Positions 1 through 60,695 of a DNA stretch of 60,695 nucleotides are shown here, piece by piece. The notes under the pieces were generated by a model. That model did no database searches and was not told the origin of the DNA. It saw only the letters and a list, made by a program, of their open reading frames with translations. The stretch's first letter is position 1. Every line of letters starts with the position of its first letter. The position numbers were made by a program, and so were the translations under genes. The DNA is taken from assembly GCA_048370055.1 (NCBI GenBank), contig DBGBVX010000005.1, positions 1 to 60,695 of the forward strand. Direction: 5' to 3'. Source of the DNA: Candidatus Gallimonas sp. Its GTDB lineage: Bacteria > Bacillota > Clostridia > Christensenellales > Borkfalkiaceae.

Positions 1-1509
1 ATGGAGGTGCGCACCAACACCGAAAAGTGCCGCGAGAGCCGCAAGATGACCCTCGAGCTCCTCCTCTCCAAGCACAAGAAAAAGTGCCTCTCCTGCGAGC
101 GCAACCACAACTGCGAGCTGCAGAAGCTCTCCCTCGGTTACGGCGTGGACGAAGACAGATTTAAGGGCGAGGACTTTGTTCTGCCCATCGATACCTCCGC
201 GCCCTATGTGGTGCGCGACAACGACAAGTGTATCAACTGCATGCGCTGCGTGGCGGCGTGCCGCAAACAGAGCGTGAACGCCATCGGACCCATCGGGCGC
301 GGGTTCAATGTGCACATCGGCAGCGCGTTCGATATGCCCCTGTATGAATCGGTGTGCGTGGGCTGCGGTCAGTGCATCGTCGCCTGCCCCGTGGGCGCGC
401 TCTCGGAGCGCTCCACCATCGACGAAGTGTGGAAGGCGTTTGCCGACCCCACCAAGAAGGTGGTGTTCTTCACGGCGCCCTCCATCCGCGCGACGCTCGG
501 CGAGGCGTTCGATATGCCCATCGGCACCAACGTCGAGGGCAAGATGGTCGCCGCCATCCGCCGCCTCGGCAACTGCGAAGTGTTCAATATGGACGTGACC
601 GCCGACCTCACCATCATGGAGGAGGCGAGCGAGCTCATCAACCGCATCAAGACGGGCAAGCCCATGCCCATGTTCACCTCGTGCTGCCCCGCGTGGATCA
701 AGTTCGTGGAGCAGAAGTACCCCGAGATGATCCCCCACCTCTCCTCGTGCAAGTCGCCTCAGCAGATGTTCGGCGCGCTCCTCAAAACGTATTGGTGCGA
801 AAAACACCACATCCGCCCCGAGGACCTCTTCACCGTATCCGTCATCCCCTGCACGGCGAAAAAGTACGAGTGCCACCGCCCCGAAATGGAGGGCGAGGTC
901 AACGCCGCGATCACCACGCGCGAGCTCGCGCGCATGATCAAGACGGCGGGCATCAAGTTCACGGAACTGCCCGACGAGGAGTTCGACAATCCCTTCGCCA
1001 CGGCGACGGGCGGCGGCGCGATCTTCGGCGCGACGGGCGGCGTGATGGAGGCGGCGCTGAGAACGGCGGCGCACATGTTGGACGGCAACTTCGAAGTTTT
1101 GGACTTCTTCGCGGTGCGCGGCTCCAATCCCATCAAGGAGGCGACCTATCTTGTGGCGGGGCACACCCTGCGCGTGGCGGTCGCTTCGGGGCTCGAAAAC
1201 GCGGCGATCCTGCTCGAACAGATCAAGTCGGGCGAGAAGCATTACGACTTCGTGGAGATCATGGCGTGCCCGGGCGGCTGCGTCAACGGCGGCGGTCAGC
1301 CCACGCTTTCGGACAGCGTGCGCAACTCCACCGAGCTCAAGGAGGCGCGCGCCAAGGCGCTTTACATGAGCGACACGAAGAACGAACTGCGCCGCTCCTC
1401 CGGCTCCCCCGTCATCGACATGCTGTACGAAGATTACTTCATCTTCCCCAACAGCCACAAGTCGCACGAGGTGCTGCACACCACCTACAAAGAGGACAAG
1501 AGAATTTAA
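1..1509 (+). CDS. hydA: [FeFe]-hydrogenase catalytic subunit (HydA/HndD-like), 5' partial at window edge
   Basis: ORF is open from base 1. It has two 4Fe-4S ferredoxin motifs (CINCMRCVAAC, CVGCGQCIVACP) and the H-cluster motifs FTSCCPAW, IPCTAKKYE and MACPGGCVNGGGQP. The N-terminal 2Fe-2S domain is missing, so the gene is truncated by the window. Confidence 0.9.
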   Translation: MEVRTNTEKCRESRKMTLELLLSKHKKKCLSCERNHNCELQKLSLGYGVDEDRFKGEDFVLPIDTSAPYVVRDNDKCINCMRCVAACRKQSVNAIGPIGRGFNVHIGSAFDMPLYESVCVGCGQCIVACPVGALSERSTIDEVWKAFADPTKKVVFFTAPSIRATLGEAFDMPIGTNVEGKMVAAIRRLGNCEVFNMDVTADLTIMEEASELINRIKTGKPMPMFTSCCPAWIKFVEQKYPEMIPHLSSCKSPQQMFGALLKTYWCEKHHIRPEDLFTVSVIPCTAKKYECHRPEMEGEVNAAITTRELARMIKTAGIKFTELPDEEFDNPFATATGGGAIFGATGGVMEAALRTAAHMLDGNFEVLDFFAVRGSNPIKEATYLVAGHTLRVAVASGLENAAILLEQIKSGEKHYDFVEIMACPGGCVNGGGQPTLSDSVRNSTELKEARAKALYMSDTKNELRRSSGSPVIDMLYEDYFIFPNSHKSHEVLHTTYKEDKRI

Positions 1510-1514
1510 GCGGA

Positions 1515-1546
1515 CGGGGCGGGAAAATTCCCGCCCCGCATTTTTT
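1515..1546 (+). terminator. Rho-independent terminator after hydrogenase gene
   Basis: Hairpin CGGGGCGGG-aaaatt-CCCGCCCCG followed by TTTTTT (1541-1546), 6 nt after the stop codon. Confidence 0.8.
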
Positions 1547-1636
1547 ACGGCGCGCCCGAACGTTGTTCGGGCGCGCCGTAAAAATAACACGATATAAACC
1601 GCGGCGGGGCGCAAAACTGCGCCCCGCCGCTCCCGT

Positions 1637-1963
1637 TTAATTGGTCAGTTCAAAGCTCATCTCCGTCATGCGAACAATCTCCGCGTCGGGAACGCTCCCG
1701 TCGAGGATGACCGAGCTCCAATGTTCCTTGTTCATGTGGTACGCGGGCAGGACGGAAGGATACACGCTGCGGAAAAAGGCGCCCCAATCGGCGGGGAGCT
1801 TGAGGTTCACCCACAAATTTCCCTGCCGCTCGAAGGTGAAAGCGTACGTCTTTTGGTTGTGCCGATGGCGCACGAGCACCCAATTCTCGTCGTGAAAGGG
1901 AGTGTCGGTGTAGGCGTCCCCGAAGCCGAGCGCCATGGAAAGGTACTCTTCGCGCGTTTTCAT
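1637..1963 (-). CDS. MmcQ/YjbR family DNA-binding protein
   Basis: 108 aa from internal ATG 1963, which overlaps the stop of the upstream gene by 4 nt. The C-terminal YHMNKEHWSSVILDG motif is typical of the MmcQ/YjbR fold. The longer 174-aa ORF extension is Arg-rich and overlaps the upstream gene. Confidence 0.75.
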   Translation of the reverse strand: MKTREEYLSMALGFGDAYTDTPFHDENWVLVRHRHNQKTYAFTFERQGNLWVNLKLPADWGAFFRSVYPSVLPAYHMNKEHWSSVILDGSVPDAEIVRMTEMSFELTN

Positions 1964-2304
1964 TCTTCTACGGGCGTATAATCGATCGTGCTCGGGATCT
2001 CCGTCGACTCGAGCTTGAAGATGACGGGGCGCAGCCCGTCGTTGCACGAACAGATCGCAACGCCGCCCTCGCGGATCCAATCGCAGTAATAAAAGGGCTC
2101 CTTCACGCCGTGCGCAAGCGCAAAGACGTACTGATAGATCGCCTTCCACGCCTCGTCGCACAGCCCCTCCGGCTTGGCGTAGTCGGCATAGAACACCTGC
2201 CCCTCTTTCAGCATCGGGCAGGCGCCGAGCCCCGCCGCGCCGTATTCCGCGGCAAGGTCCTTTTGCAGCGTTTTGCGGAGCACCGTGATCTTTACTTTAT
2301 TCAT
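1960..2304 (-). CDS. TIGR04076-like small Cys-rich protein
   Basis: 114 aa. The pattern GACPMLKEGQVF...CDEAW...CSCNDGLRPVIFKLE resembles the TIGR04076 family as I remember it. It is translationally coupled to the downstream MmcQ gene. Confidence 0.65.
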   Translation of the reverse strand: MNKVKITVLRKTLQKDLAAEYGAAGLGACPMLKEGQVFYADYAKPEGLCDEAWKAIYQYVFALAHGVKEPFYYCDWIREGGVAICSCNDGLRPVIFKLESTEIPSTIDYTPVEE

Positions 2305-2393
2305 ATCGCTCTTCTCCCCTAAAAATCCGTAAAGTTGCTATCATTCCCCGCGCAAGTACAATCGCATTTTTCGCCCGCGTTATAAAATCCTTT

Positions 2394-2590
2394 GCAAAAG
2401 GCGTCACTGCGTTATGCCTTTTGCGCCCCTAATTGTCGCTTGCGACTTCTGCGGAAAAGTGAGCCGATGCGCGCTATACTGTTGCGAAAGGCGCATCGGT
2501 GAGAAAAACCGAACACAAAGCCAACGGCGACTGTTGGATTTTTCTCAAAATCACGAAGATTTTCCGCGTCAGTTCGCGGAAAATCTGTGA
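2394..2590 (+). repeat. Five-hairpin intergenic repeat element, copy 1
   Basis: 197 bp. H1 is 2394-2424 (GCAAAAGGC/GCCTTTTGC) and H1b is GTCG/CGAC. H2 is 2464-2499 (CCGATGCGC/GCGCATCGG). H3 is 2501-2546 (GAGAAAAA/TTTTTCTC with inner CCAAC/GTTGG). H4 is 2552-2589. It ends 4 nt before the TGA of the convergent response-regulator gene. Confidence 0.9.
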
Positions 2591-2594
2591 GCCT

Positions 2595-3251
2595 TCACCC
2601 GATCACTTCTTTCATCTTTGCCACGGCTTCGCTGCGCGAGGATACGCCGAGCTTGACGTAGATCGCCGAAATATAGTTGCGCGAAGTGCCGTCCATCAGT
2701 TTGAGCGCGCTTGCGATCTGCTTGTTGGTAAAGCCTTCGTAGATCATGATCGCGATCTCGACTTCGCGGTCGGAAAAGGCGAAGGCGCGTTTGAGCCTGA
2801 TCTCGCGGTCGGTGGAGACCATTTTCGCCGCGTCGGCAATGCGGCGGGCGATCTTGGCGGGCAGGATGGTATCGCCCGCGTAGGCGTTTTTGATGGCGTC
2901 GATGAGCGCCGCGGACGAGGTATCCTTCAAAAGATAGCCGCTCGCGCCGTTGTTGATGGCGTTGAGGATATAGTCGCTGTCGTCAAAGGTCGTTAAAATG
3001 AGCACCTTGACTTCGGGACGGCGGCGCTTGACTTCCTGCGTGGCGATGACCCCGTTCATGTTGGGCATGCGGATATCCATCAGGATGACGTCGGGCTTGC
3101 ACGTTTCGAGCATGCCGAGCGCCTCGAACCCGTCCGCCGCGATGCCGACCACCTCGATCTCGGGGCAGGAAGAGAGGACGCTCTTGATGCCGTCGGCAAG
3201 GATGGACTGATCGTCTGCAAGAAGTACGCGAATTTTTTTAATTGGTTCCAT
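2595..3251 (-). CDS. Response regulator, NarL/LuxR family
   Basis: 218 aa. The receiver domain has DD...D (VILMDIRMP) and K (YLLKD), and there is a C-terminal LuxR HTH (SDREVEIAIMIYEGFTNKQIA). A GAGGT RBS lies inside the end of the kinase gene. Confidence 0.9.
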   Translation of the reverse strand: MEPIKKIRVLLADDQSILADGIKSVLSSCPEIEVVGIAADGFEALGMLETCKPDVILMDIRMPNMNGVIATQEVKRRRPEVKVLILTTFDDSDYILNAINNGASGYLLKDTSSAALIDAIKNAYAGDTILPAKIARRIADAAKMVSTDREIRLKRAFAFSDREVEIAIMIYEGFTNKQIASALKLMDGTSRNYISAIYVKLGVSSRSEAVAKMKEVIG

Positions 3252-3256
3252 AGCCG

Positions 3257-4540
3257 TTACCTCGTTTGTTCGTTTCGCACGCCGTCCGCAGGCAGCGTGA
3301 TATGAATTTCAAAGCCTTCGTCCTTCTCCGTTTCAAAGCGGACGCTCCCGCCCAACGCCTCGGCGCGCGTGCTCATGCCGCGCAAGCCGAATCCTTCGCG
3401 GAGCTTCGTGATCGCCATGCCCGACCCGTTATCGGAGAGCAGGAACATGATCTTATCCCCCTCCCGCCTGAGTTCGAAATAGAACGCCGTGGCGTTCCCG
3501 TGGCGCAAGCCGTTGGAGATGCCCTCTTTGAGCGTGTTGCGCAAAAAGCGGCGCTTGGCGTCGCACAGGTCGATATCCTCGATGTCGGCGCGGATGACGA
3601 TGCCCGTGCCGTCCGTGGATTCGTGTATGATGTTCAGAAGCGACTCTTTGAGCGTGAGCCGGTCGGTGCCGCCCGAGAGAAGATGCACGCTCTCGCGCAG
3701 TTCTTCGAGCGCGCTCTTCGCCTGAATATTCGCCGCGGCGATGCGGCGCTTTGCTTCGGCGGGGTCGCTGTCGATGAGCAGTTTCGCCGCCTCCGTCTGC
3801 ATGACGATGGTGGTGATGGAATGCCCCGCCGTGTCGTGGATATCTTTGGCGATGCGCTGACGCTCCTCGAGCACGGTGACCTCCTGCAGATGCCCGTACG
3901 CGACGCGCAGTTTCTCGTTGCTCTCGTTGAGCTCCTCGTAGGCGGCGCTGAGTTTCCCGTTGCTCTCCCGCAGCTCTTTGAGCGTGCTGTCGAGCTCCTT
4001 GTTTTTGCGGTAGATCTGAATGGCGAAGTTGAACACGAAAAAGTGCAACGCCATCAGCAGAAGGTCGTTGAACGCGCCGGTGATGAGGTTGGCGATGTTC
4101 AGTGTATCGCCGTTGACGAGCCCCGAGACCGCGCGCGAAATGAGGAAGATGACGATACTCGCCGCGCCCATCGCAATGCTCCCGCTGATCTTCTCCTGCC
4201 CGAGGTAGAACTCCGAGAGGATGACGATGTAGAGCGTGGAGATGAGCTGACCGTCCGTAAAGATGGTGAGGACGACAAGGCATAAAATATCCAACACATA
4301 GCAGGTTATTTTCTGCAAGAACGTTTTGAGCGCCCAAATTTTGACGGCGTTTTCGATGAGCAGAACGAGAAGCACGGGAAGATAGGCGTACCATGCGCGG
4401 ATATTGCCGAACACGGTCATGCGCCAGTTATCGACCGCGAGCAGGATCCCGACAAAGACGAGCAGGAAAAAGATCACGCCGCTCCCGACGCGCACGATCG
4501 TATCGATATCGAATTGATAGCGTTCGCCCCTGTGCTTCAT
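3257..4540 (-). CDS. Sensor histidine kinase (HisKA_3 / LiaS-DesK type), polytopic membrane N-terminus
   Basis: 427 aa with about 5 N-terminal TM helices and a coiled linker. The H-box is RIAKDIHDTAGHSIT and the HATPase_c has N/G boxes (NGLRHGNA, DNGSGM). Its ATG overlaps the radC stop (ATGA). Confidence 0.85.
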   Translation of the reverse strand: MKHRGERYQFDIDTIVRVGSGVIFFLLVFVGILLAVDNWRMTVFGNIRAWYAYLPVLLVLLIENAVKIWALKTFLQKITCYVLDILCLVVLTIFTDGQLISTLYIVILSEFYLGQEKISGSIAMGAASIVIFLISRAVSGLVNGDTLNIANLITGAFNDLLLMALHFFVFNFAIQIYRKNKELDSTLKELRESNGKLSAAYEELNESNEKLRVAYGHLQEVTVLEERQRIAKDIHDTAGHSITTIVMQTEAAKLLIDSDPAEAKRRIAAANIQAKSALEELRESVHLLSGGTDRLTLKESLLNIIHESTDGTGIVIRADIEDIDLCDAKRRFLRNTLKEGISNGLRHGNATAFYFELRREGDKIMFLLSDNGSGMAITKLREGFGLRGMSTRAEALGGSVRFETEKDEGFEIHITLPADGVRNEQTR

Positions 4541-5250
4541 GGATATAACTTGCCTCCGATGAGATGCGCGACGTCGAAATTACGGCGTATCTCCTCCATG
4601 CGCCCGACGAGAAAATAGCTGTAGGCGCCGTCCGTTCCGACGATGATGTGATCGTAAAAGCGCACGTTGTTCATGGAGCATAAGAGCTGCAACTGCGCGG
4701 TAAAGGCGTCGTCCGCGTCGGACGGGCGCGCGGGCGCGAAAGGATGATTGTGCGCCGCTACCAACCCCGCGGGGCGCTGCAGCGCGAGGAAGCGGCTGAC
4801 CTCCTCCGGTTCGAGCTCCGCCCTGTCCGCCGTGCCCGCGGCAAAGCGGCGGCTCGAACGGATGCGTTCGTTTGCGTCGATGCAGTACAGTTCCACCGCC
4901 TCGCTCTCGAGCGCGCCGAGGCGCGCGGAGACATATTCGGTAAAGGTGCGCACATTAAAAAATTTGGGGAGTTCCTCCCCCTTTTTGCCCATGCGCGCAT
5001 AGATCGCGCCGACGCACTTCAGATACGCCGCCGTCTCCTTTCCGACGCCCTTGACGGCGAGGAGTTCCTCCATATCGGCGCGGAATACACCCTCGAGCGA
5101 AGAAAACGCGGCGAGCAGTTCGTGCGCGACGGGATTGGTATTTTTGCGCGGGACAGCGTTGAAGAGCAGGATCTCCAAAAGTTCGTGATCCTGCAGACCG
5201 TCCGCCTGCGAAAGGCGGGCAAGCATGCGCTGTCTGTGTCCCTCATGCAT
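4537..5250 (-). CDS. radC: RadC-family (JAB/MPN) protein
   Basis: 237 aa. The N-terminus has HRQRM and a helix-hairpin-helix, and the C-terminal JAB motif is LVAAHNHPFAPARPSDAD. Confidence 0.85.
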   Translation of the reverse strand: MHEGHRQRMLARLSQADGLQDHELLEILLFNAVPRKNTNPVAHELLAAFSSLEGVFRADMEELLAVKGVGKETAAYLKCVGAIYARMGKKGEELPKFFNVRTFTEYVSARLGALESEAVELYCIDANERIRSSRRFAAGTADRAELEPEEVSRFLALQRPAGLVAAHNHPFAPARPSDADDAFTAQLQLLCSMNNVRFYDHIIVGTDGAYSYFLVGRMEEIRRNFDVAHLIGGKLYP

Positions 5251-5377
5251 ACGTACCCTCTTTTATATTGTAACATATTTTTATGATATTTGCACGAAAA
5301 ATCGCACCCGCTGCACGCCTTTTTTGTAAAAAACCCAACTTTTTCGCGCACGGGCAGGCGCTTTTTTAGAGAAATAT

Positions 5378-5406
5378 TTGACAAACAACCCCGCCTATGG
5401 TAAAAT
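5378..5406 (+). promoter_or_regulatory. Sigma70-type promoter TTGACA-17-TAAAAT for the dipeptidase gene
   Basis: TTGACA at 5378-5383, a 17-nt spacer and TAAAAT at 5401-5406, 28 nt upstream of ATG 5434, which has a GGAGA RBS. Confidence 0.6.
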
Positions 5407-5433
5407 AACTATGCAATATTTTGGAGAAGCTGT

Positions 5434-6702
5434 ATGACTCATCTTTTGAAGCAAACCGTTGAAAGTATCTCCGAGAGCATTCGTTTCGATTCCTCTCTCG
5501 CATCGCCCGAGGCGGACATGCCCTTCGGGAAGGGCGCCGCAGACTGTTTGAAACACTTCCTCGGGAAGGCGGCGGCGCTCGGATTCGAAACGCACAATTA
5601 CGACAATTACGTCGGCGAAGTCACCTTCGGCAGCGGAGAGCCGTTCGCCGTGCTCGCCCACCTCGACGTAGTGCCCGCGGGCAGCGGATGGACGCGCGAC
5701 CCGTTCGGCGGCGAGATCGAGGACGGCAGGATATGGGGACGCGGCGCCATGGACGACAAGGGCCCCGCATTCTGCGCCCTGTACGCCATGAAGGCGCTCA
5801 AAGACGAGGGCTTTACCCCCAATAAGACGATCCGGCTCATCGTCGGCTGCAACGAAGAAAACGGGTGGGCATGTATCGACCATTATGAAAAGGTAGCCAC
5901 CATGCCCGAGGTCGGGTTCTCGCCCGACGGCGGATTCCCCGTCATCTACGCGGAAAAAGGCATCCTCCACGTGCGGCTGCACTTCCCCGTGGAGAACGCC
6001 CCCTTCACCTTCTTCGAGGGCGGCGAAAGCTACAACATGGTGTGCGACCGCTGCGAGGCGACGCCGCGCACCCTCGCCGTTACCCGCGCGCGGGCGATGG
6101 GTTTTGAAATCAGGAGCAAAAAGCTCATCTCCCACGGGAAGAGCGCGCACGCCTCCACCCCCGAACAGGGCGTGAACGCCATCGAGCCCATGCTGCGCTA
6201 CTTCGAGGACAAGAGCGCGGATATCAAGCGCGTCCTCGACTGCGTGTTCCGCGATAAATACGGCTTGAAAAAGCTCTGCGACGAAACGGGCAGCCTCACC
6301 CTTTCGCCCGACCTCATCAAGTACCGAAGGGGCGAACTGCAGGTGGTGTGCGATATCCGCTATCCCGCAACCCTTCCCCTCTCGGCGGTCACGGAAAAGC
6401 TCTCCGAAATGGGCGTGAAGTACGAGACGCTCCGCCATCAGGCGCCCCTCATGCAGGATAAGAACGGAACGCTCGTGAAGGAATTGCTTGCGGCGTACGA
6501 GGCATACACGGGAGAGAAGGCGGAGCCCCTCGCCATCGGCGGCGGCACCTACGCGCGCGCCCTCAGGTGCGGCGTGGCGTTCGGCCCCGAAATGGAGGGC
6601 GACGAGCCCGTGATCCATCAGGCGAACGAGTACATCACCGTCGAGCGCGTGGAGATGCTCCTCAGCATCTACGCCGACGCGCTGAAACGGCTCACAAAGT
6701 AA
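5434..6702 (+). CDS. M20 family dipeptidase (PepV/Sapep-like)
   Basis: 422 aa with the M20 motifs HLDVVPAGSGW..DPF and GRGAMDDKGP, plus a C-terminal GGGTYAR. Confidence 0.85.
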   Translation: MTHLLKQTVESISESIRFDSSLASPEADMPFGKGAADCLKHFLGKAAALGFETHNYDNYVGEVTFGSGEPFAVLAHLDVVPAGSGWTRDPFGGEIEDGRIWGRGAMDDKGPAFCALYAMKALKDEGFTPNKTIRLIVGCNEENGWACIDHYEKVATMPEVGFSPDGGFPVIYAEKGILHVRLHFPVENAPFTFFEGGESYNMVCDRCEATPRTLAVTRARAMGFEIRSKKLISHGKSAHASTPEQGVNAIEPMLRYFEDKSADIKRVLDCVFRDKYGLKKLCDETGSLTLSPDLIKYRRGELQVVCDIRYPATLPLSAVTEKLSEMGVKYETLRHQAPLMQDKNGTLVKELLAAYEAYTGEKAEPLAIGGGTYARALRCGVAFGPEMEGDEPVIHQANEYITVERVEMLLSIYADALKRLTK

Positions 6703-6706
6703 CAAG

Positions 6707-6737
6707 ATCCCCGCTTCTCTATGGCGGGGATTTCTTA
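6707..6737 (+). terminator. Rho-independent terminator after dipeptidase gene
   Basis: ATCCCCGC-ttctctatg-GCGGGGAT followed by TTTCTT. Confidence 0.7.
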
Positions 6738-6745
6738 TAACACTC

Positions 6746-6780
6746 AAAATCGCCCGCGGCGGTCTGCCGCGGGCGTTTTA
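6746..6780. terminator. Bidirectional hairpin terminator (ileS 3' end)
   Basis: CGCCCGCGGC-ggtct-GCCGCGGGCG at 6751-6775. It is flanked by TTTTA on the + strand and ATTTT on the - strand, immediately after the ileS stop (6781). Confidence 0.65.
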
Positions 6781-9700
6781 TTATTTTGCTTTGACGAGCG
6801 TGAGCGTGACGCTGTCGCCGTTCACGTCGAGCGTGCGGGTAAAGCCCTCCGCACTCCCCTCCGTGAGGCTGACCGCGAGCACGTCGGCGGCGATGCCGCC
6901 CTTTTTGAGCATCTTCTCCGCCCTGCCTGCCGCAGTGAAGTACACCGCGATGCGGTCGGTCACTTCGAAGCCCGCCTCCTTGCGCATCGTCTGGATCTTG
7001 GAGACGAGTTCGCGCTCCGTGCCCTCGTCGAGCAGCGCCTCATTGAGCTGCGTATTCAGCGCGACGGTGATCCCGCCGCCGACCGCCGTGGCGTAGCCCT
7101 CCGCCGACTGCGTGAAGATCTGCAGATCCTCCTCGAGGAGCACGACCTGCTCGCCCTCCAACTCCACCGAATAGGAGCCGTTTGCCCTGACCGCGGAGAC
7201 GACCTCCGCGCCGTCGCAGGAGGAAAGGAACGCCGTGATGGCTTTGAGTTTTTTGCCGTACTTGGGGCCGAGCGTTCTCAGCTGCGGCTTGAGTTCGTAG
7301 CGCACGAGCGAAGCGCCGTCCGTGACGAACGTCATCTTTTTGACGTTGAGCTCGTCGAGCGCCACCGCCATGAGTTCGCCCTCGATCGCAAGCGGGCGGT
7401 TGCTCGCCACGAGCATCTCCGAAAGCGGCTGACGGTTCTTGACGCTGCCCGCGTTGCGCGCGGCTCTGCCGAGGGCGACGACGTCCAGAACGTCCGCCAT
7501 GCCCTTTTCGAGCGCGGGGTCGATGAAGCTCTCGTCCGCCGCGGGGAAGTCGCACAGGTGCACCGATTGGGGCGCGGAAGGATAGAACGCCGGCACAAGG
7601 TTCTGATACATCATCTCCGCCATGAAGGGCGTGTAGGGCGCGATGACCTTGGCGAGCGTGACGAGCACGGTATAGAGCGTCGTATATGCCGCCGCCTTGT
7701 CCTCCGTCATCTCGCTCCCCCAATAGCGGTCGCGGCCGCGGCGCACATACCAGTTGGAGAGCACGTCCGAAAAGTCCTGAATGGCGCGGGCGCTGTCCGT
7801 AATGTTGTACTCCGCGAGCATCTGATCCACGTTTTTGACGAGCGTGTTGAGCTTGGATAAAACCCACTTATCCATGAGCGAGAGCCTGCACGTTTTGAGA
7901 TCGTACTTCGAAGGGTCGTACTTATCGATCTCGGCGTACAGCGTGAAGAACGCATAGGTGTTCCAAAGGGTCCCTTGGAACTTGCGCTGCACTTCGCTGA
8001 CCGCCTCGGCGCCGAAGCGCGAAGGGATCCACGGCGCGCTGTTCGTATAGAAGTACCAACGCACGGCGTCAGCGCCCTGCTTATCGAGCACGCTCCACGG
8101 GTCGACGACGTTGCCCTTGTGCTTGCTCATCTTTACGCCGTCTTTATCGTTGACGTGCCCCAAAACGATGCAGTTTTTGAAGGGCGCGCGGTCGAAGAGG
8201 ATGGTCGAGATGGCGAGCAGCGTGTAGAACCAGCCGCGCGTCTGATCGACCGCCTCGGAGATGAAATCCGCGGGGAAGGTCTCCTCGAAGAGATCTTTGT
8301 TCTCGAAGGGATAGTGATACTGCGCGAAGGGCATGGAGCCCGAATCGAACCAGCAGTCGATGACCTCGGGCGTGCGCTTCATCTTGCCGCCGCACTTGGG
8401 GCAGGCGCAGGTGAGATCGTCGAGGTAAGGTCTGTGCAGCTCGATATCCCCCTCTACGTGGCACTTTTCTTTGAGTTCGGCTTTGGAACCGATGACCTCG
8501 ATCGCGCCGCAGTCGGGGCATACCCACACGGGGAGCGGCGTGCCCCAGTAGCGGTCGCGCGAGAGCCCCCAGTCGATGACGTTTTCGAGGAAGTTGCCCA
8601 TGCGCCCCTCTTTGATGGTCTCGGGCATCCAGTTCACCGAACGATTGGCGGCGATGAGGTGCTCCTTGACCTTGGTCACCTCGATGAACCAGCTCGAACG
8701 GGCGTAATAGAGGAGCGGCGTATCGCACCGCCAGCAGAAGGGATAGCTGTGTTCGAAGGGCACTTTTTTGAAGAGCAGCCCCTTCTCTTCGAGCATATCC
8801 AGAATGACCTTATCCGCCTTCTTCGCAAACAGCCCGTTGAGTTCGGGGCAGCGCTCGTCGAAACAGCCGCGCTCATTGACGAGCTGCACCACGGGCAAGC
8901 CGTATTTTCTGCCCACCTTGTAGTCGTCCTCGCCGAACGCGGGCGCAATATGCACCACGCCTGTGCCGTCGGTCAGGGTGACGTAGGGATCGCACACCAC
9001 ATAGAACGCCTTCTCGCGGAAGGAGCCGACGGAATAGGAGAAGAGTGGCTCGTACTCGGTGCCCTCGTACTCCCTGCCCGTGCGCTTTTCGATGAGCGTG
9101 TAGTTCTCAAAGAAATCGGAAACGAGCGCCTCCGCCATGATATAGCGCGCACCGTCCGACTCGATCTCCACATACGTCTCGTCGGGATTCATACAGAGCG
9201 CGACGTTGGAAGGGAGCGTCCACGGGGTCGTCGTCCATGCGAGGATATAGGCATTCTCGCGCCCCTTCACCTTGAACCGCGCGACGACGGAAGTCTCCTT
9301 TACGTCTTTATACCCCTGCGCGACCTCGTGCGAGGAGAGCGCCGTGCCGCAGCGCGGGCAATAAGGGACGATCTTGTGCCCCTTGTACAGAAGCCCCTTC
9401 TTGTGGATCTCCTTGAGCGCCCACCAGACGGACTCGATATAGTCGTCGTGATAGGTGACGTAGGGGTTATCCATGTCAACCCAATAGCCGACGCGGTCAC
9501 TCATCTTGCGCCATTCGTCGGTATATTTCCACACGGACTCCTTGCACTTTTTGATGAAGGGCTCGATGCCGTATTTTTCGATGTCCTGCTTGCCGTCCAT
9601 ACCGAGGGACTTTTCCACTTCCAGCTCGACGGGCAAGCCGTGCGTATCCCAGCCCGCCTTGCGGAGGACGTGTTTGCCCTTCATCGTCTGATAGCGGGGA

Positions 9701-9903
9701 ATGATGTCCTTCATGACGCGCGTTAAGATATGCCCGATGTGCGGCTTTCCGTTTGCCGTGGGCGGACCGTCGAAGAAGGAAAATTCCTCCCCGCCTTCGT
9801 TCTTCTTTACCGATTTTTCGAAGATATCGTTCTCCTTCCAGAACGCGATGACTTCCTTCTCGCGCTCCACAAAGTTGAGCGACGTATCGACTTTCTTGTA
9901 CAT
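6781..9903 (-). CDS. ileS: Isoleucine--tRNA ligase (long, type 2)
   Basis: 1040 aa with class I HIGH (PTANGKPHIGH) and KMSKS (VKMSKHKGN) motifs and CxxC zinc knuckles. The RBS is GAGGTG. Confidence 0.97.
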   Translation of the reverse strand: MYKKVDTSLNFVEREKEVIAFWKENDIFEKSVKKNEGGEEFSFFDGPPTANGKPHIGHILTRVMKDIIPRYQTMKGKHVLRKAGWDTHGLPVELEVEKSLGMDGKQDIEKYGIEPFIKKCKESVWKYTDEWRKMSDRVGYWVDMDNPYVTYHDDYIESVWWALKEIHKKGLLYKGHKIVPYCPRCGTALSSHEVAQGYKDVKETSVVARFKVKGRENAYILAWTTTPWTLPSNVALCMNPDETYVEIESDGARYIMAEALVSDFFENYTLIEKRTGREYEGTEYEPLFSYSVGSFREKAFYVVCDPYVTLTDGTGVVHIAPAFGEDDYKVGRKYGLPVVQLVNERGCFDERCPELNGLFAKKADKVILDMLEEKGLLFKKVPFEHSYPFCWRCDTPLLYYARSSWFIEVTKVKEHLIAANRSVNWMPETIKEGRMGNFLENVIDWGLSRDRYWGTPLPVWVCPDCGAIEVIGSKAELKEKCHVEGDIELHRPYLDDLTCACPKCGGKMKRTPEVIDCWFDSGSMPFAQYHYPFENKDLFEETFPADFISEAVDQTRGWFYTLLAISTILFDRAPFKNCIVLGHVNDKDGVKMSKHKGNVVDPWSVLDKQGADAVRWYFYTNSAPWIPSRFGAEAVSEVQRKFQGTLWNTYAFFTLYAEIDKYDPSKYDLKTCRLSLMDKWVLSKLNTLVKNVDQMLAEYNITDSARAIQDFSDVLSNWYVRRGRDRYWGSEMTEDKAAAYTTLYTVLVTLAKVIAPYTPFMAEMMYQNLVPAFYPSAPQSVHLCDFPAADESFIDPALEKGMADVLDVVALGRAARNAGSVKNRQPLSEMLVASNRPLAIEGELMAVALDELNVKKMTFVTDGASLVRYELKPQLRTLGPKYGKKLKAITAFLSSCDGAEVVSAVRANGSYSVELEGEQVVLLEEDLQIFTQSAEGYATAVGGGITVALNTQLNEALLDEGTERELVSKIQTMRKEAGFEVTDRIAVYFTAAGRAEKMLKKGGIAADVLAVSLTEGSAEGFTRTLDVNGDSVTLTLVKAK

Positions 9904-10165
9904 TTTTCACCTCAAACGCTTTTTTCTGCAAAAAAGCCACCGTATTTTGGATAAAATACGATGACTTTATAACCACCAAAACATACGAACATATGCCCTC
10001 TTTGATAACGCGGAAGGATACCGCGCACGGGGCTACGCTCACCTGATCTCGCCCCGCGGGCACGAAAGGGGATACCCGAACGCCGCTCGCCTCCCCCTTT
10101 CACCTTTGCGGGGTCTCTCTGTGCGCGAAGCATTGCGCCGGACGCGTCCTTTCTTGACGCCTTTT
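9904..10165 (-). promoter_or_regulatory. T-box leader (candidate Ile AUC specifier) with terminator/antiterminator
   Basis: Read on the - strand it shows the AG bay AGAGAG, distal loop GGUGAAA, a GAG-AUC-A specifier candidate (10045-10047) and an F-box-like CGUUA. The T-box core UUGGUGGUU lies within + coordinates 9959-9982. The terminator CATCGTATTTT/AAAATACGGTG plus T-tract is at 9930-9963. An upstream CGTATGTTTT can compete for AAAATACG. The T-box 3' half is non-canonical (UAUAAAG instead of ACCGCG). Confidence 0.7.
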
Positions 10166-10171
10166 TTCTTT

Positions 10172-10200
10172 ATTATAGCGGCTTACCGCGCAAAAGTAAA
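10172..10200 (-). promoter_or_regulatory. Promoter TTTACT-17-TATAAT for the ileS leader
   Basis: -10 TATAAT is at 10172-10177 (rc) and -35 TTTACT at 10195-10200 (rc), with a 17-nt spacer. Confidence 0.5.
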
Positions 10201-10229
10201 GCGTTTTGAAAAGAATTTTTGCGAAGAGG

Positions 10230-10322
10230 CGCCGCGCGTTTCAGGCGTACCGTTCGGCTCAGCCGGACTGCCCTATACGGCGCTCCGCCGCAACGATGTC
10301 AGTTCAAAAAGAAATCTGTGAG
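10230..10322 (+). repeat. Decayed relic of the five-hairpin element (H3/H4 part)
   Basis: ...AGGCGTAC...GATGTCAGTTCAAAAAGAAATCTGTGA compares with the consensus AGGCGTAC...CGCGTCAGTTCGCGGAAAATCTGTGA. The H4 stem is no longer complementary. Confidence 0.55.
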
Positions 10323-10328
10323 AATAGC

Positions 10329-10364
10329 AAAAAAGAAGCCGCCCCGCAGTGCGGAACAGCTTCC
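10329..10364 (-). terminator. Rho-independent terminator after amt::PII
   Basis: On the - strand, GAAGCTGTTCCG-cact-GCGGGGCGGCTTC (12 bp including G-U pairs) is followed by TTTTTT. A further hairpin GCCGTCCTC/GAGGACGGC at 10406-10440 sits directly after the stop codon. Confidence 0.75.
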
Positions 10365-10451
10365 AACTATAGAGAGAGCGTGTGAGCTGTTTCAAAGAAC
10401 GAAGCGCCGTCCTCTCTCCTTATTTTATTTTGAGGACGGCGGGCAGGGCGG

Positions 10452-12146
10452 TCAGCCCTCTTCGTCCTGCAATGCGTCGTACCCCGTTGCGCCGGTGCGC
10501 ACTTTGACGACGTTTTCCACATCGTATACGAAGATCTTGCCGTCGCCGATGTGTCCGGAATAGAGCACCTTGCGCGCCGCCGCGACGACGTCGTCGACGG
10601 GAACTTCGGATACGACCACTTCCACCTTGACCTTGGGCAGCAGATCCATATCCAATTTGACGCCGCGGTACGTCTCCGTCGCGCCCTTCTGCACGCCGCA
10701 CCCGAATACCGAGGTGACCGTCATGCCCGTGACGCCGAGCTCGGCAAGCGCCGTCTTTAACGGATTGAGCTTGTGTTCGCTCATGACGATGACGACTTTG
10801 CTCATCTTCTTGGACATGGTAGGCACCTTGAGCGCGGGAAGCGTGAGATCTTCAACGGGAGCCGCTGCGGCAGAGCCGTCGAGATCGATGATTTCGGAAG
10901 AGAGCGGCGCCAGCACGAAGTCGGCATATGCAGAGGGAAGTCCGTGTTCGTGGATATCAAGTCCCTCGATCTCCTCCTTCTCGGTGACGCGGACGCCGAT
11001 GGTCTTCTTGAGCAGGAAGAAGAGCCCCGTGATGAGGATCGCCGTCCATGCGCCGACGGCAAGGATGCCGAGCAGCTGAATCCCGAGCTGCAAGCCGTTG
11101 CCCGTATAGAAAAGACCCGTCTGCGTAGAGAAGAGACCGACTGCGATCGTGCCCCAGATACCGTTGACGCCGTGGACGGAGATCGCGCCGACGGGGTCGT
11201 CGATATGCAGCTTTTTATCGATAAATTCGATGGCGAATACGACGAGGATCCCTGCGATCAGACCGATGATAAGGGAACCGAGGTAGTCCACCGCCGAGCA
11301 GCCCGCCGTGATGGCGACGAGCCCCGCAAGGCAGCCGTTGAGCGTCATGGAAAGATCGGACTTGCCGTTCTTGATCCATGTAAGGAAGAGCGCCGCCGCG
11401 CCGCCGACCGCCGCCGCGATCGTGGTATTGCAGAGGATATAGGCAAGTTCCTCCACGCTGCCGGCAGCCGCGCCGTTGAACCCGTACCAACCGAACCACA
11501 GGATGAGCGTGCCGAGGGCGCCGAACGTCATGGAATGCCCGGGAATGGCGCGCACTTTGACGACCTTTCCGTTCGCGTCGCGCTCATACTTGCCGAGGCG
11601 GGGTCCGGCGAAGATCGCCCCGATGCAGGCGGTGATGCCGCCCACCATGTGGATCGCGCAGGACCCTGCAAAGTCAATAAATTTCACTTCCGCGCCCGTC
11701 GAAGCGACCGTGCCCCACACGTTGGTGAGCCAGCCTTCGCCCCAGATCCAATGTGCCTCCACGGGATAGATGATGAGGGAAATGACGAACGAATAGATGC
11801 AGTACGTCGAAAACTTGGTACGTTCGGCGATCGCGCCGGAAAGAATGGTCGCCGCCGTCGCGCAGAACACCAGATTGAAAAAGAAGGTGCTCCAATCGTA
11901 GTTATAGAAATCGGTGAACATCGAGTAGTCGGGCTTCCCGAAGATGCCCGCGACGCTCTCGCCCATCAGGAGCCCTGCGCCCAGCACGGTAAACGCGACC
12001 GTGCCCACACAGAAGTCCACCATGTTCTTCATCAGGATGTTGCCGGTGTTCTTCGCCCGCGTGAAGCCTGCTTCAAGCATTGCAAAGCCGCATTGCATGA
12101 AGAACACGAGGACGGCGCCGACAAGATACCAAATCGACATATCCAT
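10452..12146 (-). CDS. amt: Ammonium transporter fused to a C-terminal P-II (GlnB/GlnK) domain
   Basis: 564 aa from ATG 12146 (GGAGGT RBS 6 nt upstream; the ORF track starts at an upstream TTG). The Amt core has about 11 TM helices (motifs DFAGS, HGVNGIWG). The last ~115 aa form a P-II domain with T-loop GCGVQKGATETYRGV and PKVKVEVVV. Confidence 0.9.
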   Translation of the reverse strand: MDMSIWYLVGAVLVFFMQCGFAMLEAGFTRAKNTGNILMKNMVDFCVGTVAFTVLGAGLLMGESVAGIFGKPDYSMFTDFYNYDWSTFFFNLVFCATAATILSGAIAERTKFSTYCIYSFVISLIIYPVEAHWIWGEGWLTNVWGTVASTGAEVKFIDFAGSCAIHMVGGITACIGAIFAGPRLGKYERDANGKVVKVRAIPGHSMTFGALGTLILWFGWYGFNGAAAGSVEELAYILCNTTIAAAVGGAAALFLTWIKNGKSDLSMTLNGCLAGLVAITAGCSAVDYLGSLIIGLIAGILVVFAIEFIDKKLHIDDPVGAISVHGVNGIWGTIAVGLFSTQTGLFYTGNGLQLGIQLLGILAVGAWTAILITGLFFLLKKTIGVRVTEKEEIEGLDIHEHGLPSAYADFVLAPLSSEIIDLDGSAAAAPVEDLTLPALKVPTMSKKMSKVVIVMSEHKLNPLKTALAELGVTGMTVTSVFGCGVQKGATETYRGVKLDMDLLPKVKVEVVVSEVPVDDVVAAARKVLYSGHIGDGKIFVYDVENVVKVRTGATGYDALQDEEG

Positions 12147-12181
12147 AAAAATACCTCCGAATTTTTTCAAAAGCTATCCCT

Positions 12182-12304
12182 GCAAAGCGGGCTCACACCT
12201 CCGCTTCGCAAGTTTTTTCATATTCTTTCCGCTCCGCGGCAGAGGGAAGGCAGCCTCACACGCCGCCCTCCCCTCTGTCCGCCCGCGGCCTCACACGCCG
12301 CGGG
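12182..12304 (-). promoter_or_regulatory. Three stem-loops with identical GUGUGAG loops in the glnA-amt spacer
   Basis: Read on the - strand: CCCGCGGC-GUGUGAG-GCCGCGGG (12282-12304); a 15-bp stem CAGAGG(G)GAGGGCGGC-GUGUGAG-GCUGCCUUCCCUCUG (12240-12277); and GCGAAGCGG(A)G-GUGUGAG-CCCGCUUUGC (12182-12209). Confidence 0.5.
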
Positions 12305-12327
12305 CAGACGGGAACGGTCCGTCTCAA

Positions 12328-14406
12328 TTATTTGATGCTGTACAGCATGTCGGTATAGGAAGGATAGGGCCAATAATCCGACGCGCACAGTTTTTCCATG
12401 CCGTCCGCAAGGGAACGCACCGCGTCCATGTCGGGAACGATGACGTGCGCCATCTTCTGCGACGCGGGACCTTCGCCTGCGGGCATCTCCGAGAGATCCT
12501 TTTCAAGCTTCTTCATCGCGTCGGCAAAGGCGTCGTTCATCTTGGAGAGCTGCTCCGCAAGCGCCGTATCCGCCTTGCAAGCCATCTTCTCGGAAACGGC
12601 GCGCTTTGCCGCGATCACGGAGCACAGCTCCGCAACGTAGGCGTTGACCGCGGGATAGATCTCCTGCTTGCCCATCTCGAGCATGGTGAGCGCCTCGATG
12701 TTGATCGACTTGATGTAGTTTTCGAGATTGATGTTCGCGCGGGCGATGACCTCTTTTTCGGTATACACGCCCTGACGCACGAACACGTCGATGTTCTCGC
12801 GCTTGTAGCACTCGGGGATGGCGTCCGCCGTCGTCTTGTTGTTGAGAAGTCCCCTTCTCTCGGCTTCGGGCTCCCAATCAGGGCCGTAACCATTGTAATT
12901 GAAGATGATGCGATAATGCTCTTTAAGGAGCTTTTCGGTGTACGCCTTGCAGGCGGCGTCAAAGTCGTTCGCACCCGTGAGCGCGTCCACCGCCTCGGAA
13001 AACGCCTGCGCCACGATGGTGTTGAGCACGATGTTGGGATCGGCGACGGACGCCTGCGACCCGAGCATACGGAACTCGAACTTGTTGCCCGTGAACGCGA
13101 AGGGCGAGGTGCGGTTGCGGTCCGTCGTATCGATGGGGAAAATGGGCGATTCGGGCACGCCGATGGAGCCGGGCACCGCCTTTTTCGGCACATATTCGCG
13201 GCCTAAAACGATGCTGTCGACGATGGCGCCGAGCTGATCGCCGAGATACACCGAGATGATGGCGGGCGGCGCCTCGTTCGCGCCGAGACGGTGATCATTG
13301 CCCGCAGACGCGACGGACGCGCGCAGGATGCCCTGATAGGTATCGACCGCGGCGATGACGCAGGCAAGAACGAGCATGAAACGGGGGTTCTTTTCGGGCG
13401 TTTCGCCGGGATCGAGCAGGTTGATGCCCGTATCAGTCGAGAGCGACCAATTGTTGTGCTTGCCCGAACCGTTGACGCCCTCGAAGGGTTTTTCGTGCAG
13501 CAGGCAGACCATATGGTGCTTCTGCGCGACCTTCTTCATCAGCTCCATGGTGAGCTGATTGTCGTCCACCGCCACGTTCGTGGTGGTAAAGACGGGCGCG
13601 AGCTCGTGTTGCGCGGGCGCGACTTCGTTGTGCTTTGTTTTGGCGAAGATGCCGTACGACCAAAGCGTTTCGTCAAGATCGCGCATAAATTCGGAAATGC
13701 GGGGCTTGAGCGTGCCGAAGTAGTGATCTTCCAGCTCCTGCCCGCGGGAAGGAGCCGCGCCGAAGAGCGTGCGCCCCGTAAGGATGAGGTCTTTGCGCTG
13801 TTCGTATACGTCTCTGTCGATGAGGAAGTACTCCTGCTCGGGCCCCACCGTGGTGGAGACCTTGCGGCAGGTGATCCCGAAGAGCTTCAGAAGCCGCTTC
13901 GCCTGCGTATCGAGCGCGGTCATCGATTTGAGAAGGGGCGCCTTTTTATCGAGCGTTTCACCCGTATAGGAGACGAACACGGTGGGAATATACAGCGTTC
14001 CCTCCTTGACGAAGGCGGGCGACGTGGGATCCCACGCCGTGTAACCGCGTGCGGCGCTCGTGGCGCGCGTGCCGCCCGAAGGGAAGCTCGAGGCGTCCGG
14101 CTCGCCGACGATGAGGTTCTTGCCCGTGAGCTGCATGATCACCTTATCGCCCGAGGGCTCGATGAAGCTGTCGTGCTTCTCCGCCGTCAGGTTGGTGAGC
14201 GGCTGAAACCAGTGGGTGTAGTGGGTCGCGCCCTTGGAGACCGCCCAGTCCTTCATGGCGTTGGCGACGGCGCCCGCGATGGAAGAATCGAGCGGCTCGC
14301 CCTCGTCGATCGTCTTGCGGAGGGACTTGTAGACCTCTTTGGGCAGCGAGTTTTTCATGACTTCGTCGGTAAAGACGTTGCTGCCGAACAGTTCGGTGAC
14401 TTTCAT
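12328..14406 (-). CDS. glnA: Glutamine synthetase, type III (GlnN-like)
   Basis: 692 aa from ATG 14406 (AAGGAGAG RBS). The length and the N-terminal FGSNVF...LPKEVY region are typical of type III GS, and the catalytic-domain core includes [10 protein letters not shown]. Confidence 0.9.
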
Positions 14407-14489
14407 ATCTGCTCTCCTTATAATCCTTATCAAAACCATGTTTTTTCCGCGCCGTGCCGGCAAATGTCATCTGTTTTGATTACGCTACA

Positions 14490-14518
14490 ATTATATGATT
14501 TTTCCACTTCTAAGTCAA
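14490..14518 (-). promoter_or_regulatory. Consensus-like promoter TTGACT-17-TATAAT for glnA
   Basis: -35 is at 14513-14518 and -10 at 14490-14495 (rc), leaving a ~77-nt leader that contains an ATCAAAAC...GTTTTGAT stem. Confidence 0.65.
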
Positions 14519-14675
14519 ACGTTTGCCCCGTTATTTTACGTTTTTCAGTTTTTTCAATCATTATGTTATCCATAAGGAAAGGTTATAAAAGCGGCGGTTC
14601 CTCTCCCCTTCCCGCCGTGTTTTCATTATAGCCGGATAATCCGGATAATAATGTGATCCTCGCGCGCACGCGCGT

Positions 14676-14707
14676 AAAAAAACGCGCCGCTTGCAAAAGC
14701 GGCGCGC
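14676..14707 (-). terminator. Rho-independent terminator after aspS
   Basis: GCGCGCCGC-ttttgcaa-GCGGCGCG(C) followed by TTTTTTT, 5 nt after the aspS stop. Confidence 0.85.
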
Positions 14708-14712
14708 AGGGT

Positions 14713-16473
14713 TTAATTTTTCTTTTCTTCCCTGACGACGGCGATGTGCACGTCGTCGAGCTGTTTTTGTTCGACGGGCGAGGGCGCGTTCATCAGAAGA
14801 TCGCGCGCCTTGGCGTTCATGGGGAAGGCGATGACTTCGCGGATGTTCACCGTATCGGAGATGAGCATGACCATTCTGTCGACCCCGGGCGCAACGCCCG
14901 CGTGCGGCGGCGCGCCGTACTCGAAGGCGTGATAGAGCGCGGGGAACTTTTTGACGACGTCCTCCTTGCCGAGCCCGACGAGCGAGAACGCCTTGACCAT
15001 GATTTCGGGGTCGTGATTTCTGACCGCGCCCGACGAGAGCTCCACGCCGTTGCAGACGATATCGTACTGATAGGCGAGCACTTCGAGGGGATCCTGCTCC
15101 TCGAGCGCCTTCATGCCGCCCTGCGGCATGGAGAACGGGTTGTGGCAGAACTCGAGCTGACCGCTCTCCTCGCCGATCTCGTACATGGGGAAATCGACGA
15201 TCCAACAGAAACGGTACACGTTCTTTTCAAGCAGTCCGAGGGCGTTGCCGAGCATGGTGCGCAAGATCCCCGCGCGCTTCTGCGCGAGCGAAAGCTTTTC
15301 CTCGGCGAGAACGGCGACGAAGCTCCCCGCCCCGATGCAGAGGCGCTCTTTCAGCGCGGCGGCGCGGTCGGCGACGAACTTTGCGATGCCGCCCGCGGGC
15401 ATGCCCGCCTCGTCGAGCTTGAACCAATACATGGCGCCGCCTTCCGTTCTGATCTTGAACTCTTCGGCGAGCTTATCGATCTGCTTGCGCGCGACGTTCG
15501 CGCCGTTCACGGCGATCGCCTTGACGGTTTTTCCCTGCACCATGTCGAAGCCGCAGCCCTGCATGATGTCGGAGATATCCTTCACAACGAGCGGATTTCT
15601 CAGATCCGGCTTGTCGGTGCCGTACGTTTCGAGCGCGTCGCGGTAGGCGATGCGCCTGAAGGGCGGCTTGTCCGCCTCCCAACCCGAGAACTTGGCGAAC
15701 ACGGGCGGGAGCACCGATTCGAGCACCGCGAACACGTCTTCCTGCGTGGCGAACGCCATCTCGATATCGAGCTGATAGAACTCGCCGGGAGAACGGTCGG
15801 CGCGGGCGTCCTCGTCGCGGAAACAGGGCGCGATCTGAAAGTACTTATCGAATCCCGAGCACATCAGGAGCTGCTTGTACTGCTGCGGCGCCTGCGGGAG
15901 CGCATAGAACTCGCCCGGGTAGAGGCGGCTCGGCACGATGTAGTCGCGCGCTCCCTCGGGCGAAGAACTCGTGAGGATGGGCGTGGAGATCTCGAGAAAG
16001 CCCTGCTCCGTCATGAGGCGGCGCAGTTCCGCCACGATCTGCGCGCGAAGGATGATCTTATCCTTGACGGCGGGATTCCTCAGATCGAGGAAGCGGTATT
16101 TGAGGCGCACGTCTTCCCCCGCCTCGGTGGAGCGGGAAACCTCGAAGGGCAGCGCCTGCGTGGTGCGGCGCCCCAAAACTTCCACCTTTTCGGGAACGAT
16201 CTCGATGAGCCCCGTGGGCAGCTTTTCGTTGGGCGAGGAGCGGAGCACGACCGTCCCCTCCACGCTGACGGTGGACTCGGTGGGGATATCGCGCAGCTGC
16301 GAAAGGCAGGGTTCCTCGGTGGCGACGACCTGCGTCGTGCCGTAATAGTCGCGGAGCACCGCGAACAGGAGCCCGCCCTTATCGCGCTTGCTGTCCAGCC
16401 AGCCGCAGAGCTTGACCTTCTTGCCGGCGTCTTCCTTCCTCAGTTCGTTGCAGTTATGCGTTCTGTAAGCCAT
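14713..16473 (-). CDS. aspS: Aspartate--tRNA ligase
   Basis: 586 aa from ATG 16473 (AAGGAAAA RBS; an alternative upstream ATG is at 16500). It has an N-terminal OB fold (GWLDSKRDKGGLLF) and class II motifs (FRDEDARADR, GGAPPHAGVAPGVDR). Confidence 0.95.
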   Translation of the reverse strand: MAYRTHNCNELRKEDAGKKVKLCGWLDSKRDKGGLLFAVLRDYYGTTQVVATEEPCLSQLRDIPTESTVSVEGTVVLRSSPNEKLPTGLIEIVPEKVEVLGRRTTQALPFEVSRSTEAGEDVRLKYRFLDLRNPAVKDKIILRAQIVAELRRLMTEQGFLEISTPILTSSSPEGARDYIVPSRLYPGEFYALPQAPQQYKQLLMCSGFDKYFQIAPCFRDEDARADRSPGEFYQLDIEMAFATQEDVFAVLESVLPPVFAKFSGWEADKPPFRRIAYRDALETYGTDKPDLRNPLVVKDISDIMQGCGFDMVQGKTVKAIAVNGANVARKQIDKLAEEFKIRTEGGAMYWFKLDEAGMPAGGIAKFVADRAAALKERLCIGAGSFVAVLAEEKLSLAQKRAGILRTMLGNALGLLEKNVYRFCWIVDFPMYEIGEESGQLEFCHNPFSMPQGGMKALEEQDPLEVLAYQYDIVCNGVELSSGAVRNHDPEIMVKAFSLVGLGKEDVVKKFPALYHAFEYGAPPHAGVAPGVDRMVMLISDTVNIREVIAFPMNAKARDLLMNAPSPVEQKQLDDVHIAVVREEKKN

Positions 16474-16549
16474 AACATTTTCCTTGTGTGTTTGATTCAA
16501 CGATGATTATATCCTCCGCGCAAAAAAAAGTCAAGGAAAATGCCTTTCC

Positions 16550-17059
16550 TTAGAAACTTTCCAGCCAATTATATGCCGCCGCACGCGAGGAAAATACGAA
16601 ATGCGGCTTCTTGCTCTCTTGGAGGGCGGCGAGCATGGCGGGGCGCACATCGCGGTCGTATTGCAGGATCCATTCTTCGAACTCCGCGTCGACCCGCTCG
16701 GGGCAGTCCTCCCCCATATCGGGGCGCGTTCTGCCGGCATATTCCCTTGCGCGCGCATAGGCGCTTTCGAGGCACACCGCGGCGGGGATATCGAGAAAGA
16801 CGGCGCAGTCCGCCGCTGCGAGCCGCGCCCGCAGCGTGCGGTGATAGTTTCCGTCCATCACCCACGCGGGCTTCGCAAGCTCGGAAAAAAGGAGCGCATC
16901 GAACTCCTCCGTGCTGCGGTTGACCCACCCGGGCAGCCACCAAAGCCTGTCGAGATGCACCACGGGGAGCGAAAATCGCCTGCCCATGTCTGCGGCGAAC
17001 GTCGATTTCCCCGCCCCGCCGTTGCCGAGAATGAGTATTTTTTTGTATGGAAATTGCAT
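16550..17059 (-). CDS. P-loop NTPase, adenylate-kinase-like (topology modulation protein FlaR-like)
   Basis: 169 aa with Walker A GNGGAGKST and a small kinase-like architecture. Confidence 0.7.
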   Translation of the reverse strand: MQFPYKKILILGNGGAGKSTFAADMGRRFSLPVVHLDRLWWLPGWVNRSTEEFDALLFSELAKPAWVMDGNYHRTLRARLAAADCAVFLDIPAAVCLESAYARAREYAGRTRPDMGEDCPERVDAEFEEWILQYDRDVRPAMLAALQESKKPHFVFSSRAAAYNWLESF

Positions 17060-17134
17060 CGTTCGTTCCTTGAGACCGCGTAATTTTGCCGATGGTTACA
17101 TTCCTGTTCTAAATCACTCGCGCAAGCAGGGTTC

Positions 17135-17227
17135 CCCTGCTATAAATTTTCCGCAAAAGGCGTCCCTGCGTTATACCTACTTGCTATAAATTACAGATAC
17201 AAGGGGATTTCCCTGCTATAAATTCCC
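17135..17227 (+). repeat. Partial tandem duplication of the left flank/H1 arm of the repeat element
   Basis: CCTGCTATAAATTttCCGCAAAAGGCGTCcCTGCGTTATaCC (17135-17176) is a diverged copy of CCTGCTATAAATTcCCGCAAAAGGCGTCaCTGCGTTATgCC (17212-17252). TGCTATAAATT occurs three times, starting at 17137, 17181 and 17214. Confidence 0.75.
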
Positions 17228-17431
17228 GCAAAAGGCGTCACTGCGTTATGCCTTTTGCGCCCCAATTTGCTGCTTGTGCGGCTTATGGAGAAAGCGTGAG
17301 CCGCCGCGTGCTATACTGTTGCCAAACAGCGGCGGCGAGAGAAAACTCATTGTCAGGCGCTTGCGCCGTGCAATGGGTTGTCTCTCAAAATCACGAAGAT
17401 TTTTCCCGTCAGTTCGGGAAAAATCTTGTGA
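17228..17431 (+). repeat. Five-hairpin intergenic repeat element, copy 2
   Basis: 204 bp. H1 is 17228-17258 and identical to copy 1. H1b is GCTGC/GCGGC. H2 is 17300-17336 (GCCGCCGC/GCGGCGGC). H3 is GAGAGAAAAC/GTTGTCTCTC. H4 is 17392-17430 with compensatory GATTTTTCCCG/CGGGAAAAATC. It ends 5 nt before the TAA of the convergent helicase gene. Confidence 0.9.
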
Positions 17432-17436
17432 ACCCC

Positions 17437-18690
17437 TTATCTGATTATCACAAGTCTCTTCTTCGCCCGCGTGACGGCGGTATACAGCCACTCGCGCCCG
17501 TTCTCGAAATAGCCCGATTCATCAATGACGACGACAAAGTCGTACTCCGAACCCTGCGCCTTGTGGCAGGTGACGGCATAGGCAAACTCGAACCTGCAGA
17601 CGGTATCTTCGCGGCGCACCTTGAAACGGCGGAGCATCTCGCGGTTATCTTCGTGCACCAAGATCCCGTTTGTGAGCAGGCAGGCGCGGTTGCCGTAGCC
17701 GTGGTAGTACTGCCCGCGCACGAAAACGCCCGTATCGAAGGGCAGATCCTCCACGCGGTCGGGCAGAAATTCGGGCTGAAAATCGAGCTGACCGAGCCCG
17801 TCGAGCTGTTCGCGGACGTGATAGCACGTTCCGATGATGCCGTTCACGAGGTGGAAATCCCCCTTTTCGTCGAGCGGCTTGCTCCAATCGTTGAGCGTGC
17901 AGATGATCTTTTCCCCCTCTTCGGGAAGGACCTGCTCGGGCGAAATACCGTGAAAGGCGCGCACTTCGCGGTTGACGAGGGCGCGCGTGCGGTTGGTGCC
18001 GACGATGATCTGATCCGCCTCGCAGAAAAGTTTTTGCCGTGCGGCGACGTCGAGCGAGCGGCGGGGAATGACGGACACGCTGCCGTATTCGCCGTACTGC
18101 GGGCGCTCCCCCGCGCGGATGCGCTCGGCAAGCCGCACGATGGGATTGTCGCGTTCCTGCCGCACGATCTCGCGGAGGGTGACGACGGGCGTCCGCAGCA
18201 GCGTATTGCTGCCGCCGACGGGCGGGAGCTGAGCGGGATCGCCGCAGCACAGGCACTTGACCCCGAACGACAGAAGATCCCTCAAAACGTCGTCGGAGAC
18301 CATGCTCGTCTCGTCGAGCACGATGAGTTTGATCTTGGAATCGATGGACTCCTTTTTGACAAAGCGCAAAAACTGCTCGGAGATGACTTCGCCGTTTTCG
18401 TCTACCTCGATATCCTCCTCGCGAGTATAGATGAGACTGTGCACCGTGGTGGCGGGCACGCCGTTGCGGATAAGCACGGAAGCGGCTTTCCCCGTGGGCG
18501 CGACGAACGCCGCGCTCTCCCCCGCGACGAGCCCGAGCGCGCGCACGATATAATCGACGAGAAAGGTCTTGCCCGTTCCCGCATAGCCGCACAGCACGAA
18601 GATCTGCGTATTCAGATGAAAATACCACGCCTCGATGAGCGCCGCAGCTTCCTGCTGACCGGCGGTGAGCGTGGGCGTATTCCCGTCCAT
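17437..18690 (-). CDS. SF1 RecD/Pif1-like ATP-dependent DNA helicase
   Basis: 417 aa with Walker A GYAGTGKTF, Walker B LIVLDETSM and the C-terminal SF1 motifs AVTCHKAQGSEYD and LYTAVTRAKKRLVII. Confidence 0.8.
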   Translation of the reverse strand: MDGNTPTLTAGQQEAAALIEAWYFHLNTQIFVLCGYAGTGKTFLVDYIVRALGLVAGESAAFVAPTGKAASVLIRNGVPATTVHSLIYTREEDIEVDENGEVISEQFLRFVKKESIDSKIKLIVLDETSMVSDDVLRDLLSFGVKCLCCGDPAQLPPVGGSNTLLRTPVVTLREIVRQERDNPIVRLAERIRAGERPQYGEYGSVSVIPRRSLDVAARQKLFCEADQIIVGTNRTRALVNREVRAFHGISPEQVLPEEGEKIICTLNDWSKPLDEKGDFHLVNGIIGTCYHVREQLDGLGQLDFQPEFLPDRVEDLPFDTGVFVRGQYYHGYGNRACLLTNGILVHEDNREMLRRFKVRREDTVCRFEFAYAVTCHKAQGSEYDFVVVIDESGYFENGREWLYTAVTRAKKRLVIIR

Positions 18691-18696
18691 ACGTCA

Positions 18697-18725
18697 AGTA
18701 TACTACGAAGCCTGCAAAAAAGCAA
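18697..18725 (-). promoter_or_regulatory. Promoter TTGCTT-17-TATACT placed 6 nt before the helicase ATG (leaderless candidate)
   Basis: -10 is at 18697-18702 (rc) and -35 at 18720-18725 (rc). Only TGACGT separates the -10 from ATG 18690, and there is no SD. Confidence 0.5.
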
Positions 18726-18793
18726 ACATTCGTTCAAAGTATTTTTGTTTTTTCTTCCCGCGCGAGGAATTTCTTTCACGCGCCCCCGATTTA

Positions 18794-18822
18794 TTGCAAA
18801 AATCCCGCGGATATGATAAAAT
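18794..18822 (+). promoter_or_regulatory. Promoter TTGCAA-17-TAAAAT for asnA
   Basis: TTGCAA is at 18794-18799 and TAAAAT at 18817-18822. A small hairpin GGCGGC/GCCGCC in the 40-nt leader precedes the AGGAG RBS. Confidence 0.55.
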
Positions 18823-18862
18823 AAAAGGCGGCGTGATCTGTGCCGCCGTCAGGAGTACAACG

Positions 18863-19846
18863 ATGTATCAGGCAAAACTCGACCTCGTCCGCACCGAGCG
18901 GGCGATCAAACTCGTAAAGGACGTATTTGAAAACAACCTCGCCGAAGCGCTCAACTTGACGCGCATCAGCGCGCCCCTCTTCGTGGCGCAGGGAAGCGGG
19001 CTCAACGACAACCTCAACGGCGTGGAGCGCCCCGTCTCCTTCGACGTAAAGGCGACGGGCGGCAGAGCGGAAGTCGTGCACTCGCTCGCCAAGTGGAAAC
19101 GCTATGCGTTGGCAAAATACCGCTTCGGACCCCGCTTCGGCTTATACTGCGACATGAACGCCATCCGCCGCGACGAGGACATGGACGCGCTGCACTCCAT
19201 CTACGTCGACCAATGGGATTGGGAGGTCGTCATCCTCCGCGAGGACAGAACGCGCGAATTCCTCGAAAAGACGGTGAAAAAGATATACGCGGCGATGCAG
19301 GCGACGGCGCGGAAGGTGTGCGACGCCTTCCCCGAACTCGACAATTACTTCCCCGACGGCATCGCGTTCGTGACGACGCAGGAGTTGGAGGACAGATACC
19401 CCGACCTCACGCCAAAGGAGCGCGAGCGCGCCTGCGTAAAGGAATACGGCGCGGCGTTCATCATGTGCATCGGCGGGAAACTCCGCTCGGGACAAAAGCA
19501 CGACGGGCGCTCCCCCGACTACGACGATTGGAACCTGAACGGCGACATCGTGGTGTACTACCCGCCGCTCGACTGCGCCTTCGAGCTCTCCTCGATGGGC
19601 ATCCGCGTGGACGAAAAGAGCCTCATCGCCCAACTTGCGGCTGAAAACTGCCTCGACCGCCTCGAGCTCCCCTTCCACAAGGCGCTCGCCGCGGGCGAAC
19701 TTCCCCTTACGATGGGCGGCGGCATCGGTCAGTCGCGCCTTTGCATGTTCCTTCTGAACAAGGTGCATGTGGGCGAAGTACAGGTCTCCGTATGGGACGA
19801 AAAGACGGAAACCTACTGCCGCGAGCACGGCATCGTGCTCATGTGA
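18863..19846 (+). CDS. asnA: Aspartate--ammonia ligase (asparagine synthetase A)
   Basis: 327 aa from ATG 18863. AsnA-type motifs are present: ISAPLFV, GLNDNLNG.ERPVSF, and a class II-like core DWDLNGDI/GGGIGQSRL. Confidence 0.9.
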   Translation: MYQAKLDLVRTERAIKLVKDVFENNLAEALNLTRISAPLFVAQGSGLNDNLNGVERPVSFDVKATGGRAEVVHSLAKWKRYALAKYRFGPRFGLYCDMNAIRRDEDMDALHSIYVDQWDWEVVILREDRTREFLEKTVKKIYAAMQATARKVCDAFPELDNYFPDGIAFVTTQELEDRYPDLTPKERERACVKEYGAAFIMCIGGKLRSGQKHDGRSPDYDDWNLNGDIVVYYPPLDCAFELSSMGIRVDEKSLIAQLAAENCLDRLELPFHKALAAGELPLTMGGGIGQSRLCMFLLNKVHVGEVQVSVWDEKTETYCREHGIVLM

Positions 19847-19847
19847 T

Positions 19848-20279
19848 CTAAGCGGAAAACTCGGCGTACAGGAGCCGCCCGAGGACGATGAGCTCCACGC
19901 GCACGGCGCCCCCTTCGAGCGCAAACGTGCGGCGGCGCTCCCCCGACGAAAAGGTGATACGCCCCTTTTCGATCTCGGCGTCATAGCCGAGCGCGTACGT
20001 TCCTTCCCCGCCCGAAGTCTTTTTCCATGTGAGCGACGCGTCGCCGCCGTAGCCGAGCTCGAGGCGGACATACTCGAAATCCTCCAAAAGATTGCGCCCC
20101 GCATAGGTGAGTTTTTCGCACGCATACACGCCCGTATACGGGCGGGAGAGCTCGCGGAGCGTGCTCATTTCGGAGACGGAACACCCCGAAAGCAGCAATG
20201 CCGCAAAAAGAAGCGGCGCAAGACAAGCAAATACCTTTCGCATACTTACAATATTTGCTTTTTTTCGTATTTTTTTCAT
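19848..20279 (-). CDS. Hypothetical lipoprotein
   Basis: 143 aa with a signal peptide and lipobox LLLSGC. The start is uncertain (ATG 20279 or 20243) and I recognise no family. Confidence 0.6.
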   Translation of the reverse strand: MKKIRKKANIVSMRKVFACLAPLLFAALLLSGCSVSEMSTLRELSRPYTGVYACEKLTYAGRNLLEDFEYVRLELGYGGDASLTWKKTSGGEGTYALGYDAEIEKGRITFSSGERRRTFALEGGAVRVELIVLGRLLYAEFSA

Positions 20280-20293
20280 GAGAGGGCAAAAGC

Positions 20294-21118
20294 ATGACGT
20301 TTGACTTCGAACTCGTGGGCAAGATCGGCTCGATGGCGCTCATCGACCGCGAGGACGGCATCATCGACTATACGCGCGTGGCGCGCATTTCACGCGAGCT
20401 GCGCCCCGGGTACATTTGGGTCACGAGCGGCGCGACGGAGATCGGGCGGCTCGACTACATTCAACGCACGGGCAGGGAGATCGCGGGCGAACACGCCAAG
20501 ACGGACTACGCCGCGCAGGGGCAGGCGATCCTGATGCAGACGTACCGCCAATTCGTGGATCCCTGCTACTCGGTGCGGCAGGTACTCGTGGAGCACCACC
20601 ACTTCAACGACGAAAAAAAGAGCGAGCACATCAAGGGACTGCTTTTGCGGTGCCGCGAACAGAACGCCATCCCCATCGTCAACTATAACGACGCCGTCTC
20701 CTCCGAGGAGAACAGGCGGCTCGAGATCATGGCGCTCACCCGCGGCAAGCGCCGCGTATTCGAATGCGTGGACAACGACGAGACGGCGGCGCGCATCGCC
20801 TGCCTCGTGAAGGCGCGCACGCTCGTGATTTTGACGAGCGTGGACGGCATCTATACCGACCCCGAGGATCCCGCGACCTTGGTAAAGACCATCTCGGGGA
20901 AGGACGCATACGAGCTCGTGGAGAACATCGAGCGGCACAAGGCTTACTGCGAGGGCGCCTCGCGCGCGGGCGCGAACGGCGCCAAGGCGAAACTCGAATA
21001 TGTAAAGGACGCCGCCGCGCAGGGCACCACCGTGTATATCGCCAACGCGAAATACACCCTCTCCGCCGTTTTAAGCGGCGATATCCCCTGCACAAAGATC
21101 GGGATCGACTTGAAATAA
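20294..21118 (+). CDS. Amino acid kinase family protein, divergent glutamate-5-kinase-like
   Basis: 274 aa with VGKIGSMALID (the KIGS nucleotide loop), VTSGATEIG, IPIVNYNDAVS, DNDETAARIA and LTSVDGIYTDPEDP. There is no PUA domain and no proA nearby. Confidence 0.65.
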   Translation: MTFDFELVGKIGSMALIDREDGIIDYTRVARISRELRPGYIWVTSGATEIGRLDYIQRTGREIAGEHAKTDYAAQGQAILMQTYRQFVDPCYSVRQVLVEHHHFNDEKKSEHIKGLLLRCREQNAIPIVNYNDAVSSEENRRLEIMALTRGKRRVFECVDNDETAARIACLVKARTLVILTSVDGIYTDPEDPATLVKTISGKDAYELVENIERHKAYCEGASRAGANGAKAKLEYVKDAAAQGTTVYIANAKYTLSAVLSGDIPCTKIGIDLK

Positions 21119-21134
21119 AAAACGGCGATATAAC

Positions 21135-21179
21135 GGGCGCGGGACTGCAAAAGGCAGTCCCGCGCCCACTTTTATTTTT
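21135..21179. terminator. Hairpin terminator between the kinase-like gene and mutM
   Basis: GGGCGCGGGACTGC-aaaag-GCAGTCCCGCGCCC followed by a T-rich run on the + strand. It overlaps the mutM stop. Confidence 0.7.
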
Positions 21180-21993
21180 GACAATAGGGACAAAACACCG
21201 AACTCCTGCCGCCGAGGACGACGCGCCGCAAAATATTCCCGCATACAGGGCAAGGCTCGCCGCCCTTTCCGTAAACGCGTAAAAAGGGCGTATTGCGATA
21301 GTCTTTTCCCTTGCTCAACGCATATTCCTCAAAGCTGATCGCGTTCTTTTCAATGAAGAATGACAGCCGTTCGGGGATCGCCGCGGCAAGGCGTTCAAAG
21401 TCATCGCCCGTGAGGGCGCCGCAAGGCTTGTCGGGCAGGATACCCGCGGCAAAGAGAATTTCGTCAGAATAGATATTGCCGATCCCCGCGATCACGCGCT
21501 GATCGAGCAGCATTGATTTGACGGGCTTTTTGCTGCTTTGGCACTTTTCCCGCAGATATGCCGCTGTAAGCGCGTCGTCGAACGGTTCCAATCCCAACGC
21601 CTCCGCGCCGCTGACGTCGGGCTCCCCCTTTTGGGCGAACCACAGTTTTCCCAAGCGGCGCACGTCCTCGTAGCGCAGCGCGCTGCCGTCGTCGAGCGCA
21701 AAAATAACGTGCGTATGCTTTTCCGACGGCGCCGCATGCGGCTCCACGGTCAGACAGCCCGTCATGCGCAGGTGTATCGTCACATGATCGCCGCTTTCAA
21801 ACAGCAATTTCAAAAACTTCCCGCGCCGCAGAAGCGCGGCGATCCTCTGCCCCGCCGCGCCCGCAATAAATTGCTCGGGAGAAGGGTCGGCTATGACCTG
21901 CGCATTATGTATTTGCACGCCTGCGATCGTCTTTTTCCGTAAGCGCGGTTCAAGCACCCGCCGCACCGTCTCTACTTCGGGAAGTTCGGGCAT
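21172..21993 (-). CDS. mutM: Formamidopyrimidine-DNA glycosylase
   Basis: 273 aa from ATG 21993 (N-terminus MPELPEVE). It has H2TH and a C-terminal zinc finger CPVCG...CPYCQ. The RBS is AGAGGTG. Confidence 0.9.
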   Translation of the reverse strand: MPELPEVETVRRVLEPRLRKKTIAGVQIHNAQVIADPSPEQFIAGAAGQRIAALLRRGKFLKLLFESGDHVTIHLRMTGCLTVEPHAAPSEKHTHVIFALDDGSALRYEDVRRLGKLWFAQKGEPDVSGAEALGLEPFDDALTAAYLREKCQSSKKPVKSMLLDQRVIAGIGNIYSDEILFAAGILPDKPCGALTGDDFERLAAAIPERLSFFIEKNAISFEEYALSKGKDYRNTPFLRVYGKGGEPCPVCGNILRRVVLGGRSSVFCPYCQK

Positions 21994-21997
21994 ACGT

Positions 21998-22879
21998 TCA
22001 CCTCTTTTTCGCTGATTTTTTGATCTGACTGTGGTAAAAATAATTGACGATGACGGGCGGCGCTTCAAACGGGCGGTTCATGGTGTCGTCGTCGGTCACA
22101 TATTCAAGCCCGATTTTTTGCGCATATGCGCACATCTCCCCGTCGAGCCACTGCCAATAATCGTTGTTGCCGCGCGTGTAGATATCGCGGTAGATCGGCA
22201 AAAGTTCGGGGCGTTTGCTCTGTATATATTGCATGATCTGCGGCTTGAAGGTCCCGCGCAGGTTGAGATTTTCCAACCATATGAGGTTGCAATTTTCTTT
22301 CGCCCGCCCGACGATCGCTTTTACGTCGGTGATTTCGGGGAATATGGGCGAGATAAAGCAGGTTGTGCGCACGCCTGCGTCGTGAAAAACCTTCATGGCG
22401 GCAAGCCTGCGCTCAACAGTAACTGCATTGTCCATATCCTCGCGGAAGCCCTCGTCGAGGGTGTTCACCGACCACGAAACGCGGGCGTTCGGAAATGTTT
22501 TTATCAGATCGAGATCGCGTAAAACAAGGTCTGATTTGGTGGCGATGGAGAGCTTTGCCCCGCTGCCCTGCAGCTGTTCGAGGACGGCGCGGGTGCGCTT
22601 ATACGTTTCCTCGCACGGTTGGTACGGGTCGGTGACGGAGCCGACGAATATCTCCTTGCCCGCATACTTTTCGGGATGCGCGATCGGCTTCCAATACTTC
22701 ACGTCGATAAATTCGCCCCACGTTTCCTCGTGCCCCGTAAACCGCTTCATAAAGCAGGCGTAGCAGTATCTGCACCCGTGTTCGCACCCGACGTAGGGGT
22801 TTAAGGAGTAATCGCACACGGGCAGGTCGGATTTGGTTATGACGTCTTTTACCTGTATTTCTCTTATGATCATTTCCAT
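21998..22879 (-). CDS. Radical SAM protein, SplB-like (COG1533 DNA repair photolyase family)
   Basis: 293 aa with CEHGCRYCYA, a CxxxCxxC cluster near the N-terminus. It stops 4 nt before the mutM start. Confidence 0.8.
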   Translation of the reverse strand: MEMIIREIQVKDVITKSDLPVCDYSLNPYVGCEHGCRYCYACFMKRFTGHEETWGEFIDVKYWKPIAHPEKYAGKEIFVGSVTDPYQPCEETYKRTRAVLEQLQGSGAKLSIATKSDLVLRDLDLIKTFPNARVSWSVNTLDEGFREDMDNAVTVERRLAAMKVFHDAGVRTTCFISPIFPEITDVKAIVGRAKENCNLIWLENLNLRGTFKPQIMQYIQSKRPELLPIYRDIYTRGNNDYWQWLDGEMCAYAQKIGLEYVTDDDTMNRPFEAPPVIVNYFYHSQIKKSAKKR

Positions 22880-22957
22880 CTTCCGAAGCGGATCTGTTTG
22901 CCGAGGTCGGGGTGATATTGCTCCAACTGCGGCTCTTCATTTTTTATCCTCCGCTGT

Positions 22958-23536
22958 TTATTGATTCAGCCATTTATCTTTTTCCGTGATGGCGCGGATC
23001 ACGCGGCAGGGATTGCCTGCGGCGATAACGCCTGCGGGAATATTCTTTGTAACGACGCTGCCTGCCCCGACAATGCTGTCATCGCCGATGGTCACGCCCT
23101 GCACGATCTTCACGTCGGCGGCGATCCATACGCGGTTGCCGATATGTACGGGTTTGGAAACCACCACGTTCGCAATGCGCTCGTCGGGGTCAAACGCGTG
23201 GTTCGTGGTGTATATGCCCACGCGCGGACCGAACATGACGTTGTTGCCGATCGTCACCTCGCCCATGTCGAAGATGATGCACCCGAAATTCATGAAAACA
23301 TGATCGCCGATGGTGATATTGCTGCCCATTTCACAGATGAAGTCGGGTTCGATGAAAACATTTTTGCCTACGCTGCGGAACAGCTTCCGCATGATCTCTT
23401 CGCGGACTTCCGCGTCTTCCTCGGTCGTCTGATTGTAAGCGCGGAAGAGCCTTTTCGCAACAAGCCTTCTCGCTTCGAGTTCGGGCGCTCTGTCGTTATT
23501 GGGCAGCCCCGCAAGCATTCTTTCCCATTCCGTCAT
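22958..23536 (-). CDS. Sugar O-acetyltransferase (maltose/galactoside acetyltransferase-like, LbH)
   Basis: 192 aa. The N-terminal Mac domain (MLAG..Y) is followed by hexapeptide repeats (IGDHVFMNFGCIIFD, IGNRVWIAADVKIVQGVTIGDDSIVGAGSVV). Confidence 0.85.
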   Translation of the reverse strand: MTEWERMLAGLPNNDRAPELEARRLVAKRLFRAYNQTTEEDAEVREEIMRKLFRSVGKNVFIEPDFICEMGSNITIGDHVFMNFGCIIFDMGEVTIGNNVMFGPRVGIYTTNHAFDPDERIANVVVSKPVHIGNRVWIAADVKIVQGVTIGDDSIVGAGSVVTKNIPAGVIAAGNPCRVIRAITEKDKWLNQ

Positions 23537-23997
23537 TGCCGTGCTCCTTTGATTTTATTGAATTGCCGTTCCATATTCTCCGTCAGTTTCGTCGTAAGAA
23601 AGACGAGTTTGGCAAGATCGTCGATCCCCAACTCCGCCATAGCGAGATTTTCCGCCGCGGCGGCGGGCGGGATGACCGTTTCCGCATACGCCTTTCCCTT
23701 TTCCGTAAAACGGATCAGCTTATTCCGCCTGCCCTCGGCGACTTCCTCGAAGAAGATGTAGCCCTTTTTTATAAATCTTCCCGTGATGGCGGCGATCGTC
23801 TGTTTGTTCACGGAGAGCCGCCCGCAGATCTCCTTCTGCGTACAGCCCTCCGGCGCAAACCACAAAATATCCAACACAAACAGCTCGTTTACGGTCAGCC
23901 CGTATTTTTTCGCGCACCCGTCATAGACGGCGTGCTGCCTGTCGCGCAGTCTGCAATATGCGTTCACCAAAACGTTGATCTCTTTTTGACGATCCAT
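23533..23997 (-). CDS. MarR family transcriptional regulator
   Basis: 154 aa from ATG 23997. It has a winged HTH (LTVNELFVLDILW...QKEICGRLSVNKQTIAAITGRFIKKGYI) and overlaps the acetyltransferase start by 4 nt. Confidence 0.85.
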   Translation of the reverse strand: MDRQKEINVLVNAYCRLRDRQHAVYDGCAKKYGLTVNELFVLDILWFAPEGCTQKEICGRLSVNKQTIAAITGRFIKKGYIFFEEVAEGRRNKLIRFTEKGKAYAETVIPPAAAAENLAMAELGIDDLAKLVFLTTKLTENMERQFNKIKGARQ

Positions 23998-24013
23998 GTT
24001 CTCCGCCTCAATT

Positions 24014-24029
24014 AGTCTGATATCATACT
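24014..24029. promoter_or_regulatory. Imperfect palindrome AGTCTGATATCATACT, candidate MarR operator
   Basis: The inverted repeat is centred on TGATATCA and sits immediately downstream of the marR -10 box. Confidence 0.45.
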
Positions 24030-24030
24030 G

Positions 24031-24059
24031 ATTATAACACCACGCACACGGACTGTCAA
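24031..24059 (-). promoter_or_regulatory. Consensus promoter TTGACA-17-TATAAT for the marR operon
   Basis: -10 is at 24031-24036 (rc), -35 at 24054-24059 (rc), and the spacer is exactly 17 nt. Confidence 0.7.
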
Positions 24060-24070
24060 CCCTTTTCGAA

Positions 24071-24099
24071 AAGAAAAATCGTGCCTGAAAGCACGATTT
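24071..24099 (-). terminator. Rho-independent terminator after the C_GCAxxG_C_C gene
   Basis: On the - strand, ATCGTGC-tttcag-GCACGAT is followed by TTTTTCTTTT. Confidence 0.7.
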
Positions 24100-24144
24100 C
24101 AATTCCGTTTGTACAGAGCGCAAAACGCAGCTCCGCGCCCGTTT

Positions 24145-24594
24145 TTATGCGTTGAACCTGCCGCGCTCGACGCAGATTTGTTCAAGGATGTCCGCCGCGT
24201 CGAAGATGAGTTCGGGGCATGGACGCTTTTTATAGTACTCCTCCGTGCGCTTTTCGGGATTGGGCGCGGTATCCGTTTTCAGCCCCGCGCCCCTCAAAAG
24301 TTCGCCGCAGTTGAAGGAGCCGTTCTTTGCCGCGAAACGGCGGGCGATCTCCTGCACGAGCGCGTATGCCTCGGCTTTGGAGAGTTCGGGAAAAAGCACG
24401 CCCGAGGCGACCGCCGCCCCCGCGACGGCGCCGCACGTCTGACGGAGCCGCCCCATGCCGCCGCCCAACGGGCGGGAAAAGGACTTTGCGAGCGTTTCGT
24501 CAAGCCCCGCGTCCTCCGCAAACGCCAAAACGACCGCCTGCGCGCAGTTATACCCCTCCAAAAACAGCGCCTTGGCGCGTTCCCCTCTCTTCAT
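24145..24594 (-). CDS. C_GCAxxG_C_C family protein
   Basis: 149 aa with the family-defining Cys pattern: YNCAQAV, TCGAVAGA, and C...C at the C-terminus. The RBS is GGAGGA. Confidence 0.8.
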   Translation of the reverse strand: MKRGERAKALFLEGYNCAQAVVLAFAEDAGLDETLAKSFSRPLGGGMGRLRQTCGAVAGAAVASGVLFPELSKAEAYALVQEIARRFAAKNGSFNCGELLRGAGLKTDTAPNPEKRTEEYYKKRPCPELIFDAADILEQICVERGRFNA

Positions 24595-24627
24595 CGGTGT
24601 TCCTCCATGAAAATTTTATTTACAATG

Positions 24628-24656
24628 TTGACAGACCCTCGAAAATCCTCTATAAT
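24628..24656 (+). promoter_or_regulatory. Consensus promoter TTGACA-17-TATAAT 6 nt before the PPTase ATG (leaderless candidate)
   Basis: TTGACA is at 24628-24633 and TATAAT at 24651-24656, followed by AACGCT and ATG 24663. There is no SD. Confidence 0.6.
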
Positions 24657-24662
24657 AACGCT

Positions 24663-25160
24663 ATGATCTGCGTATATTATACCACGGAAAAAGTGGAGAG
24701 CCGCGCGTTCTTGGCGCGCGTGCTCGAAGAATTTTACGGCATACGCGGCGCGGCGCGGCGGCTGCAATTTGGCTTGCACGGAAAGCCCTACTTAAAGGAC
24801 GCGCCCGTGCGGTTCAACCTCTCGCACAGCGGCGCGCTCACAGCCGTGGCTGCGGGGCGGCACCGCGTGGGGTTGGACGTTCAGAAGCGCGACGGCAAGC
24901 TGCGTGAAGCGATCCTTGCGCGCCTTACCCCCGCCGAGCGCGAAGAGGACTTTTTCCGCCTGTGGACGGCGAAGGAGGCGTACATCAAGTACTGCGGCGG
25001 TTCGCTCGCAGCGACGCTCCCCCGCCTTGTCTTTGAAGGCGGCACCCTCTATGAAGATGAAAAACTCGTACCCGCGCACCTTTTTTTCGACGAATTGGAA
25101 GGCTGCGCCCTCTGCGTCTGTTCAGAAAAGGAAGAAAATATCGTCTACCGCCCACTATAA
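24663..25160 (+). CDS. 4'-phosphopantetheinyl transferase superfamily protein (short Sfp-type)
   Basis: 165 aa with GKPYL...FNLSHSG, GLDVQ and WTAKEAYIKYCG motifs. The N-terminal subdomain is shorter than in classical Sfp. Confidence 0.75.
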   Translation: MICVYYTTEKVESRAFLARVLEEFYGIRGAARRLQFGLHGKPYLKDAPVRFNLSHSGALTAVAAGRHRVGLDVQKRDGKLREAILARLTPAEREEDFFRLWTAKEAYIKYCGGSLAATLPRLVFEGGTLYEDEKLVPAHLFFDELEGCALCVCSEKEENIVYRPL

Positions 25161-25940
25161 CACGTCGTACCAAACGTTGATTTCGGGAACGAGCGCCTGC
25201 GCCTTCGGCAGGCGCTCGTTGACTGCTGCGGGGAATTTTTTGGTGCCGACGCGCTTGCTCACGGGCGGGAAAGCGTCGTCGAAGTGATCGATCATCACGT
25301 TCTCGGGCGCGAACACATCGAGAAAGGGCTTGATCTCGCGGTGCATGCCCGTCCTGCCCTGATAGGGAAAGACGAGAAGATCGGCGCCCTTCGGATACGC
25401 CTCCCCTTCCGCCATGCCCGCCGACCCGAGCACGGCGACGGACTTTTCGCCGTCCGTGACATGAAAAACAAAGATCTCGTCCATGGGGATGATGTAGCGT
25501 TTCGCCGCGGAGAGCAGCCGCACAGCGTCCGCAAAATGCAGCCATGTGCGCGGGGAAAAGAGCACGCGGAATACGGTAGCTGCGTCGAACGCGCAGTGCC
25601 GCCCGCGGTACGCTGTGACGGTGAACGCCCCCGCGGCGACGCTTTCGCCCGCCCGCAGTTCGCGCATGACGGACGTATCGAGCCCGTTCCTCCGCGCGAG
25701 CGCAATGCCGCGCGCCGAGACGTAAACGGGGCGTTTTCCCTCGGAAAAGAAATCGGTATCGCAGAAATGGTCGATATGCGGATGCGTGATAAAGATCGTC
25801 TCCGCCTGCCGCGCCTCCTCCACGGGGAAGGGCGCGCCCGCGCGATCGAACTTCCGCAGATACGGGTCGATGAGCAGCCGCGTATCCCCGCTCTCCAACA
25901 GCAGGGACGCCGTGCCGCACCACATGATCTTCATATTCAC
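25155..25940 (-). CDS. MBL-fold metallo-hydrolase
   Basis: 261 aa with the ITHPHIDHF (HxHxDH) motif. The RBS is AGAGGTG. Confidence 0.8.
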   Translation of the reverse strand: MNMKIMWCGTASLLLESGDTRLLIDPYLRKFDRAGAPFPVEEARQAETIFITHPHIDHFCDTDFFSEGKRPVYVSARGIALARRNGLDTSVMRELRAGESVAAGAFTVTAYRGRHCAFDAATVFRVLFSPRTWLHFADAVRLLSAAKRYIIPMDEIFVFHVTDGEKSVAVLGSAGMAEGEAYPKGADLLVFPYQGRTGMHREIKPFLDVFAPENVMIDHFDDAFPPVSKRVGTKKFPAAVNERLPKAQALVPEINVWYDVL

Positions 25941-26018
25941 CTCTCTTTTGCTGCCAAACCATTATACGGGAGAAAGGGCGCGCTGTCAACCCCTTCGTAA
26001 AAACGGGCGGAGAAATCG

Positions 26019-26047
26019 TTGACAACGCCCGCCCTGCGGGGTACAAT
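26019..26047 (+). promoter_or_regulatory. Promoter TTGACA-17-TACAAT 6 nt before the TraX-family ATG (leaderless candidate)
   Basis: TTGACA is at 26019-26024 and TACAAT at 26042-26047, followed by TTTCAT and ATG 26054. There is no SD. Confidence 0.6.
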
Positions 26048-26053
26048 TTTCAT

Positions 26054-26830
26054 ATGCAGAACGAACAGGACAGCTTTAAGGGCATTTTCAGCGGAAACGC
26101 CCTCAAACTTATCGCGTGCGTTTTTATGCTCGTCGACCACACGGGCGCCATCCTCTTTCCGGAGATTGCGGCGCTGCGCGCGGCGGGTAGGCTCGCCATG
26201 CCGCTGTTCGCCTTCACCTTCGCCGAAGGATGTTTTTACACCAAGAAACGGCTCCTCCACTTTTTCCTCGTTTTCGGCATCGGGCTCGTGACGAGCGCGG
26301 GATTTTCCCTCGCCGAGGGAGCGCCGCGCGGCGACATCATGATCTCCTTTACGATGGCGAGCCTTGTGATATGGTCGCTCGACTCCCTCAAACGCGGCGT
26401 CTTTCAGCGGAGCGCCAAGCGGACCGCCCTCTCCGCGGCAGCCCTGCTTGCCTCGCTCGCCCTCGCGGTATGGGTATGCTGTTTTTCGCCCATGCGCGTG
26501 GATTACGGGCTCGCGGGCGTATTGCTCCCCGTGACGGTAAGGCTTTTGGACTTCCGCTCCTACGGCGGGAAAGGGCTGATCGCGGAGCTCTACCACCCCG
26601 CGACGACCATTCTCCTGTTCACCGTATGCCTGCTCGTCATCGCCATCCCGCGGGGGAGCCTTCAGCTCTTTTCGCTCCTTTCCCTGCCCTTTCTCCTGCT
26701 GTACAACGGCAGGCGCGGAAAATATCGGCTCAAATACTTCTTCTATGCCTTTTATCCCCTGCACCTCGCCCTTTTGGCGGGGATATTCCTCGCCCTGCAC
26801 CCCGAATCGATCGCGGCTATTTTTTCATGA
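26054..26830 (+). CDS. TraX family membrane protein
   Basis: 258 aa, polytopic. The N-terminal LKLIACVFMLVDHTG motif is typical of the TraX family. Confidence 0.75.
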   Translation: MQNEQDSFKGIFSGNALKLIACVFMLVDHTGAILFPEIAALRAAGRLAMPLFAFTFAEGCFYTKKRLLHFFLVFGIGLVTSAGFSLAEGAPRGDIMISFTMASLVIWSLDSLKRGVFQRSAKRTALSAAALLASLALAVWVCCFSPMRVDYGLAGVLLPVTVRLLDFRSYGGKGLIAELYHPATTILLFTVCLLVIAIPRGSLQLFSLLSLPFLLLYNGRRGKYRLKYFFYAFYPLHLALLAGIFLALHPESIAAIFS

Positions 26831-26836
26831 CGGTAC

Positions 26837-26862
26837 GGCGGGCGCGCATATGCGCGCCCGCC
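26837..26862 (+). terminator. GC-rich palindromic hairpin after the TraX-family gene
   Basis: GGCGGGCGCGCAT/ATGCGCGCCCGCC is a perfect palindrome, but only a weak T-tract (ATTTTA) follows it. Confidence 0.5.
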
Positions 26863-26961
26863 GCCACATTTTAAGGCGGAAAATTGTTTTTAGTTATGTC
26901 CGCGAGGAAGGTTGCCTTCCGCTGCGGTACTCAATTTGCGCACATCCATTACAAATTCGTT

Positions 26962-27281
26962 GCAAAAGGCGTCACTGCGTTATGCCTTTTGCGCCCCTGA
27001 TTGTTGCATAAGCAACTTTTGAGGAAAGAGTGAATGCGGCGCGCTATTATGTTGCGATTGCGCCGCAGAGAGGTGAGCGCGTACGTTATGCCGACAGCCC
27101 CCTGTGGGGCTTCGGCGTATGCGCGAACTGAGAAATTGCCATATCAAGGGCAATTTCGTGACCGAAACCGCGCTTTCCATCGGCGCGGTTGAGACAAACC
27201 CGCGGTTAGCCGTAGGCGTACCCGCGGGTTTTCTCTCAAACTCACGAAGATTTTCCGCGTCAGTTCGCGGAAAATCTGTGA
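26962..27281 (+). repeat. Five-hairpin intergenic repeat element, copy 3, carrying a 123-bp nested insertion
   Basis: 320 bp. H1 is 26962-26992, H1b is GTTGC/GCAAC, H2 is 27035-27067 (TGCGGCGC/GCGCCGCA) and H4 is 27243-27280. Relative to copy 4, an extra segment 27073-27195 lies inside the H3 stem. The element ends 9 nt before the TAA of the convergent ferritin-like gene. Confidence 0.9.
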
Positions 27282-27290
27282 ATTGCGGTT

Positions 27291-28538
27291 TTACGCTCCT
27301 TTTACGCGGCCGACGTCGGTATTGTCCCGCTTTCTGTCGGCGAGCGCGCGGACAGGATGCTCCTTCCCCATGAGGCGGTAGTCCTGCCCGAGGCGCTCGA
27401 TGGCTTTTTCGATGACGGTGTGCGTGCCCGCCGCCTCCACGCTGCCGTGGACGCGCGCGTTATAGCCGAAGTAACGGAAGGAATCGGGGAGCTTATCCAC
27501 ATCCTCGAATCCCTCCTCCACGCCCGTAAGGCGCACGCTTTTGAGCACCTCGCGGATATACTCCTTCTGCGGACGGAATTTCAGAAGCTCGGGGAACTCG
27601 CCGCCCTCGGGCAGCACCTGCTGCCATACCTTTCCGCCGTATACGCGCAGAAGTTCCGCCGCCTCGTGCAGGTGCGAGACCTCCTCCAAAAAGTGCATCT
27701 CCCAAATCTTTTTAATGCGCGCGTCCGTCTCGTCCTCGTAGCAGGAATAATACAGGTAACACTCGGTATACTCGTTCATGAGGAGATTTTCCCACTCGCT
27801 CATGCAGGGATCTTTGAGGCAGCCGTATCCCGTGACGTGCTGTTCCTCGATCATGGCGATCTCGTTGAAGAGCTTTCTCCCGAGCGGCGAGGCGTACAGG
27901 TTGCCGACGTTCATATAAAAGTTCATCGTCTGCTGTTCCGCCGCCGTGATGATGTTCACGTTGAGCTTTGTTCTGAGGTCGTTGAGATAGCCGTTCATAT
28001 AAAAGCGCACGTCGTCGAAGGGGTGGCGGTATTCCGACACGGTGGGCCGCCCGGGCATGATCTCGGTATACTCGCCCACGAGGCGCGCGGGATCGCCGCC
28101 CTTTTCCAATTCCATGAGATCGGCATAGCGGTAAAGGTGATCGAAGTCCTCCAAAAGCGCGAAGTCGAGCTGCTTTTTGACGTAGCCGTTCTTTTCGCTG
28201 AGCGCGAGGTTGGCGGTGAGATCGACCGCGAGCTGTTCATAACCGATGGTGTGTTCCAAAATGCTCTCGTCGGCGGGTTTGAGCGAAGCCACGCGCTTTT
28301 GCTGAAGCTGTTCGCCGCGGCGCATGTACGCAAGGCGGCGGCGCACGTCGTTGTTGGGGCACATGCGCGACATGGCGTGCGTGAGCCGCACCGACTCGAA
28401 CTCGGTGCCCGACATTAAGATGATGCGCAGACGGGTATAGGGATCCACCGCGTTCTTATCGTATGCCCTGACGAGCACTTTCTTCCATTCCGTAAAGACC
28501 TTGTCCGCCTTCTGCGGTTTGAGTTCAAAGGGATTCAT
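27291..28538 (-). CDS. Ferritin-like (di-iron carboxylate) domain protein, function unknown
   Basis: 415 aa from ATG 28538 (AAGGAGGAG RBS). Repeated E/DxxH motifs (LEDFDH, EEQH, EEVSH) suggest a di-metal four-helix bundle. I cannot name a family. Confidence 0.6.
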   Translation of the reverse strand: MNPFELKPQKADKVFTEWKKVLVRAYDKNAVDPYTRLRIILMSGTEFESVRLTHAMSRMCPNNDVRRRLAYMRRGEQLQQKRVASLKPADESILEHTIGYEQLAVDLTANLALSEKNGYVKKQLDFALLEDFDHLYRYADLMELEKGGDPARLVGEYTEIMPGRPTVSEYRHPFDDVRFYMNGYLNDLRTKLNVNIITAAEQQTMNFYMNVGNLYASPLGRKLFNEIAMIEEQHVTGYGCLKDPCMSEWENLLMNEYTECYLYYSCYEDETDARIKKIWEMHFLEEVSHLHEAAELLRVYGGKVWQQVLPEGGEFPELLKFRPQKEYIREVLKSVRLTGVEEGFEDVDKLPDSFRYFGYNARVHGSVEAAGTHTVIEKAIERLGQDYRLMGKEHPVRALADRKRDNTDVGRVKGA

Positions 28539-28605
28539 TTTCTCCTCCTTTCCGCTTTGAATTTTACGGGAATTATTGCCTGCCTGAAAAGGTTTATTCA
28601 TTTGA

Positions 28606-28634
28606 TTGCAAATCGCAGGCAAAATTGTTATAAT
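28606..28634 (+). promoter_or_regulatory. Promoter TTGCAA-17-TATAAT (extended TG) for mtnN-luxS-ung
   Basis: TTGCAA is at 28606-28611, TGT-TATAAT ends at 28634, and a ~130-nt leader follows. Confidence 0.6.
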
Positions 28635-28765
28635 ACAAGCGAGAAAACTTGCTTGCAAGGGTTTTCGAGCGCCGTAGTACAAGAGAAAACGCTTTTTTCC
28701 GTGGATAACGGAAATTCTGCAAGTTTCCGATTTCGGAACATACCTGAAACACAAGGAGGCTATAC

Positions 28766-29425
28766 ATGATCGGCGTAGTTGTTGCAATGGATTCGGAGGC
28801 GGAAGCCCTCCTCAGTCAGATGGACATGGAAAATATCCTTACCGTGCACGGAAAGCCCGTGTATGCGGGCAAGGCGTTCGGGAAGGACGCGCTCGTGTGC
28901 GTATGCGGCGTGGGCAAGGTGAACGCGGCAGTCGGCGCCTGCGCGGTGTTGGAAAAGGGCGCCGAGGTCGTTCTCAACTTCGGCGTTGCGGGCGGACTGC
29001 ACGAGAAAACGCAGCTGACGGAAGTATACCTCATCGACAGAGCCGTGCAGTACGACTTTGACCTCACACAATTAAACGGCGGGAACGTGGGCACCCTCGA
29101 CGGCGAAACGGAGAACTTTTTGCCCCTTTGCACGCCCGCGGCGCTCGACTACCCGCGCCGCGCGCTCGGCTCGGGCGATCGGTTCAACGACAGCGCCGCC
29201 GATCACGACCTGCTCCTCTCCCTCGGCGCGGATATCCGCGACATGGAGGGCGCGGCGATCGCCGAAGTGTGCAAATACGCGGGCGTTCCCCTCGTCTCCG
29301 TGAAGGCGATCTCCGACGTATACGGCGCGGGCAGCACGACGGAACAGTACAAAAAGAACACTGCCCGCGCGATGCTCAACTTAAAGGCGTTCATGGGCGA
29401 GATCTTCGCCGCGCTCGAAGCGTGA
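28766..29425 (+). CDS. mtnN: 5'-methylthioadenosine/S-adenosylhomocysteine nucleosidase
   Basis: 219 aa with the PNP_UDP_1 fold motifs IGVVVAMDSEA, GVGKVNAA and DMEGAAIA. The RBS is AAGGAGG. Confidence 0.9.
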   Translation: MIGVVVAMDSEAEALLSQMDMENILTVHGKPVYAGKAFGKDALVCVCGVGKVNAAVGACAVLEKGAEVVLNFGVAGGLHEKTQLTEVYLIDRAVQYDFDLTQLNGGNVGTLDGETENFLPLCTPAALDYPRRALGSGDRFNDSAADHDLLLSLGADIRDMEGAAIAEVCKYAGVPLVSVKAISDVYGAGSTTEQYKKNTARAMLNLKAFMGEIFAALEA

Positions 29426-29433
29426 GGCAGACG

Positions 29434-29862
29434 ATGGAAAAGATCCCCTCTTTTGAGAAAGACCACGATTCGCTCGTCCCGGGGCTGTACGCGCAGACGG
29501 ACGCAAATCACATTACCACCTTCGACCTGCGCTTCAAAAAGCCCAACGCGGGCGATTACATCACGCCCAAGGCGCTGCACACCGTCGAGCACCTGATGGC
29601 GACGGTGCTCCGCAACAGCCGCGCAAAGCAAAACATCGTCTACTTCGGTCCCATGGGCTGCAGAACGGGGTTTTACCTGCTGACGCTGCGCATGAACTAC
29701 GGCGAGGTGCTCGCGCTCCTCAAAGAGAGCATCCCCGTTGCGCTCGCCCTCGACGAGATCCCCGGGAGCAGGCGCGAAGAGTGCGGGAACTGCCTCGAGC
29801 ACGACCTCGCGGGCGCAAAAGAAGAACTCGCGGCGTACCTTGCCGTATTGGAGAAATTATGA
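29434..29862 (+). CDS. luxS: S-ribosylhomocysteine lyase
   Basis: 142 aa from ATG 29434, with the metal motif HTVEHL and a conserved Cys in GPMGCRTG. Confidence 0.93.
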   Translation: MEKIPSFEKDHDSLVPGLYAQTDANHITTFDLRFKKPNAGDYITPKALHTVEHLMATVLRNSRAKQNIVYFGPMGCRTGFYLLTLRMNYGEVLALLKESIPVALALDEIPGSRREECGNCLEHDLAGAKEELAAYLAVLEKL

Positions 29863-30527
29863 TCGACCTCGGAGATTGGAAGGAGCCGCTCAGACCGCTT
29901 TTTGAGGACGAGCGCTACAAAAAGATCCGCGCCTTCCTCATCGAGGAATACCGCCATCACACGGTATACCCCGATATGTACGATATTTACAACTGCTTCC
30001 GCTACACGCCCTTTGCGAACGTGAAGGCGGTGCTCCTCGGGCAGGATCCCTATCACAACGAGGGGCAGGCGCACGGGCTGTGTTTTTCGGTGCAGGACGG
30101 CGTTCCCAAACCGCCCTCGCTCGAGAATATGATGAAAGAGCTGCAATCCGATTTGGGCTATCCGCCCGCGAAATCGGGCAACCTCACGAAGTGGGCGAAG
30201 GAGGGCGTGCTGCTCATGAACACCGCGCTCACCGTGCGCGCGCATCAGGCGAACTCGCACGCGAACTGCGGGTGGAGTTGGTTCACCGACGCCGTCATCT
30301 CCATTCTGAGCGAACAGAAGGAGCACCTCGTATTCCTCCTGTGGGGCGGCAACGCGCGCAAAAAAAAGGCGCTCATCGATACCTCCAAGCACCTCGTTCT
30401 TGAGTGCGCGCACCCCTCGCCCCTCTCGGCATACAACGGATTTTTCGGATGCAGGCACTTTTCCAAGACGAACGCCTATCTTCAGGCGCACGGCATCGCG
30501 CCCATCGATTGGAACCTGAACGACTGA
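29859..30527 (+). CDS. ung: Uracil-DNA glycosylase (family 1)
   Basis: 222 aa from ATG 29859, which overlaps the luxS stop (ATGA). Motifs GQDPYH and HPSPLSA are present. Confidence 0.93.
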   Translation: MIDLGDWKEPLRPLFEDERYKKIRAFLIEEYRHHTVYPDMYDIYNCFRYTPFANVKAVLLGQDPYHNEGQAHGLCFSVQDGVPKPPSLENMMKELQSDLGYPPAKSGNLTKWAKEGVLLMNTALTVRAHQANSHANCGWSWFTDAVISILSEQKEHLVFLLWGGNARKKKALIDTSKHLVLECAHPSPLSAYNGFFGCRHFSKTNAYLQAHGIAPIDWNLND

Positions 30528-30578
30528 CCCGCGGCGCGTTGCGGCGCCCGATACTGACACAGATAACAAGGAGCGGCT

Positions 30579-31784
30579 ATGAAATATATCGTCATTTTGG
30601 GGGACGGCATGGCGGGATACCCGCTGCCCGACCGCGGCAACAAGACGACCCTGCAGCTTGCAGACACGCCCTTTTTCGACGAATTGGCAAGAAAGAGCGT
30701 CGTAGGGCTCATGAAGACGGTGCCCGACGGCTATAAGCCCGGGAGCGATGTCGCCAATCTCTCGGTGATGGGCTACGACCCCGCGCGCTACTACACGGGG
30801 CGCTCGCCTTTGGAGGCGGCGTCCATCGGCATCCCGCTCAGAGATACCGATGTGACGCTCAGGTGCAATCTCGTCACCCTCTCGGGCGAGAAGAACTACG
30901 AAGATAAGACGATGCTCGACTATTCCGCGGGGGAGATCACCACTGCGGAGGCGCGCGAACTCGTTGCGGCGCTCAAAGAAGCGTTCGACAAGCCCCCCTT
31001 CACGCTGTACGCGGGCATTTCCTACCGCCACTGCCTCGTTGTGGACGGCGGCAGGACGGGGCACATTTTCACGCCCCCGCACGACATCTCGGATAAACCC
31101 ATCGCGGAGTCTCTGCCGAAGGGCGAGGGCAGCGAAGCCTTCCTCGATATGATGAAGCGCTCGTACGAGCTCCTCTCCGCGCACCCCGTCAACAAAAAAC
31201 GCGTCGCCGAAGGGAAAAACCCCGCGAACTCCGTGTGGTTTTGGGGCGAGGGCACCAAGCCGCGCCTGACCGCCTTCGAAGATCTGTACGGCAAAAAGGG
31301 CGGCGTCATCTCGGCGGTCGATCTCGTAAAGGGCATCGGCGTGCTTGCGGGCTTAAAAGTCATCGACGTGGCGGGCGCGACGGGAAATTGGGACACCAAC
31401 TTCAAGGGCAAGGCGGAGGCGGCGGTAAAGGCGCTTTTGGGCGGGCTCGACTTCGTGTACATCCATATGGAGGCGCCCGACGAGTGCGGCCATCACGGCG
31501 ATACGGACAAAAAAATATACTCCATCGAGCAGGTGGATATGGTCGCGAGGACGGTCGCGGAGGCGCTGCGGGCGGCAGGCGAACAGTTCTGCATGCTCGT
31601 GTGCCCCGACCACCCCACCCCCATCGCGCTGAAAACGCATACCGCCGATCCGGTGCCCTTTTTGCTGTACCGCAGCGACGAAGAACGGGCGGGCGGCGCC
31701 GCGCGCTACGACGAGGAAGCCGCCGCCGCGACGGGGCTGTGCGTCCCCCGCGCGTGCGAGCTGATGCAGGCGTTCCTTCGGTAA
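30579..31784 (+). CDS. apgM: Cofactor-independent phosphoglycerate mutase, ApgM type
   Basis: 401 aa with N-terminal ILGDGMAGYP and alkaline-phosphatase-superfamily metal ligands (HMEAPDECGHHGD). The RBS is AAGGAG. Confidence 0.85.
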   Translation: MKYIVILGDGMAGYPLPDRGNKTTLQLADTPFFDELARKSVVGLMKTVPDGYKPGSDVANLSVMGYDPARYYTGRSPLEAASIGIPLRDTDVTLRCNLVTLSGEKNYEDKTMLDYSAGEITTAEARELVAALKEAFDKPPFTLYAGISYRHCLVVDGGRTGHIFTPPHDISDKPIAESLPKGEGSEAFLDMMKRSYELLSAHPVNKKRVAEGKNPANSVWFWGEGTKPRLTAFEDLYGKKGGVISAVDLVKGIGVLAGLKVIDVAGATGNWDTNFKGKAEAAVKALLGGLDFVYIHMEAPDECGHHGDTDKKIYSIEQVDMVARTVAEALRAAGEQFCMLVCPDHPTPIALKTHTADPVPFLLYRSDEERAGGAARYDEEAAAATGLCVPRACELMQAFLR

Positions 31785-31823
31785 AAAATTTTTACATTTT
31801 TTTGAAAAAGTCCGTTCTGCCGC

Positions 31824-31852
31824 TTGCTATTTGTAAATGTTTATACTATAAT
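31824..31852 (+). promoter_or_regulatory. Promoter TTGCTA-17-TATAAT for the acidic hypothetical gene
   Basis: TTGCTA is at 31824-31829 and TATAAT at 31847-31852. Confidence 0.55.
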
Positions 31853-31875
31853 AATGGCAAGGAAGTAATTTTGGG

Positions 31876-32700
31876 GTGATGAAAATGGAAGAATTTACGG
31901 ACGAGATGCTCGCCGAACGCCAACATGTGCTCGATGTGGACAAGTGGCTCGCAAGCGAGGCGGCGGGGTACGATCTGTGCGGCTCGTTCACCTTCTGCGC
32001 CCGCTGCGACAAAGCGGAAACGCACCCGTGCGCCCGCGCCGAAGCTCGCCACATGGAGGAGTTGGAACGGGAGACGGAGGCCTTCGAAGAAGAGCAGGCG
32101 CTCCTCGAAGAGAACGAGGATATCCCTGCGGAAGCGGAGGAACAGCCCGAAGTCCCCGAAGAGACCGAAGAGGAAATCGCCGCGGCGGACGCGGACGAAG
32201 TGCCCGCAGGCTACGAGTGGGTCACGCGCTACCGCCGTTCCTTCAAATCCCGCCTCATTCAGAACGAAAAGATGCAGGATTTTTACACCGAGATCCGCAA
32301 CGCCCTCTCCGAACTTGCGGGACTGCGTTCCCGCGTGAGTCAGGCGTGCGAAAATTTCCGCTTCCACGGCGACCGCATCGCGCGACTCTCCATCGGCGGG
32401 AAGACGCTCACCCTGTATCTTGCGCTCGAGCCTAACGCCTATGAAGACACCAAGTACCGCTACGAGGACGTATCCGACCGCAAGACGTATGCCGAAACGC
32501 CCATGAAGGTGCGCGTGACGAGCAAGCGCATGGTAAAATATGCCAAAGAGCTCATTGCCGACCTTGCGGCAAAGCACGAGGTCCCCGTCGTGGGGCATAT
32601 CCCGATGGACTATCACGCCCCCTTCGAAGACGACGCGGCGCTCATCAAAAAGGGTCTCATCAAACCCTATAACGTGCTCGTAAAAAAGAAAAAGAAGTAA
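31876..32700 (+). CDS. Hypothetical protein: N-terminal Cys cluster, acidic linker, basic C-terminus
   Basis: 274 aa. The start is ambiguous (GTG 31876, ATG 31879 or ATG 31885). Features are CGSFTFCARCDK..HPC, a Glu-rich stretch EEEQALLEENEDIPAEAEEQPEVPEETEEE, and a KKKKK tail. It has its own promoter and terminator. I recognise no family. Confidence 0.55.
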   Translation: MMKMEEFTDEMLAERQHVLDVDKWLASEAAGYDLCGSFTFCARCDKAETHPCARAEARHMEELERETEAFEEEQALLEENEDIPAEAEEQPEVPEETEEEIAAADADEVPAGYEWVTRYRRSFKSRLIQNEKMQDFYTEIRNALSELAGLRSRVSQACENFRFHGDRIARLSIGGKTLTLYLALEPNAYEDTKYRYEDVSDRKTYAETPMKVRVTSKRMVKYAKELIADLAAKHEVPVVGHIPMDYHAPFEDDAALIKKGLIKPYNVLVKKKKK

Positions 32701-32713
32701 AACGCATACCTGC

Positions 32714-32754
32714 AAGGCGATTTCCCCGTCGGGGAGATCGCCTTTTCCCTTTTT
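32714..32754 (+). terminator. Rho-independent terminator after the hypothetical gene
   Basis: AAGGCGATTTCCCCG-tc-GGGGAGATCGCCTT followed by TTCCCTTTTT. Confidence 0.8.
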
Positions 32755-32819
32755 GAAAGCGCGCCGCCCGCAGTCCTCTGCGGGCGGCTCTTGTTATGTC
32801 CGAGCGCGCGGCGATACGT

Positions 32820-32848
32820 TTGACATTTCCCCCGCGGGGGCGTATAAT
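32820..32848 (+). promoter_or_regulatory. Consensus promoter TTGACA-17-TATAAT for the 961-aa lipoprotein gene
   Basis: TTGACA is at 32820-32825 and TATAAT at 32843-32848, with GGGAG as RBS before ATG 32890. Confidence 0.7.
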
Positions 32849-32889
32849 GTAGGCAGGGATACGGGCAGAGATGCCCATGGGAGTACACG

Positions 32890-35775
32890 ATGAAGAAAGT
32901 TGCGGCGGTATGCTGCGCGGCGGTCATGCTGTGCGGCACGCTTACATTTACGGCATGCGGCGGGCGCGACCCGATCGTGACGGGCGACTATACCCGCCCC
33001 ACCGACGAGCAGCTCAAAGAGGCGCTCGGCGCCATCGACGAAGAGAAACTCTTCGGCGGCGCAGCCGACCAAAACGGCGCGTTCGGGTTTTCCCTCGGCG
33101 GGGATCTCAGGATCGCGATCGCGGCGCAGGAGCGCACCGCGGCGTTTGACGGCAGCGTCAGCTACGATTATAACCGCGAACAGCGCACCGCGGCGGGCGC
33201 GGGAAAGCTCGCCTTTTCCGCGCAGGGATATCCCGCCCCGACGAAGGCGCCCGCCTTTGCCGTGCAGGAGCCGACCGACCCGACGGAAACCGACGGAGAT
33301 ATCCGCTTTGAGGCGGCGCTGTACAACGACTCGGAGGCGGCATACGCCTATGTAACGCTCGCACAGGGAGAAACTCAGACGGAAATGGGCGGAAAGCTCT
33401 CGTTCGGGGCGCTCGCCGCGGCGGCGGAAAGCGCTGAACAGCCTTACGGCAGTCTCCTTCCGCTTGAAGCCGACGCGCGCAGCATTGCGGAAGTTGTCGG
33501 CTCCCTCATGGAGGCGGGCATGGACGCGTGGATGGATACCTCGGAGGGGTTCAAACTCAAGCTCGTTGCAAACGACGGCTTCTACGATACGCTCTCCTCT
33601 TATGCGGAATCGTACGGATTGCAGCTTACATACACGCAAAAGACGTTCGAGATCTATCTCCACATCGGAAAGGACGGGATCCTCGAACAGGTCTCCTCGC
33701 TCGTCGATATCCAAAGCGACGTCGGCGGCGACGAAAACGAGGAAGCGGGAACGCTTACGGTCGACGGCAATTTCGTATTCAGGCGTTCCTCGCCCCGCGT
33801 CACCCTGCCGGGCGAGCTCTCCGATTCCGTAAAATATCCTCTGTACGACGATCTCATCCTTTCCGGCGACCCCGAAGAGCCGTGGGAGCCCGCGCCGCAG
33901 CCCGAGCCCGAGATCGTGCTCAAACCGCAGACGACCGCGGACGGCGTCGTCACCGCGCAGGAATACGCCGTACCTGAGGGCGGAACGCTCCACTACGACG
34001 CAGCGACCGACCGCGTCGCCGTCGTCGCGCAGGACGGCTATAAAATTTACGACGCCGCTTCGCGCAGCCTCCTCTATTCGGATACAAGGCTCCAAGGCGT
34101 CGTGTGCGCCGACAGCTACAACGGCAAACTCTGCCTCGGCACAGGAGAAGGCAAGGGCATCTATATCGTCGACATGAAAAACGGAACGGCTTTTTACGCC
34201 GCCGTCGTCTCCCCCGTTTACAGCATCGCCGTGACGGACAGCTGCATCGTGTTCGGCACGAGCGACCAATGGGGCGCCGTCATGCGCGTCGGCTTTACGG
34301 GAGAAGGCGAGGCGCGCCTCCTTGGCAGCGTTCACAGCCCCGACTTCCTCGTCGCGCACGGAGAAAACATCGTTTACGTCATCGAAAACAGCACGCCGAC
34401 CTCGTCTGTTTACAAAGTCGACCTTGCGGAAAACACCTCGGAGATATTCGGGATCGACGGCGTCAAAGACGCCGACGCGGACATGCGCCTCGACGGCGAG
34501 ACTCTCCACTACGGCGGCGCCTGCTACGACGCGGACACGATGGAGCCCGTCTCTTCGAGCGAGGTCTCGGAACTCTACCCCGAGACAAAGGGCTACTCGC
34601 CCGCGGAGACCCTGCTCATCACGGAAAAATATTCCTACCTGCGCGGCACGGACGGCGCCATGCTCGTATACGACCGCAGCGCGGAGGCGTTCAGATACCG
34701 CGCCGAATTTACGCCCGATACGCTGTACGAGCGCAGCGACGGCACGATATTCGCCGTATGCAAGGCGGCGGGATATGCCGCGGTCATCGACCCTTCCGAC
34801 TTCCCGAAACGGGCGGTCGCACCCGACGATCCGGCGCTTCCCGATCGTCCCGTCTATGAGGACGGCGTTCCCTCCCTCCCGCAGTCGACCAAGGACGGCA
34901 TTCTCACCGTACATACCTTTTACGCGACGGAGGATTCCCTCGCCGCCTACGACGCGGCGACGGACAGCTATATCGTTGCGGAGCGCAATACCTACCGCGT
35001 ATACGACATGCAGACGGGCGAACTGCGCTTTTCGGAAGATCTGCTTTTGGATATCGCATGCCTCGACGCATATAACGGCAAACTGTGCCTCGGGCTCGGA
35101 ACGGCAAAAAAGATCCGCGTCGTCGATCTCGAGAGCGGACGGAGCGAAAACATCGCCGCCGCCGTTGCTGTGAGCGATATCGCCGTCATGAACAGCTGCA
35201 TCGTGTACGCCGACGGCGATCAGTGGTGTTCCGTATACCGCGTCGGATTTACGGGCGAACGGGAAACGCTCCTTTTGAGCTCCGTGTACTATCCCGTACT
35301 CACGCCCAACCGCAGCGAAGGGCTCGTGTATGCGGCCGAGACGGGACTTTCCGACTGTTCCCTCTATTATATAAAGCTGAGCGACGGCACGGCGACGAAG
35401 GTCACGCGATTTGGCGAGTTCCCCTACGCAGAAGGCGGCGCGCACTATGACGGCGAAAACGTGTACTTCGGCGGCGCCCGCTTTGACGCCGTGACGGGAG
35501 AACGGCTTTCCGAGAACATCGCGGAGGACTACCTCCCCGCGTTCGGAACGCTCCCCGAAGAGAGCGTGCTGCTCACCGACGAATATGCCTTCCTCCGCAC
35601 GCAGACGGGCATCCTTGCCGTGTACGGCCGCGCGGAGGGCGAACTCCTCTACCGCACGGGCGTCACCTCCGCGGCGGTATACAGGCGGACGGACGGCACC
35701 TTCGCCCTTCTGAGCGAGACGAACGGCTGTGTGATCGTGTTCGATCCCGCCGCACTCCTTCAGGCGCTGCAATAA
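32890..35775 (+). CDS. Large lipoprotein with two tandem ~320-aa modules, function unknown
   Basis: 961 aa with a signal peptide and lipobox LTFTAC. The internal duplication reads ...YDAATDRVAVVAQDGYKIYD...NGKLCLGTGEGKGIYIVD...RVGFTGEGE... versus ...YDAATDSYIVAERNTYRVYD...NGKLCLGLGTAKKIRVVD...RVGFTGERE.... Confidence 0.75.
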   Translation: MKKVAAVCCAAVMLCGTLTFTACGGRDPIVTGDYTRPTDEQLKEALGAIDEEKLFGGAADQNGAFGFSLGGDLRIAIAAQERTAAFDGSVSYDYNREQRTAAGAGKLAFSAQGYPAPTKAPAFAVQEPTDPTETDGDIRFEAALYNDSEAAYAYVTLAQGETQTEMGGKLSFGALAAAAESAEQPYGSLLPLEADARSIAEVVGSLMEAGMDAWMDTSEGFKLKLVANDGFYDTLSSYAESYGLQLTYTQKTFEIYLHIGKDGILEQVSSLVDIQSDVGGDENEEAGTLTVDGNFVFRRSSPRVTLPGELSDSVKYPLYDDLILSGDPEEPWEPAPQPEPEIVLKPQTTADGVVTAQEYAVPEGGTLHYDAATDRVAVVAQDGYKIYDAASRSLLYSDTRLQGVVCADSYNGKLCLGTGEGKGIYIVDMKNGTAFYAAVVSPVYSIAVTDSCIVFGTSDQWGAVMRVGFTGEGEARLLGSVHSPDFLVAHGENIVYVIENSTPTSSVYKVDLAENTSEIFGIDGVKDADADMRLDGETLHYGGACYDADTMEPVSSSEVSELYPETKGYSPAETLLITEKYSYLRGTDGAMLVYDRSAEAFRYRAEFTPDTLYERSDGTIFAVCKAAGYAAVIDPSDFPKRAVAPDDPALPDRPVYEDGVPSLPQSTKDGILTVHTFYATEDSLAAYDAATDSYIVAERNTYRVYDMQTGELRFSEDLLLDIACLDAYNGKLCLGLGTAKKIRVVDLESGRSENIAAAVAVSDIAVMNSCIVYADGDQWCSVYRVGFTGERETLLLSSVYYPVLTPNRSEGLVYAAETGLSDCSLYYIKLSDGTATKVTRFGEFPYAEGGAHYDGENVYFGGARFDAVTGERLSENIAEDYLPAFGTLPEESVLLTDEYAFLRTQTGILAVYGRAEGELLYRTGVTSAAVYRRTDGTFALLSETNGCVIVFDPAALLQALQ

Positions 35776-35823
35776 AAAACGCCCGCAGCCGCGGACGTTC
35801 AAAAACACCGATGATCTTAAATC

Positions 35824-35863
35824 CGCGCGCCGCAGCTTTGAGCTGCGGCGCGCGATGTTTTAT
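35824..35863. terminator. Bidirectional hairpin terminator between convergent genes
   Basis: CGCGCGCCGCAGC-tttga-GCTGCGGCGCGCG followed by ATGTTTTAT on the + strand. Confidence 0.7.
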
Positions 35864-35870
35864 CGATGTT

Positions 35871-36941
35871 TTATTGTTTCCTGTTCAGCATTTCGGGCGC
35901 GCCGCTCTTTTTGCGCTCATAGCGCACGAAGAGATAGGCGACGACGATCCCCACGACGAAGAGCACCAACCCGAGCGCGAGGTCGAGCGCGTTCACGCCG
36001 TTCTCCGCCCAACCCGTGTACACGGCGTAGACGTCGGGATTGAAGAACATGGTGACGACGGAGCCGAGCGAGAGCCCGACGATGACGAAGAACGCCGCTG
36101 CCCGCCGCTTTGCGAATATCTTTGTGAGGAGCTTCGAGAAGGTGACGAGCCCCAAAAGGAACCCGACGGCAAGGCAGGCATACACGCCGAATACGGCGGG
36201 GTTCTGCTGCCAATAGCTCAGATGCACCGACTCCATGATGGGCGTGAAGTACCCGAACGCCATTAAAAGCGCCGTTGCGCTCAGCCCGGGCACGACCTGC
36301 GTGATCGCCACGAGATACCCGAGCACCAAAAAGAGGATATAGTGCCCCGCGTTCAGCCCCTCGAGCGACTGCGCGCCCTCGGAGGCGTATACGGATACGA
36401 CGGAGATGACGACGGGGATAACAAGCCCGAGCGCGAACAGCCCGAGGCGCAGGGGCGTCTTTTTTTCCGTGCGCACTTCGTCGTATACGGCGGGGAACGC
36501 GCCGAGCATCAGCCCCGCGAACAGTCCGATGACGGTGAACGGGCTGATATCGATGAGCCGCTGTATGGCGAGGAAGCCGAGCACAAAGCCGATCGCGAGC
36601 CCGATGGCGATGGGCACAAGGAACTTTACGCATTTTTTGAACTTTTTCACGATGTTCCCGAGCACATACAGGAGCTTGTGATAGAGCTTGAAGATGATGG
36701 CGACAGTGGAGCCGCTCACCCCCGGCACGATGACGGCGAGCCCGATGAAAAAACCGAGCACGCCGCCCTTTGCGACCTCTTTGCCGTTTTTATATTTGAG
36801 GTCGGGCTCCTCTTCGGCGGCGGGCGCGGGAGGCGGCGCCTCGTCGGGCGCTTCTCCGCTTTCCGCGGAAGGCTCCCCCTCCGCGGGCGTGATGATGATC
36901 TCGTCTTTCTCCCCGACGGGTCTTTCCTGATCTTCTTCCAT
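35871..36941 (-). CDS. DUF368 family membrane protein with an acidic Pro/Ala/Glu-rich N-terminal extension
   Basis: 356 aa, polytopic. The VPGVSGSTVAIIFKLY motif is typical of DUF368. About 50 N-terminal residues are low complexity. Confidence 0.8.
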   Translation of the reverse strand: MEEDQERPVGEKDEIIITPAEGEPSAESGEAPDEAPPPAPAAEEEPDLKYKNGKEVAKGGVLGFFIGLAVIVPGVSGSTVAIIFKLYHKLLYVLGNIVKKFKKCVKFLVPIAIGLAIGFVLGFLAIQRLIDISPFTVIGLFAGLMLGAFPAVYDEVRTEKKTPLRLGLFALGLVIPVVISVVSVYASEGAQSLEGLNAGHYILFLVLGYLVAITQVVPGLSATALLMAFGYFTPIMESVHLSYWQQNPAVFGVYACLAVGFLLGLVTFSKLLTKIFAKRRAAAFFVIVGLSLGSVVTMFFNPDVYAVYTGWAENGVNALDLALGLVLFVVGIVVAYLFVRYERKKSGAPEMLNRKQ

Positions 36942-37013
36942 ATTTTTACCTCATAAAAAAGAAACGCCGAGCCACTTCTGACTTTAAGTGCCCGACTGTT
37001 TTCTCTGATTTTT

Positions 37014-37355
37014 TTACTTTTTCTCTTTGATCTTTGCCGCCTTCCCCGTAAGACCGCGCAGATAGTAGAGCTTTGCCCTTCTCACCTTGCCCGCTCTTAC
37101 AACGGTAACGTATGCCACCTTGGGGGAATGAAGCGGGAAGCAGCGCTCCACGCCGACGCCGAACGACAAACGGCGCACGGTGAACGTTTCGCGGATGCCG
37201 CCGTTCTTCTTTGCGATGACGACGCCCTCGAAATTCTGAATACGCTCTTTTCCGCCCTCGATGATGCGGTAGCCGACCTTGACGGTGTCGCCCACGTTGA
37301 ACTGTGGAACGTTCTCCTTCATGCCCTCGGCTTCGATCGCCTCAATGAGTCCCAT
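37014..37355 (-). CDS. rplS: 50S ribosomal protein L19
   Basis: 113 aa with [11 protein letters not shown]...[17 protein letters not shown]...FTVRR. Confidence 0.97.
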
Positions 37356-37429
37356 TTCCGACCTACCTCCTTATGGTACGCGACGTTCATTCCCGCATGC
37401 GGCAGAGGAACGCCCGAAGTCACTTGTCA

Positions 37430-37458
37430 ATTATATCCGATACCCCGCGAAAATGCAA
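37430..37458 (-). promoter_or_regulatory. Promoter TTGCAT-17-TATAAT for rplS
   Basis: -10 is at 37430-37435 (rc) and -35 at 37453-37458 (rc). The ~70-nt leader contains the CCGCATGCGG palindrome and may be an L19-type leader (not verified). Confidence 0.6.
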
Positions 37459-37504
37459 CTTTTTTTCGCAGCCTTTCATAAAATTTTTGACCTTTCCCGC
37501 CATT

Positions 37505-38767
37505 TTATTCGTGCGGCGCCGCGGGAAGCGGCGCCTCGTCGGGCGAAGCGTCCGCCTTTTTGACTTCATAAATGCCCTGTACGGCGGCGTAACTGTCGCG
37601 GCGGAGCAGTTTTTTCTGCACGAGGGCGCCCGTCGCGTCGTACACGAGCAGATAGCTCTCGCTTTTCAGCCCCTCTTTTTCGGCGCGCACCGTCCTGTCC
37701 TCCTCGCCCTCCCGAAGCTCCGCCTCGGGCGGCGGGATGCGCGCGAGAACGCGGCTCTCCGTTTTATACCGCATGCCGTCCGGCTTGCCGTATACCTCGA
37801 ACGTGACCTTCCCGCCCGACGTCCGCCCCAAAAGATACACGGGGAACGGGTAGGGATTGGAGAATTTGAGATCGCTCCAGCGGGAGACCATGGCGTCGAG
37901 CGAGGGCTTTACATAGCCCACCGAGAGCGAGTGCGGGCGGCTCTCGGTGACGGCGAGCCCCGCCTCGAGCGCCGCGTTCATGAGCGTTGTGGAAGCCTGA
38001 CACACGCCCCCGCCCGTCCCCGAGACGTACTCCCCGCCCGAGATGATGGGCGCCTCCAAAAACCCGTTTTCCGCCGTCCGCAGCCCCACGGCGGCGTTGA
38101 ACGAGAAGCTCTCCCCGGGGAGCAGTACGCTGCCCGCGACGCGCTCGCAGGCGAGGGCGATGTTGTGCGCCCGCGCCGTTTTGGACGCGTCGAAATAAGT
38201 AGAGAAGGAGGAGAGCTTCTGCGTGCGCTCTTTGAGCTGCGCCCGCGTGACGGATGGCTGCCAGATGTGCGTGACAAGCGACGCCTGCGCCTCCCCCGCG
38301 CCGAGCGCGCGGAGCGCCGCGGCGAGCGAGGCGGCGCGATCGCAGTACACCCCTGCGCGCTCCTTCGCGTAGGAAAATCCGAATCGGGTAAAGGAGAGCG
38401 CGGCGTCCTCCGGCGCGCGCATGCCCCTCTCGCACAGCCGCGCGATCTCCTCTTCCGCACCCACCCATACGCGGCGCACGGTCGCCTCCAAAATATCCCC
38501 CTTCCGCGCCTTCCGCACGAGCATGGGCACGTCGTCCGAATACTCGATCGCGGGCATGGTATCGCCGAAAGGCGTGTGGAGGGTGAAGGGAACGCGCTCC
38601 GCGGCAAGTTTTTTGCGCACCGTCGCGATCGCCTCGCTGTAGGGCATGCCCCCGACCTCGACCCCCGAGACGACGACGTCTGCCCTGACGCACCCCGCGC
38701 GCCCGAGAAAGAAAAACGCGCTCCCCGCGAGGAGGAGCGCCAAAATGCAGGCAAAAACTTTTTTCAT
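37505..38767 (-). CDS. VanW family protein
   Basis: 420 aa with an N-terminal TM/signal anchor and the VanW core motif GGGVCQASTTLMNAAL. Its ATG overlaps the PHP gene stop (ATGA). Confidence 0.8.
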   Translation of the reverse strand: MKKVFACILALLLAGSAFFFLGRAGCVRADVVVSGVEVGGMPYSEAIATVRKKLAAERVPFTLHTPFGDTMPAIEYSDDVPMLVRKARKGDILEATVRRVWVGAEEEIARLCERGMRAPEDAALSFTRFGFSYAKERAGVYCDRAASLAAALRALGAGEAQASLVTHIWQPSVTRAQLKERTQKLSSFSTYFDASKTARAHNIALACERVAGSVLLPGESFSFNAAVGLRTAENGFLEAPIISGGEYVSGTGGGVCQASTTLMNAALEAGLAVTESRPHSLSVGYVKPSLDAMVSRWSDLKFSNPYPFPVYLLGRTSGGKVTFEVYGKPDGMRYKTESRVLARIPPPEAELREGEEDRTVRAEKEGLKSESYLLVYDATGALVQKKLLRRDSYAAVQGIYEVKKADASPDEAPLPAAPHE

Positions 38768-39606
38768 TCGCTCTCCCGAAGGCGGGCGAAGATCTCCAAA
38801 AGGCGCGCGTCGGGCTCGAACGGAGGCTGACCGATGGCGCGGTTGCGCATGCCCTCGGCATGAAAATCCGAACCGCCCGTAAGGTACAGCCCCTTCCTCT
38901 CTCCGTACGCGCGGAAGTACGCCCGCTCGGTATCAGTATGGTCGGAGTGCGTGTATTCTATCCCGTCCAATCCGTGCAAAACAAGCGCGTCCATGAGCTT
39001 TTCGCGCGCTTCGAAGTCAAGCGGGATGCGCCCCGGGTGCGCAAGGGAGGCGATGCCGCCCGTCTGATGGATGACGTCGATCGCGTCGAAGGGCGTGGGG
39101 CGCATCTTATCGGAATAGCAGGGCTTGCCCGCGCTGAAATATTCCAAGTACAGCTCCCCTTTTTTGCGCCCGAGACGGCTCGCGAACGCCCCCACGACAT
39201 GCATGGTATGCAGGGGCGCCTCCTTTTTGAGGTGGAGTTTTTCCGCGTCGTCCAACGTGAGGGAGAGCCCGAACACCGCGTTCGCCCGCGCGATCATCTC
39301 TTCGGCGCGCACGAGGGCGCCCTCTTTGCGGCGCGCAAGGAACGCCCGATACGACGCGTCGGGGCGGCAGCCGTACCCGAGAACGTGCACCTTCGCCGCG
39401 CCCGCATAGGAAGAGACCTCCCACCCCGCGATGAACTGCAATCCCTGCGCCGCGGCGGCGGCGCGCTTTTCGCCGAGTCCCTCGAGGCTGTCGTGATCGG
39501 TCATGGAGAGAAGCTCCACGCCCGCGGCTTTCACGCGCGCGGCGATCTCGGCGGGCGTATACGCTCCGTCCGAATAGATCGTATGGATATGCAGATCTGC
39601 CCTCAT
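38764..39606 (-). CDS. PHP domain phosphoesterase
   Basis: 280 aa from ATG 39606, which overlaps the recF stop. Motifs are ADLHIHTIYSDG and MTDHDS. Confidence 0.8.
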   Translation of the reverse strand: MRADLHIHTIYSDGAYTPAEIAARVKAAGVELLSMTDHDSLEGLGEKRAAAAAQGLQFIAGWEVSSYAGAAKVHVLGYGCRPDASYRAFLARRKEGALVRAEEMIARANAVFGLSLTLDDAEKLHLKKEAPLHTMHVVGAFASRLGRKKGELYLEYFSAGKPCYSDKMRPTPFDAIDVIHQTGGIASLAHPGRIPLDFEAREKLMDALVLHGLDGIEYTHSDHTDTERAYFRAYGERKGLYLTGGSDFHAEGMRNRAIGQPPFEPDARLLEIFARLRESE

Positions 39607-40688
39607 GAAACGATCTTCCCCTCCTTGATGCGTATTTTGTTGCACTCCGCGCCGTACAATACGCGCTCGGCGTGCGTGCAGGTGAGGATACATTGGATAT
39701 CCCGCACCCGTTCCAATAGTTTTTTGCGGCGCGGGAGATCGAGCTCGCTCATCACGTCGTCGAGGATGAGCACGGGCGCTTCGCCCGCGAGCGTGCGGAA
39801 GATCTCCGTTTCGGCAAGTTTTAAGGAGAGCGCCGCCGTGCGCGCCTGCCCCTGCGAACAGTACCCGCGCGCGTCCGCGCCATCGATAGAAATTTTGATG
39901 TCGTCGCGGTGCGGCCCCACGGACGTGAACCCCAGCCGCAGGTCGCGCTCCCGCGCCGCGGAAAACTGCTTTATGAGTTTTTCCGCGATCTCCCCTTCGT
40001 CGTCGGGATAGCTGCCGTCCATCTCGAGGGCAAGCTCCTCCGCGCCGTCGGTGAGGTAGGCGTGCGCGTCGCGCGCGAGCGGCGAAAGTTCCCGCAGATA
40101 CCGCCGCCTGTGGCGGATGATGCGCGCCGCGTACACGGCAAGCTGCTCATCCCAGACGGGGAGCGTTTCGAGAATGAGCGGGACTTCCCGCCCCTTGAGA
40201 AGGTTGTTGCGCTGATCGAGGATGCGCTGATAGCGCGCCAATGCCGTGCAGTACTCGCGCGAAGTCTGCGAAATGGAGAGGTTGAGAAAACGCCTGCGCT
40301 CGTCGGGACCGTCCTGGATGAGCCTTAATTCCCCGGGCGAGAAAAAGACGCTGTTCATGTTGCCCACAAAGTCCGCCGCCCGCGTGAGACGGTTGCCGTT
40401 GAGGTAGAGTTCCCGCTTGTTTTCGAAGATCGCCGCCTCCAGCGTGATCCCGCCGAAACGCGTATGCGCCTCCGCCGAGATGCGCGCGCAGCTCTCGCCG
40501 CGGCGGATGAGCTGACGGTCGTGGCGGATGCGGAGGCTTGCGCCCGTGCAAAGGTAAAACACCGCCTCGGCGCAGTTCGTCTTGCCCTGCGCGTTGCGGC
40601 CCGTGAGCACGTTGAGCCCCTCCGAAAAAGAGAAGGTCTCCGCCTCATAATTTCTGAAATTGACGAGCGTTAATTTTTTGATGACCAT
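39603..40688 (-). CDS. recF: DNA replication/repair protein RecF
   Basis: 361 aa with Walker A GRNAQGKTN, the SMC-like signature SQGQARTAALSLKLAE and Walker B VLILDDVMSELD. Confidence 0.93.
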   Translation of the reverse strand: MVIKKLTLVNFRNYEAETFSFSEGLNVLTGRNAQGKTNCAEAVFYLCTGASLRIRHDRQLIRRGESCARISAEAHTRFGGITLEAAIFENKRELYLNGNRLTRAADFVGNMNSVFFSPGELRLIQDGPDERRRFLNLSISQTSREYCTALARYQRILDQRNNLLKGREVPLILETLPVWDEQLAVYAARIIRHRRRYLRELSPLARDAHAYLTDGAEELALEMDGSYPDDEGEIAEKLIKQFSAARERDLRLGFTSVGPHRDDIKISIDGADARGYCSQGQARTAALSLKLAETEIFRTLAGEAPVLILDDVMSELDLPRRKKLLERVRDIQCILTCTHAERVLYGAECNKIRIKEGKIVS

Positions 40689-40741
40689 GCGGGATTTTTT
40701 TGAAAAACGCTTTCTTTTTGGCGCATTTTGTACTATAATGA

Positions 40742-40755
40742 GAGTGTATACACTC
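40742..40755. promoter_or_regulatory. Perfect 14-bp palindrome GAGTGTATACACTC in the recF-dnaA spacer
   Basis: It lies 2 nt downstream of the best -10 candidate (TATAAT, 40734-40739) for dnaA. The binding partner is unknown. Confidence 0.4.
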
Positions 40756-40817
40756 CCAACCGACAGATAATATTATACCAAAACCGCACGAAAAGGAAAA
40801 GCGTTTGCGAGGGAAAT

Positions 40818-42161
40818 ATGACGGCACAATTCGACTTTTTATGGAATAAGATCCGCGAGCGGGCAAAGGCGCTCATCAACCCCATCTCGTACAGCACGTT
40901 CATCGAAAACCTTACGCCCGTGGACGTTGTGGGCAAGAAGATCGCCCTCAGGGCGGAGAGCGAGCTCGCCGCCCGCACCATCACCAAAAACCACCTCGAA
41001 AAACTGCGCGAGGCGGTCGTCTCCGCCGACGTGGGACTTTCGGACGTGATCATCGTGGTGGAAGGCAGCGAGGAGTTCACCCTCACCGAATCGCCCGACG
41101 ACGCGGTGGAGGCGGATTCCGTTGTTCTGGACAAACGCTATACCTTCGATTCCTACGTGGTGGGCAGCTCCAACAAATTCGTGTTCGCCGCGGCGAAATC
41201 CGTTGCGGAGAACCCCGGCGAAAACTTTAATCCCCTCTACATCTACGGCGGCACGGGGCTCGGCAAGACGCACCTGATGCAGGCAATCGCCAACGACATC
41301 GCGCAGAAAAAACCCTCGCTCAAAGTGATCTACACGACGAGCGAAAAGTTCCTCAACGAGTATGTGGACAGCATGTATGCCAAAAAGGGCTCGGGACGGG
41401 ACAACGAGACGCGTTTCCGCAACCGCTACCGCGGCGTGGACGTGCTGCTCATCGACGATATCCAGTTCTGGGCGGGAAAATACGGCGTGCAGGAGGCGTT
41501 TTTCCACGCCTTCAACGAGCTGTTTTCCCAGCACAAACAGATCGTTATTTCCTCCGACTGCCCCGCCAAGGAGCTGACGACGCTGGAAGAGCGGCTGCGC
41601 ACCCGCTTCGAGGGCGGGCTCATTGCCGATATCCAGCCCCCGGACGCGGAGACGAAGATCGCGATTCTGAAGCGCAAAGCGCTCGAAAAGAAATACGTTG
41701 TGCCCGACGACGTGCTCGCCTTCCTCGTGCGCGGATCGGATAACAACGTGCGCACGCTCGAAGGGCGGCTGAACACCGTCATCTTTGCGAGCAAACTGCA
41801 CGAAGAGCCCATTTCGCTCAAGCTCGCCGCGGAGGCGCTGCAGGAGGCGATCAATGTGGACGAGCAGGAGGAAGTCACGCCCGACGCCATCATCCGCGCG
41901 ACCTGTACCTATTTCGGCATCGGCAAGAACGACCTCGTGGGCAAAAACAAGCGGCAGGAGATCGTGCGCGCGCGGCAGATCTGCATCTACCTCATGTGCG
42001 ATATGCTCGCCCTTCCCCTCGTGACGGTGGGCAAACTGATGGGCGGGCGCGACCACTCCACCATCATCTACGCGCGCGACAAGATCGTGGAACTCATGCG
42101 CGTGAACGACCGCGTGGCGAAAGACGTGAACGACGTAAAGAGCGCGGTACTCAAACAGTAA
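40818..42161 (+). CDS. dnaA: Chromosomal replication initiator protein DnaA
   Basis: 447 aa from ATG 40818, with Walker A GGTGLGKTHL, Walker B LLIDDIQF, sensor motifs and the C-terminal DNA-binding signature GKLMGGRDHSTIIYARDKI. Confidence 0.97.
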   Translation: MTAQFDFLWNKIRERAKALINPISYSTFIENLTPVDVVGKKIALRAESELAARTITKNHLEKLREAVVSADVGLSDVIIVVEGSEEFTLTESPDDAVEADSVVLDKRYTFDSYVVGSSNKFVFAAAKSVAENPGENFNPLYIYGGTGLGKTHLMQAIANDIAQKKPSLKVIYTTSEKFLNEYVDSMYAKKGSGRDNETRFRNRYRGVDVLLIDDIQFWAGKYGVQEAFFHAFNELFSQHKQIVISSDCPAKELTTLEERLRTRFEGGLIADIQPPDAETKIAILKRKALEKKYVVPDDVLAFLVRGSDNNVRTLEGRLNTVIFASKLHEEPISLKLAAEALQEAINVDEQEEVTPDAIIRATCTYFGIGKNDLVGKNKRQEIVRARQICIYLMCDMLALPLVTVGKLMGGRDHSTIIYARDKIVELMRVNDRVAKDVNDVKSAVLKQ

Positions 42162-42165
42162 GTGT

Positions 42166-42363
42166 TCACAGATTTTCCGCGAACTGACGCGGAAAATCTT
42201 CGTGATTTTGAGAGACAACCCGCGGGTACGCCTACGGCTAACCGCGTGTTTTCTCTCTGCGGCGCAATCGCAACATAATAGCGCGCCGCATTCACTCTTT
42301 CACCGTAAGCCGCGTAAGCGGCAAATTGTGGTGCAAAAGGCATAACGCAGTGACGCCTTTTGC
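42166..42363 (-). repeat. Five-hairpin intergenic repeat element, copy 4 (inverted orientation)
   Basis: 198 bp. Its reverse complement aligns end to end with copies 1-3. The H4 end is at 42167-42204 and starts 4 nt after the dnaA TAA. H2 is identical to copy 3, H1b is GCCGC/GCGGC, and H1 is at 42333-42363. Confidence 0.9.
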
Positions 42364-42414
42364 AACCATATTACAGCATTATAATAACACTGCCAAAAAC
42401 CAAATTATCACGAG

Positions 42415-42437
42415 AAAAATCCCTTTACGGGATTTTT
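42415..42437 (+). terminator. AT-rich hairpin AAAAATCCC-tttac-GGGATTTTT just upstream of mnmG
   Basis: The 9-bp stem ends in a T-run, 14 nt before ATG 42451. It could terminate dnaA/repeat read-through. The function is uncertain. Confidence 0.4.
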
Positions 42438-42450
42438 GCATATTGATACC

Positions 42451-44322
42451 ATGAAACAGCTTTTTTCCGAAGGAACGTACGACGCCGTGGTCATCGGCGC
42501 GGGTCACGCGGGGTGCGAAGCCGCCCTCGCACTCGCCCGCACGGGATTGAAGACGGTGATGCTCACCCTCAATTTAGACAGCATCGGCTTTATGCCCTGC
42601 AACCCCTCCGTCGGCGGCACCGCGAAGGGGCATCTGGTGCGCGAGATCGACGCGCTCGGCGGCGAGATGGGGCTCAACGCCGACCGCACCGCTCTGCAAT
42701 ACCGCATGCTCAACGAGGGCAAGGGCGCGGCGGTGCAGTCGCTCCGCGCGCAGACGGACAAGAACCGCTACCACACCGAGATGAAACGGGTTCTGGAGCA
42801 TACCGAAAACCTGCGCATCGTGCAGGGCGAGGCGGCGGACATCCTCACCGAAAACGGGCATGTGACGGGTGTCGTCACCTCGTACGGGGGCGTATTTTCC
42901 TGCCGCGCTGCGGTGGTGGCGACGGGCGTATACCTGAACGCGCGCACCATCACGGGCGACGTGATCGCCGAGAGCGGACCCAACGGATTCGCGCGGGCGA
43001 CCATGCTCACGGAATGCCTCATGCGGCTGGGATACAGCGTACGGCGCTTCAAGACGGGTACCCCCGCCCGCCTCGACGGGCGCACCGTGGATACCTCCGC
43101 CCTCCCCGTTCAGCCGGGCGAGGCGGTATACCCCTTCTCCTTTTTGAACGACGGCGTGCCCTACCCAGGACTGCAGAAGGCGTGCTACCTCACCTACACC
43201 AACGAAGAGACGCACAAAGTCATTCTGCAGAACCTTGACCGCGCCCCCCTCTATAACGGCACGATCTCCTCGACGGGACCCAGATACTGCCCCTCCATCG
43301 AGACGAAGGTGGTGAGGTTTGCCGATAAGGAACGCCACCAGCTCTTTCTGGAGCCCGAGGGCGCGGACACCACCGAAGTGTACGTGCAGGGGCTCTCCAC
43401 CTCCCTCCCCCACGACCTGCAAAAACAGATGTACCGCACGGTAAAGGGATTGGAGCGGTGTGAGATCGTCCGCTATGCCTACGCCATCGAATACGATTGC
43501 ATCGATACGCTGGACGTGCTCCCCACCCTCGAATTCAAGAAGGTGGAGGGCTTGTACACCGCGGGGCAGATCAACGGCACGAGCGGGTACGAGGAGGCGG
43601 CGGCGCAGGGACTGATGGCGGGGCTCAACGCCTCGCTCAAGCTCCGCGGGCTCCCGCCCCTCGTTCTGCGGCGCGACGAGGCGTATATCGGCGTGCTCAT
43701 CGACGACCTTGTGACGAAGGGCACCGACGAGCCCTACCGCATGATGACCTCGCGCGCGGAGTACCGCCTTACCCTGCGGCAGGACAATGCGGACGTGCGG
43801 CTGACGGAGACGGGTTACCGCTGCGGGCTGGTGAGCGAGGAACGCTACAAAAAATACCTTGCGCGGCGGGAACAGCGCAGACGGGCGGCGGAACTCCTGA
43901 ATATGCGCGCCGACCAGAAGACGGCAGACGCGCTCGTGCAGAAGCACGGGCAGCCGCCCCTCTCCGCAGGCGTAACGTACGCCGATCTCATCCGCCGCGG
44001 CGTCACCCTGCCGGAGCTCATGGATACGTTCGGCATCCTCAAAGACGTTCCCGCCGACGTGCGCCTCTCCTGCGAGACGGACGTGCGCTACGAGGGCTAC
44101 TTAAAGCGCAGTGCCGAACAGATGGCGAAGGCGAAAAAAATGGAGGACTCCCCTCTGCCGCCCGATCTCGACTACGGTGCGATCGCGGGGCTCAGGCTGG
44201 AGGCGCGCGAAAAACTCGCGCGCATCCGTCCCCTCAACTTAGGGCAGGCGGAGCGCATCTCGGGCGTTTCCCCCGCCGATATCTCCGTTCTCATGGTGTA
44301 CCTGAGCATGAAAAAGCCGTGA
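42451..44322 (+). CDS. mnmG: tRNA uridine 5-carboxymethylaminomethyl modification enzyme MnmG (GidA)
   Basis: 623 aa from ATG 42451 (the ORF track starts at an upstream TTG). It has the FAD motif VIGAGHAGCEAA and GidA core motifs throughout. Confidence 0.96.
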   Translation: MKQLFSEGTYDAVVIGAGHAGCEAALALARTGLKTVMLTLNLDSIGFMPCNPSVGGTAKGHLVREIDALGGEMGLNADRTALQYRMLNEGKGAAVQSLRAQTDKNRYHTEMKRVLEHTENLRIVQGEAADILTENGHVTGVVTSYGGVFSCRAAVVATGVYLNARTITGDVIAESGPNGFARATMLTECLMRLGYSVRRFKTGTPARLDGRTVDTSALPVQPGEAVYPFSFLNDGVPYPGLQKACYLTYTNEETHKVILQNLDRAPLYNGTISSTGPRYCPSIETKVVRFADKERHQLFLEPEGADTTEVYVQGLSTSLPHDLQKQMYRTVKGLERCEIVRYAYAIEYDCIDTLDVLPTLEFKKVEGLYTAGQINGTSGYEEAAAQGLMAGLNASLKLRGLPPLVLRRDEAYIGVLIDDLVTKGTDEPYRMMTSRAEYRLTLRQDNADVRLTETGYRCGLVSEERYKKYLARREQRRRAAELLNMRADQKTADALVQKHGQPPLSAGVTYADLIRRGVTLPELMDTFGILKDVPADVRLSCETDVRYEGYLKRSAEQMAKAKKMEDSPLPPDLDYGAIAGLRLEAREKLARIRPLNLGQAERISGVSPADISVLMVYLSMKKP

Positions 44323-44371
44323 CCATGCCCGCCGTCGCCGAAAAACGAAGACACCATGTCTGTGTTCTTTA

Positions 44372-44418
44372 CAAAAACAATGCGCGCGTGCACATCTGTG
44401 CACGCGCGCCGTTTTTTT
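44372..44418. terminator. Bidirectional terminator between mnmG and the nitroreductase gene
   Basis: GCGCGCGTGCACA-tc-TGTGCACGCGCGC at 44382-44409 is flanked by an A-run upstream and TTTTTTT downstream. Confidence 0.85.
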
Positions 44419-44419
44419 C

Positions 44420-44941
44420 TCAGAACTTATTATAGCATACGAGCTGCTCCATCGGCTTGTTTTCCGCATGCGCGGGCGCGGGAGACGCGTCCGCCGCGGG
44501 ATAACCCATGACGAGGATGGCGGTCGGCTCGTAATTATCGGGCAGAGCGAACTCGCTGCGCACGGCGGCGGGATCGAAGTGCATCACCCACGTAGTGCCG
44601 ATCCCGAGCGAATATGCCATGAGCATCATGTGTGTGGTGACGATCCCGACGTCCACCTCGCCGCTTGGCGCGTTATCGTACCTGGTACGGTGCCAGCAAG
44701 CCGTCTTGTCGTAACAGACGAGGAGTGCCGCGGGCGCCCCGAAACGGCACTTTGTGCAGCGGTCGGGCTTTTCGAGCGTCTCTTTTTCGTCGATGACGAG
44801 GATGCGCTGCGGCTGTTCGTTGTGCGCCGTCGGCGCGACGCGCCCCGCCTCGAGAATGGTGCGGATGACCTCGCGCGGGACGGGCTTTTCTTCAAACCTG
44901 CGGCAGGAATACCGCTCCTTCATCAGCTTCATAAGATCCAT
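44420..44941 (-). CDS. Nitroreductase family protein
   Basis: 173 aa from ATG 44941 (AGGAGGAAAGG RBS). The motifs RYSCRRF and APTAHNEQP are typical of the family. Confidence 0.85.
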   Translation of the reverse strand: MDLMKLMKERYSCRRFEEKPVPREVIRTILEAGRVAPTAHNEQPQRILVIDEKETLEKPDRCTKCRFGAPAALLVCYDKTACWHRTRYDNAPSGEVDVGIVTTHMMLMAYSLGIGTTWVMHFDPAAVRSEFALPDNYEPTAILVMGYPAADASPAPAHAENKPMEQLVCYNKF

Positions 44942-45020
44942 TTTCCCTTTCCTCCTGTTAATATGGCGATATCTGCAGATGCGCATACGAGACGCGCCGC
45001 GGCAGCGTTACATTACGGCA

Positions 45021-45602
45021 TTACAGCGTTTCGAGTTCGTCGAGCGTGAGCGAAAACGCGGGGATAAAGTGCTCGAAAAAGTAATCGACGGCGCGCATAT
45101 TCTTCCCGAGGAGCGCGGCTTTCGTCGTCTTTTCCGCCTGCGTGAACTCGGTATTGCCCGAGCGCAGCTCTTCGAGACATTTGAGATACGCCGAGAGCTT
45201 GTCCGCCGCCTTGACGAACGCGTACTCCTTGGTGCTCTTATCCGCCTGCAAATAGGGATAGAGCGCGCCCTTGAGGGGCTCGGGAAGGTTCGCGGCGATC
45301 CTGTCGACGGCGAGGCGCTCCACCTTTTCGTATTCGCCGTGGAGCTGACCGTTGAAATACTTGATGGGCGTGGGCATATCGCCCGTCATGACCTCGCTCA
45401 CCTCGTGATAGAGCGCGTACAGGATGGCGGAAGAAGTATCGACGCTGCCGCCGAACACCTCCGTTTCGATGAGGCAGAGCGCGTGCGTTAAAAAGGCGAC
45501 CTGATGGGAGTGCTCCATGATGTTTTCCTCGCGCGTGGAGCGCATGAGCTGCCAGCGCTTGATAAACTTCATCCTGTCGAGATAGGCGTAAAATTTTTCC
45601 AT
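45021..45602 (-). CDS. HD-domain 5'-deoxynucleotidase (YfbR-like)
   Basis: 193 aa with RWQLMRSTREENIMEHSHQVA and HEVSEVMTGD (H...HD...D metal ligands). Confidence 0.85.
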   Translation of the reverse strand: MEKFYAYLDRMKFIKRWQLMRSTREENIMEHSHQVAFLTHALCLIETEVFGGSVDTSSAILYALYHEVSEVMTGDMPTPIKYFNGQLHGEYEKVERLAVDRIAANLPEPLKGALYPYLQADKSTKEYAFVKAADKLSAYLKCLEELRSGNTEFTQAEKTTKAALLGKNMRAVDYFFEHFIPAFSLTLDELETL

Positions 45603-45676
45603 ACTGCGACCCCTGCTGAAATTCAGATGATTTCCGTTACAGTATAAATTATACTACAATTTCCGCAAAAATTCAA

Positions 45677-45705
45677 TTGACTTTTGCAGTTTTTCGCGGT
45701 ATACT
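45677..45705 (+). promoter_or_regulatory. Promoter TTGACT-17-TATACT for the TPP riboswitch/thiT transcript
   Basis: TTGACT is at 45677-45682 and TATACT at 45700-45705. Confidence 0.65.
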
Positions 45706-45721
45706 TTGATTACAAAAATCA

Positions 45722-45845
45722 AATATCCGTCGTGGGTGCTGTAACAGGCTGAGATGATACCACTTGAATCGGGCAAGGTAATGCTTGGACGAAAGACAGG
45801 ATTTTTTCAGGACGCTCCACGCATTTTGCATGGGCGTTTTTTGTT
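45722..45845 (+). promoter_or_regulatory. TPP (THI-box) riboswitch with terminator-type expression platform
   Basis: The aptamer signatures are TGGGTGCT, GGCTGAGAT, ATACCACTTGAATC and GGTAATGC...GGACG, with the P1 helix CCGTC/GACGG. An imperfect hairpin plus TTTTTT follows at 45837-45842. The downstream gene is ThiT-like. Confidence 0.85.
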
Positions 45846-45885
45846 TGGTTTTCCCGAAACCAAAGACGGATAAAAGGAGTGTAAG

Positions 45886-47196
45886 ATGACCCTTTCCCTG
45901 CTGTCCTTCTATCAGGACTACTTTGAGACGGGCGAAGGCAACGACAAGATCCCGCACTACGATTACCCCGATGTGTGGACGTCGTTCGCCAAAGACGTGC
46001 TCATGAACATGTTTTTGTATGCGGCGATCGCGCTCGTCGTCATCCTGCTCGCCGTCGGGTTCTTTGTAAGCCGCAAAAAGCCCGAATCGGTGAAGAGCTA
46101 TGTGCGCACGGCGCTGGGCATCGCATGCGGTTTCGCCGTTGCCGTGATCGCGACCATGCTGACGTTGGAATTTGCCGATATGTACGAAAACGGCTATGTA
46201 TTCGACCTCGTGCTTTGGCCCTCCGTCGTATGCGTCGCCGTCGTCGTATTGGGCATCGCGGCGATCTATATCGCCTCCCTCTTCTCGAAGAAGGCCTTCA
46301 AAACCACCTCGATCGTTTGCGGGAGCCTGATGGGCGCGGCGTTCGTTGCACTCTTTGTATGCCTTTGCGTCTACTTCGGCACGGGTGAAGCGGTCGAGAA
46401 CAACGGCGTTGAGATCACGACGTCGGAAAACGTGGCGCTCTACTGCTGCGCCGTGGCGCTCATCGCCGCCATCGTCGCGTGCGCCTTCCTCTTCGACAAG
46501 GGAAAGAAGGGGCTCGATTCCAAGTCCATCTCCTATGCCGCGATCTGTATTGCGATGAGTTTCGCGCTCTCCTACATCGCGCCCATCCACATGCCGCAGG
46601 GCGGCTCGCTGACGATCGCCTCCCTCCTGCCGCTCATGATCTATTCGTATATGTTCGGCACCAAAAAAGGCGTGCTTGCGGGCGCCGTGTACGGGCTTTT
46701 GCAGATCATTCAAGATCCGTGGATCATCCACCCCGCACAGCTCCTTTTAGACTACCCCATCGCCTTTGCGGGCATCGGGCTTTCGGGCATGTTCGCGCAT
46801 GTGAAAAAGCTCGAAAAGCTCCCTCAGGTTCAGCTCGCGCTCGGCGCGATCGTGGGCAGCGTGTTCCGCTTTGCGGCGCATCTGCTCTCGGGCGTATTCG
46901 CCTTCTCCGAATTTGCGCCCGACATCGACGCATGGATCTATTCGCTCGGCTACAACGCCTCCTATGTATTCCCCGACATCGCCATCGCGATCGCAGCGGG
47001 CATCATCGTGTTCAGCTCGCCCTCCTTCGTCAGACAGGTGCGCAAGTACGCCGCGCCCAAAAAAGCGCCCGTGACGGCGCCCGAAGCGCAGGCAGAAGCG
47101 CTCCCTGAACAGGATCTGACCGAAAACGTTCAGCCCGCCGCGGCGACCGTGAACGGTCAGCCCGCAGAGCAGACCGTGCCCGAGAAAAAGGAATAA
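45886..47196 (+). CDS. thiT: Thiamine transporter ThiT (ECF S-component) with ~200-aa extra N-terminal membrane domain and a low-complexity tail
   Basis: 436 aa. Roughly residues 210-390 match the ThiT/YuaJ pattern (HMPQGGSLTIASLLPLMIYSY, QLLLDYPIAFAGIGLSG, HLLSGVFAF, YSLGYNASY). The N-terminal half adds 4-5 TM helices. The C-terminus is PAE/Q-rich. Confidence 0.75.
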   Translation: MTLSLLSFYQDYFETGEGNDKIPHYDYPDVWTSFAKDVLMNMFLYAAIALVVILLAVGFFVSRKKPESVKSYVRTALGIACGFAVAVIATMLTLEFADMYENGYVFDLVLWPSVVCVAVVVLGIAAIYIASLFSKKAFKTTSIVCGSLMGAAFVALFVCLCVYFGTGEAVENNGVEITTSENVALYCCAVALIAAIVACAFLFDKGKKGLDSKSISYAAICIAMSFALSYIAPIHMPQGGSLTIASLLPLMIYSYMFGTKKGVLAGAVYGLLQIIQDPWIIHPAQLLLDYPIAFAGIGLSGMFAHVKKLEKLPQVQLALGAIVGSVFRFAAHLLSGVFAFSEFAPDIDAWIYSLGYNASYVFPDIAIAIAAGIIVFSSPSFVRQVRKYAAPKKAPVTAPEAQAEALPEQDLTENVQPAAATVNGQPAEQTVPEKKE

Positions 47197-47209
47197 AGCA
47201 AAATTTCAG

Positions 47210-47241
47210 AGAGGTTTCCCGCAGGGGGAACCTCTTTTTTT
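47210..47241 (+). terminator. Rho-independent terminator after thiT
   Basis: AGAGGTTTCCC-gca-GGGGGAACCTCT followed by TTTTTTT. Confidence 0.85.
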
Positions 47242-47272
47242 ATGCGCGGGCGGAGAATTTTTTCCAAAGATA

Positions 47273-47301
47273 TTGAAAATGCTTTTCCGGTGTGATACAA
47301 T
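47273..47301 (+). promoter_or_regulatory. Promoter TTGAAA-17-TACAAT (extended TG) for the BNR-repeat gene
   Basis: TTGAAA is at 47273-47278 and TGA-TACAAT ends at 47301. Confidence 0.55.
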
Positions 47302-47371
47302 AAAACAAATATCCGCCGCTTGCGGCGCGGGGCGGCAACGCCACGAAAACAATCGAGGGGGAAAGAAAAAA

Positions 47372-48517
47372 ATGGCGATCAGAATTACAAGAGAGAATAT
47401 GGGCGTGGTGTTCACCCCGCGCGACGAGGAGGTGTACTCCAATACCTCGGGCGTGCTGTATCCGCGCGTCGTGGAACTGCACCATGCGGGAGGGCTCAAC
47501 GGGACGCTGCTCGCGACGTTCGATCACTCCACGCTCAAAGAACCGCCCGTGGTGCCCGTGATGTGCTCGAAGGACGGCGGCGTAACGTGGGAAAAATACT
47601 CCCAAATCGAAGACACGCAGAACGGCTACGGCATCCGCTTTCAGCCGCACATCTACGAACTGCCGCAGCAATGCGGCGATTTGGAGGCGGGCGTCATCGT
47701 GATGTGCGGAAACTCCGTGCCCTTAAACTTTGCCTCGACGGAGCTCTCCTTCTACATCAGCCGCGACCACGGCAAGACGTGGGAGTTCCGCTCCTCCGTG
47801 GTGCAGGGCGGACCGCCCGTGGAGCAGAACTTCGAGGCGCTCGGCCCCGTGTGGGAACCGAACATCTACCTCGACGCATACGGCAGGATCGTCGTCGCCT
47901 TCACCGACGAGCGCCCGCACACCGACCCGCGCTTTAATCAGACGCTTGCGCTCGTTACTTCGGAGGACGGAGGCAAAACGTGGAGCGACGTGAAATATAC
48001 CGTGACCGTGCCCGACCGCGCGCTGCGCCCCGGCATGCCCGTGGTGACGCGCATGGGCAACGGAAAATACATTATGGTGTACGAGATCGTCGGCTATCCG
48101 TGCTGCGACATCTACTATAAACTTTCGGATGACGGCACCGATTGGGGCGATCCCCTCCTCAAGGGCACGCGCGCAGAGACAAAAGACGGGCTGTTCCTCG
48201 GCAGCATGCCCTATGTGATATGGGTGCCGCAGGGCGGCGAAAAGGGCACCGTCATCCTGACGGCGAAGCGCGAGGGCGAGCACATCGGCATGCGCGACCC
48301 GGGATACTACCATGTGAACTACAACTACGGCGAGGGGCCGTGGGAACGCGTCCCCATGCTCATCACCTACAACACCGATACCCTTCAGGCGGGGTGGAGC
48401 ATGGGCATGGCGGCGATCAGAAACGGCGAATACCTCATTCAGCTCGCGCCCACCCCCATGAACAGGCGGCTCATGCAGATCACCTACGGCATCGGCAAGA
48501 TCGAAACGGTAAAATGA
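47372..48517 (+). CDS. BNR/Asp-box repeat glycoside hydrolase (sialidase-like), no signal peptide
   Basis: 381 aa from ATG 47372. It has three Asp-boxes, SKDGGVTW, SRDHGKTW and SEDGGKTW. Confidence 0.8.
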   Translation: MAIRITRENMGVVFTPRDEEVYSNTSGVLYPRVVELHHAGGLNGTLLATFDHSTLKEPPVVPVMCSKDGGVTWEKYSQIEDTQNGYGIRFQPHIYELPQQCGDLEAGVIVMCGNSVPLNFASTELSFYISRDHGKTWEFRSSVVQGGPPVEQNFEALGPVWEPNIYLDAYGRIVVAFTDERPHTDPRFNQTLALVTSEDGGKTWSDVKYTVTVPDRALRPGMPVVTRMGNGKYIMVYEIVGYPCCDIYYKLSDDGTDWGDPLLKGTRAETKDGLFLGSMPYVIWVPQGGEKGTVILTAKREGEHIGMRDPGYYHVNYNYGEGPWERVPMLITYNTDTLQAGWSMGMAAIRNGEYLIQLAPTPMNRRLMQITYGIGKIETVK

Positions 48518-48540
48518 CCGCCTTATACAAAACGTAACAA

Positions 48541-48570
48541 ATAAATCCCGCTCCTCCGAGCGGGATTTAT
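48541..48570. terminator. Bidirectional hairpin between the BNR gene and rseP
   Basis: ATAAATCCCGCTC-ctcc-GAGCGGGATTTAT with AT-rich flanks on both sides. Confidence 0.7.
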
Positions 48571-49829
48571 TATACGAACTGCAAAATATCGACGAGCACG
48601 GCGAACCCGAGCAGGAGAATGAGCCCCACAAAATGGATGACCGCCTCCACCTTGCGGTTGACAGGCTTGCCGCGGATCCACTCGATGACAGTGAACACGA
48701 TCTTGCTGCCGTCGAGCGCGGGGATGGGCAGAAGGTTGAACACGGCGAGATTGACGCCGATGTAGCCCGCGATCTCCAAAAATCCGCGGAAACTGCTGCC
48801 CGCCACCTGCGAGGTGATGGCGATGGTGCTCACGGGCCCGCCTAAAACGGAGAGCCCGAGCCGCCCCGTGAGGAGCTCGCCGAGGATCTGAAAGATGGAG
48901 CCCGCGATCTTGAAAGAATACATGAAGGAGCGCCCGAGCGTCTCCCAAAACCCGAAGCGGTACAGCGCGCTCGCCAATAGATAGCCGCCGCCCTCCTCCG
49001 CCTCCTCATAGCGGATGCCGAGCGCCCGCCACACGGAGGAGAAGTCCGCGCTGTTTTCCACCGTTACGTCGGCGCGGAGCTGCACCTCCACGTCCATCTC
49101 TTCGCGGTAACTTTCCCCGTTTTCATCCATAAAGAGGCGGGAGATGCGGAAGCTCACCCGCTCCCCTGTCTTTTTGCCGTTCAGCGCTTTTGCAATATCG
49201 GTGGTGAGGTAGAGATCTCTTCCCTCCGCCTGCAGCATGATGTCTCTGTCCTGCAGGCAGTACCCGGCGGCGATTGCCTCCGTCCGCTCCGCCTCGTATA
49301 CGGCGACCATCGTCTGCCCGTACGCAAAGAAACAGACGATGATGAGCAGGACGGCGAGCAGGTAATTCATCAGCGCGCCCGCGAGCAGAACGATGATGCG
49401 CTGCCACGGCTTGCGGTTGACGAACCAATGCGCCTTTTCCTCCTCGGTGGGCGCGTGCGCCGCAGGCTGTGCGTGCGCCGCGGAGGGCGCCGCCTCGGAC
49501 ATGGCGGGGGCATTTTCCGTATGCTCCCCTTCGGCAGTCTCGGCAAATGGCTCGGGAGGCGGCGCCTCTTCCAACCCGTCCTCGCCCGCGAACGCGCAGT
49601 AGCCGCCCAAGGGAATGAGGCGCAGGGCGAAGAGCTCGCCCGATTTTTTGCTCCTGCGCTTGAAGAGCGCGGGTCCGAAGCCGATGGAGAATTCGTCGAT
49701 CTTGAATTTTAAGATCTTCCCCGCAATGTAGTGCCCGAACTCGTGCACGGTGATCATGACGAGCAGGATGAGGATGGCGAGAAGAACGGAGCCGACGGTG
49801 CTCCATGCGCTTAAAAGATTATTTACCAT
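48570..49829 (-). CDS. rseP: RIP metalloprotease RseP (site-2 protease)
   Basis: 419 aa from ATG 49829 (11-nt overlap with the dnaX-unrelated dxr stop). It has the HEFGHY zinc motif, a C-terminal LPIPALDGSK motif, and a low-complexity Pro/Ala/Glu insert after TM1. Confidence 0.85.
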   Translation of the reverse strand: MVNNLLSAWSTVGSVLLAILILLVMITVHEFGHYIAGKILKFKIDEFSIGFGPALFKRRSKKSGELFALRLIPLGGYCAFAGEDGLEEAPPPEPFAETAEGEHTENAPAMSEAAPSAAHAQPAAHAPTEEEKAHWFVNRKPWQRIIVLLAGALMNYLLAVLLIIVCFFAYGQTMVAVYEAERTEAIAAGYCLQDRDIMLQAEGRDLYLTTDIAKALNGKKTGERVSFRISRLFMDENGESYREEMDVEVQLRADVTVENSADFSSVWRALGIRYEEAEEGGGYLLASALYRFGFWETLGRSFMYSFKIAGSIFQILGELLTGRLGLSVLGGPVSTIAITSQVAGSSFRGFLEIAGYIGVNLAVFNLLPIPALDGSKIVFTVIEWIRGKPVNRKVEAVIHFVGLILLLGFAVLVDILQFV

Positions 49830-50946
49830 GCGAACAAATATACTGTGCGGCGAACCGGCGCGCGGCGGCGTCCGTTTCGGCAAGCTGCGGATAGCTCTCC
49901 GCCTCCGCCCGCGGGAACGCGCCGAGCGCACACTCGATAGTTTCCGCGATCATGGGAAAGGTTATGCGCCCGCCCAAAAAGGCGTGCACCGCCTCCTCCG
50001 CCGCCGCGTTGAGCACGGTGGGAAGCGTGCCGCCCGCCCTGCCCGCCGCGACCGCGAGCGGAAAACAGGGGAAGCGCTCCGCGGGGAAGGGCAAAAAGGT
50101 GAGTTTGCCGAGCGCGGGAAGATCGAGCGGCTTTTCGCAGGGAAGGCGTTCGGGGTAGGTGAGCGCGAGCTGAATGGGCACGCGCATATCGGGATAGCCG
50201 AGTTGGGCGAGCGCCGCGCCGTCCTCGAAATACACGAGGGAGTGCACGATGCTCTCCGGATGCACGACCGTATCGATCTTATCGAACTCCGTACCATAGA
50301 GCCACTTCGCCTCGATGACCTCGTACCCCTTGTTGAGCAGCGTGGCGCTGTCGATCGTGATCTTTGCGCCCATGTTCCATGTGGGATGGCGGAGCGCGTC
50401 CGCCGCCGTCACGCGGGCGAGCTCTTCCTGCGTGAAACGGTAAAAAGGTCCCCCGCTCGCCGTGAGCACGAGCTTTGCAAACGCCGCGTCGCGGCGGAAG
50501 GCGAGGCACTGAAAGAGCGCGGAGTGCTCGCTGTCTACGGGAACGAGGTCGATCCCCTTTTCACGCACGGCGCGCATGACGAGCTCGCCGCCGCACACGA
50601 GCGACTCCTTGTTGGCAAGGGCGATCTTCTTCCCCGCCGCCGCGGCAAGCAGGGTATATTTCAGCCCCGCGAACCCGCCCGCCGCAATGAACGCGACGTC
50701 GCAGTCCTCAAACAGGCGCGCCTCCTCCCCTTTTGCAAGTTTTTTCACCCCCGCGGGCGGCGTGAACGCCCCCTCCCCGCACAGGGCAGCCGCGGGCGAA
50801 AACTCCGCGCACAGTGCCGCGAGCGCCGCGCCGTCCTTCCCGCACGCGAGCGCGGAAAAGCAGAACTTTTCGGGATAGCGGCGGACGATATCCGCCGTCT
50901 GCCTGCCGATGCTGCCCGTACAGCCGATGAGTGCGATCCTTACCAT
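49819..50946 (-). CDS. dxr: 1-deoxy-D-xylulose 5-phosphate reductoisomerase
   Basis: 375 aa from ATG 50946 (GGAGGCAAT RBS), with the NADPH motif IGCTGSIGRQT and LANKESLV, DSEHSA, HPTWNMG. Confidence 0.95.
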   Translation of the reverse strand: MVRIALIGCTGSIGRQTADIVRRYPEKFCFSALACGKDGAALAALCAEFSPAAALCGEGAFTPPAGVKKLAKGEEARLFEDCDVAFIAAGGFAGLKYTLLAAAAGKKIALANKESLVCGGELVMRAVREKGIDLVPVDSEHSALFQCLAFRRDAAFAKLVLTASGGPFYRFTQEELARVTAADALRHPTWNMGAKITIDSATLLNKGYEVIEAKWLYGTEFDKIDTVVHPESIVHSLVYFEDGAALAQLGYPDMRVPIQLALTYPERLPCEKPLDLPALGKLTFLPFPAERFPCFPLAVAAGRAGGTLPTVLNAAAEEAVHAFLGGRITFPMIAETIECALGAFPRAEAESYPQLAETDAAARRFAAQYICSHGK

Positions 50947-51026
50947 ATTGCCTCCGTAAAAATGCGGCGCGCCCGCGCCCTGAAAAAAACGCCCGCCTTG
51001 TGCGGCGGGCGCAGCGATACTTATAT

Positions 51027-52079
51027 TTATGCGGCGATCCCCCTCGTCATGATACGGATGACGAAGATAAACGCCACGATGAGGCTCGCATAGAGGGACG
51101 AGTCGATGCGGTCGAGGATGCCGCCGTGCCCGGGCAGGATATTGCCCATATCCTTGATGCCGAGCTTGCGCTTGAAACTGCTCTCCACAAGGTCGCCGAA
51201 CTGCGCGAACGCCGACGTGATGACGCCGATGCCGATAAAGAAGATGAAGTCGTTCCACTCGAGCACGGGCGCGGTGAGCGTGAACTCGGCAAACCCCGTG
51301 AGGTGCACGCACTTGCACAGCCCGTAATAGACGAAGAACACGACGATGCCGCCGAGCGCGCCGCCCACGAGCCCGCCGATGCCGCCCACGACCGTCTTGT
51401 TCGGGCTGACGTTGGGCGCCATCTTCCACGGATACTTCTTCCCGAGCGTCTTGCCGACGGTATAGGCGAACATATCGGCGAACGGGCTGATGATGAACAC
51501 GAAGCAGATCGCCACATCCGAATAATACTCAAGGTGATTGCACACCGTCATGACGACGAGGAACACCGAGGGATACATGTACGAGATGAGCGTGCAGCCG
51601 ACCGACTCCAAACTCACCTTGGTGGGCGCGAACACGAGCATGCCGAAGATGACGGCGATGCCTGCGATGAACACGACGAGCGTGACGTGCGGCGCGTAGT
51701 TGCGCCCCACGGCGTCAAGCGGGCTGCCTTCGGGGAATTCCACGCCCAAAATATCGGTAAAGAGGATATCCGCGACGATATACATGACCACGACGAGCAG
51801 CGCGAACGTCATGGAAACGATCTTCTGCGAGCGATGCATCCTGTCGCCGAAGGCGCGAAGCATCTCAAAGGTGCCGATCGCCGTAAACAACAGGATCAGA
51901 ATATCGAAAAAGAGCTTGTGTACGAAGATCTTGAGCGCGAAAAAGCCCAAAAGAATGGCGACGTACACCAATCCCGAATAGGTACGGAGCTGCGCGTTGG
52001 AGTAGCGCGGCTTTTGCGGCGCCTCAGGCGCCGGCTGTCCGCCCGCCGCGGCGGGCTGCTGTTCTTTCAAATCATCCAT
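51027..52079 (-). CDS. cdsA: Phosphatidate cytidylyltransferase with a low-complexity N-terminal extension
   Basis: 350 aa. The CTP_transf_1 signature is [28 protein letters not shown]. Confidence 0.88.
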
Positions 52080-52094
52080 GTTCAGATCCCCGTT

Positions 52095-52790
52095 TCAGAG
52101 TTTCCCGTAGCGGCGTTCCCGCCTGCCGAAGGCGTCGATCGCCTTATCAAGTTCCTTATCCGAGAAATCGGGGAACAATACGTCGGTAAAATACAATTCG
52201 CTGTACGCCGCCTGCCACAGAAGGAAGTTGGAGATGCGCAGCTCCTTGCCCGTGCGGATGAGAAGATCGGGCTCGGGCATATCCTTTGTGGAGAGCATGG
52301 AGGAGAACTCCTCCATCGTCACTTCCCTGCCGCGGCGCACCGCCTCGTTGACGGCGGCAAGGATATCCTGCCGCCCGCCGTAGCCGATGGCGAGCGCGAG
52401 CGTGCCACGCGTGCCGTCCGCCGTGTACGCCTCGCCGTCCTCGATGAGGTTGACGATATCGGGCGGGAGAAGGGAGCGGTCGCCGATGACGCGGAGTCTG
52501 ATCGACTTTTTTTTCAGCCGCTCGGTATTCTCGGGAAAGTACTCGCGGAACAGCGAAAACAGCCCGTCGAGCTCCTCTTGGGGACGGGACAGGTTTTCGG
52601 TGGAGAGCGCAAACAGCGTACAGTAGTTCACTCCGCGGTCGAACACATGCTCCGAAAGCCCGATCATGCGCTTCATGCCGGCGCGGTGCCCCGCGCCCCG
52701 CGGCAGGAGCCTTTTTTTCGCCCAGCGCCCGTTGCCGTCCATGATGATGGCGATATGGCGGGGTATTTTTTCGCCCTTCGTCTCTGCCAT
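52095..52790 (-). CDS. uppS: Isoprenyl transferase (undecaprenyl diphosphate synthase)
   Basis: 231 aa with HIAIIMDGNGRWA and FLLWQAAYSELYF. Confidence 0.95.
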   Translation of the reverse strand: MAETKGEKIPRHIAIIMDGNGRWAKKRLLPRGAGHRAGMKRMIGLSEHVFDRGVNYCTLFALSTENLSRPQEELDGLFSLFREYFPENTERLKKKSIRLRVIGDRSLLPPDIVNLIEDGEAYTADGTRGTLALAIGYGGRQDILAAVNEAVRRGREVTMEEFSSMLSTKDMPEPDLLIRTGKELRISNFLLWQAAYSELYFTDVLFPDFSDKELDKAIDAFGRRERRYGKL

Positions 52791-53362
52791 CAGACGGTCA
52801 TCAGCTCCTTTTCCTTTACGGAGACCGCCTTATCGATCTCCTCGATGCAGGCGGCGATCTTCTTTTCGACGTCCTGCTCGCACGCCTTGACTTCGTCCTC
52901 GGAGAGCGTCTTGGCGTTCTTCATCTTTTTGATGGCGTCCATCGCCTCGCGGCGCACGTTGCGCGCGGCGACCTTGGACTCCTCGCCCATGCGCTTGATC
53001 TGCTTGACGAGATCCTTTCTGCGCTCCTCGGTGAGTTCGGGGAACACGAGGCGGATGACGTTGCCGTCGTTGGTGGGCGTGATGCCGATGTTGGAGGCGA
53101 GGATCGCCTTTTCGATCGCCTTCAAGAGCGACTTATCCCACGGGCTGACCACAAGGCAGCGCGCGTCGAGCGCGGAGATGTTGCCGAGCGTGTTGAGCGC
53201 GCTCATGCCGCCGTACGCCTCCACCTGAATCTTATCCAGAACGTGCGGATTGGCGCGCCCCGCGCGGATGGTGGAGAACTCCTCCTGCATGACGGAGACC
53301 GTCTTTTCCAACTTGTCTTCAAGAATGAGGAAGATCTCCTCTACTTCTTCGTTTTCGATCAT
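52790..53362 (-). CDS. frr: Ribosome recycling factor
   Basis: 190 aa with FSTIRAGRANP and NIRREANDxxKK-like NVRREAMDAIKK. The stop overlaps the uppS ATG by 1 nt. Confidence 0.96.
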   Translation of the reverse strand: MIENEEVEEIFLILEDKLEKTVSVMQEEFSTIRAGRANPHVLDKIQVEAYGGMSALNTLGNISALDARCLVVSPWDKSLLKAIEKAILASNIGITPTNDGNVIRLVFPELTEERRKDLVKQIKRMGEESKVAARNVRREAMDAIKKMKNAKTLSEDEVKACEQDVEKKIAACIEEIDKAVSVKEKELMTV

Positions 53363-53389
53363 ACTTTTTATGCTCCTTGCATGATTTTT

Positions 53390-54100
53390 TTATTCCTTGG
53401 AGATGAGCGTTCCGATCTTCTCGCCGCACACGGCGCGGATGATGGAATCCTTCTCTCCCAACCCGAACGCGAGCACGGGCACGTCGTTTTCCATGCACAT
53501 CGTCGCCGCGGTCGTATCCATGGCTTTGAGCCCCTTGTTGATGATGTCGCCGAAGGTGAGATGATCGTACTTCTTCGCATCCGGATTGGTGGCGGGGTCG
53601 CTGTCGTAAATGCCGTCCACGTTCTTCGCCATCAGGAGCACGTCGGCGTCGATCTCGCAGGCGCGCTGCGCCGCCGCCGTATCCGTGGAGCAGTACGGGT
53701 TGCCCGTGCCGCACGCCATGATGACGATGCGCCCCTTTTCAAAGTGATGCAGCGTCTTTCTCAGGATATAGGGCTCCGCGACGGACGTCATGATGAGCGC
53801 AGTCTGCACGCGGGTGGGAATGCCCTTCTTTTCGATGGCGTCCATCATGGCGAGAGAATTCATGACGGTGGCGAGCATGCCCATGTGGTCGGCGGTGGTG
53901 CGGTCCATATTGGTGCCCTGCCTGCCCCGCCAGAAGTTCCCGCCGCCGATGACGAGCCCGATCTGCACGCCCATTTTGTGCACTTCGACGAGCTGATCGA
54001 CGACCTGAGAAACAACGCCTTCATTGAGCCCGAACCGTTGGTCTCCGGCGAGCGCCTCGCCCGAGAGTTTGAGAAGAATACGTTTGTACTTTGGCGTCAT
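53390..54100 (-). CDS. pyrH: UMP kinase
   Basis: 236 aa with [21 protein letters not shown] and [13 protein letters not shown]. Confidence 0.96.
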
Positions 54101-54169
54101 ACCTGCGCCACCCTCCCTATCTCACTGATTGGGCATGGCGCAAGACCGTGCGCAATGCCTTTTTCAGAT

Positions 54170-54198
54170 AGTATACCATACCCCGACGAAAAAATCAA
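54170..54198 (-). promoter_or_regulatory. Promoter TTGATT-17-TATACT (extended TG) for pyrH-frr-uppS-cdsA-dxr-rseP
   Basis: -10 is at 54170-54175 (rc) and -35 at 54193-54198 (rc). Confidence 0.55.
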
Positions 54199-54248
54199 GA
54201 CGAAATGGAAAAGTTTGGGCGCATATCTTGTCGCGCTGCGAAGATCAC

Positions 54249-54278
54249 AAAAAAAGACGGGCGCGCGGCGCCCGTCCC
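54249..54278 (-). terminator. Rho-independent terminator after the MATE gene
   Basis: On the - strand, GGGACGGGCGC-c-GCGCGCCCGTC is followed by TTTTTTT. Confidence 0.85.
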
Positions 54279-54285
54279 GACATCG

Positions 54286-55680
54286 TTATGCGCCCGCCGC
54301 ACCCTGCGCGCCGCGGTCCTGCGCGCTCTCTTCGAGGGAGTGCTTCCACTGCGCCGTCTGACGGAAGTAGAGAACGACCCCCACCGCGCCCGTGATGATC
54401 TCCGCCGCGGGAAAGGCGATCCACGCATAGTCAAGCCCGATGAGCGAGAATCCCCAAAAGAGCGGGATGAGGCAGAAGAGCTGCCGCGTGAGCGAGAGCA
54501 TGACGCTTGGCAGCGCCTTGCCGATCGCCTGAAAAAAGACGGGCAGCATGAGCGAGAGCACGGCGGGAAAGAAACTTGCCCCGATGATGCGGAACGCCGT
54601 TCCGCCGATGGCGAACACCGCCTCGTCCTGCGAGAATATCGAGAGCAGCCCGCGCGGGATGAGCTCGAAACAGAGCACGCCCACGAGCATGAACGCGGCG
54701 GAAACGATGAGCGAATCGCGCATCACGCACCGCACGCGCGCGTAGTTGGCGCGCGCATAGTTGTAACTGAGCACGGGCACGATGCACGTCTGCAACCCGA
54801 AGAGCGGGATAAAGAAGAACGATTGTATCTTATAATAAAGCCCCAATACCGTGACGGCGGCGTCCGAAAAGCCCGCAAGGATAAAGTTGAGCGCGACGAT
54901 ATACACCGTATACATCGCCTGCATGAGGATGGAGGGATACCCCAAAAGCAGGATGCGCTTTACATAGTGCCACATCTTTCTGAGCTTGGGCGGCTTGCGG
55001 AAGCCCGTAACGCCCGTGATGACCGCCGCAGTGACCTGTCCGAGGACGGTCGCCCACGCCGCGCCCGCAACGCCCATTTCGGGGAGGGCGCCCCACCCGA
55101 AGATAAACACGGGATCGAGCACGATGTTGACGAGCGCGCCCACGATCTGCGCGACCATCGGGAGCACCATGTTGCCGCGCGCCTGATGGATCTTGGAAAA
55201 GATCCCCTCCAAAAAGACGCCTATGCTCCCCGCGCAGCAGATGGTGCCGTACACGACCGCGTCCTCCACCGCCGCGGCGGACTCCGCCGAAGCCGCGGAA
55301 AACGGGCGCAGAACGGGAAGGATGACCGCGGTAAAGAGCGCCCACATGACGAGCGCGAGCAGGATGCCCGCGCCGCCCGTCTTGTTCGCAGCCTCCTCCC
55401 TTCCCTTCGCGTACAGGCGGGACATCTGCGTATTCACGCCCACGCCCGTACCCACCGCAAGCGCCGTAATGACGAGCTGAATCGGATAGATGACGGAGAG
55501 CGCCGTGAGCCCGTCGCCCGAATATCTGCCCACGAAAAAGCTGTCTACCACGTTATAGAGCGCCTGAATGAGCTGAGCGAGCATGACGGGCGGCGCCACG
55601 CGCAAAAGGATCTTCCATACGGGGAGCGTGCCGAAGAGCGACGCGTCCATTCTTCTGACTGTGCGATGATGATGCAGCAT
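54286..55680 (-). CDS. MATE family efflux transporter
   Basis: 464 aa with 12 predicted TM helices and an N-terminal motif PVMLAQLIQALYNVVDSFFVG. An alternative start is ATG 55650. Confidence 0.85.
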   Translation of the reverse strand: MLHHHRTVRRMDASLFGTLPVWKILLRVAPPVMLAQLIQALYNVVDSFFVGRYSGDGLTALSVIYPIQLVITALAVGTGVGVNTQMSRLYAKGREEAANKTGGAGILLALVMWALFTAVILPVLRPFSAASAESAAAVEDAVVYGTICCAGSIGVFLEGIFSKIHQARGNMVLPMVAQIVGALVNIVLDPVFIFGWGALPEMGVAGAAWATVLGQVTAAVITGVTGFRKPPKLRKMWHYVKRILLLGYPSILMQAMYTVYIVALNFILAGFSDAAVTVLGLYYKIQSFFFIPLFGLQTCIVPVLSYNYARANYARVRCVMRDSLIVSAAFMLVGVLCFELIPRGLLSIFSQDEAVFAIGGTAFRIIGASFFPAVLSLMLPVFFQAIGKALPSVMLSLTRQLFCLIPLFWGFSLIGLDYAWIAFPAAEIITGAVGVVLYFRQTAQWKHSLEESAQDRGAQGAAGA

Positions 55681-55709
55681 AACGATAAGTCCCTGTAAAA
55701 ACCTGCAAC

Positions 55710-55738
55710 AGTATAGTATCCCGCCTGCGGAAAGTCAA
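55710..55738 (-). promoter_or_regulatory. Promoter TTGACT-17-TATACT for the MATE gene
   Basis: -10 is at 55710-55715 (rc) and -35 at 55733-55738 (rc). Confidence 0.6.
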
Positions 55739-55797
55739 GCGATTGCGCCATGCAAACGCCCGCAAAACACCCCCTTGTATAAAATTTCCGTCACGGT

Positions 55798-55833
55798 AAA
55801 AAAGCCCGCGGAAAACGGATGTTTTCCGCAGGC
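55798..55833 (-). terminator. Second rho-independent terminator downstream of tsf
   Basis: GCCTGCGGAAAAC-atcc-GTTTTCCGCGGGC followed by TTTTTT. Confidence 0.8.
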
Positions 55834-55844
55834 TCGCCTTTGAT

Positions 55845-55873
55845 AAAAGATCCGCTGCTCACGCAGCGGATCT
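55845..55873 (-). terminator. First hairpin terminator after tsf
   Basis: AGATCCGCTGC-gtga-GCAGCGGATCT followed by TTTTAT. Confidence 0.7.
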
Positions 55874-55887
55874 CTGTTGACGAATGC

Positions 55888-56787
55888 TTATTTCTTCATT
55901 GCCTCGACCTGCTTGGCAACTTCTTCCTGAAGGTCCTCGCTCTTCTTTTCGAGACCCTCGCCGCGGACGAAGAAGCAGAACTGCTTCAGGCTGACGCCCG
56001 CGCCCGCCTTGGAGAGCACCTGCGCGACGGTGACCTTGTCGTCCTTGACGAACTTCTGATCCATGAGGCAGTTTTCCTCATAGAACTTCTTGATCTTGCC
56101 GAGCACGATCTTTTCGGCGATGTTCTGAGGCTTGCCCTCGTTGATGACTTCCTGCAGAAGGATCGCCTTCTCCTTCTCGAGCGTCTCGGCGGAGACCTCC
56201 GCCTCCGTCATGTAGCGGGGCTTTGCGAACGCGACGTGCAGCGCAACGTCGTGCGCGACGGCTTTTGCCGCCTCGGTGGGCTCGCCGTCAAACGCGAGCA
56301 TAACGCCCATCGTGCCGCCCATGTGGATATACGTCTCGACGAAGCCGTTTGCCTCGTACACCGTGAAACGGCGCACGGAGATCTTCTCGCCGATGACCGC
56401 GACCTGCTCTTGGATATAGGTCTCGACCGTCTTGCCGCCCATATCGGAAGCGAGGAGCGCCTCGACGTCTGCGGGCTTGACCGCCGCGATCTGCTTTGCG
56501 ACCGCCTCTACGAGTTCGTGGAACTTTTCGCCCTTTGCAACGAAGTCGGACTCGCAGTTGACCTCGACGAGAACGCCCGTCTTGCCCTCGACGAGCGCAT
56601 AGACGATGCCCTCCGCCGCGATCTTGGAGGCGCGCTTTGCCGCCTTTGCGATGCCGCGCTCGCGGAGAAGATCCGCCGCACGGTCCATATCGCCGTCTGC
56701 GTCCACAAGCGCACGCTTGCAGTCCATCATGCCCGCGCCCGTCTGTTCGCGGAGCTTCATAACGTCTTTTGCGGTAAACTCTGCCAT
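55888..56787 (-). CDS. tsf: Translation elongation factor Ts
   Basis: 299 aa. The N-terminal UBA-like domain reads LREQTGAGMMDCKRAL. Confidence 0.96.
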   Translation of the reverse strand: MAEFTAKDVMKLREQTGAGMMDCKRALVDADGDMDRAADLLRERGIAKAAKRASKIAAEGIVYALVEGKTGVLVEVNCESDFVAKGEKFHELVEAVAKQIAAVKPADVEALLASDMGGKTVETYIQEQVAVIGEKISVRRFTVYEANGFVETYIHMGGTMGVMLAFDGEPTEAAKAVAHDVALHVAFAKPRYMTEAEVSAETLEKEKAILLQEVINEGKPQNIAEKIVLGKIKKFYEENCLMDQKFVKDDKVTVAQVLSKAGAGVSLKQFCFFVRGEGLEKKSEDLQEEVAKQVEAMKK

Positions 56788-56807
56788 ACTATTTTTCTCC
56801 TTGCAGC

Positions 56808-57578
56808 TTATTCTGCGGCGCCTTCAGCGGCGACGACTTCCTCGATGTCCTTGGGCTCTTCCGCGGACGCGACAGCCTGCTCCATCACGGGCGTTTCGCC
56901 CTGATTCGCCTCGATGACCGCGTTGGCGATGACGGACGAGATGAGCTTGATGGCGCGGATCGCGTCGTCGTTGCCGGGGATAACGTAGTCGATGAGGTCG
57001 GGATCGCAGTTGGTATCGGTGATCGCGACGATCGGGATGTGGAGCTTGCGCGCTTCGGCGACGGCGATATCCTCGTTATGAGGGTCGACGACGAACATCA
57101 CGCCGGGCATGCCGCGCATCGTCTTGATGCCGCCGAGATTTGCCTGAAGCTTTTCCATCTCCTTTTTGAGGCCGAGAACTTCCTTCTTGGGAAGGAGATC
57201 GAACTCGCCGGAAGCTTCCATTCTCTCGAGCTTTTCCAAGTAGTCGATGCGGGAGCGGATGGTCTTGAAGTTAGTGAGCGTGCCGCCCAGCCAACGGGAG
57301 TTGACGTAGTACTGCCCGCAGCGCTCCGCCTCTTCCTTGATCGCGTCCTGCGCCTGACGCTTGGTGCCGACGAAGAGGACGGACTTGCCCGCCTTGACCT
57401 GATCGACGACGAACGCATACGCTTCCTCGATGAGCTTCGCCGTCATTTCAAGGTCGATGATGTGGATATCGTGACGTGCGGCGAAGATGTACTTCTTCAT
57501 CTTGGGGTTCCACTTTCTCGTCTGATGTCCGAAATGGACGCCCGCTTCGAGAAGCTGCTTCATGGTGATAACTGCCAT
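56808..57578 (-). CDS. rpsB: 30S ribosomal protein S2 with an acidic C-terminal tail
   Basis: 256 aa from ATG 57578 (GGAGGAATT RBS), with [19 protein letters not shown]. Confidence 0.96.
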
Positions 57579-57699
57579 AATTCCTCCGTTTACCTCCCCG
57601 CAGTTGCGTTTTTTCCGCCCGTTATCCGCATGAAAAAAATTTACGGACACGGAGGGCGGCGATCCTGCGGGTGCGGATTGCGCTTTTCGCGCATTGGTC

Positions 57700-57728
57700 A
57701 TTATACCATATCCCGCCCCCTTTGGCAA
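57700..57728 (-). promoter_or_regulatory. Promoter TTGCCA-17-TATAAT (extended TG) for rpsB-tsf
   Basis: -10 is at 57700-57705 (rc) and -35 at 57723-57728 (rc). The ~120-nt structured leader has TGCGC/GCGCA, ATCCGCA/TGCGGAT and CCGCCC/GGGCGG pairings. Confidence 0.6.
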
Positions 57729-57781
57729 CTTATTTTACACACGATTTTTTTGATATTTGCGCGCAAAAAGCAGTTTCCCGT

Positions 57782-57813
57782 AAAAACAAAAGGCAGGTTT
57801 TTCACCTGCCTTT
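57782..57813 (-). terminator. Rho-independent terminator after the MBG lipoprotein gene
   Basis: AAAGGCAGGTG-aaaa-ACCTGCCTTT followed by TGTTTTT. Confidence 0.85.
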
Positions 57814-57821
57814 CAAGTAAA

Positions 57822-59699
57822 TCACGCTTCGTCCGTTCCGCCAAAATACGCGTTTTTTTCGCCGATAAAGATGATGATTTCCTCCGGTGTGACGAGAGAA
57901 GCTATCTCGTTATACGCGGGAAGCAAAATTTCGTAATAATCGTCCAACGCGCCGATATCCGTACTTGAAACGATGATCGCCAACGAAAGAGCCTTGTTCG
58001 CGTCCGCGACATCTTCGGAGAAACTTTCAAGATATGCTTCCTGTACGAACATCATGGGAATTTCACATTTGATTTTCTCAAATTCTTCCTGCTCCGCGTC
58101 GTAAACGTAGTAGTATACTGCCTTCATTTCAATATCGTAGCGGCGGGAACCAACCACCGGAATCGTCCGTGTCACCGCAAATATGTCTGCGCTGCCATTG
58201 ATATAAATATTATCCGGATTCTGACCGGGGAGCACCCCTTCCAATCCTTTCGATTCCGCCTTTACAGACGCGATGCCGCTCACGCTTTCGATCGGGAACC
58301 AATAGGTGTTATAGTCGCCGATACTTTCTTCAAAGACCTTTCCCGCAATGTACTTCCCCGTTTCCGCGGAATACATTTCGACGACGCGTCCCTCTGCGCC
58401 GAGCATAAAGTCTCCGTTTTCACCCGCGACCGCAACGGTTCCGTTTTGCGAGCCGTCCCATTGCAGCAGCGCAGTCGTGCCGAACTGTGTAACCTCTGCG
58501 TCGAGAGACTCATAGAGATACCCCGCTACCGCACCCGCCTGATTGCGTACAAATTCGAGCATAGTGCGCGCCCTGCCGGCAATATTCAGACCGATTTTCA
58601 GAGAACCCGCTCCGACCTCAAATCTGAGCGCATTATTTTCGGTGATCTCCACCCGTCCCGTATAACACACCTCTTCGGGATAGGCGTTCAGTTCGAGCAC
58701 GACCGTTCCGACGTTCGCAAGCAATTCGTACTCGGCATCGGAGAGCGAAATGCGGAAGGAGATCGTTACCCCGCCGACCGAAGTACTGCCGCTGAATACG
58801 TCATAATCATCCGTATGGCTGTTGATATACGCCTGATACAATCCCGCAATCGTTTCTGCGGCACCGTAAAAGGTATTGACGTATCCCATCAGCTCCTGCA
58901 TCTGAATGACCGTACCGTACACAACATCAAGCTGTTTTCCGATCGTGCGTTCGGGAAGTTGAGCAACGCCGACGAAATCAGAGAAATCGAGTGATTTCTC
59001 CGCCGTTTCCGCATAATCCGCGTCGAGGCGGAAACTCTCAGGCAGGAACTCCCATACGTCGGGCGCAGAACCAAAACTCTCCATAACCGTTTTGGCGAGA
59101 TCGGAAAGGTCGGGCAAAATGCGAAGCGTCGCCGTGAGCGTAAGAGGATGATAATTCTTGCCCGAAATCGTTGCCTTCACCTCGTATGTACCCGCCTCCG
59201 TTTTGCCATTGTTGGAATAGGTGACCGACACCCCCACAGGAAGTTCCCCTGAAATTTTGAGCGAGTGCGCTTCTCCGTCGTAGGTAACGGTATCACCTTC
59301 AAACGTAAAATCGGATGCGTCGAGCGTCGCTTTTTCTATGGTGAGAGTCGCATCAAGCGTTAGGGTGGCGTACCCCTCGCCTGAGAGGATCGCTTTCGCT
59401 TCATACGTACCCGCGTCGACTGCACTGTTCTTTTCGTAAACGACGGTCACGCCGTTCGGCACGTCGCCCGTGACGAAAATACTATGTTCTTTGCCGTCAT
59501 AAGTGACCGTCAGATCCTCAAACGTAACACCCGTGATCGTTTCAGCATTATCTTCATCCTGATTGGAGCCGCCTTGTTCCGTTCCGTCCTGATCTGTACC
59601 CGAACCGGGCGTCTCGGACTGTGATTGATCGCACGCCGCAAAAATACCGACGGACAGCGCACCGCACAGCGCAAGTAACAAAAGCCATTTTTTGCTCAT
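57822..59699 (-). CDS. Lipoprotein with two MBG-type repeats and a ~400-aa uncharacterised C-terminal domain
   Basis: 625 aa with a signal peptide and lipobox IFAAC. Two ~70-aa repeats are present (TVTYDGKEHSI...AGTYEAKAILSGEGY and TVTYDGEAHSL...AGTYEVKATISGKNY). GC is lower than in the neighbouring genes. Confidence 0.7.
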   Translation of the reverse strand: MSKKWLLLLALCGALSVGIFAACDQSQSETPGSGTDQDGTEQGGSNQDEDNAETITGVTFEDLTVTYDGKEHSIFVTGDVPNGVTVVYEKNSAVDAGTYEAKAILSGEGYATLTLDATLTIEKATLDASDFTFEGDTVTYDGEAHSLKISGELPVGVSVTYSNNGKTEAGTYEVKATISGKNYHPLTLTATLRILPDLSDLAKTVMESFGSAPDVWEFLPESFRLDADYAETAEKSLDFSDFVGVAQLPERTIGKQLDVVYGTVIQMQELMGYVNTFYGAAETIAGLYQAYINSHTDDYDVFSGSTSVGGVTISFRISLSDAEYELLANVGTVVLELNAYPEEVCYTGRVEITENNALRFEVGAGSLKIGLNIAGRARTMLEFVRNQAGAVAGYLYESLDAEVTQFGTTALLQWDGSQNGTVAVAGENGDFMLGAEGRVVEMYSAETGKYIAGKVFEESIGDYNTYWFPIESVSGIASVKAESKGLEGVLPGQNPDNIYINGSADIFAVTRTIPVVGSRRYDIEMKAVYYYVYDAEQEEFEKIKCEIPMMFVQEAYLESFSEDVADANKALSLAIIVSSTDIGALDDYYEILLPAYNEIASLVTPEEIIIFIGEKNAYFGGTDEA

Positions 59700-59712
59700 T
59701 ATAATACCCTTC

Positions 59713-60585
59713 TTATTTTACAGATTTTTCGGATTTTTTGAGTTTCTGCTCCCTGCGCCACTGCTTGGCTACTTCTTCATACATATCGTCCGGACCTTTG
59801 CGAAAGAGCATGAATAAACTCGGAGCAAATGTAAAGGGACTGATAATAATCGCAAAAAGCGCAAGGAACGGTACCGTGATAAGAAATAACAGCCACTCAA
59901 AAACGACAAACAAGCCACTCCCATTCCCGATCATATCGAATGTGAGCAGCGTGATATCATGCACGATGCGCTGCCACGGAAGTTGCGTCACATATGTAAA
60001 GATAAACAGCGGCATTATAACGATCGGCAAGACTTTCTCACCCACGGTGAGGGTCTCATCGAAAGCGAACGTCCCGATGCAGAGCGCCAACAGAATTACC
60101 GCCGCAATGCCACCCGCGATCAACCCCCTGCGCAGCGCGCGTTTACACCCAAGGCGATACTGTGCGAAAGCTGCTTGCTTTTTTTGTTCCTTTTCTTCCG
60201 CGCTACGGATGATTTCCTGCGCCCGCTGTTTGCGTTCCTCCTCAACACAGTCTTTACAAATAAGTACGGGACGCTGCTGTGCGACGTTTTCCTGCCGTAC
60301 CGCGTTACCGCACACCGTACAGTAGCCGAGCACAGGTTCTGAGCTCTCCGTTGTGGCAGAGGCAACTGCTGCCTCCTTCTCTTCTCCTCTTAAAAATATT
60401 GTAAGCGGAACGTGAAACAACTCCGCGATCTGCGCCATCGTTGCAAAATCGGGTTGCGACTGATCATTCTCCCACTTACTGACCGCCTGATAGGTCACGT
60501 TGAGCTTCGCCCCGAGTTCCGCCTGCGTCATATTATGTTCCCTCCGCAGCTGCGCAATAATCTTACCATACTGTTTCATACCCAC
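59713..60585 (-). CDS. Membrane-tethered XRE-family HTH regulator with a zinc ribbon
   Basis: 290 aa. It has an N-terminal HTH (MTQAELGAKLNVTYQAVSKWENDQSQP), a CTVCG...CKDC ribbon, a coiled linker and about 4 C-terminal TM helices. The RBS is AAGGAG. A 13-nt gap separates it from the downstream lipoprotein gene. Confidence 0.8.
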   Translation of the reverse strand: MGMKQYGKIIAQLRREHNMTQAELGAKLNVTYQAVSKWENDQSQPDFATMAQIAELFHVPLTIFLRGEEKEAAVASATTESSEPVLGYCTVCGNAVRQENVAQQRPVLICKDCVEEERKQRAQEIIRSAEEKEQKKQAAFAQYRLGCKRALRRGLIAGGIAAVILLALCIGTFAFDETLTVGEKVLPIVIMPLFIFTYVTQLPWQRIVHDITLLTFDMIGNGSGLFVVFEWLLFLITVPFLALFAIIISPFTFAPSLFMLFRKGPDDMYEEVAKQWRREQKLKKSEKSVK

Positions 60586-60695
60586 ACTCCTTAAAAAATG
60601 TCAAGATTTTGTTCGCAAAAATATTATATCACTTTTTTTTGCCCTGTCCGCCTTTCTCTCTCAACAGTCAGTTGAATTATTCGATATTTAGTTGA

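Follow-up and report, generated by a model that had tools for sequence, protein, structure and literature searches.

The stretch of Candidatus Gallimonas DNA analysed here (60,695 nt, hereafter the window) carries four full copies of a folded intergenic element of about 200 nt. On balance, the element is probably an old, high-copy, genus-restricted mosaic repeat of the BOX/REP/BIME kind with a role in cis at transcript boundaries. The canonical unit is composed of a sigma-A-type -10 box, a 31-nt hairpin (H0), the helix P1, the hairpins H2, H3 and H4, and then GTGAAC. The family is previously undescribed and, among the 185,579 species scanned, is found only in Ca. Gallimonas-type genomes. The original prediction, i.e., either an unannotated structured RNA family or a mobile element resembling BOX, REP or PATE, is supported by the multiple copies, the lack of an Rfam match and the BOX/BIME-like modularity.

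Copies in the window and extent of the family

All four sequences were inspected, and the element copies lie at the positions that had been predicted. The copies, their parts and the modules that precede them are the following.

2394..2592, forward strand: copy 1, core; model R1 156.5 bits, E 1e-42
2394-2424 (H0), 2435-2446 (P1b), 2463-2500 (H2), 2501-2545 (H3), 2550-2590 (H4), then GTGAGC, forward strand: copy 1, parts
2339..2393, forward strand: copy 1, upstream modules, second 5' module type: TATCAT, TCCCCGCGCAAG and a degenerate hairpin
2381-2388, forward strand: copy 1, -10-like box TATAAAAT; position fits the family-wide peak
17228..17433, forward strand: copy 2, core, both H4 arms altered; R1 179.4 bits
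17109..17227, forward strand: copy 2, upstream mosaic of two 5' modules, degenerate H0 and box
17109-17139, forward strand: upstream of copy 2, CTAAAT-CACTCGCGCAAG and hairpin
17141-17178, or about 17150-17178, forward strand: upstream of copy 2, degenerate, truncated partial H0
17186-17214, forward strand: upstream of copy 2, ATAAAT-TACAGATACAAG and hairpin
17214-17223, forward strand: copy 2, box TGCTATAAAT
26962..27283, forward strand: copy 3, core split by a nested module; matched by R1 in two halves
27073..27195, forward strand: three-hairpin module of 123 nt (GTGAGCG...GGTTGAGAC) nested in copy 3, between H2 and H3; missing from the aligned copy 4
26885..26961, forward strand: upstream of copy 3, H0-less 5' module, truncated: CCGCGAG, hairpin GAAGGTTGCCTTC and CGCTGCGGTACTCAATTTGCGC
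26950-26956, forward strand: copy 3, box TACAAAT
42164..42363, reverse strand: copy 4, core; R1 228.2 bits; fold z -7.07
42363-42333 (H0), 42322-42309 (P1b), 42290-42258 (H2), 42257-42211 (H3), 42206-42166 (H4), reverse strand: copy 4, parts
42368..42396, reverse strand: copy 4, promoter-like site from a consensus scan: TTGGCA, 17 nt, TAATAT; ends 4 nt ahead of the first H0 base

The predicted identity of H0 in the four copies is exact. The 31-mer GCAAAAGGCGTCACTGCGTTATGCCTTTTGC has exactly four occurrences in the window (2394, 17228 and 26962 on the forward strand, 42333-42363 on the reverse strand), while 0 are expected by chance; written as arms and loop, GCAAAAGGC-GTCACTGCGTTAT-GCCTTTTGC, it occurs four times without mismatch. 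The H4 28-mer has exactly three occurrences. By alignment, both arms of H4 are changed jointly in copy 2 relative to the other copies, as had been noted. The window copies fold into a row of stem-loops, much more stable than shuffled sequence; the fold of copy 1 (z -4.2) agrees with the family structure.

Copy 3 is scored by R1 as two halves (26962-27124, 106.8 bits; 27132-27283, 94.8 bits) because of the 123-nt insertion at 27073-27195 relative to copy 4. When this insertion is excluded, the identity between copies 3 and 4 is 87-97%. The H0-less 5' variant found upstream of copy 3, which a weak R1 match (26830-26992) overlaps, recurs in other copies of the family. The second-type 5' module of copy 1 was found by a pattern match at 2339-2356. 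The start of the element had been placed at 2394; this position is correct for the onset of H0, but the -10-like box and the additional hairpin modules upstream belong to the element too.

The distance from the 3' end to the stop codon of the neighbouring gene is 2 nt for copy 1 (LuxR-type response-regulator gene; 2595-3251, reverse strand), 3 nt for copy 2 (PIF1/UvrD-like helicase gene; 17437-18690, reverse strand), 7 nt for copy 3 (498-aa ORF; 27291-28787, reverse strand) and 2 nt for copy 4 (dnaA; 40728-42161, forward strand). All four copies face the stop codon of an opposite-strand gene. For copies 1, 2 and 4, the gene on the far side is codirectional with the facing gene, thus the reverse complement of the element fills the spacer between tandem genes.

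The 21-nt core of H0 was scanned against 185,579 species, one genome each. It was found in 78 stretches (loci), all from Ca. Gallimonas or from related or unnamed chicken-gut Clostridia MAGs; the viral contigs scanned gave no match. Several of these loci match the flanks of the window with 82-94% identity, which places the window in a species related to theirs. A covariance model, seeded with seven copies and a hand-drawn structure, gave 158 matches at E<=0.001 in the window and the 78 loci (0.63 Mb of Gallimonas DNA). Of these matches, 118 span at least 170 nt; an exact H0 core is missing from many. The window is an unbiased sample; it has a full copy about every 15 kb (four in 60.7 kb), which suggests, by extrapolation, a copy number on the order of a hundred per genome.

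No known RNA family was recognised. The whole window has no match in Rfam 15 at gathering thresholds, and at E<=10 the surroundings of copy 4 give noise alone (14-19 bits, the cut-offs being 47-64). Nor is a reading frame conserved, in agreement with the original prediction. The ATG in H0 opens a 16-codon ORF in 25 of 64 copies, its frame is not maintained, being broken by indels in the other copies, and there is no SD; a hidden small protein was rejected. An association of copy 4, which follows dnaA, with the replication origin was also rejected: there is no cluster of DnaA boxes near 40.7-42.5 kb and no switch in GC skew.

Stems, loops and the folding strand

Pairs were counted on the 64 best copies, in an alignment fitted to the covariance model, which flatters the pairing figures. 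The compensatory stems predicted for H1b, H2, H3 and H4 are real: 93.1% of the cells pair across the 64 copies, with changes on both sides at 51 of 60 pairs (667 cells). None of 500 shuffles matched any of the pairing measures. When partners were displaced by 1-3 columns (slid controls), pairing fell to 38-54%. Double changes in H4 and H0 are already visible in a plain MAFFT alignment, i.e., one not fitted to the structure. RNAalifold recovered only H0, part of P1 and H4 from this plain alignment because indels misalign H2 and H3, a misalignment overcome with the hand-drawn seed structure and the covariance model.

The stems H2, H3, H4 and inner P1 are very well supported. For the H1 helix, the prediction holds for the inner part (P1b), while the outer part (P1a) is weak, its single pairs being mostly unpaired; overall, the P1 helix is 80% paired. 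Orthologous copies lead to the same picture. Between species, the copies after dnaA show 16 double changes, 14 of which still pair, versus 6 one-sided changes, and after the helicase gene pairing is kept by 6 of 6 double changes.

The stems vary freely whereas the loops are conserved, i.e., the H0 loop, GCUAUACUGUUGC in H2 and UCAGUU in H4, as are the junctions or flanks GUGA, GAGA and UCAC. A kissing interaction of the H4 loop with the H0 or H2 loop, suggested by a 4-nt ACUG/CAGU match, is not supported: the ACUG of H2 varies (AAUG, UAUG), and H0 is constant in a subfamily that has a different H4 loop.

The H2 and H4 stems are almost purely Watson-Crick (1529 Watson-Crick pairs, 11 G·U and 5 A·C). 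Overall, 157 G·U versus 76 A·C represent a modest forward excess, and a third of the 157 is supplied by one invariant H0 pair. The G·U share is alike in gene-facing (0.58) and gene-leading (0.62) copies. Fold z-scores are about -7 on either strand. The comparison of G·U with A·C was consequently rejected as a means of calling the strand, the excess being modest and independent of context and the fold z equal on both strands. The forward strand is the more stable one in 48 of 59 copies (mean 5.8 kcal/mol).

An RNA that evolves through compensatory changes would normally show more wobble pairs. As G·U pairs are nearly absent, conserved pairing alone is no proof of selection on RNA. The conclusion previously drawn from the pairing, selection on a folded RNA or single-stranded DNA, is retained in part: the stems are kept by double-sided changes, but with so few G·U pairs selection on RNA is unproven. 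The double changes could also stem from quasi-palindrome correction at the DNA level or from exchange between copies. The folded molecule could be either strand, as RNA or as single-stranded DNA.

Gene boundaries and the -10 box

All copies of the family are intergenic. Among 106 full copies, 54 face a gene, i.e., their end (H4, GTGAAC) lies -3 to +12 nt from the stop codon of a long opposite-strand ORF; 29 lead a gene, ending 5-45 nt ahead of an SD and start codon on the same strand; the other 23 show neither placement. In 78% of copies, the 3' end thus abuts a stop codon or a ribosome-binding site. This placement is the most striking regularity of the family; like the positioned -10 box and the near absence of G·U pairs, it was not part of the original prediction. 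The 5' side has no tight spacing (median distance 170-240 nt), and this boundary differs from copy to copy. The flanks beside GTGAAC are A/T- and pyrimidine-rich (CCTTTA, CTTTTA, TTA), with no single motif.

The genes downstream in other loci (hslU, def, ilvD, ileS, gyrB, rpsL) have no common function. A riboswitch or cis-regulatory leader was rejected: only 29 of the 106 copies precede genes, these genes are unrelated, 54 face stops, and there is no alternation between terminator and antiterminator. The 29 gene-leading copies leave no space for another promoter, thus the forward strand must be transcribed there. The gene-facing copies, for their part, require reverse-sense transcription of H4 at least.

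Read on its reverse complement, H4 was picked out as terminator-like downstream of dnaA and of the response-regulator gene (tail TCGTGATTTT). The forward strand of H4 has no U-tract, and on the reverse strand a U-tract follows H4 in about half of the gene-facing copies, without link to context; H4 thus does not look like a classical terminator. In 16 of the 54 gene-facing copies the tail is C-rich in place of T-rich, and the A-rich form is no commoner in the facing context. H4-type hairpins (TCAGYT loop) occur 81 times within elements versus twice alone. With this distribution, and a U-tract unrelated to context, a stand-alone terminator family was rejected as the main role; since such hairpins are nearly absent elsewhere, H4 belongs to the element rather than being a generic terminator.

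A TAnnnT hexamer begins 12 to 10 nt before H0 in 48 of 86 distinct upstream sequences, versus about 1 of 86 at other offsets. In these 48 copies a -10-type box lies 5-7 nt ahead of H0; nearly all of the boxes share 5 or 6 positions with TATAAT, and the TG typical of an extended -10 is present in 16. In copy 4 the -35/-10 pair is complete (TTGGCA-17-TAATAT). No conserved -35 was found among the upstream sequences of most copies. A short motif, (C/G)GT(T/G), stands directly 5' of H0. If the box is used, transcription is predicted, from the consensus match, to start at the first bases of H0, and the RNA would therefore open with a hairpin.

History, alternatives and biological meaning

The element is a mosaic. 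Its 5' modules are interchangeable: H0 may be replaced by TAnAAT, CACTCGCGCAAG and a hairpin of variable sequence, and both module types are often in tandem, e.g., upstream of copies 1, 2 and 3. The 123-nt module of copy 3 recurs elsewhere in the family, in either orientation and at different positions. A third small element breaks H4 in three loci (L004, L010, L078). Tandem and truncated units exist; one locus (L054) retains only the -10 box and H0 beside the dnaA stop.

Orthologous sites occur both occupied and empty. The window has no element upstream of ileS, where L059 has one, thus the element is dispensable at a given gene; a T-box identity for the ileS leader beside this empty site was rejected, without Rfam match even at E<=1. 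The window is also empty after a VanW-like gene (occupied in L033, L007 and L062) and upstream of dnaA (occupied in L009). The occupied and empty sites differ by replaced or rearranged flanks (L008/L046; window at 37.5 kb vs. L033 and L007; L059 vs. window at 9.9 kb), and the VanW-like gene itself has a different 3' end in occupied and empty genomes. These comparisons gave no clean insertion with duplication or next to a fixed short motif. L059 has one imperfect 10-nt similarity (ATATGAGGAG vs. ATATAGGAGG).

Copies of the same genome are 60-77% identical, with a maximum of 91%, while H0 is invariant. This low identity means that the family is old, with no sign of a recent burst; as no same-genome pair exceeds 91%, recent mobility was rejected. 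Orthologous copies are retained across species. The invariance of H0 reflects either strong constraint or uniformity through exchange between copies.

The following scheme is proposed for the mosaic repeat. The element would have spread in the intergenic DNA of an ancestor of Ca. Gallimonas and would have been stable since then at orthologous sites, acting in cis at transcript boundaries. The -10 box would start an RNA at the first bases of H0. In Firmicutes, 5'-terminal hairpins guard RNA against decay that depends on the 5' end, and a 5'-terminal H0 may stabilise the RNA likewise. Ahead of a gene of the same direction, the element would provide the promoter and a structured leader. Facing a gene, H4 would lie 0-7 nt past the stop codon and supply a strong 3' hairpin to that mRNA, while the transcript of the element itself would reach or enter the end of that gene. 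Constant loops and an invariant H0 beside variable stems point to a host factor that may read them. Against a boundary role, more than half of the copies would drive antisense transcription into a gene, the benefit of which is hard to see.

Another possibility, unlikely though not markedly so, is a non-autonomous transposon with single-stranded DNA hairpins (a PATE of the IS200/IS605 type, or a REP/REPIN) moved by a Y1 (HUH) transposase encoded elsewhere. H0 and H4 would then be subterminal hairpins recognised by the enzyme, and the stem changes would result from quasi-palindrome correction or recombination rather than from selection on RNA. The element has a hairpin at each end and, as originally predicted, no terminal inverted repeats: its ends, GCAAAAGGCG... 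and ...CTGTGAAC, are not complementary, and a repeat finder gave only internal hairpins and matches between copies. The almost purely Watson-Crick stems with few G·U, the equal folding of both strands, the occupied and empty orthologous sites and the small elements nested within the element also favour such a transposon, and (C/G)GT(T/G) directly 5' of H0 recalls GTAG, the tetranucleotide that adjoins REP hairpins. However, no mover was found in the window. The absence of a transposase from the window was borne out by a Pfam scan of its about 70 ORFs, which are ordinary housekeeping genes with no Y1 or other transposase, integrase or reverse transcriptase. No IS-sized repeat is common to the loci of one genome (longest shared repeat <=526 nt), and none of the copies at about 90 H0 sites has an ORF inside it. 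An autonomous parent element was rejected, there being no H0-to-H4 spacing above about 730 nt and no repeat >526 nt within a genome. Near-identical copies in the same genome (maximum 91%) and clean insertions by a fixed short motif at the empty sites are lacking too. Moreover, loops are better conserved than stems and the three middle hairpins are conserved, neither of which is needed for the recognition of terminal hairpins; a -10 box at fixed distance would have no role.

Slightly less probable again are independent RNA genes or leaders of about 200 nt, each with its own promoter, in which H0 and the loops would bind a protein or ligand and form a regulon, the spread being secondary. The -10 box at a set position, the conserved loops with covarying stems and the higher stability of the forward strand all agree with it. 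So do the invariance of H0 between species in an element whose other parts diverge by 20-40%, the orthologous copies kept through speciation and the 29 copies that are true 5' leaders. On the contrary, the downstream genes are unrelated, only 27% of the copies precede a gene while 51% face a gene end, and presence or absence varies at the same gene between species. No terminator follows H4 to bound a separate small RNA. The exchange of 5' hairpins, the existence of truncated and tandem units and the scarcity of G·U pairs also argue against RNA genes.

It is improbable that the copies, roughly a hundred per genome, form a new promoter-driven class of structured RNA of about 200 nt, with a dedicated protein that would read the invariant 5' hairpin and the conserved loops, either acting at coding boundaries (3' ends of facing mRNAs, ribosome release) or being an RNA-mediated mobile replicon. 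Omega-RNAs lie at the right end of IS200/IS605 elements, and Rfam includes scaffolds of the IS605-orfB/HEARO type. An omega-RNA-like guide scaffold of a transposon-encoded RNA-guided nuclease, with the neighbour-gene end after GTGAAC as guide, is very improbable: the element is multi-hairpin, of the right size and multi-copy, and its conserved hairpin and GTGAAC directly abut variable flanking DNA, but there is no Rfam match, no tnpB/iscB-like gene in the window, no long insertion, hence no such gene, beside any copy, and no fixed motif resembling a target-adjacent one at the opposite boundary.

The reading as a mosaic intergenic repeat is best seen against known systems. The BOX elements of Streptococcus pneumoniae are built as boxA-boxB(n)-boxC and co-reside with the SPRITE repeat (Croucher et al. 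2011, PMC3049150). They are modular, species-restricted, old and co-transcribed, and were judged parasitic yet able to affect co-transcribed genes (PMC3049150); SPRITE is located near the 3' ends of coding sequences (PMC3049150), a closeness that the Gallimonas element shares. Like BOX, the latter is a small, modular, intergenic repeat of a Firmicute with a genome of about 2 Mb, restricted to its genus (one species group for BOX), with conserved end modules, a variable number of internal modules and extensive predicted stem-loops; it is old, with slow new insertion and no transposase inside the element. By likeness, it may be transcribed with its neighbours and alter their expression. Its sequence, G+C content and host class differ plainly from those of BOX, so that the likeness is one of organisation, an analogy and not homology or membership. 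The ends of BOX act as terminal inverted repeats, whereas H0 and H4 are unrelated hairpins. The -10 box fixed before the first hairpin, the 3' end flush (0-12 nt) with stops, and the conserved loops with variable stems also set the Gallimonas element apart from BOX. SPRITE has a long U-rich tract and H4 has none.

REP elements owe their spread to an enzyme whose gene lies elsewhere in the genome; many are found no further than about 15 nt from a stop codon, where they affect the upstream mRNA (3' stabilisation, translation-coupled effects). REP, BIME and REPIN repeats of Proteobacteria have in common with the Gallimonas element a high copy number of extragenic palindromes, mosaics of modules, closeness to stop codons and long persistence, which for REPINs is documented (PMC8049555). 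On the other hand, REPs are single hairpins of about 35 nt with conserved stems and GTAG, and REPINs are inverted pairs, whereas the Gallimonas unit has 200 nt, five different hairpins in one orientation and a promoter-like box. The about 35-nt palindrome, the flanking tetranucleotide and the inverted pairs are not found, the sole resemblance being (C/G)GT(T/G) before H0. The RAYT gene, the defining partner of REPs, has no representative among the about 70 window ORFs.

Correia elements (CREE) of Neisseria supply neighbouring genes with promoters and with hairpins that are terminator-like or RNase-sensitive, are co-transcribed with these genes, and have terminal inverted repeats and a TA target duplication. 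The Gallimonas element is likewise a small repeat bringing a promoter-like site and hairpins to neighbour genes, but shows neither terminal inverted repeats nor, at the sites compared, a TA duplication; the inverted repeats that define classical MITEs (Correia and RUP included) are thus absent. IS200/IS605 PATEs carry a subterminal hairpin at either end, lack terminal inverted repeats and an evident target duplication, and follow a strand-specific logic. The end hairpins, the lack of terminal inverted repeats and of an evident target duplication, and the strand-specific logic are shared by the Gallimonas element; it differs in that neither TnpA/TnpB in the window nor a fixed target motif at one of the boundaries was found and there is no Rfam match, while three internal hairpins are conserved. 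Putative mobile or reused promoters consist of the same promoter-bearing sequence upstream of many unrelated genes in a genome (PMC3575422). In comparison, about a quarter of the copies of the Gallimonas element precede a gene, and its promoter is joined to a 200-nt structured unit.

The finding opens no long-standing question by itself. REP, BOX and Correia repeats shape transcription, mRNA stability and genome plasticity and, to our knowledge, small structured repeats have been described almost solely in cultured pathogens and model organisms. Here an uncultured genus of gut Clostridia carries dense and elaborate structured repeats, with other small repeats nested within them. The combination of a promoter-like box set closely before an invariant hairpin, coding boundaries at the 3' end, and constant loops with variable Watson-Crick stems is unusual. 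The covariance model can be used for the annotation of MAGs and would avert spurious ORF calls such as the MPFAP... peptides, and the copies of the family offer markers for strain typing. With an active promoter, transcription derived from the element would reach about a hundred loci per genome, much of it antisense to gene ends.

Reading frame opening within the element

A 16-codon ORF, MPFAPLFAAHAAYAER, opens at an ATG located in the 3' arm of H0, i.e., the first hairpin of the element (e.g., at window position 17248), and is found in 25 of the 64 best-matching copies. The covarying positions of P1b (the inner P1 stem) are third codon positions of this ORF (GCC/GCG to GCT/GCA, all Ala). The SD sequence is absent and the frame is broken in the remaining copies of the 64; for these two reasons the ORF is taken as coincidental and was rejected as coding. 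It accounts for the spurious peptides and the long ORFs (e.g., 17248-18816) that appear in ORF lists.

Three other long ORFs, 27291-28787(-), 32794-35808(-) and 24985-26046(-), of 498, 1004 and 353 aa, respectively, gave no Pfam match at E<=1e-6. Copy 3 faces the first of these genes.

Genes bordering the element

Two structured regions were located close to genes of the window:
9904-10330 (-): long leader upstream of the isoleucyl-tRNA synthetase gene (ileS, 6781-9903)
42415-42437 (terminator-like on both strands): perfect A/T-flanked hairpin, AAAAATCCC-GTAA-AGGGATTTTT

The gene order at 39603-44322 is recF(-), dnaA(+), mnmG(+). The spacer between recF and dnaA is only ~39 nt, and neither dnaN nor rpmH is adjacent to dnaA in the window. 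Since no DnaA-box cluster and no GC-skew switch were found in the window, the replication origin is probably not next to dnaA here. On the other side of dnaA, the hairpin at 42415-42437 is placed between the promoter-like site of copy 4 and the start codon of mnmG (42451); scant space is left at this spacer for an mnmG promoter.

A canonical terminator hairpin (CGTATTTTATCCAAAATACG, then GTGGCTTTTTT) forms the end of the ileS leader, immediately before the ribosome-binding site of ileS; the leader looks like an attenuator. It matches neither a T-box nor any other Rfam family, even at E<=1. At locus L059, a copy of the element is inserted after this terminator and separates it from the ribosome-binding site.

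The 3' end of the VanW-like gene differs between the window (37505-37560) and the versions abutted by the element at L033, L007 and L062, the gene of the window being ~20 codons longer. Gain or loss of the element seems to have remodelled the C-terminus of the VanW-like protein.

Modules associated with the element

The following modules were distinguished:
2339-2380, 17109-17139, 17186-17214 and 26885-26935 (+): second recurring 5' module
17141-17178 (+): extra H0, degenerate and truncated (GCAAAAGGCGTCCCTGCGTTATACCT), 50 nt upstream of copy 2
27073-27195 (+): three-hairpin module of ~120 nt, separate from the element and nested in its copies
L004 ~2620-2717, L010 ~590-700 and L078 ~1690-1850: third repeat (…CGCAAAAAAGATTTCACAGAAAGATTTTTTGCGAAGAGGAGCGGCGAGCG…)

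The second 5' module consists, in this order, of a -10-like TAnAAT box, CACTCGCGCAAG (or TACAGATACAAG) and a short hairpin whose sequence varies among copies while its pairing is kept. It stands in place of H0 in some copies and ahead of H0 in others. The extra H0 suggests either a tandem duplication or a recombination between modules.

The three-hairpin module (GTGAGCG ... GAAATTGCC-loop-GGCAATTTC ... GGTTGAGAC) is also found at L001, L008, L011, L021, L055, L066, L071, L072 and L077, in both orientations and at varying positions within the element. Since its ends (GGTGA.. / ..GAGA) are similar to the flanks of H2, it may be (i) a diverged duplicate of H2 or (ii) a small mobile element in its own right. 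The third repeat splits the 5' arm of H4 at three loci, each from a different MAG. These genomes contain several families of small nested repeats.

Follow-up and report, generated by a model that had tools for sequence, protein, structure and literature searches.

Four full copies (c1 to c4) of a five-hairpin repeat of about 205 nt lie in the window, the 60,695-nucleotide stretch of Candidatus Gallimonas DNA analysed here, and across related loci the repeat forms a family of intergenic units in which one end, the hairpin H1, adjoins a gene boundary and a promoter-like box lies beyond the other. On the sequences compared, the repeat looks like an undescribed relative of the bacterial intergenic repeats, restricted to a chicken-gut group of Clostridia made up of Candidatus Gallimonas and its close relatives. 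The reading that we favour, tentatively and with a confidence that falls a little short of even, is that of a genus-specific mosaic intergenic repeat of the REP/BIME-, BOX-, ERIC- or Correia-like kind, which would act on both strands as a portable promoter and gene-boundary hairpin module.

The four copies were located by reading the sequence, with nhmmer and with a covariance model. Copy c1 (2389-2591, + strand, 197 bits with the covariance model) adjoins a response regulator gene on the - strand (2595-3251), with 4 nt (2591-2594) between the TGA at 2595-2597 and the TCAC at the end of the repeat. Copy c2 (17223-17432, + strand, 178 bits) lies 5 nt from the TAA (17437-17439) of a helicase gene on the - strand (17437-18690), and c3 (26957-27282, + strand, 137 bits), which is interrupted from about 27075 to 27195 by a nested module some 120 nt long, has its H1 end 9 nt from the TAA (27291-27293) of an ORF on the - strand (27291-28601). 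Copy c4 (42165-42368, - strand, 165 bits with the covariance model and 227 bits with nhmmer) follows dnaA, which is on the + strand; 4 nt (42162-42165) separate the TAA at 42159-42161 from TCAC, and on the + strand the unit as delimited here begins 3 nt past the stop. These gaps are counted to TCAC, and with GTTCAC taken as the conserved terminus each would be 2 nt shorter. The gaps of 4, 5, 9 and 4 nt given in the preliminary description were borne out when the sequence was read against the ORF list, as was its statement that the reading gene enters the same hairpin, there called hairpin 4 and here H1, in all four copies. With random placement and orientation within their own spacers, the chance of all four copies lying within 10 nt of a stop codon is about 4e-6. 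Pfam matches confirm the neighbouring response regulator, AAA_30/UvrD_C helicase, DnaA and MnmG; the ORF at 27291-28601 has no Pfam match, leaving its earlier label of 'ferritin-like' unconfirmed.

Two relics accompany the full copies, both on the + strand. The first (17145-17178), upstream of c2 and in tandem with it, is a degenerate H5 that has a TGCTATAAAT box of its own. The second (10299-10325), which is missing from the earlier list, corresponds to the 3' half of H1, TCAGTTCAAAAAGAAATCTGTGAGAA, and at the orthologous position in locus L064 there is a mini unit consisting of H5 and H1.

The window has a G+C content of 59% and its nearest relatives among the GTDB representatives are chicken-gut MAGs of Candidatus Gallimonas, at 93% identity or less. 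A search of a collection of species-representative genomes with a 19-mer from the H5 loop of c4 gave 86 stretches; the 80 stretches listed come from about 20 MAGs, which bear the name Gallimonas or uncultured Clostridia, or in one case 'uncultured bacterium'. The same 19-mer had no match in viral contigs. Together, the window and the related loci contain 162 matches to the profile HMM and 163 to the covariance model, with at least 26 units in the sampled blocks of one genome. Copies within one genome share a median identity of 61% and, judged from their sequences, are old; none are near-identical, the maximum being 93%. At the gathering threshold, Rfam 15 has no match in the window or in 126 kb of related loci (16 loci), and in E-value mode c4 returned only noise, with E-values up to 10. 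A literature search for repeats in Gallimonas found nothing relevant.

The strand on which the preliminary description read the repeat, H1 first, is referred to as S, and its reverse complement, on which the order is H5-H4-H3-H2-H1, as P, so that c4, on the - strand, runs from H5 to H1 on P. Including the promoter box the unit measures about 225 nt, with an extended -10 box followed by the hairpins H5 to H1. In c4 the outer terminal hairpin, H1, spans 42166-42205 and has the layout TCAC-AGATTTTCCGCG-loop AACTGA-CGCGGAAAATCT-TC bulge-GTGA, with 17 covarying pairs family-wide (covariation helix 7). The H1 stem is 12-16 bp long in the window copies and is directly followed by TTTTGAGAG, the TTTT of which lies at 42206-42209 in c4. 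H2 (42210-42257) is a long helix in three segments, the inner stem of which is closed by GAGAGA...TCTCTC (covariation helices 4-6). H3 (42258-42290, covariation helix 3) is composed of TGCGGCGC, a loop including the conserved GCAACAnnATAGC, and GCGCCGCA. H4 (42309-42322, covariation helix 2) is GCCGC-GTAA-GCGGC, with a tetraloop of the GNRA type on the + strand, and H5 (42333-42363, covariation helix 1) is formed by GCAAAAGGC, the loop ATAACGCAGTGAC and GCCTTTTGC. Throughout the family the stems vary freely, that of H1 being for example AGATTTTCCGCG, ACTTTTTCTTTCA or GAAATTCTTTTCG, and it is the loops and junctions that are conserved: AACTGA in H1, GCAACAnnATAGC in H3 and ATAACGCAGTGAC in H5. 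H5 is the most conserved module of the unit and is unrelated to H1, having an invariant GCAAAAGGC stem and a 13-nt loop against the variable stem and AACTGA loop of H1. A small conserved ORF inside the unit was also considered; the candidate peptides span covarying stems and, on inspection of the alignment, none is conserved. Between c4 and mnmG there is a further, H1-like hairpin on the + strand (42408-42437; TCACGAG-AAAAATCCC-TTTAC-GGGATTTTT) that is conserved in orthologous spacers, ends 13 nt ahead of the mnmG ATG (42451) and is preceded by TATAAT at 42380-42385. Hairpin and TATAAT may possibly represent a reduced partner unit of c4, facing the opposite way.

Just beyond H5, a promoter scan of c4 picks out TTGGCA-17-TAATAT at 42368-42396 on the - strand; its -10 box occupies 42368-42373, upstream of H5 and separated from it by 4 nt. 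A second promoter-like site on this strand, GTGAAA-17-TATTAT, ends at 42275 within the loop of H3. The first of these positions is conserved in the family. The consensus of 90 distinct sequences upstream of H5 is TGnTAWAAAWWCGTT immediately ahead of GCAAAAGG, and 61 of the 90 distinct upstream regions have a match of at least 5/6 to TATAAT whose end is 3-8 nt ahead of H5; for random positions the figure is 2.6%. The TG extension of the -10 box is present in 44 of 89. There is no conserved -35 element among the 90 upstream regions; in extended -10 promoters a conserved -35 is not expected. As modelled, transcription would start at the base of H5, on P. Given this conserved extended -10 box, on the strand opposite to that of a gene reading in, we infer that a transcript of the unit's own probably runs in the direction of the gene.

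The five helices are strongly supported by covariation. In the model alignment all 58 of the 58 pairs have changed on both sides, and standard pairs occupy 95.1% of cells compared with 40-55% after a shift of the partner by 1-3 columns. Covariation scores 0.503, against 0.145 after shuffling, none of 500 shuffles reaching as high. When folded, c4 reaches -94.1 kcal/mol on P (z -6.1) and -90.0 kcal/mol on S (z -7.2), both far beyond shuffled sequences. The covariation is almost purely Watson-Crick, with 4550 such pair cells, and G-U pairs number 147 on P (68 of them from one invariant pair) and 31 on S, in counts that lean to P through coming from an alignment fitted on that strand. Excluding one invariant and one terminal pair, G-U makes up about 1.2% (P) and 0.7% (S) of cells. 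Because the changes are so nearly all Watson-Crick, they do not decide which strand folds. Choosing the strand from the ratio of G-U to A-C together with the folding energy was tried and rejected: these favour P, with 54 against 10 in H2, 8 against 1 in H3, an invariant G-U in H5 and the lower folding energy in 62 of 82 copies, and conflict with the H4 tetraloop: of 82 copies, 53 have a GNRA loop, mostly GUGA, on S and 4 have one on P. The scarcity of G-U agrees with selection acting on both strands, or on hairpins formed by the DNA, as far as the alignment can tell.

The features pointing to P, together with a -10 box at a fixed distance, a predicted start at the base of H5, conserved loops and junctions on covarying stems and a separate hairpin that follows some copies, would also suit a set of independent small-RNA genes transcribed from P, present in many copies and acting in trans or binding or titrating a protein, for which the adjacency to genes would be secondary. 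We consider this improbable. In most copies H1 has no U-tract on P and, at 30% of sites, the transcript would run straight into an ORF. The GNRA loop of H4 belongs to the opposite strand, typical RNAs contain far more G-U pairs than are seen here, and the Rfam searches gave no relative.

The relationship of the unit to its neighbouring genes is directly visible in a census of the best 125 model matches in 86 related Gallimonas loci, of which 111 have the H1 end and enough flank to be scored. In 59 of the 111 (about 53%; class A) the H1 end lies 0-8 nt, or in a few cases 12-15 nt, past the stop codon of a gene that reads into it. In a further 33 (about 30%; class B) a gene reading away has its start codon 1-42 nt beyond the H1 end, and GGAGG usually stands in this gap. 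These class counts carry an error of a few copies, as the home-made gene caller mis-called some shadow ORFs, for example at the TraX gene (26054-26830). The remaining 19 fall into neither class, though several, such as those before rpsL and recF, show the same two arrangements with a wider gap, 60-130 nt. The proposal that copies lie just past stop codons thus holds family-wide as a highly non-random enrichment, and the family adds a second arrangement to it. From H1 the median gap to a gene is 5 nt, compared with 285 nt from the promoter end, and H1 is the end nearer to a gene in 81 of 86 copies (binomial p ~1e-18). The same polarity is seen where two units are neighbours: 15 pairs are divergent, standing back-to-back with H1 outward, none are convergent and 2 are tandem. 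A typical spacer between co-directional genes therefore reads stop, H1 to H5, promoter, and then promoter, H5 to H1, ribosome-binding site.

Reading of the translations identifies the class B genes as ileS, gyrA, gyrB, uvrB, ligA, clpX, hslU, def, ychF, pckA, ilvD, cysE and purF, among which the identity of ileS was separately confirmed. The diversity and housekeeping nature of these genes speak for a generic expression module rather than a riboswitch. A riboswitch or other cis-regulatory leader was rejected, since only 30% of the copies are upstream of genes and those genes are functionally unrelated. No match to a T-box was found upstream of ileS at the site, described below, that lacks a unit. 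More than half of the copies aim their promoter box into the 3' end of a gene, the benefit of which is not obvious, and for copies placed after a stop the next gene's own promoter must still sit on the far side.

The preliminary description had proposed that the repeat is a terminator or stabiliser module of the 3' UTR. The proximity to stop codons agrees with this, as does the finding that a simple scan scores H1 with its TTTT as terminator-like in all four window copies, in which the 12-16 bp stem followed by T residues resembles an intrinsic (Rho-independent) terminator. In the family as a whole the U-tract is not conserved. On S, a T-run of at least three follows H1 in 27 of 56 class A copies compared with 21 of 32 class B copies, and many copies have GGGGAAGAG in its place. 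As the T-run is no commoner in class A, the U-tract is not tied to a gene reading in. Unlike in an intrinsic terminator, it is missing in about half of the family irrespective of context, and 160 nt of further conserved structure follows. Moreover, a 3'-UTR module is not supported as a general account: it cannot explain the 33 class B copies, in which the H1 end adjoins the Shine-Dalgarno sequence and start codon of a gene reading away, and the -10 box is on the opposite strand.

The same description raised, as the other possibility, an orientation set by the direction of replication, on the grounds that the copies flip across dnaA. It is true that c4 is inverted relative to c1, c2, c3 and the relic at 17145-17178, which all lie the same way; the flip, however, consists of a single copy, and the neighbouring gene changes direction with it. 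In the window there is neither a change of sign in GC skew nor a cluster of DnaA boxes at dnaA. The census has 59 units anti-parallel to the adjacent gene and 33 parallel to it, so that orientation follows the ORF boundary in two opposite ways, and a strict replichore rule is, from the sequences, unlikely. Taken together, an element transcribed only with its upstream gene, on S, as a 3'-UTR terminator or stabiliser, or else one oriented by replication, would account for the four window copies and the 59 family copies lying within a few nucleotides past a stop, for the TTTT after H1 in the window and for the GNRA loop of H4 on S. In view of the 33 copies that have no gene reading in and adjoin a start codon, the T-runs that are not enriched in class A, the promoter box on the other strand and the absence of either replication signal at dnaA, it seems very improbable.

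Comparison of orthologous spacers gives evidence that the units are dynamic. Downstream of dnaA, full units are present in four of the six species compared; L035 has a unit with an internal deletion and L059 has nothing but H5, and the full dnaA-mnmG units of the four species differ strongly from one another. At the same time, c4 shares 92% identity with a class B copy that another species has at a different locus. The differences at the dnaA site and the 92% match suggest, at the level of sequence, turnover by conversion or re-insertion. Empty sites are also found. The 26 nt at 9904-9929 of the window contain no unit, and L064 has one here, between the conserved upstream region and the ribosome-binding site of ileS; likewise L049 is empty and L009 filled at an orthologous site. 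In the orthologous loci L008, L035 and L067 a VanW-like ORF runs into a unit and ends at the TGA of the H1 loop; its orthologue in the window (37508-38767) has no unit and a longer tail. The nested module of about 120 nt occurs in two positions and in both orientations, being placed in other copies between H5 and H4 and opposite to the way it lies in c3.

An insertion mechanism targeting the region just past stop codons, as suggested earlier, is possible; a target-site duplication or target motif that would mark it was not found. Matches between the flank and the far side, which would signal a target-site duplication, average 6.95 of 9 against 6.88 of 9 in controls. The 102 distinct flanks have no fixed target motif, showing a G at -1 (68%) and an A/T-rich stretch, and the commonest 4-mer is present in 7 of 102. 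A scan of approximately 35 of the about 55 ORFs called in the window showed neither a transposase nor a RAYT. The suggested link to IS200/IS605 elements fares no better, given the dissimilarity of H1 and H5, the lack of a target tetranucleotide and the lack of a transposase in these ORFs. IS200/IS605 elements and their derivatives (PATEs, REPINs) do resemble the repeat in having hairpin-rich ends and in being without terminal inverted repeats or target-site duplication; in the Gallimonas units, however, the end hairpins are dissimilar, there is no fixed tetra- or pentanucleotide target and no single orientation rule, and TnpA is missing from the ORFs scanned.

Several other modes of origin were considered and rejected. 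A MITE derived from a cut-and-paste element does not agree with the unlike ends of the unit and the target-site duplication that was not found. Many nhmmer matches end at model position ~176, as might be expected of a retroelement-like 5' truncation; most of these result from an insert of 100-130 nt between H5 and H4, and the promoter would be outside the predicted transcript. Half of an H1 upstream of the promoter, in L009, L021, L059 and L064, gives the appearance of a terminal direct repeat; this is limited to a handful of about 95 copies and was taken to be the relic of a tandem neighbour, not a duplication produced by insertion. In integrons an integrase accompanies an array of cassettes, each ORF being directly followed by attC with R''/R' core sites of the form RYYYAAC / GTTRRRY; GTTCAC does not fit GTTRRRY, and the units flank core genes (dnaA, ileS, gyrA/B) and are dispersed in both orientations.

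More broadly, the repeat might be a non-autonomous mobile DNA element, whether REPIN/RAYT-like, derived from IS200/IS605 or of a foldback or MITE-like type, that is mobilised through single-stranded DNA hairpins and inserts preferentially at the ends of ORFs, its outward-facing promoter being incidental or selfish. This, the main rival to the reading that we favour, is possible but rather unlikely. The number of units in the sampled blocks of one genome (at least 26), the mosaic nested modules in both orientations, the relics and internally deleted copies and the filled and empty orthologous sites would all be accommodated, as would the one insertion into the 3' tail of an ORF that takes its stop from the H1 loop. 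Nearly pure Watson-Crick covariation would suit DNA hairpins, and the back-to-back pairs resemble the alternating REPs of BIMEs (PMC2817692). Against these must be set the divergence of copies within a genome (at most 93% and in the median 61% identical), the flanks with neither target-site duplication nor target motif beyond the G at -1 and A/T-richness, the unlikeness of H1 and H5, the different H1 sequences in the two arms of the one pair inspected (L018), and the absence of a transposase from the approximately 35 of about 55 window ORFs and of any viral-contig match. The conservation of loops, junctions and -10 box also exceeds what a transposase substrate would need.

Our preferred reading, that of an intergenic repeat acting as a promoter and boundary module, places the family beside several known systems. 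REPs are reportedly linked to proximity to stop codons, in work of Liang, Rudd and Deutscher from 2015. Like the REP/BIME sequences of Enterobacteria and Pseudomonas, the Gallimonas units are high-copy extragenic palindromes, often just past stops, in which compensatory changes keep the hairpins, and the alternating orientation of REPs has a parallel in the 15 divergent, 0 convergent and 2 tandem neighbours. BIMEs lie in transcribed spacers, form mosaic clusters in alternating orientation, are associated with RAYT (Y1/HUH) transposases, whose genes they flank, and have roles in the protection of mRNA 3' ends, in termination and in modulating upstream translation (PMC2817692, PMC3333891). REPs are single GC-rich palindromes of 20-40 bp with a GTAG or CGTC tag at one end (PMC3733652). 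The Gallimonas unit differs in its size of 205-225 nt, its five hairpins, its conserved loops, its own -10 box and its host, a member of the Clostridia; in place of a tag, H1 is flanked by GTTCAC...CGTGA. Closer in build are BOX of Streptococcus pneumoniae and ERIC/IRU of Enterobacteria, which are modular, 100-200 nt or more in length, intergenic and near the starts or ends of genes, and which have stable predicted RNA folds, are co-transcribed with their neighbours and can alter the expression of these. They are alike in modularity and gene proximity and have no sequence relationship to the Gallimonas repeat. To our knowledge, a strict polarity with one end at the ORF boundary has not been shown for BOX or ERIC/IRU, nor has a conserved promoter at the other end been reported. 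ERIC elements are cited in PMC3575422, which, citing PMC3024310, describes Correia elements and 'putative mobile promoters', the outward-facing promoters of which land directly upstream of unrelated genes. The Correia elements of Neisseria are similar in being promoter-carrying repeats upstream of unrelated genes; they differ in having terminal inverted repeats and a TA duplication and in being mostly near-identical, whereas the Gallimonas units have neither feature, are about 61% identical and covary. The Gallimonas repeat is much larger and more elaborate than REP/BIME, BOX, ERIC or Correia.

As a module of this kind the unit would work in a polar fashion, with H1 as the outer terminus flush with an ORF boundary and the promoter end turned inward, often toward a second unit standing back-to-back with it in the same spacer. 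For a gene that reads in, as in all four window copies, H1 would be the first structure that the 3' UTR forms, inside the footprint of a ribosome terminating at the stop codon, and may serve as a 3'-end hairpin, either as a barrier to exonucleases or as an attenuator, and would be terminator-like where there is a U-tract. The predicted promoter of the unit would at the same time fire a convergent structured RNA. For a gene that reads away, the unit would supply a promoter and a structured leader of about 205 nt with H1 at the ribosome-binding site. The almost purely Watson-Crick covariation would follow from selection for folding on both strands, and copies would have spread probably by recombination or gene conversion among themselves, or through some mobilising enzyme. 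Such a both-strand module accounts for the two classes of context, the outward-facing pairs, the diverse neighbours and the Watson-Crick-only covariation. A more ambitious version, which we regard as unlikely, is a dual-strand functional RNA, a standardised promoter-carrying gene-boundary cassette at dozens of core operons whose invariant H5, H3 and H1 loops would be bound by a dedicated protein, making up a genus-wide post-transcriptional regulon. Selected to fold on both strands, it would give a hairpin at the 3' end plus convergent antisense RNA one way round, and a promoter plus 5' leader the other way. If this were true, the scarcity of G-U pairs and the ribosome-footprint distance to stops and starts would be designed features.

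With 58 pairs in five helices and over 100 diverged copies, the family offers an unusually rich covariation set for telling whether selection maintains intergenic repeats at the level of RNA, of DNA hairpins or of both. In Gallimonas the repeats mark operon boundaries, and they will be a source of confusion in annotation, in the prediction of small RNAs and in the assembly of MAGs. Should the functions that we infer prove true, a sizeable share of the core operons of this uncultured gut genus, among them those of dnaA, gyrA/B, ileS, uvrB, ligA and clpX, would be bounded or driven by one module, which would make the family a clear natural case of the reuse of a promoter and UTR.

The order of the genes at 39606-42161 of the window is unusual, with dnaA on the + strand and recF on the - strand divergent and with mnmG, not dnaN, as the 3' neighbour of dnaA. 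Around dnaA in the window there is neither a cluster of DnaA boxes nor a change in GC skew. Within the window region 42408-42453 a U-run hairpin, AAAAATCCC-TTTAC-GGGATTTTT, lies 13 nt upstream of the ATG of mnmG at 42451, and this gene lacks a recognisable Shine-Dalgarno sequence. The same hairpin is present in the orthologous spacers of the related Gallimonas loci L008 and L038, and an analogous one in those of L010 and L059.

A T-box is usual for ileS of Firmicutes. Here, the approximately 300 nt 5' of ileS (9930-10250, - strand), which end in a hairpin with a U-run, are conserved in L064 and L013, and no match to a T-box or to any other Rfam family was obtained for this region. Elsewhere in the window, at 10455-12146, a single polypeptide combines an ammonium transporter with a C-terminal P-II (GlnB-like) domain (NCBIfam matches to residues 5-403 and 448-557).

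In three loci (L008:1913-2160, L035:210-424 and L067:5825-6031) a VanW-like ORF runs into the repeat and stops at the TGA in the loop of H1, the outer terminal hairpin, gaining a new tail, ...KKVTNFFLN*. The orthologue in the window (37508-38767), which is without the repeat, retains a different tail of 19 residues.

At the promoter end of the unit another repeated motif recurs 5' of the -10 box of many units, for example in L004, L044, L070 and L063. It consists of AATCACTCGCGCAAG and, after it, a short hairpin that reads GGAGGCTGCGCCTCC, CAGGGTTTCCCTG or CAAAATCGCATTTTG; the palindrome CTTGCGCAAG is conserved. Where two units lie back to back with their promoter ends meeting, the centre of some pairs (L019:929-952; L024) is a small palindrome, ATGATAGC-TTTTGGAA-GCTAAAAT, containing two divergent -10 boxes separated by 8 nt.

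The copy of the repeat at 26957-27282 harbours a separate hairpin-rich module of approximately 100-130 nt (27075-27195) with the core TCACGAAATTGCC...GGCAATTTC. This is also found in L001, L009, L012, L022, L054, L071 and L076, at two distinct positions within the repeat and in both orientations, and looks like an insertion element in its own right. In the middle hairpin, H3 (window positions 42266-42282 and the equivalent loops), the sequence of the loop together with the 3' strand, TGCTATAcTGTTGCGAAAcag, is similar to that of the promoter box plus the beginning of the promoter-end hairpin, H5, TGCTATAAAATGGTTGCAAAAGG. This likeness in sequence suggests that the repeat may have undergone an ancient internal duplication, or else that it may carry a second, internal promoter.
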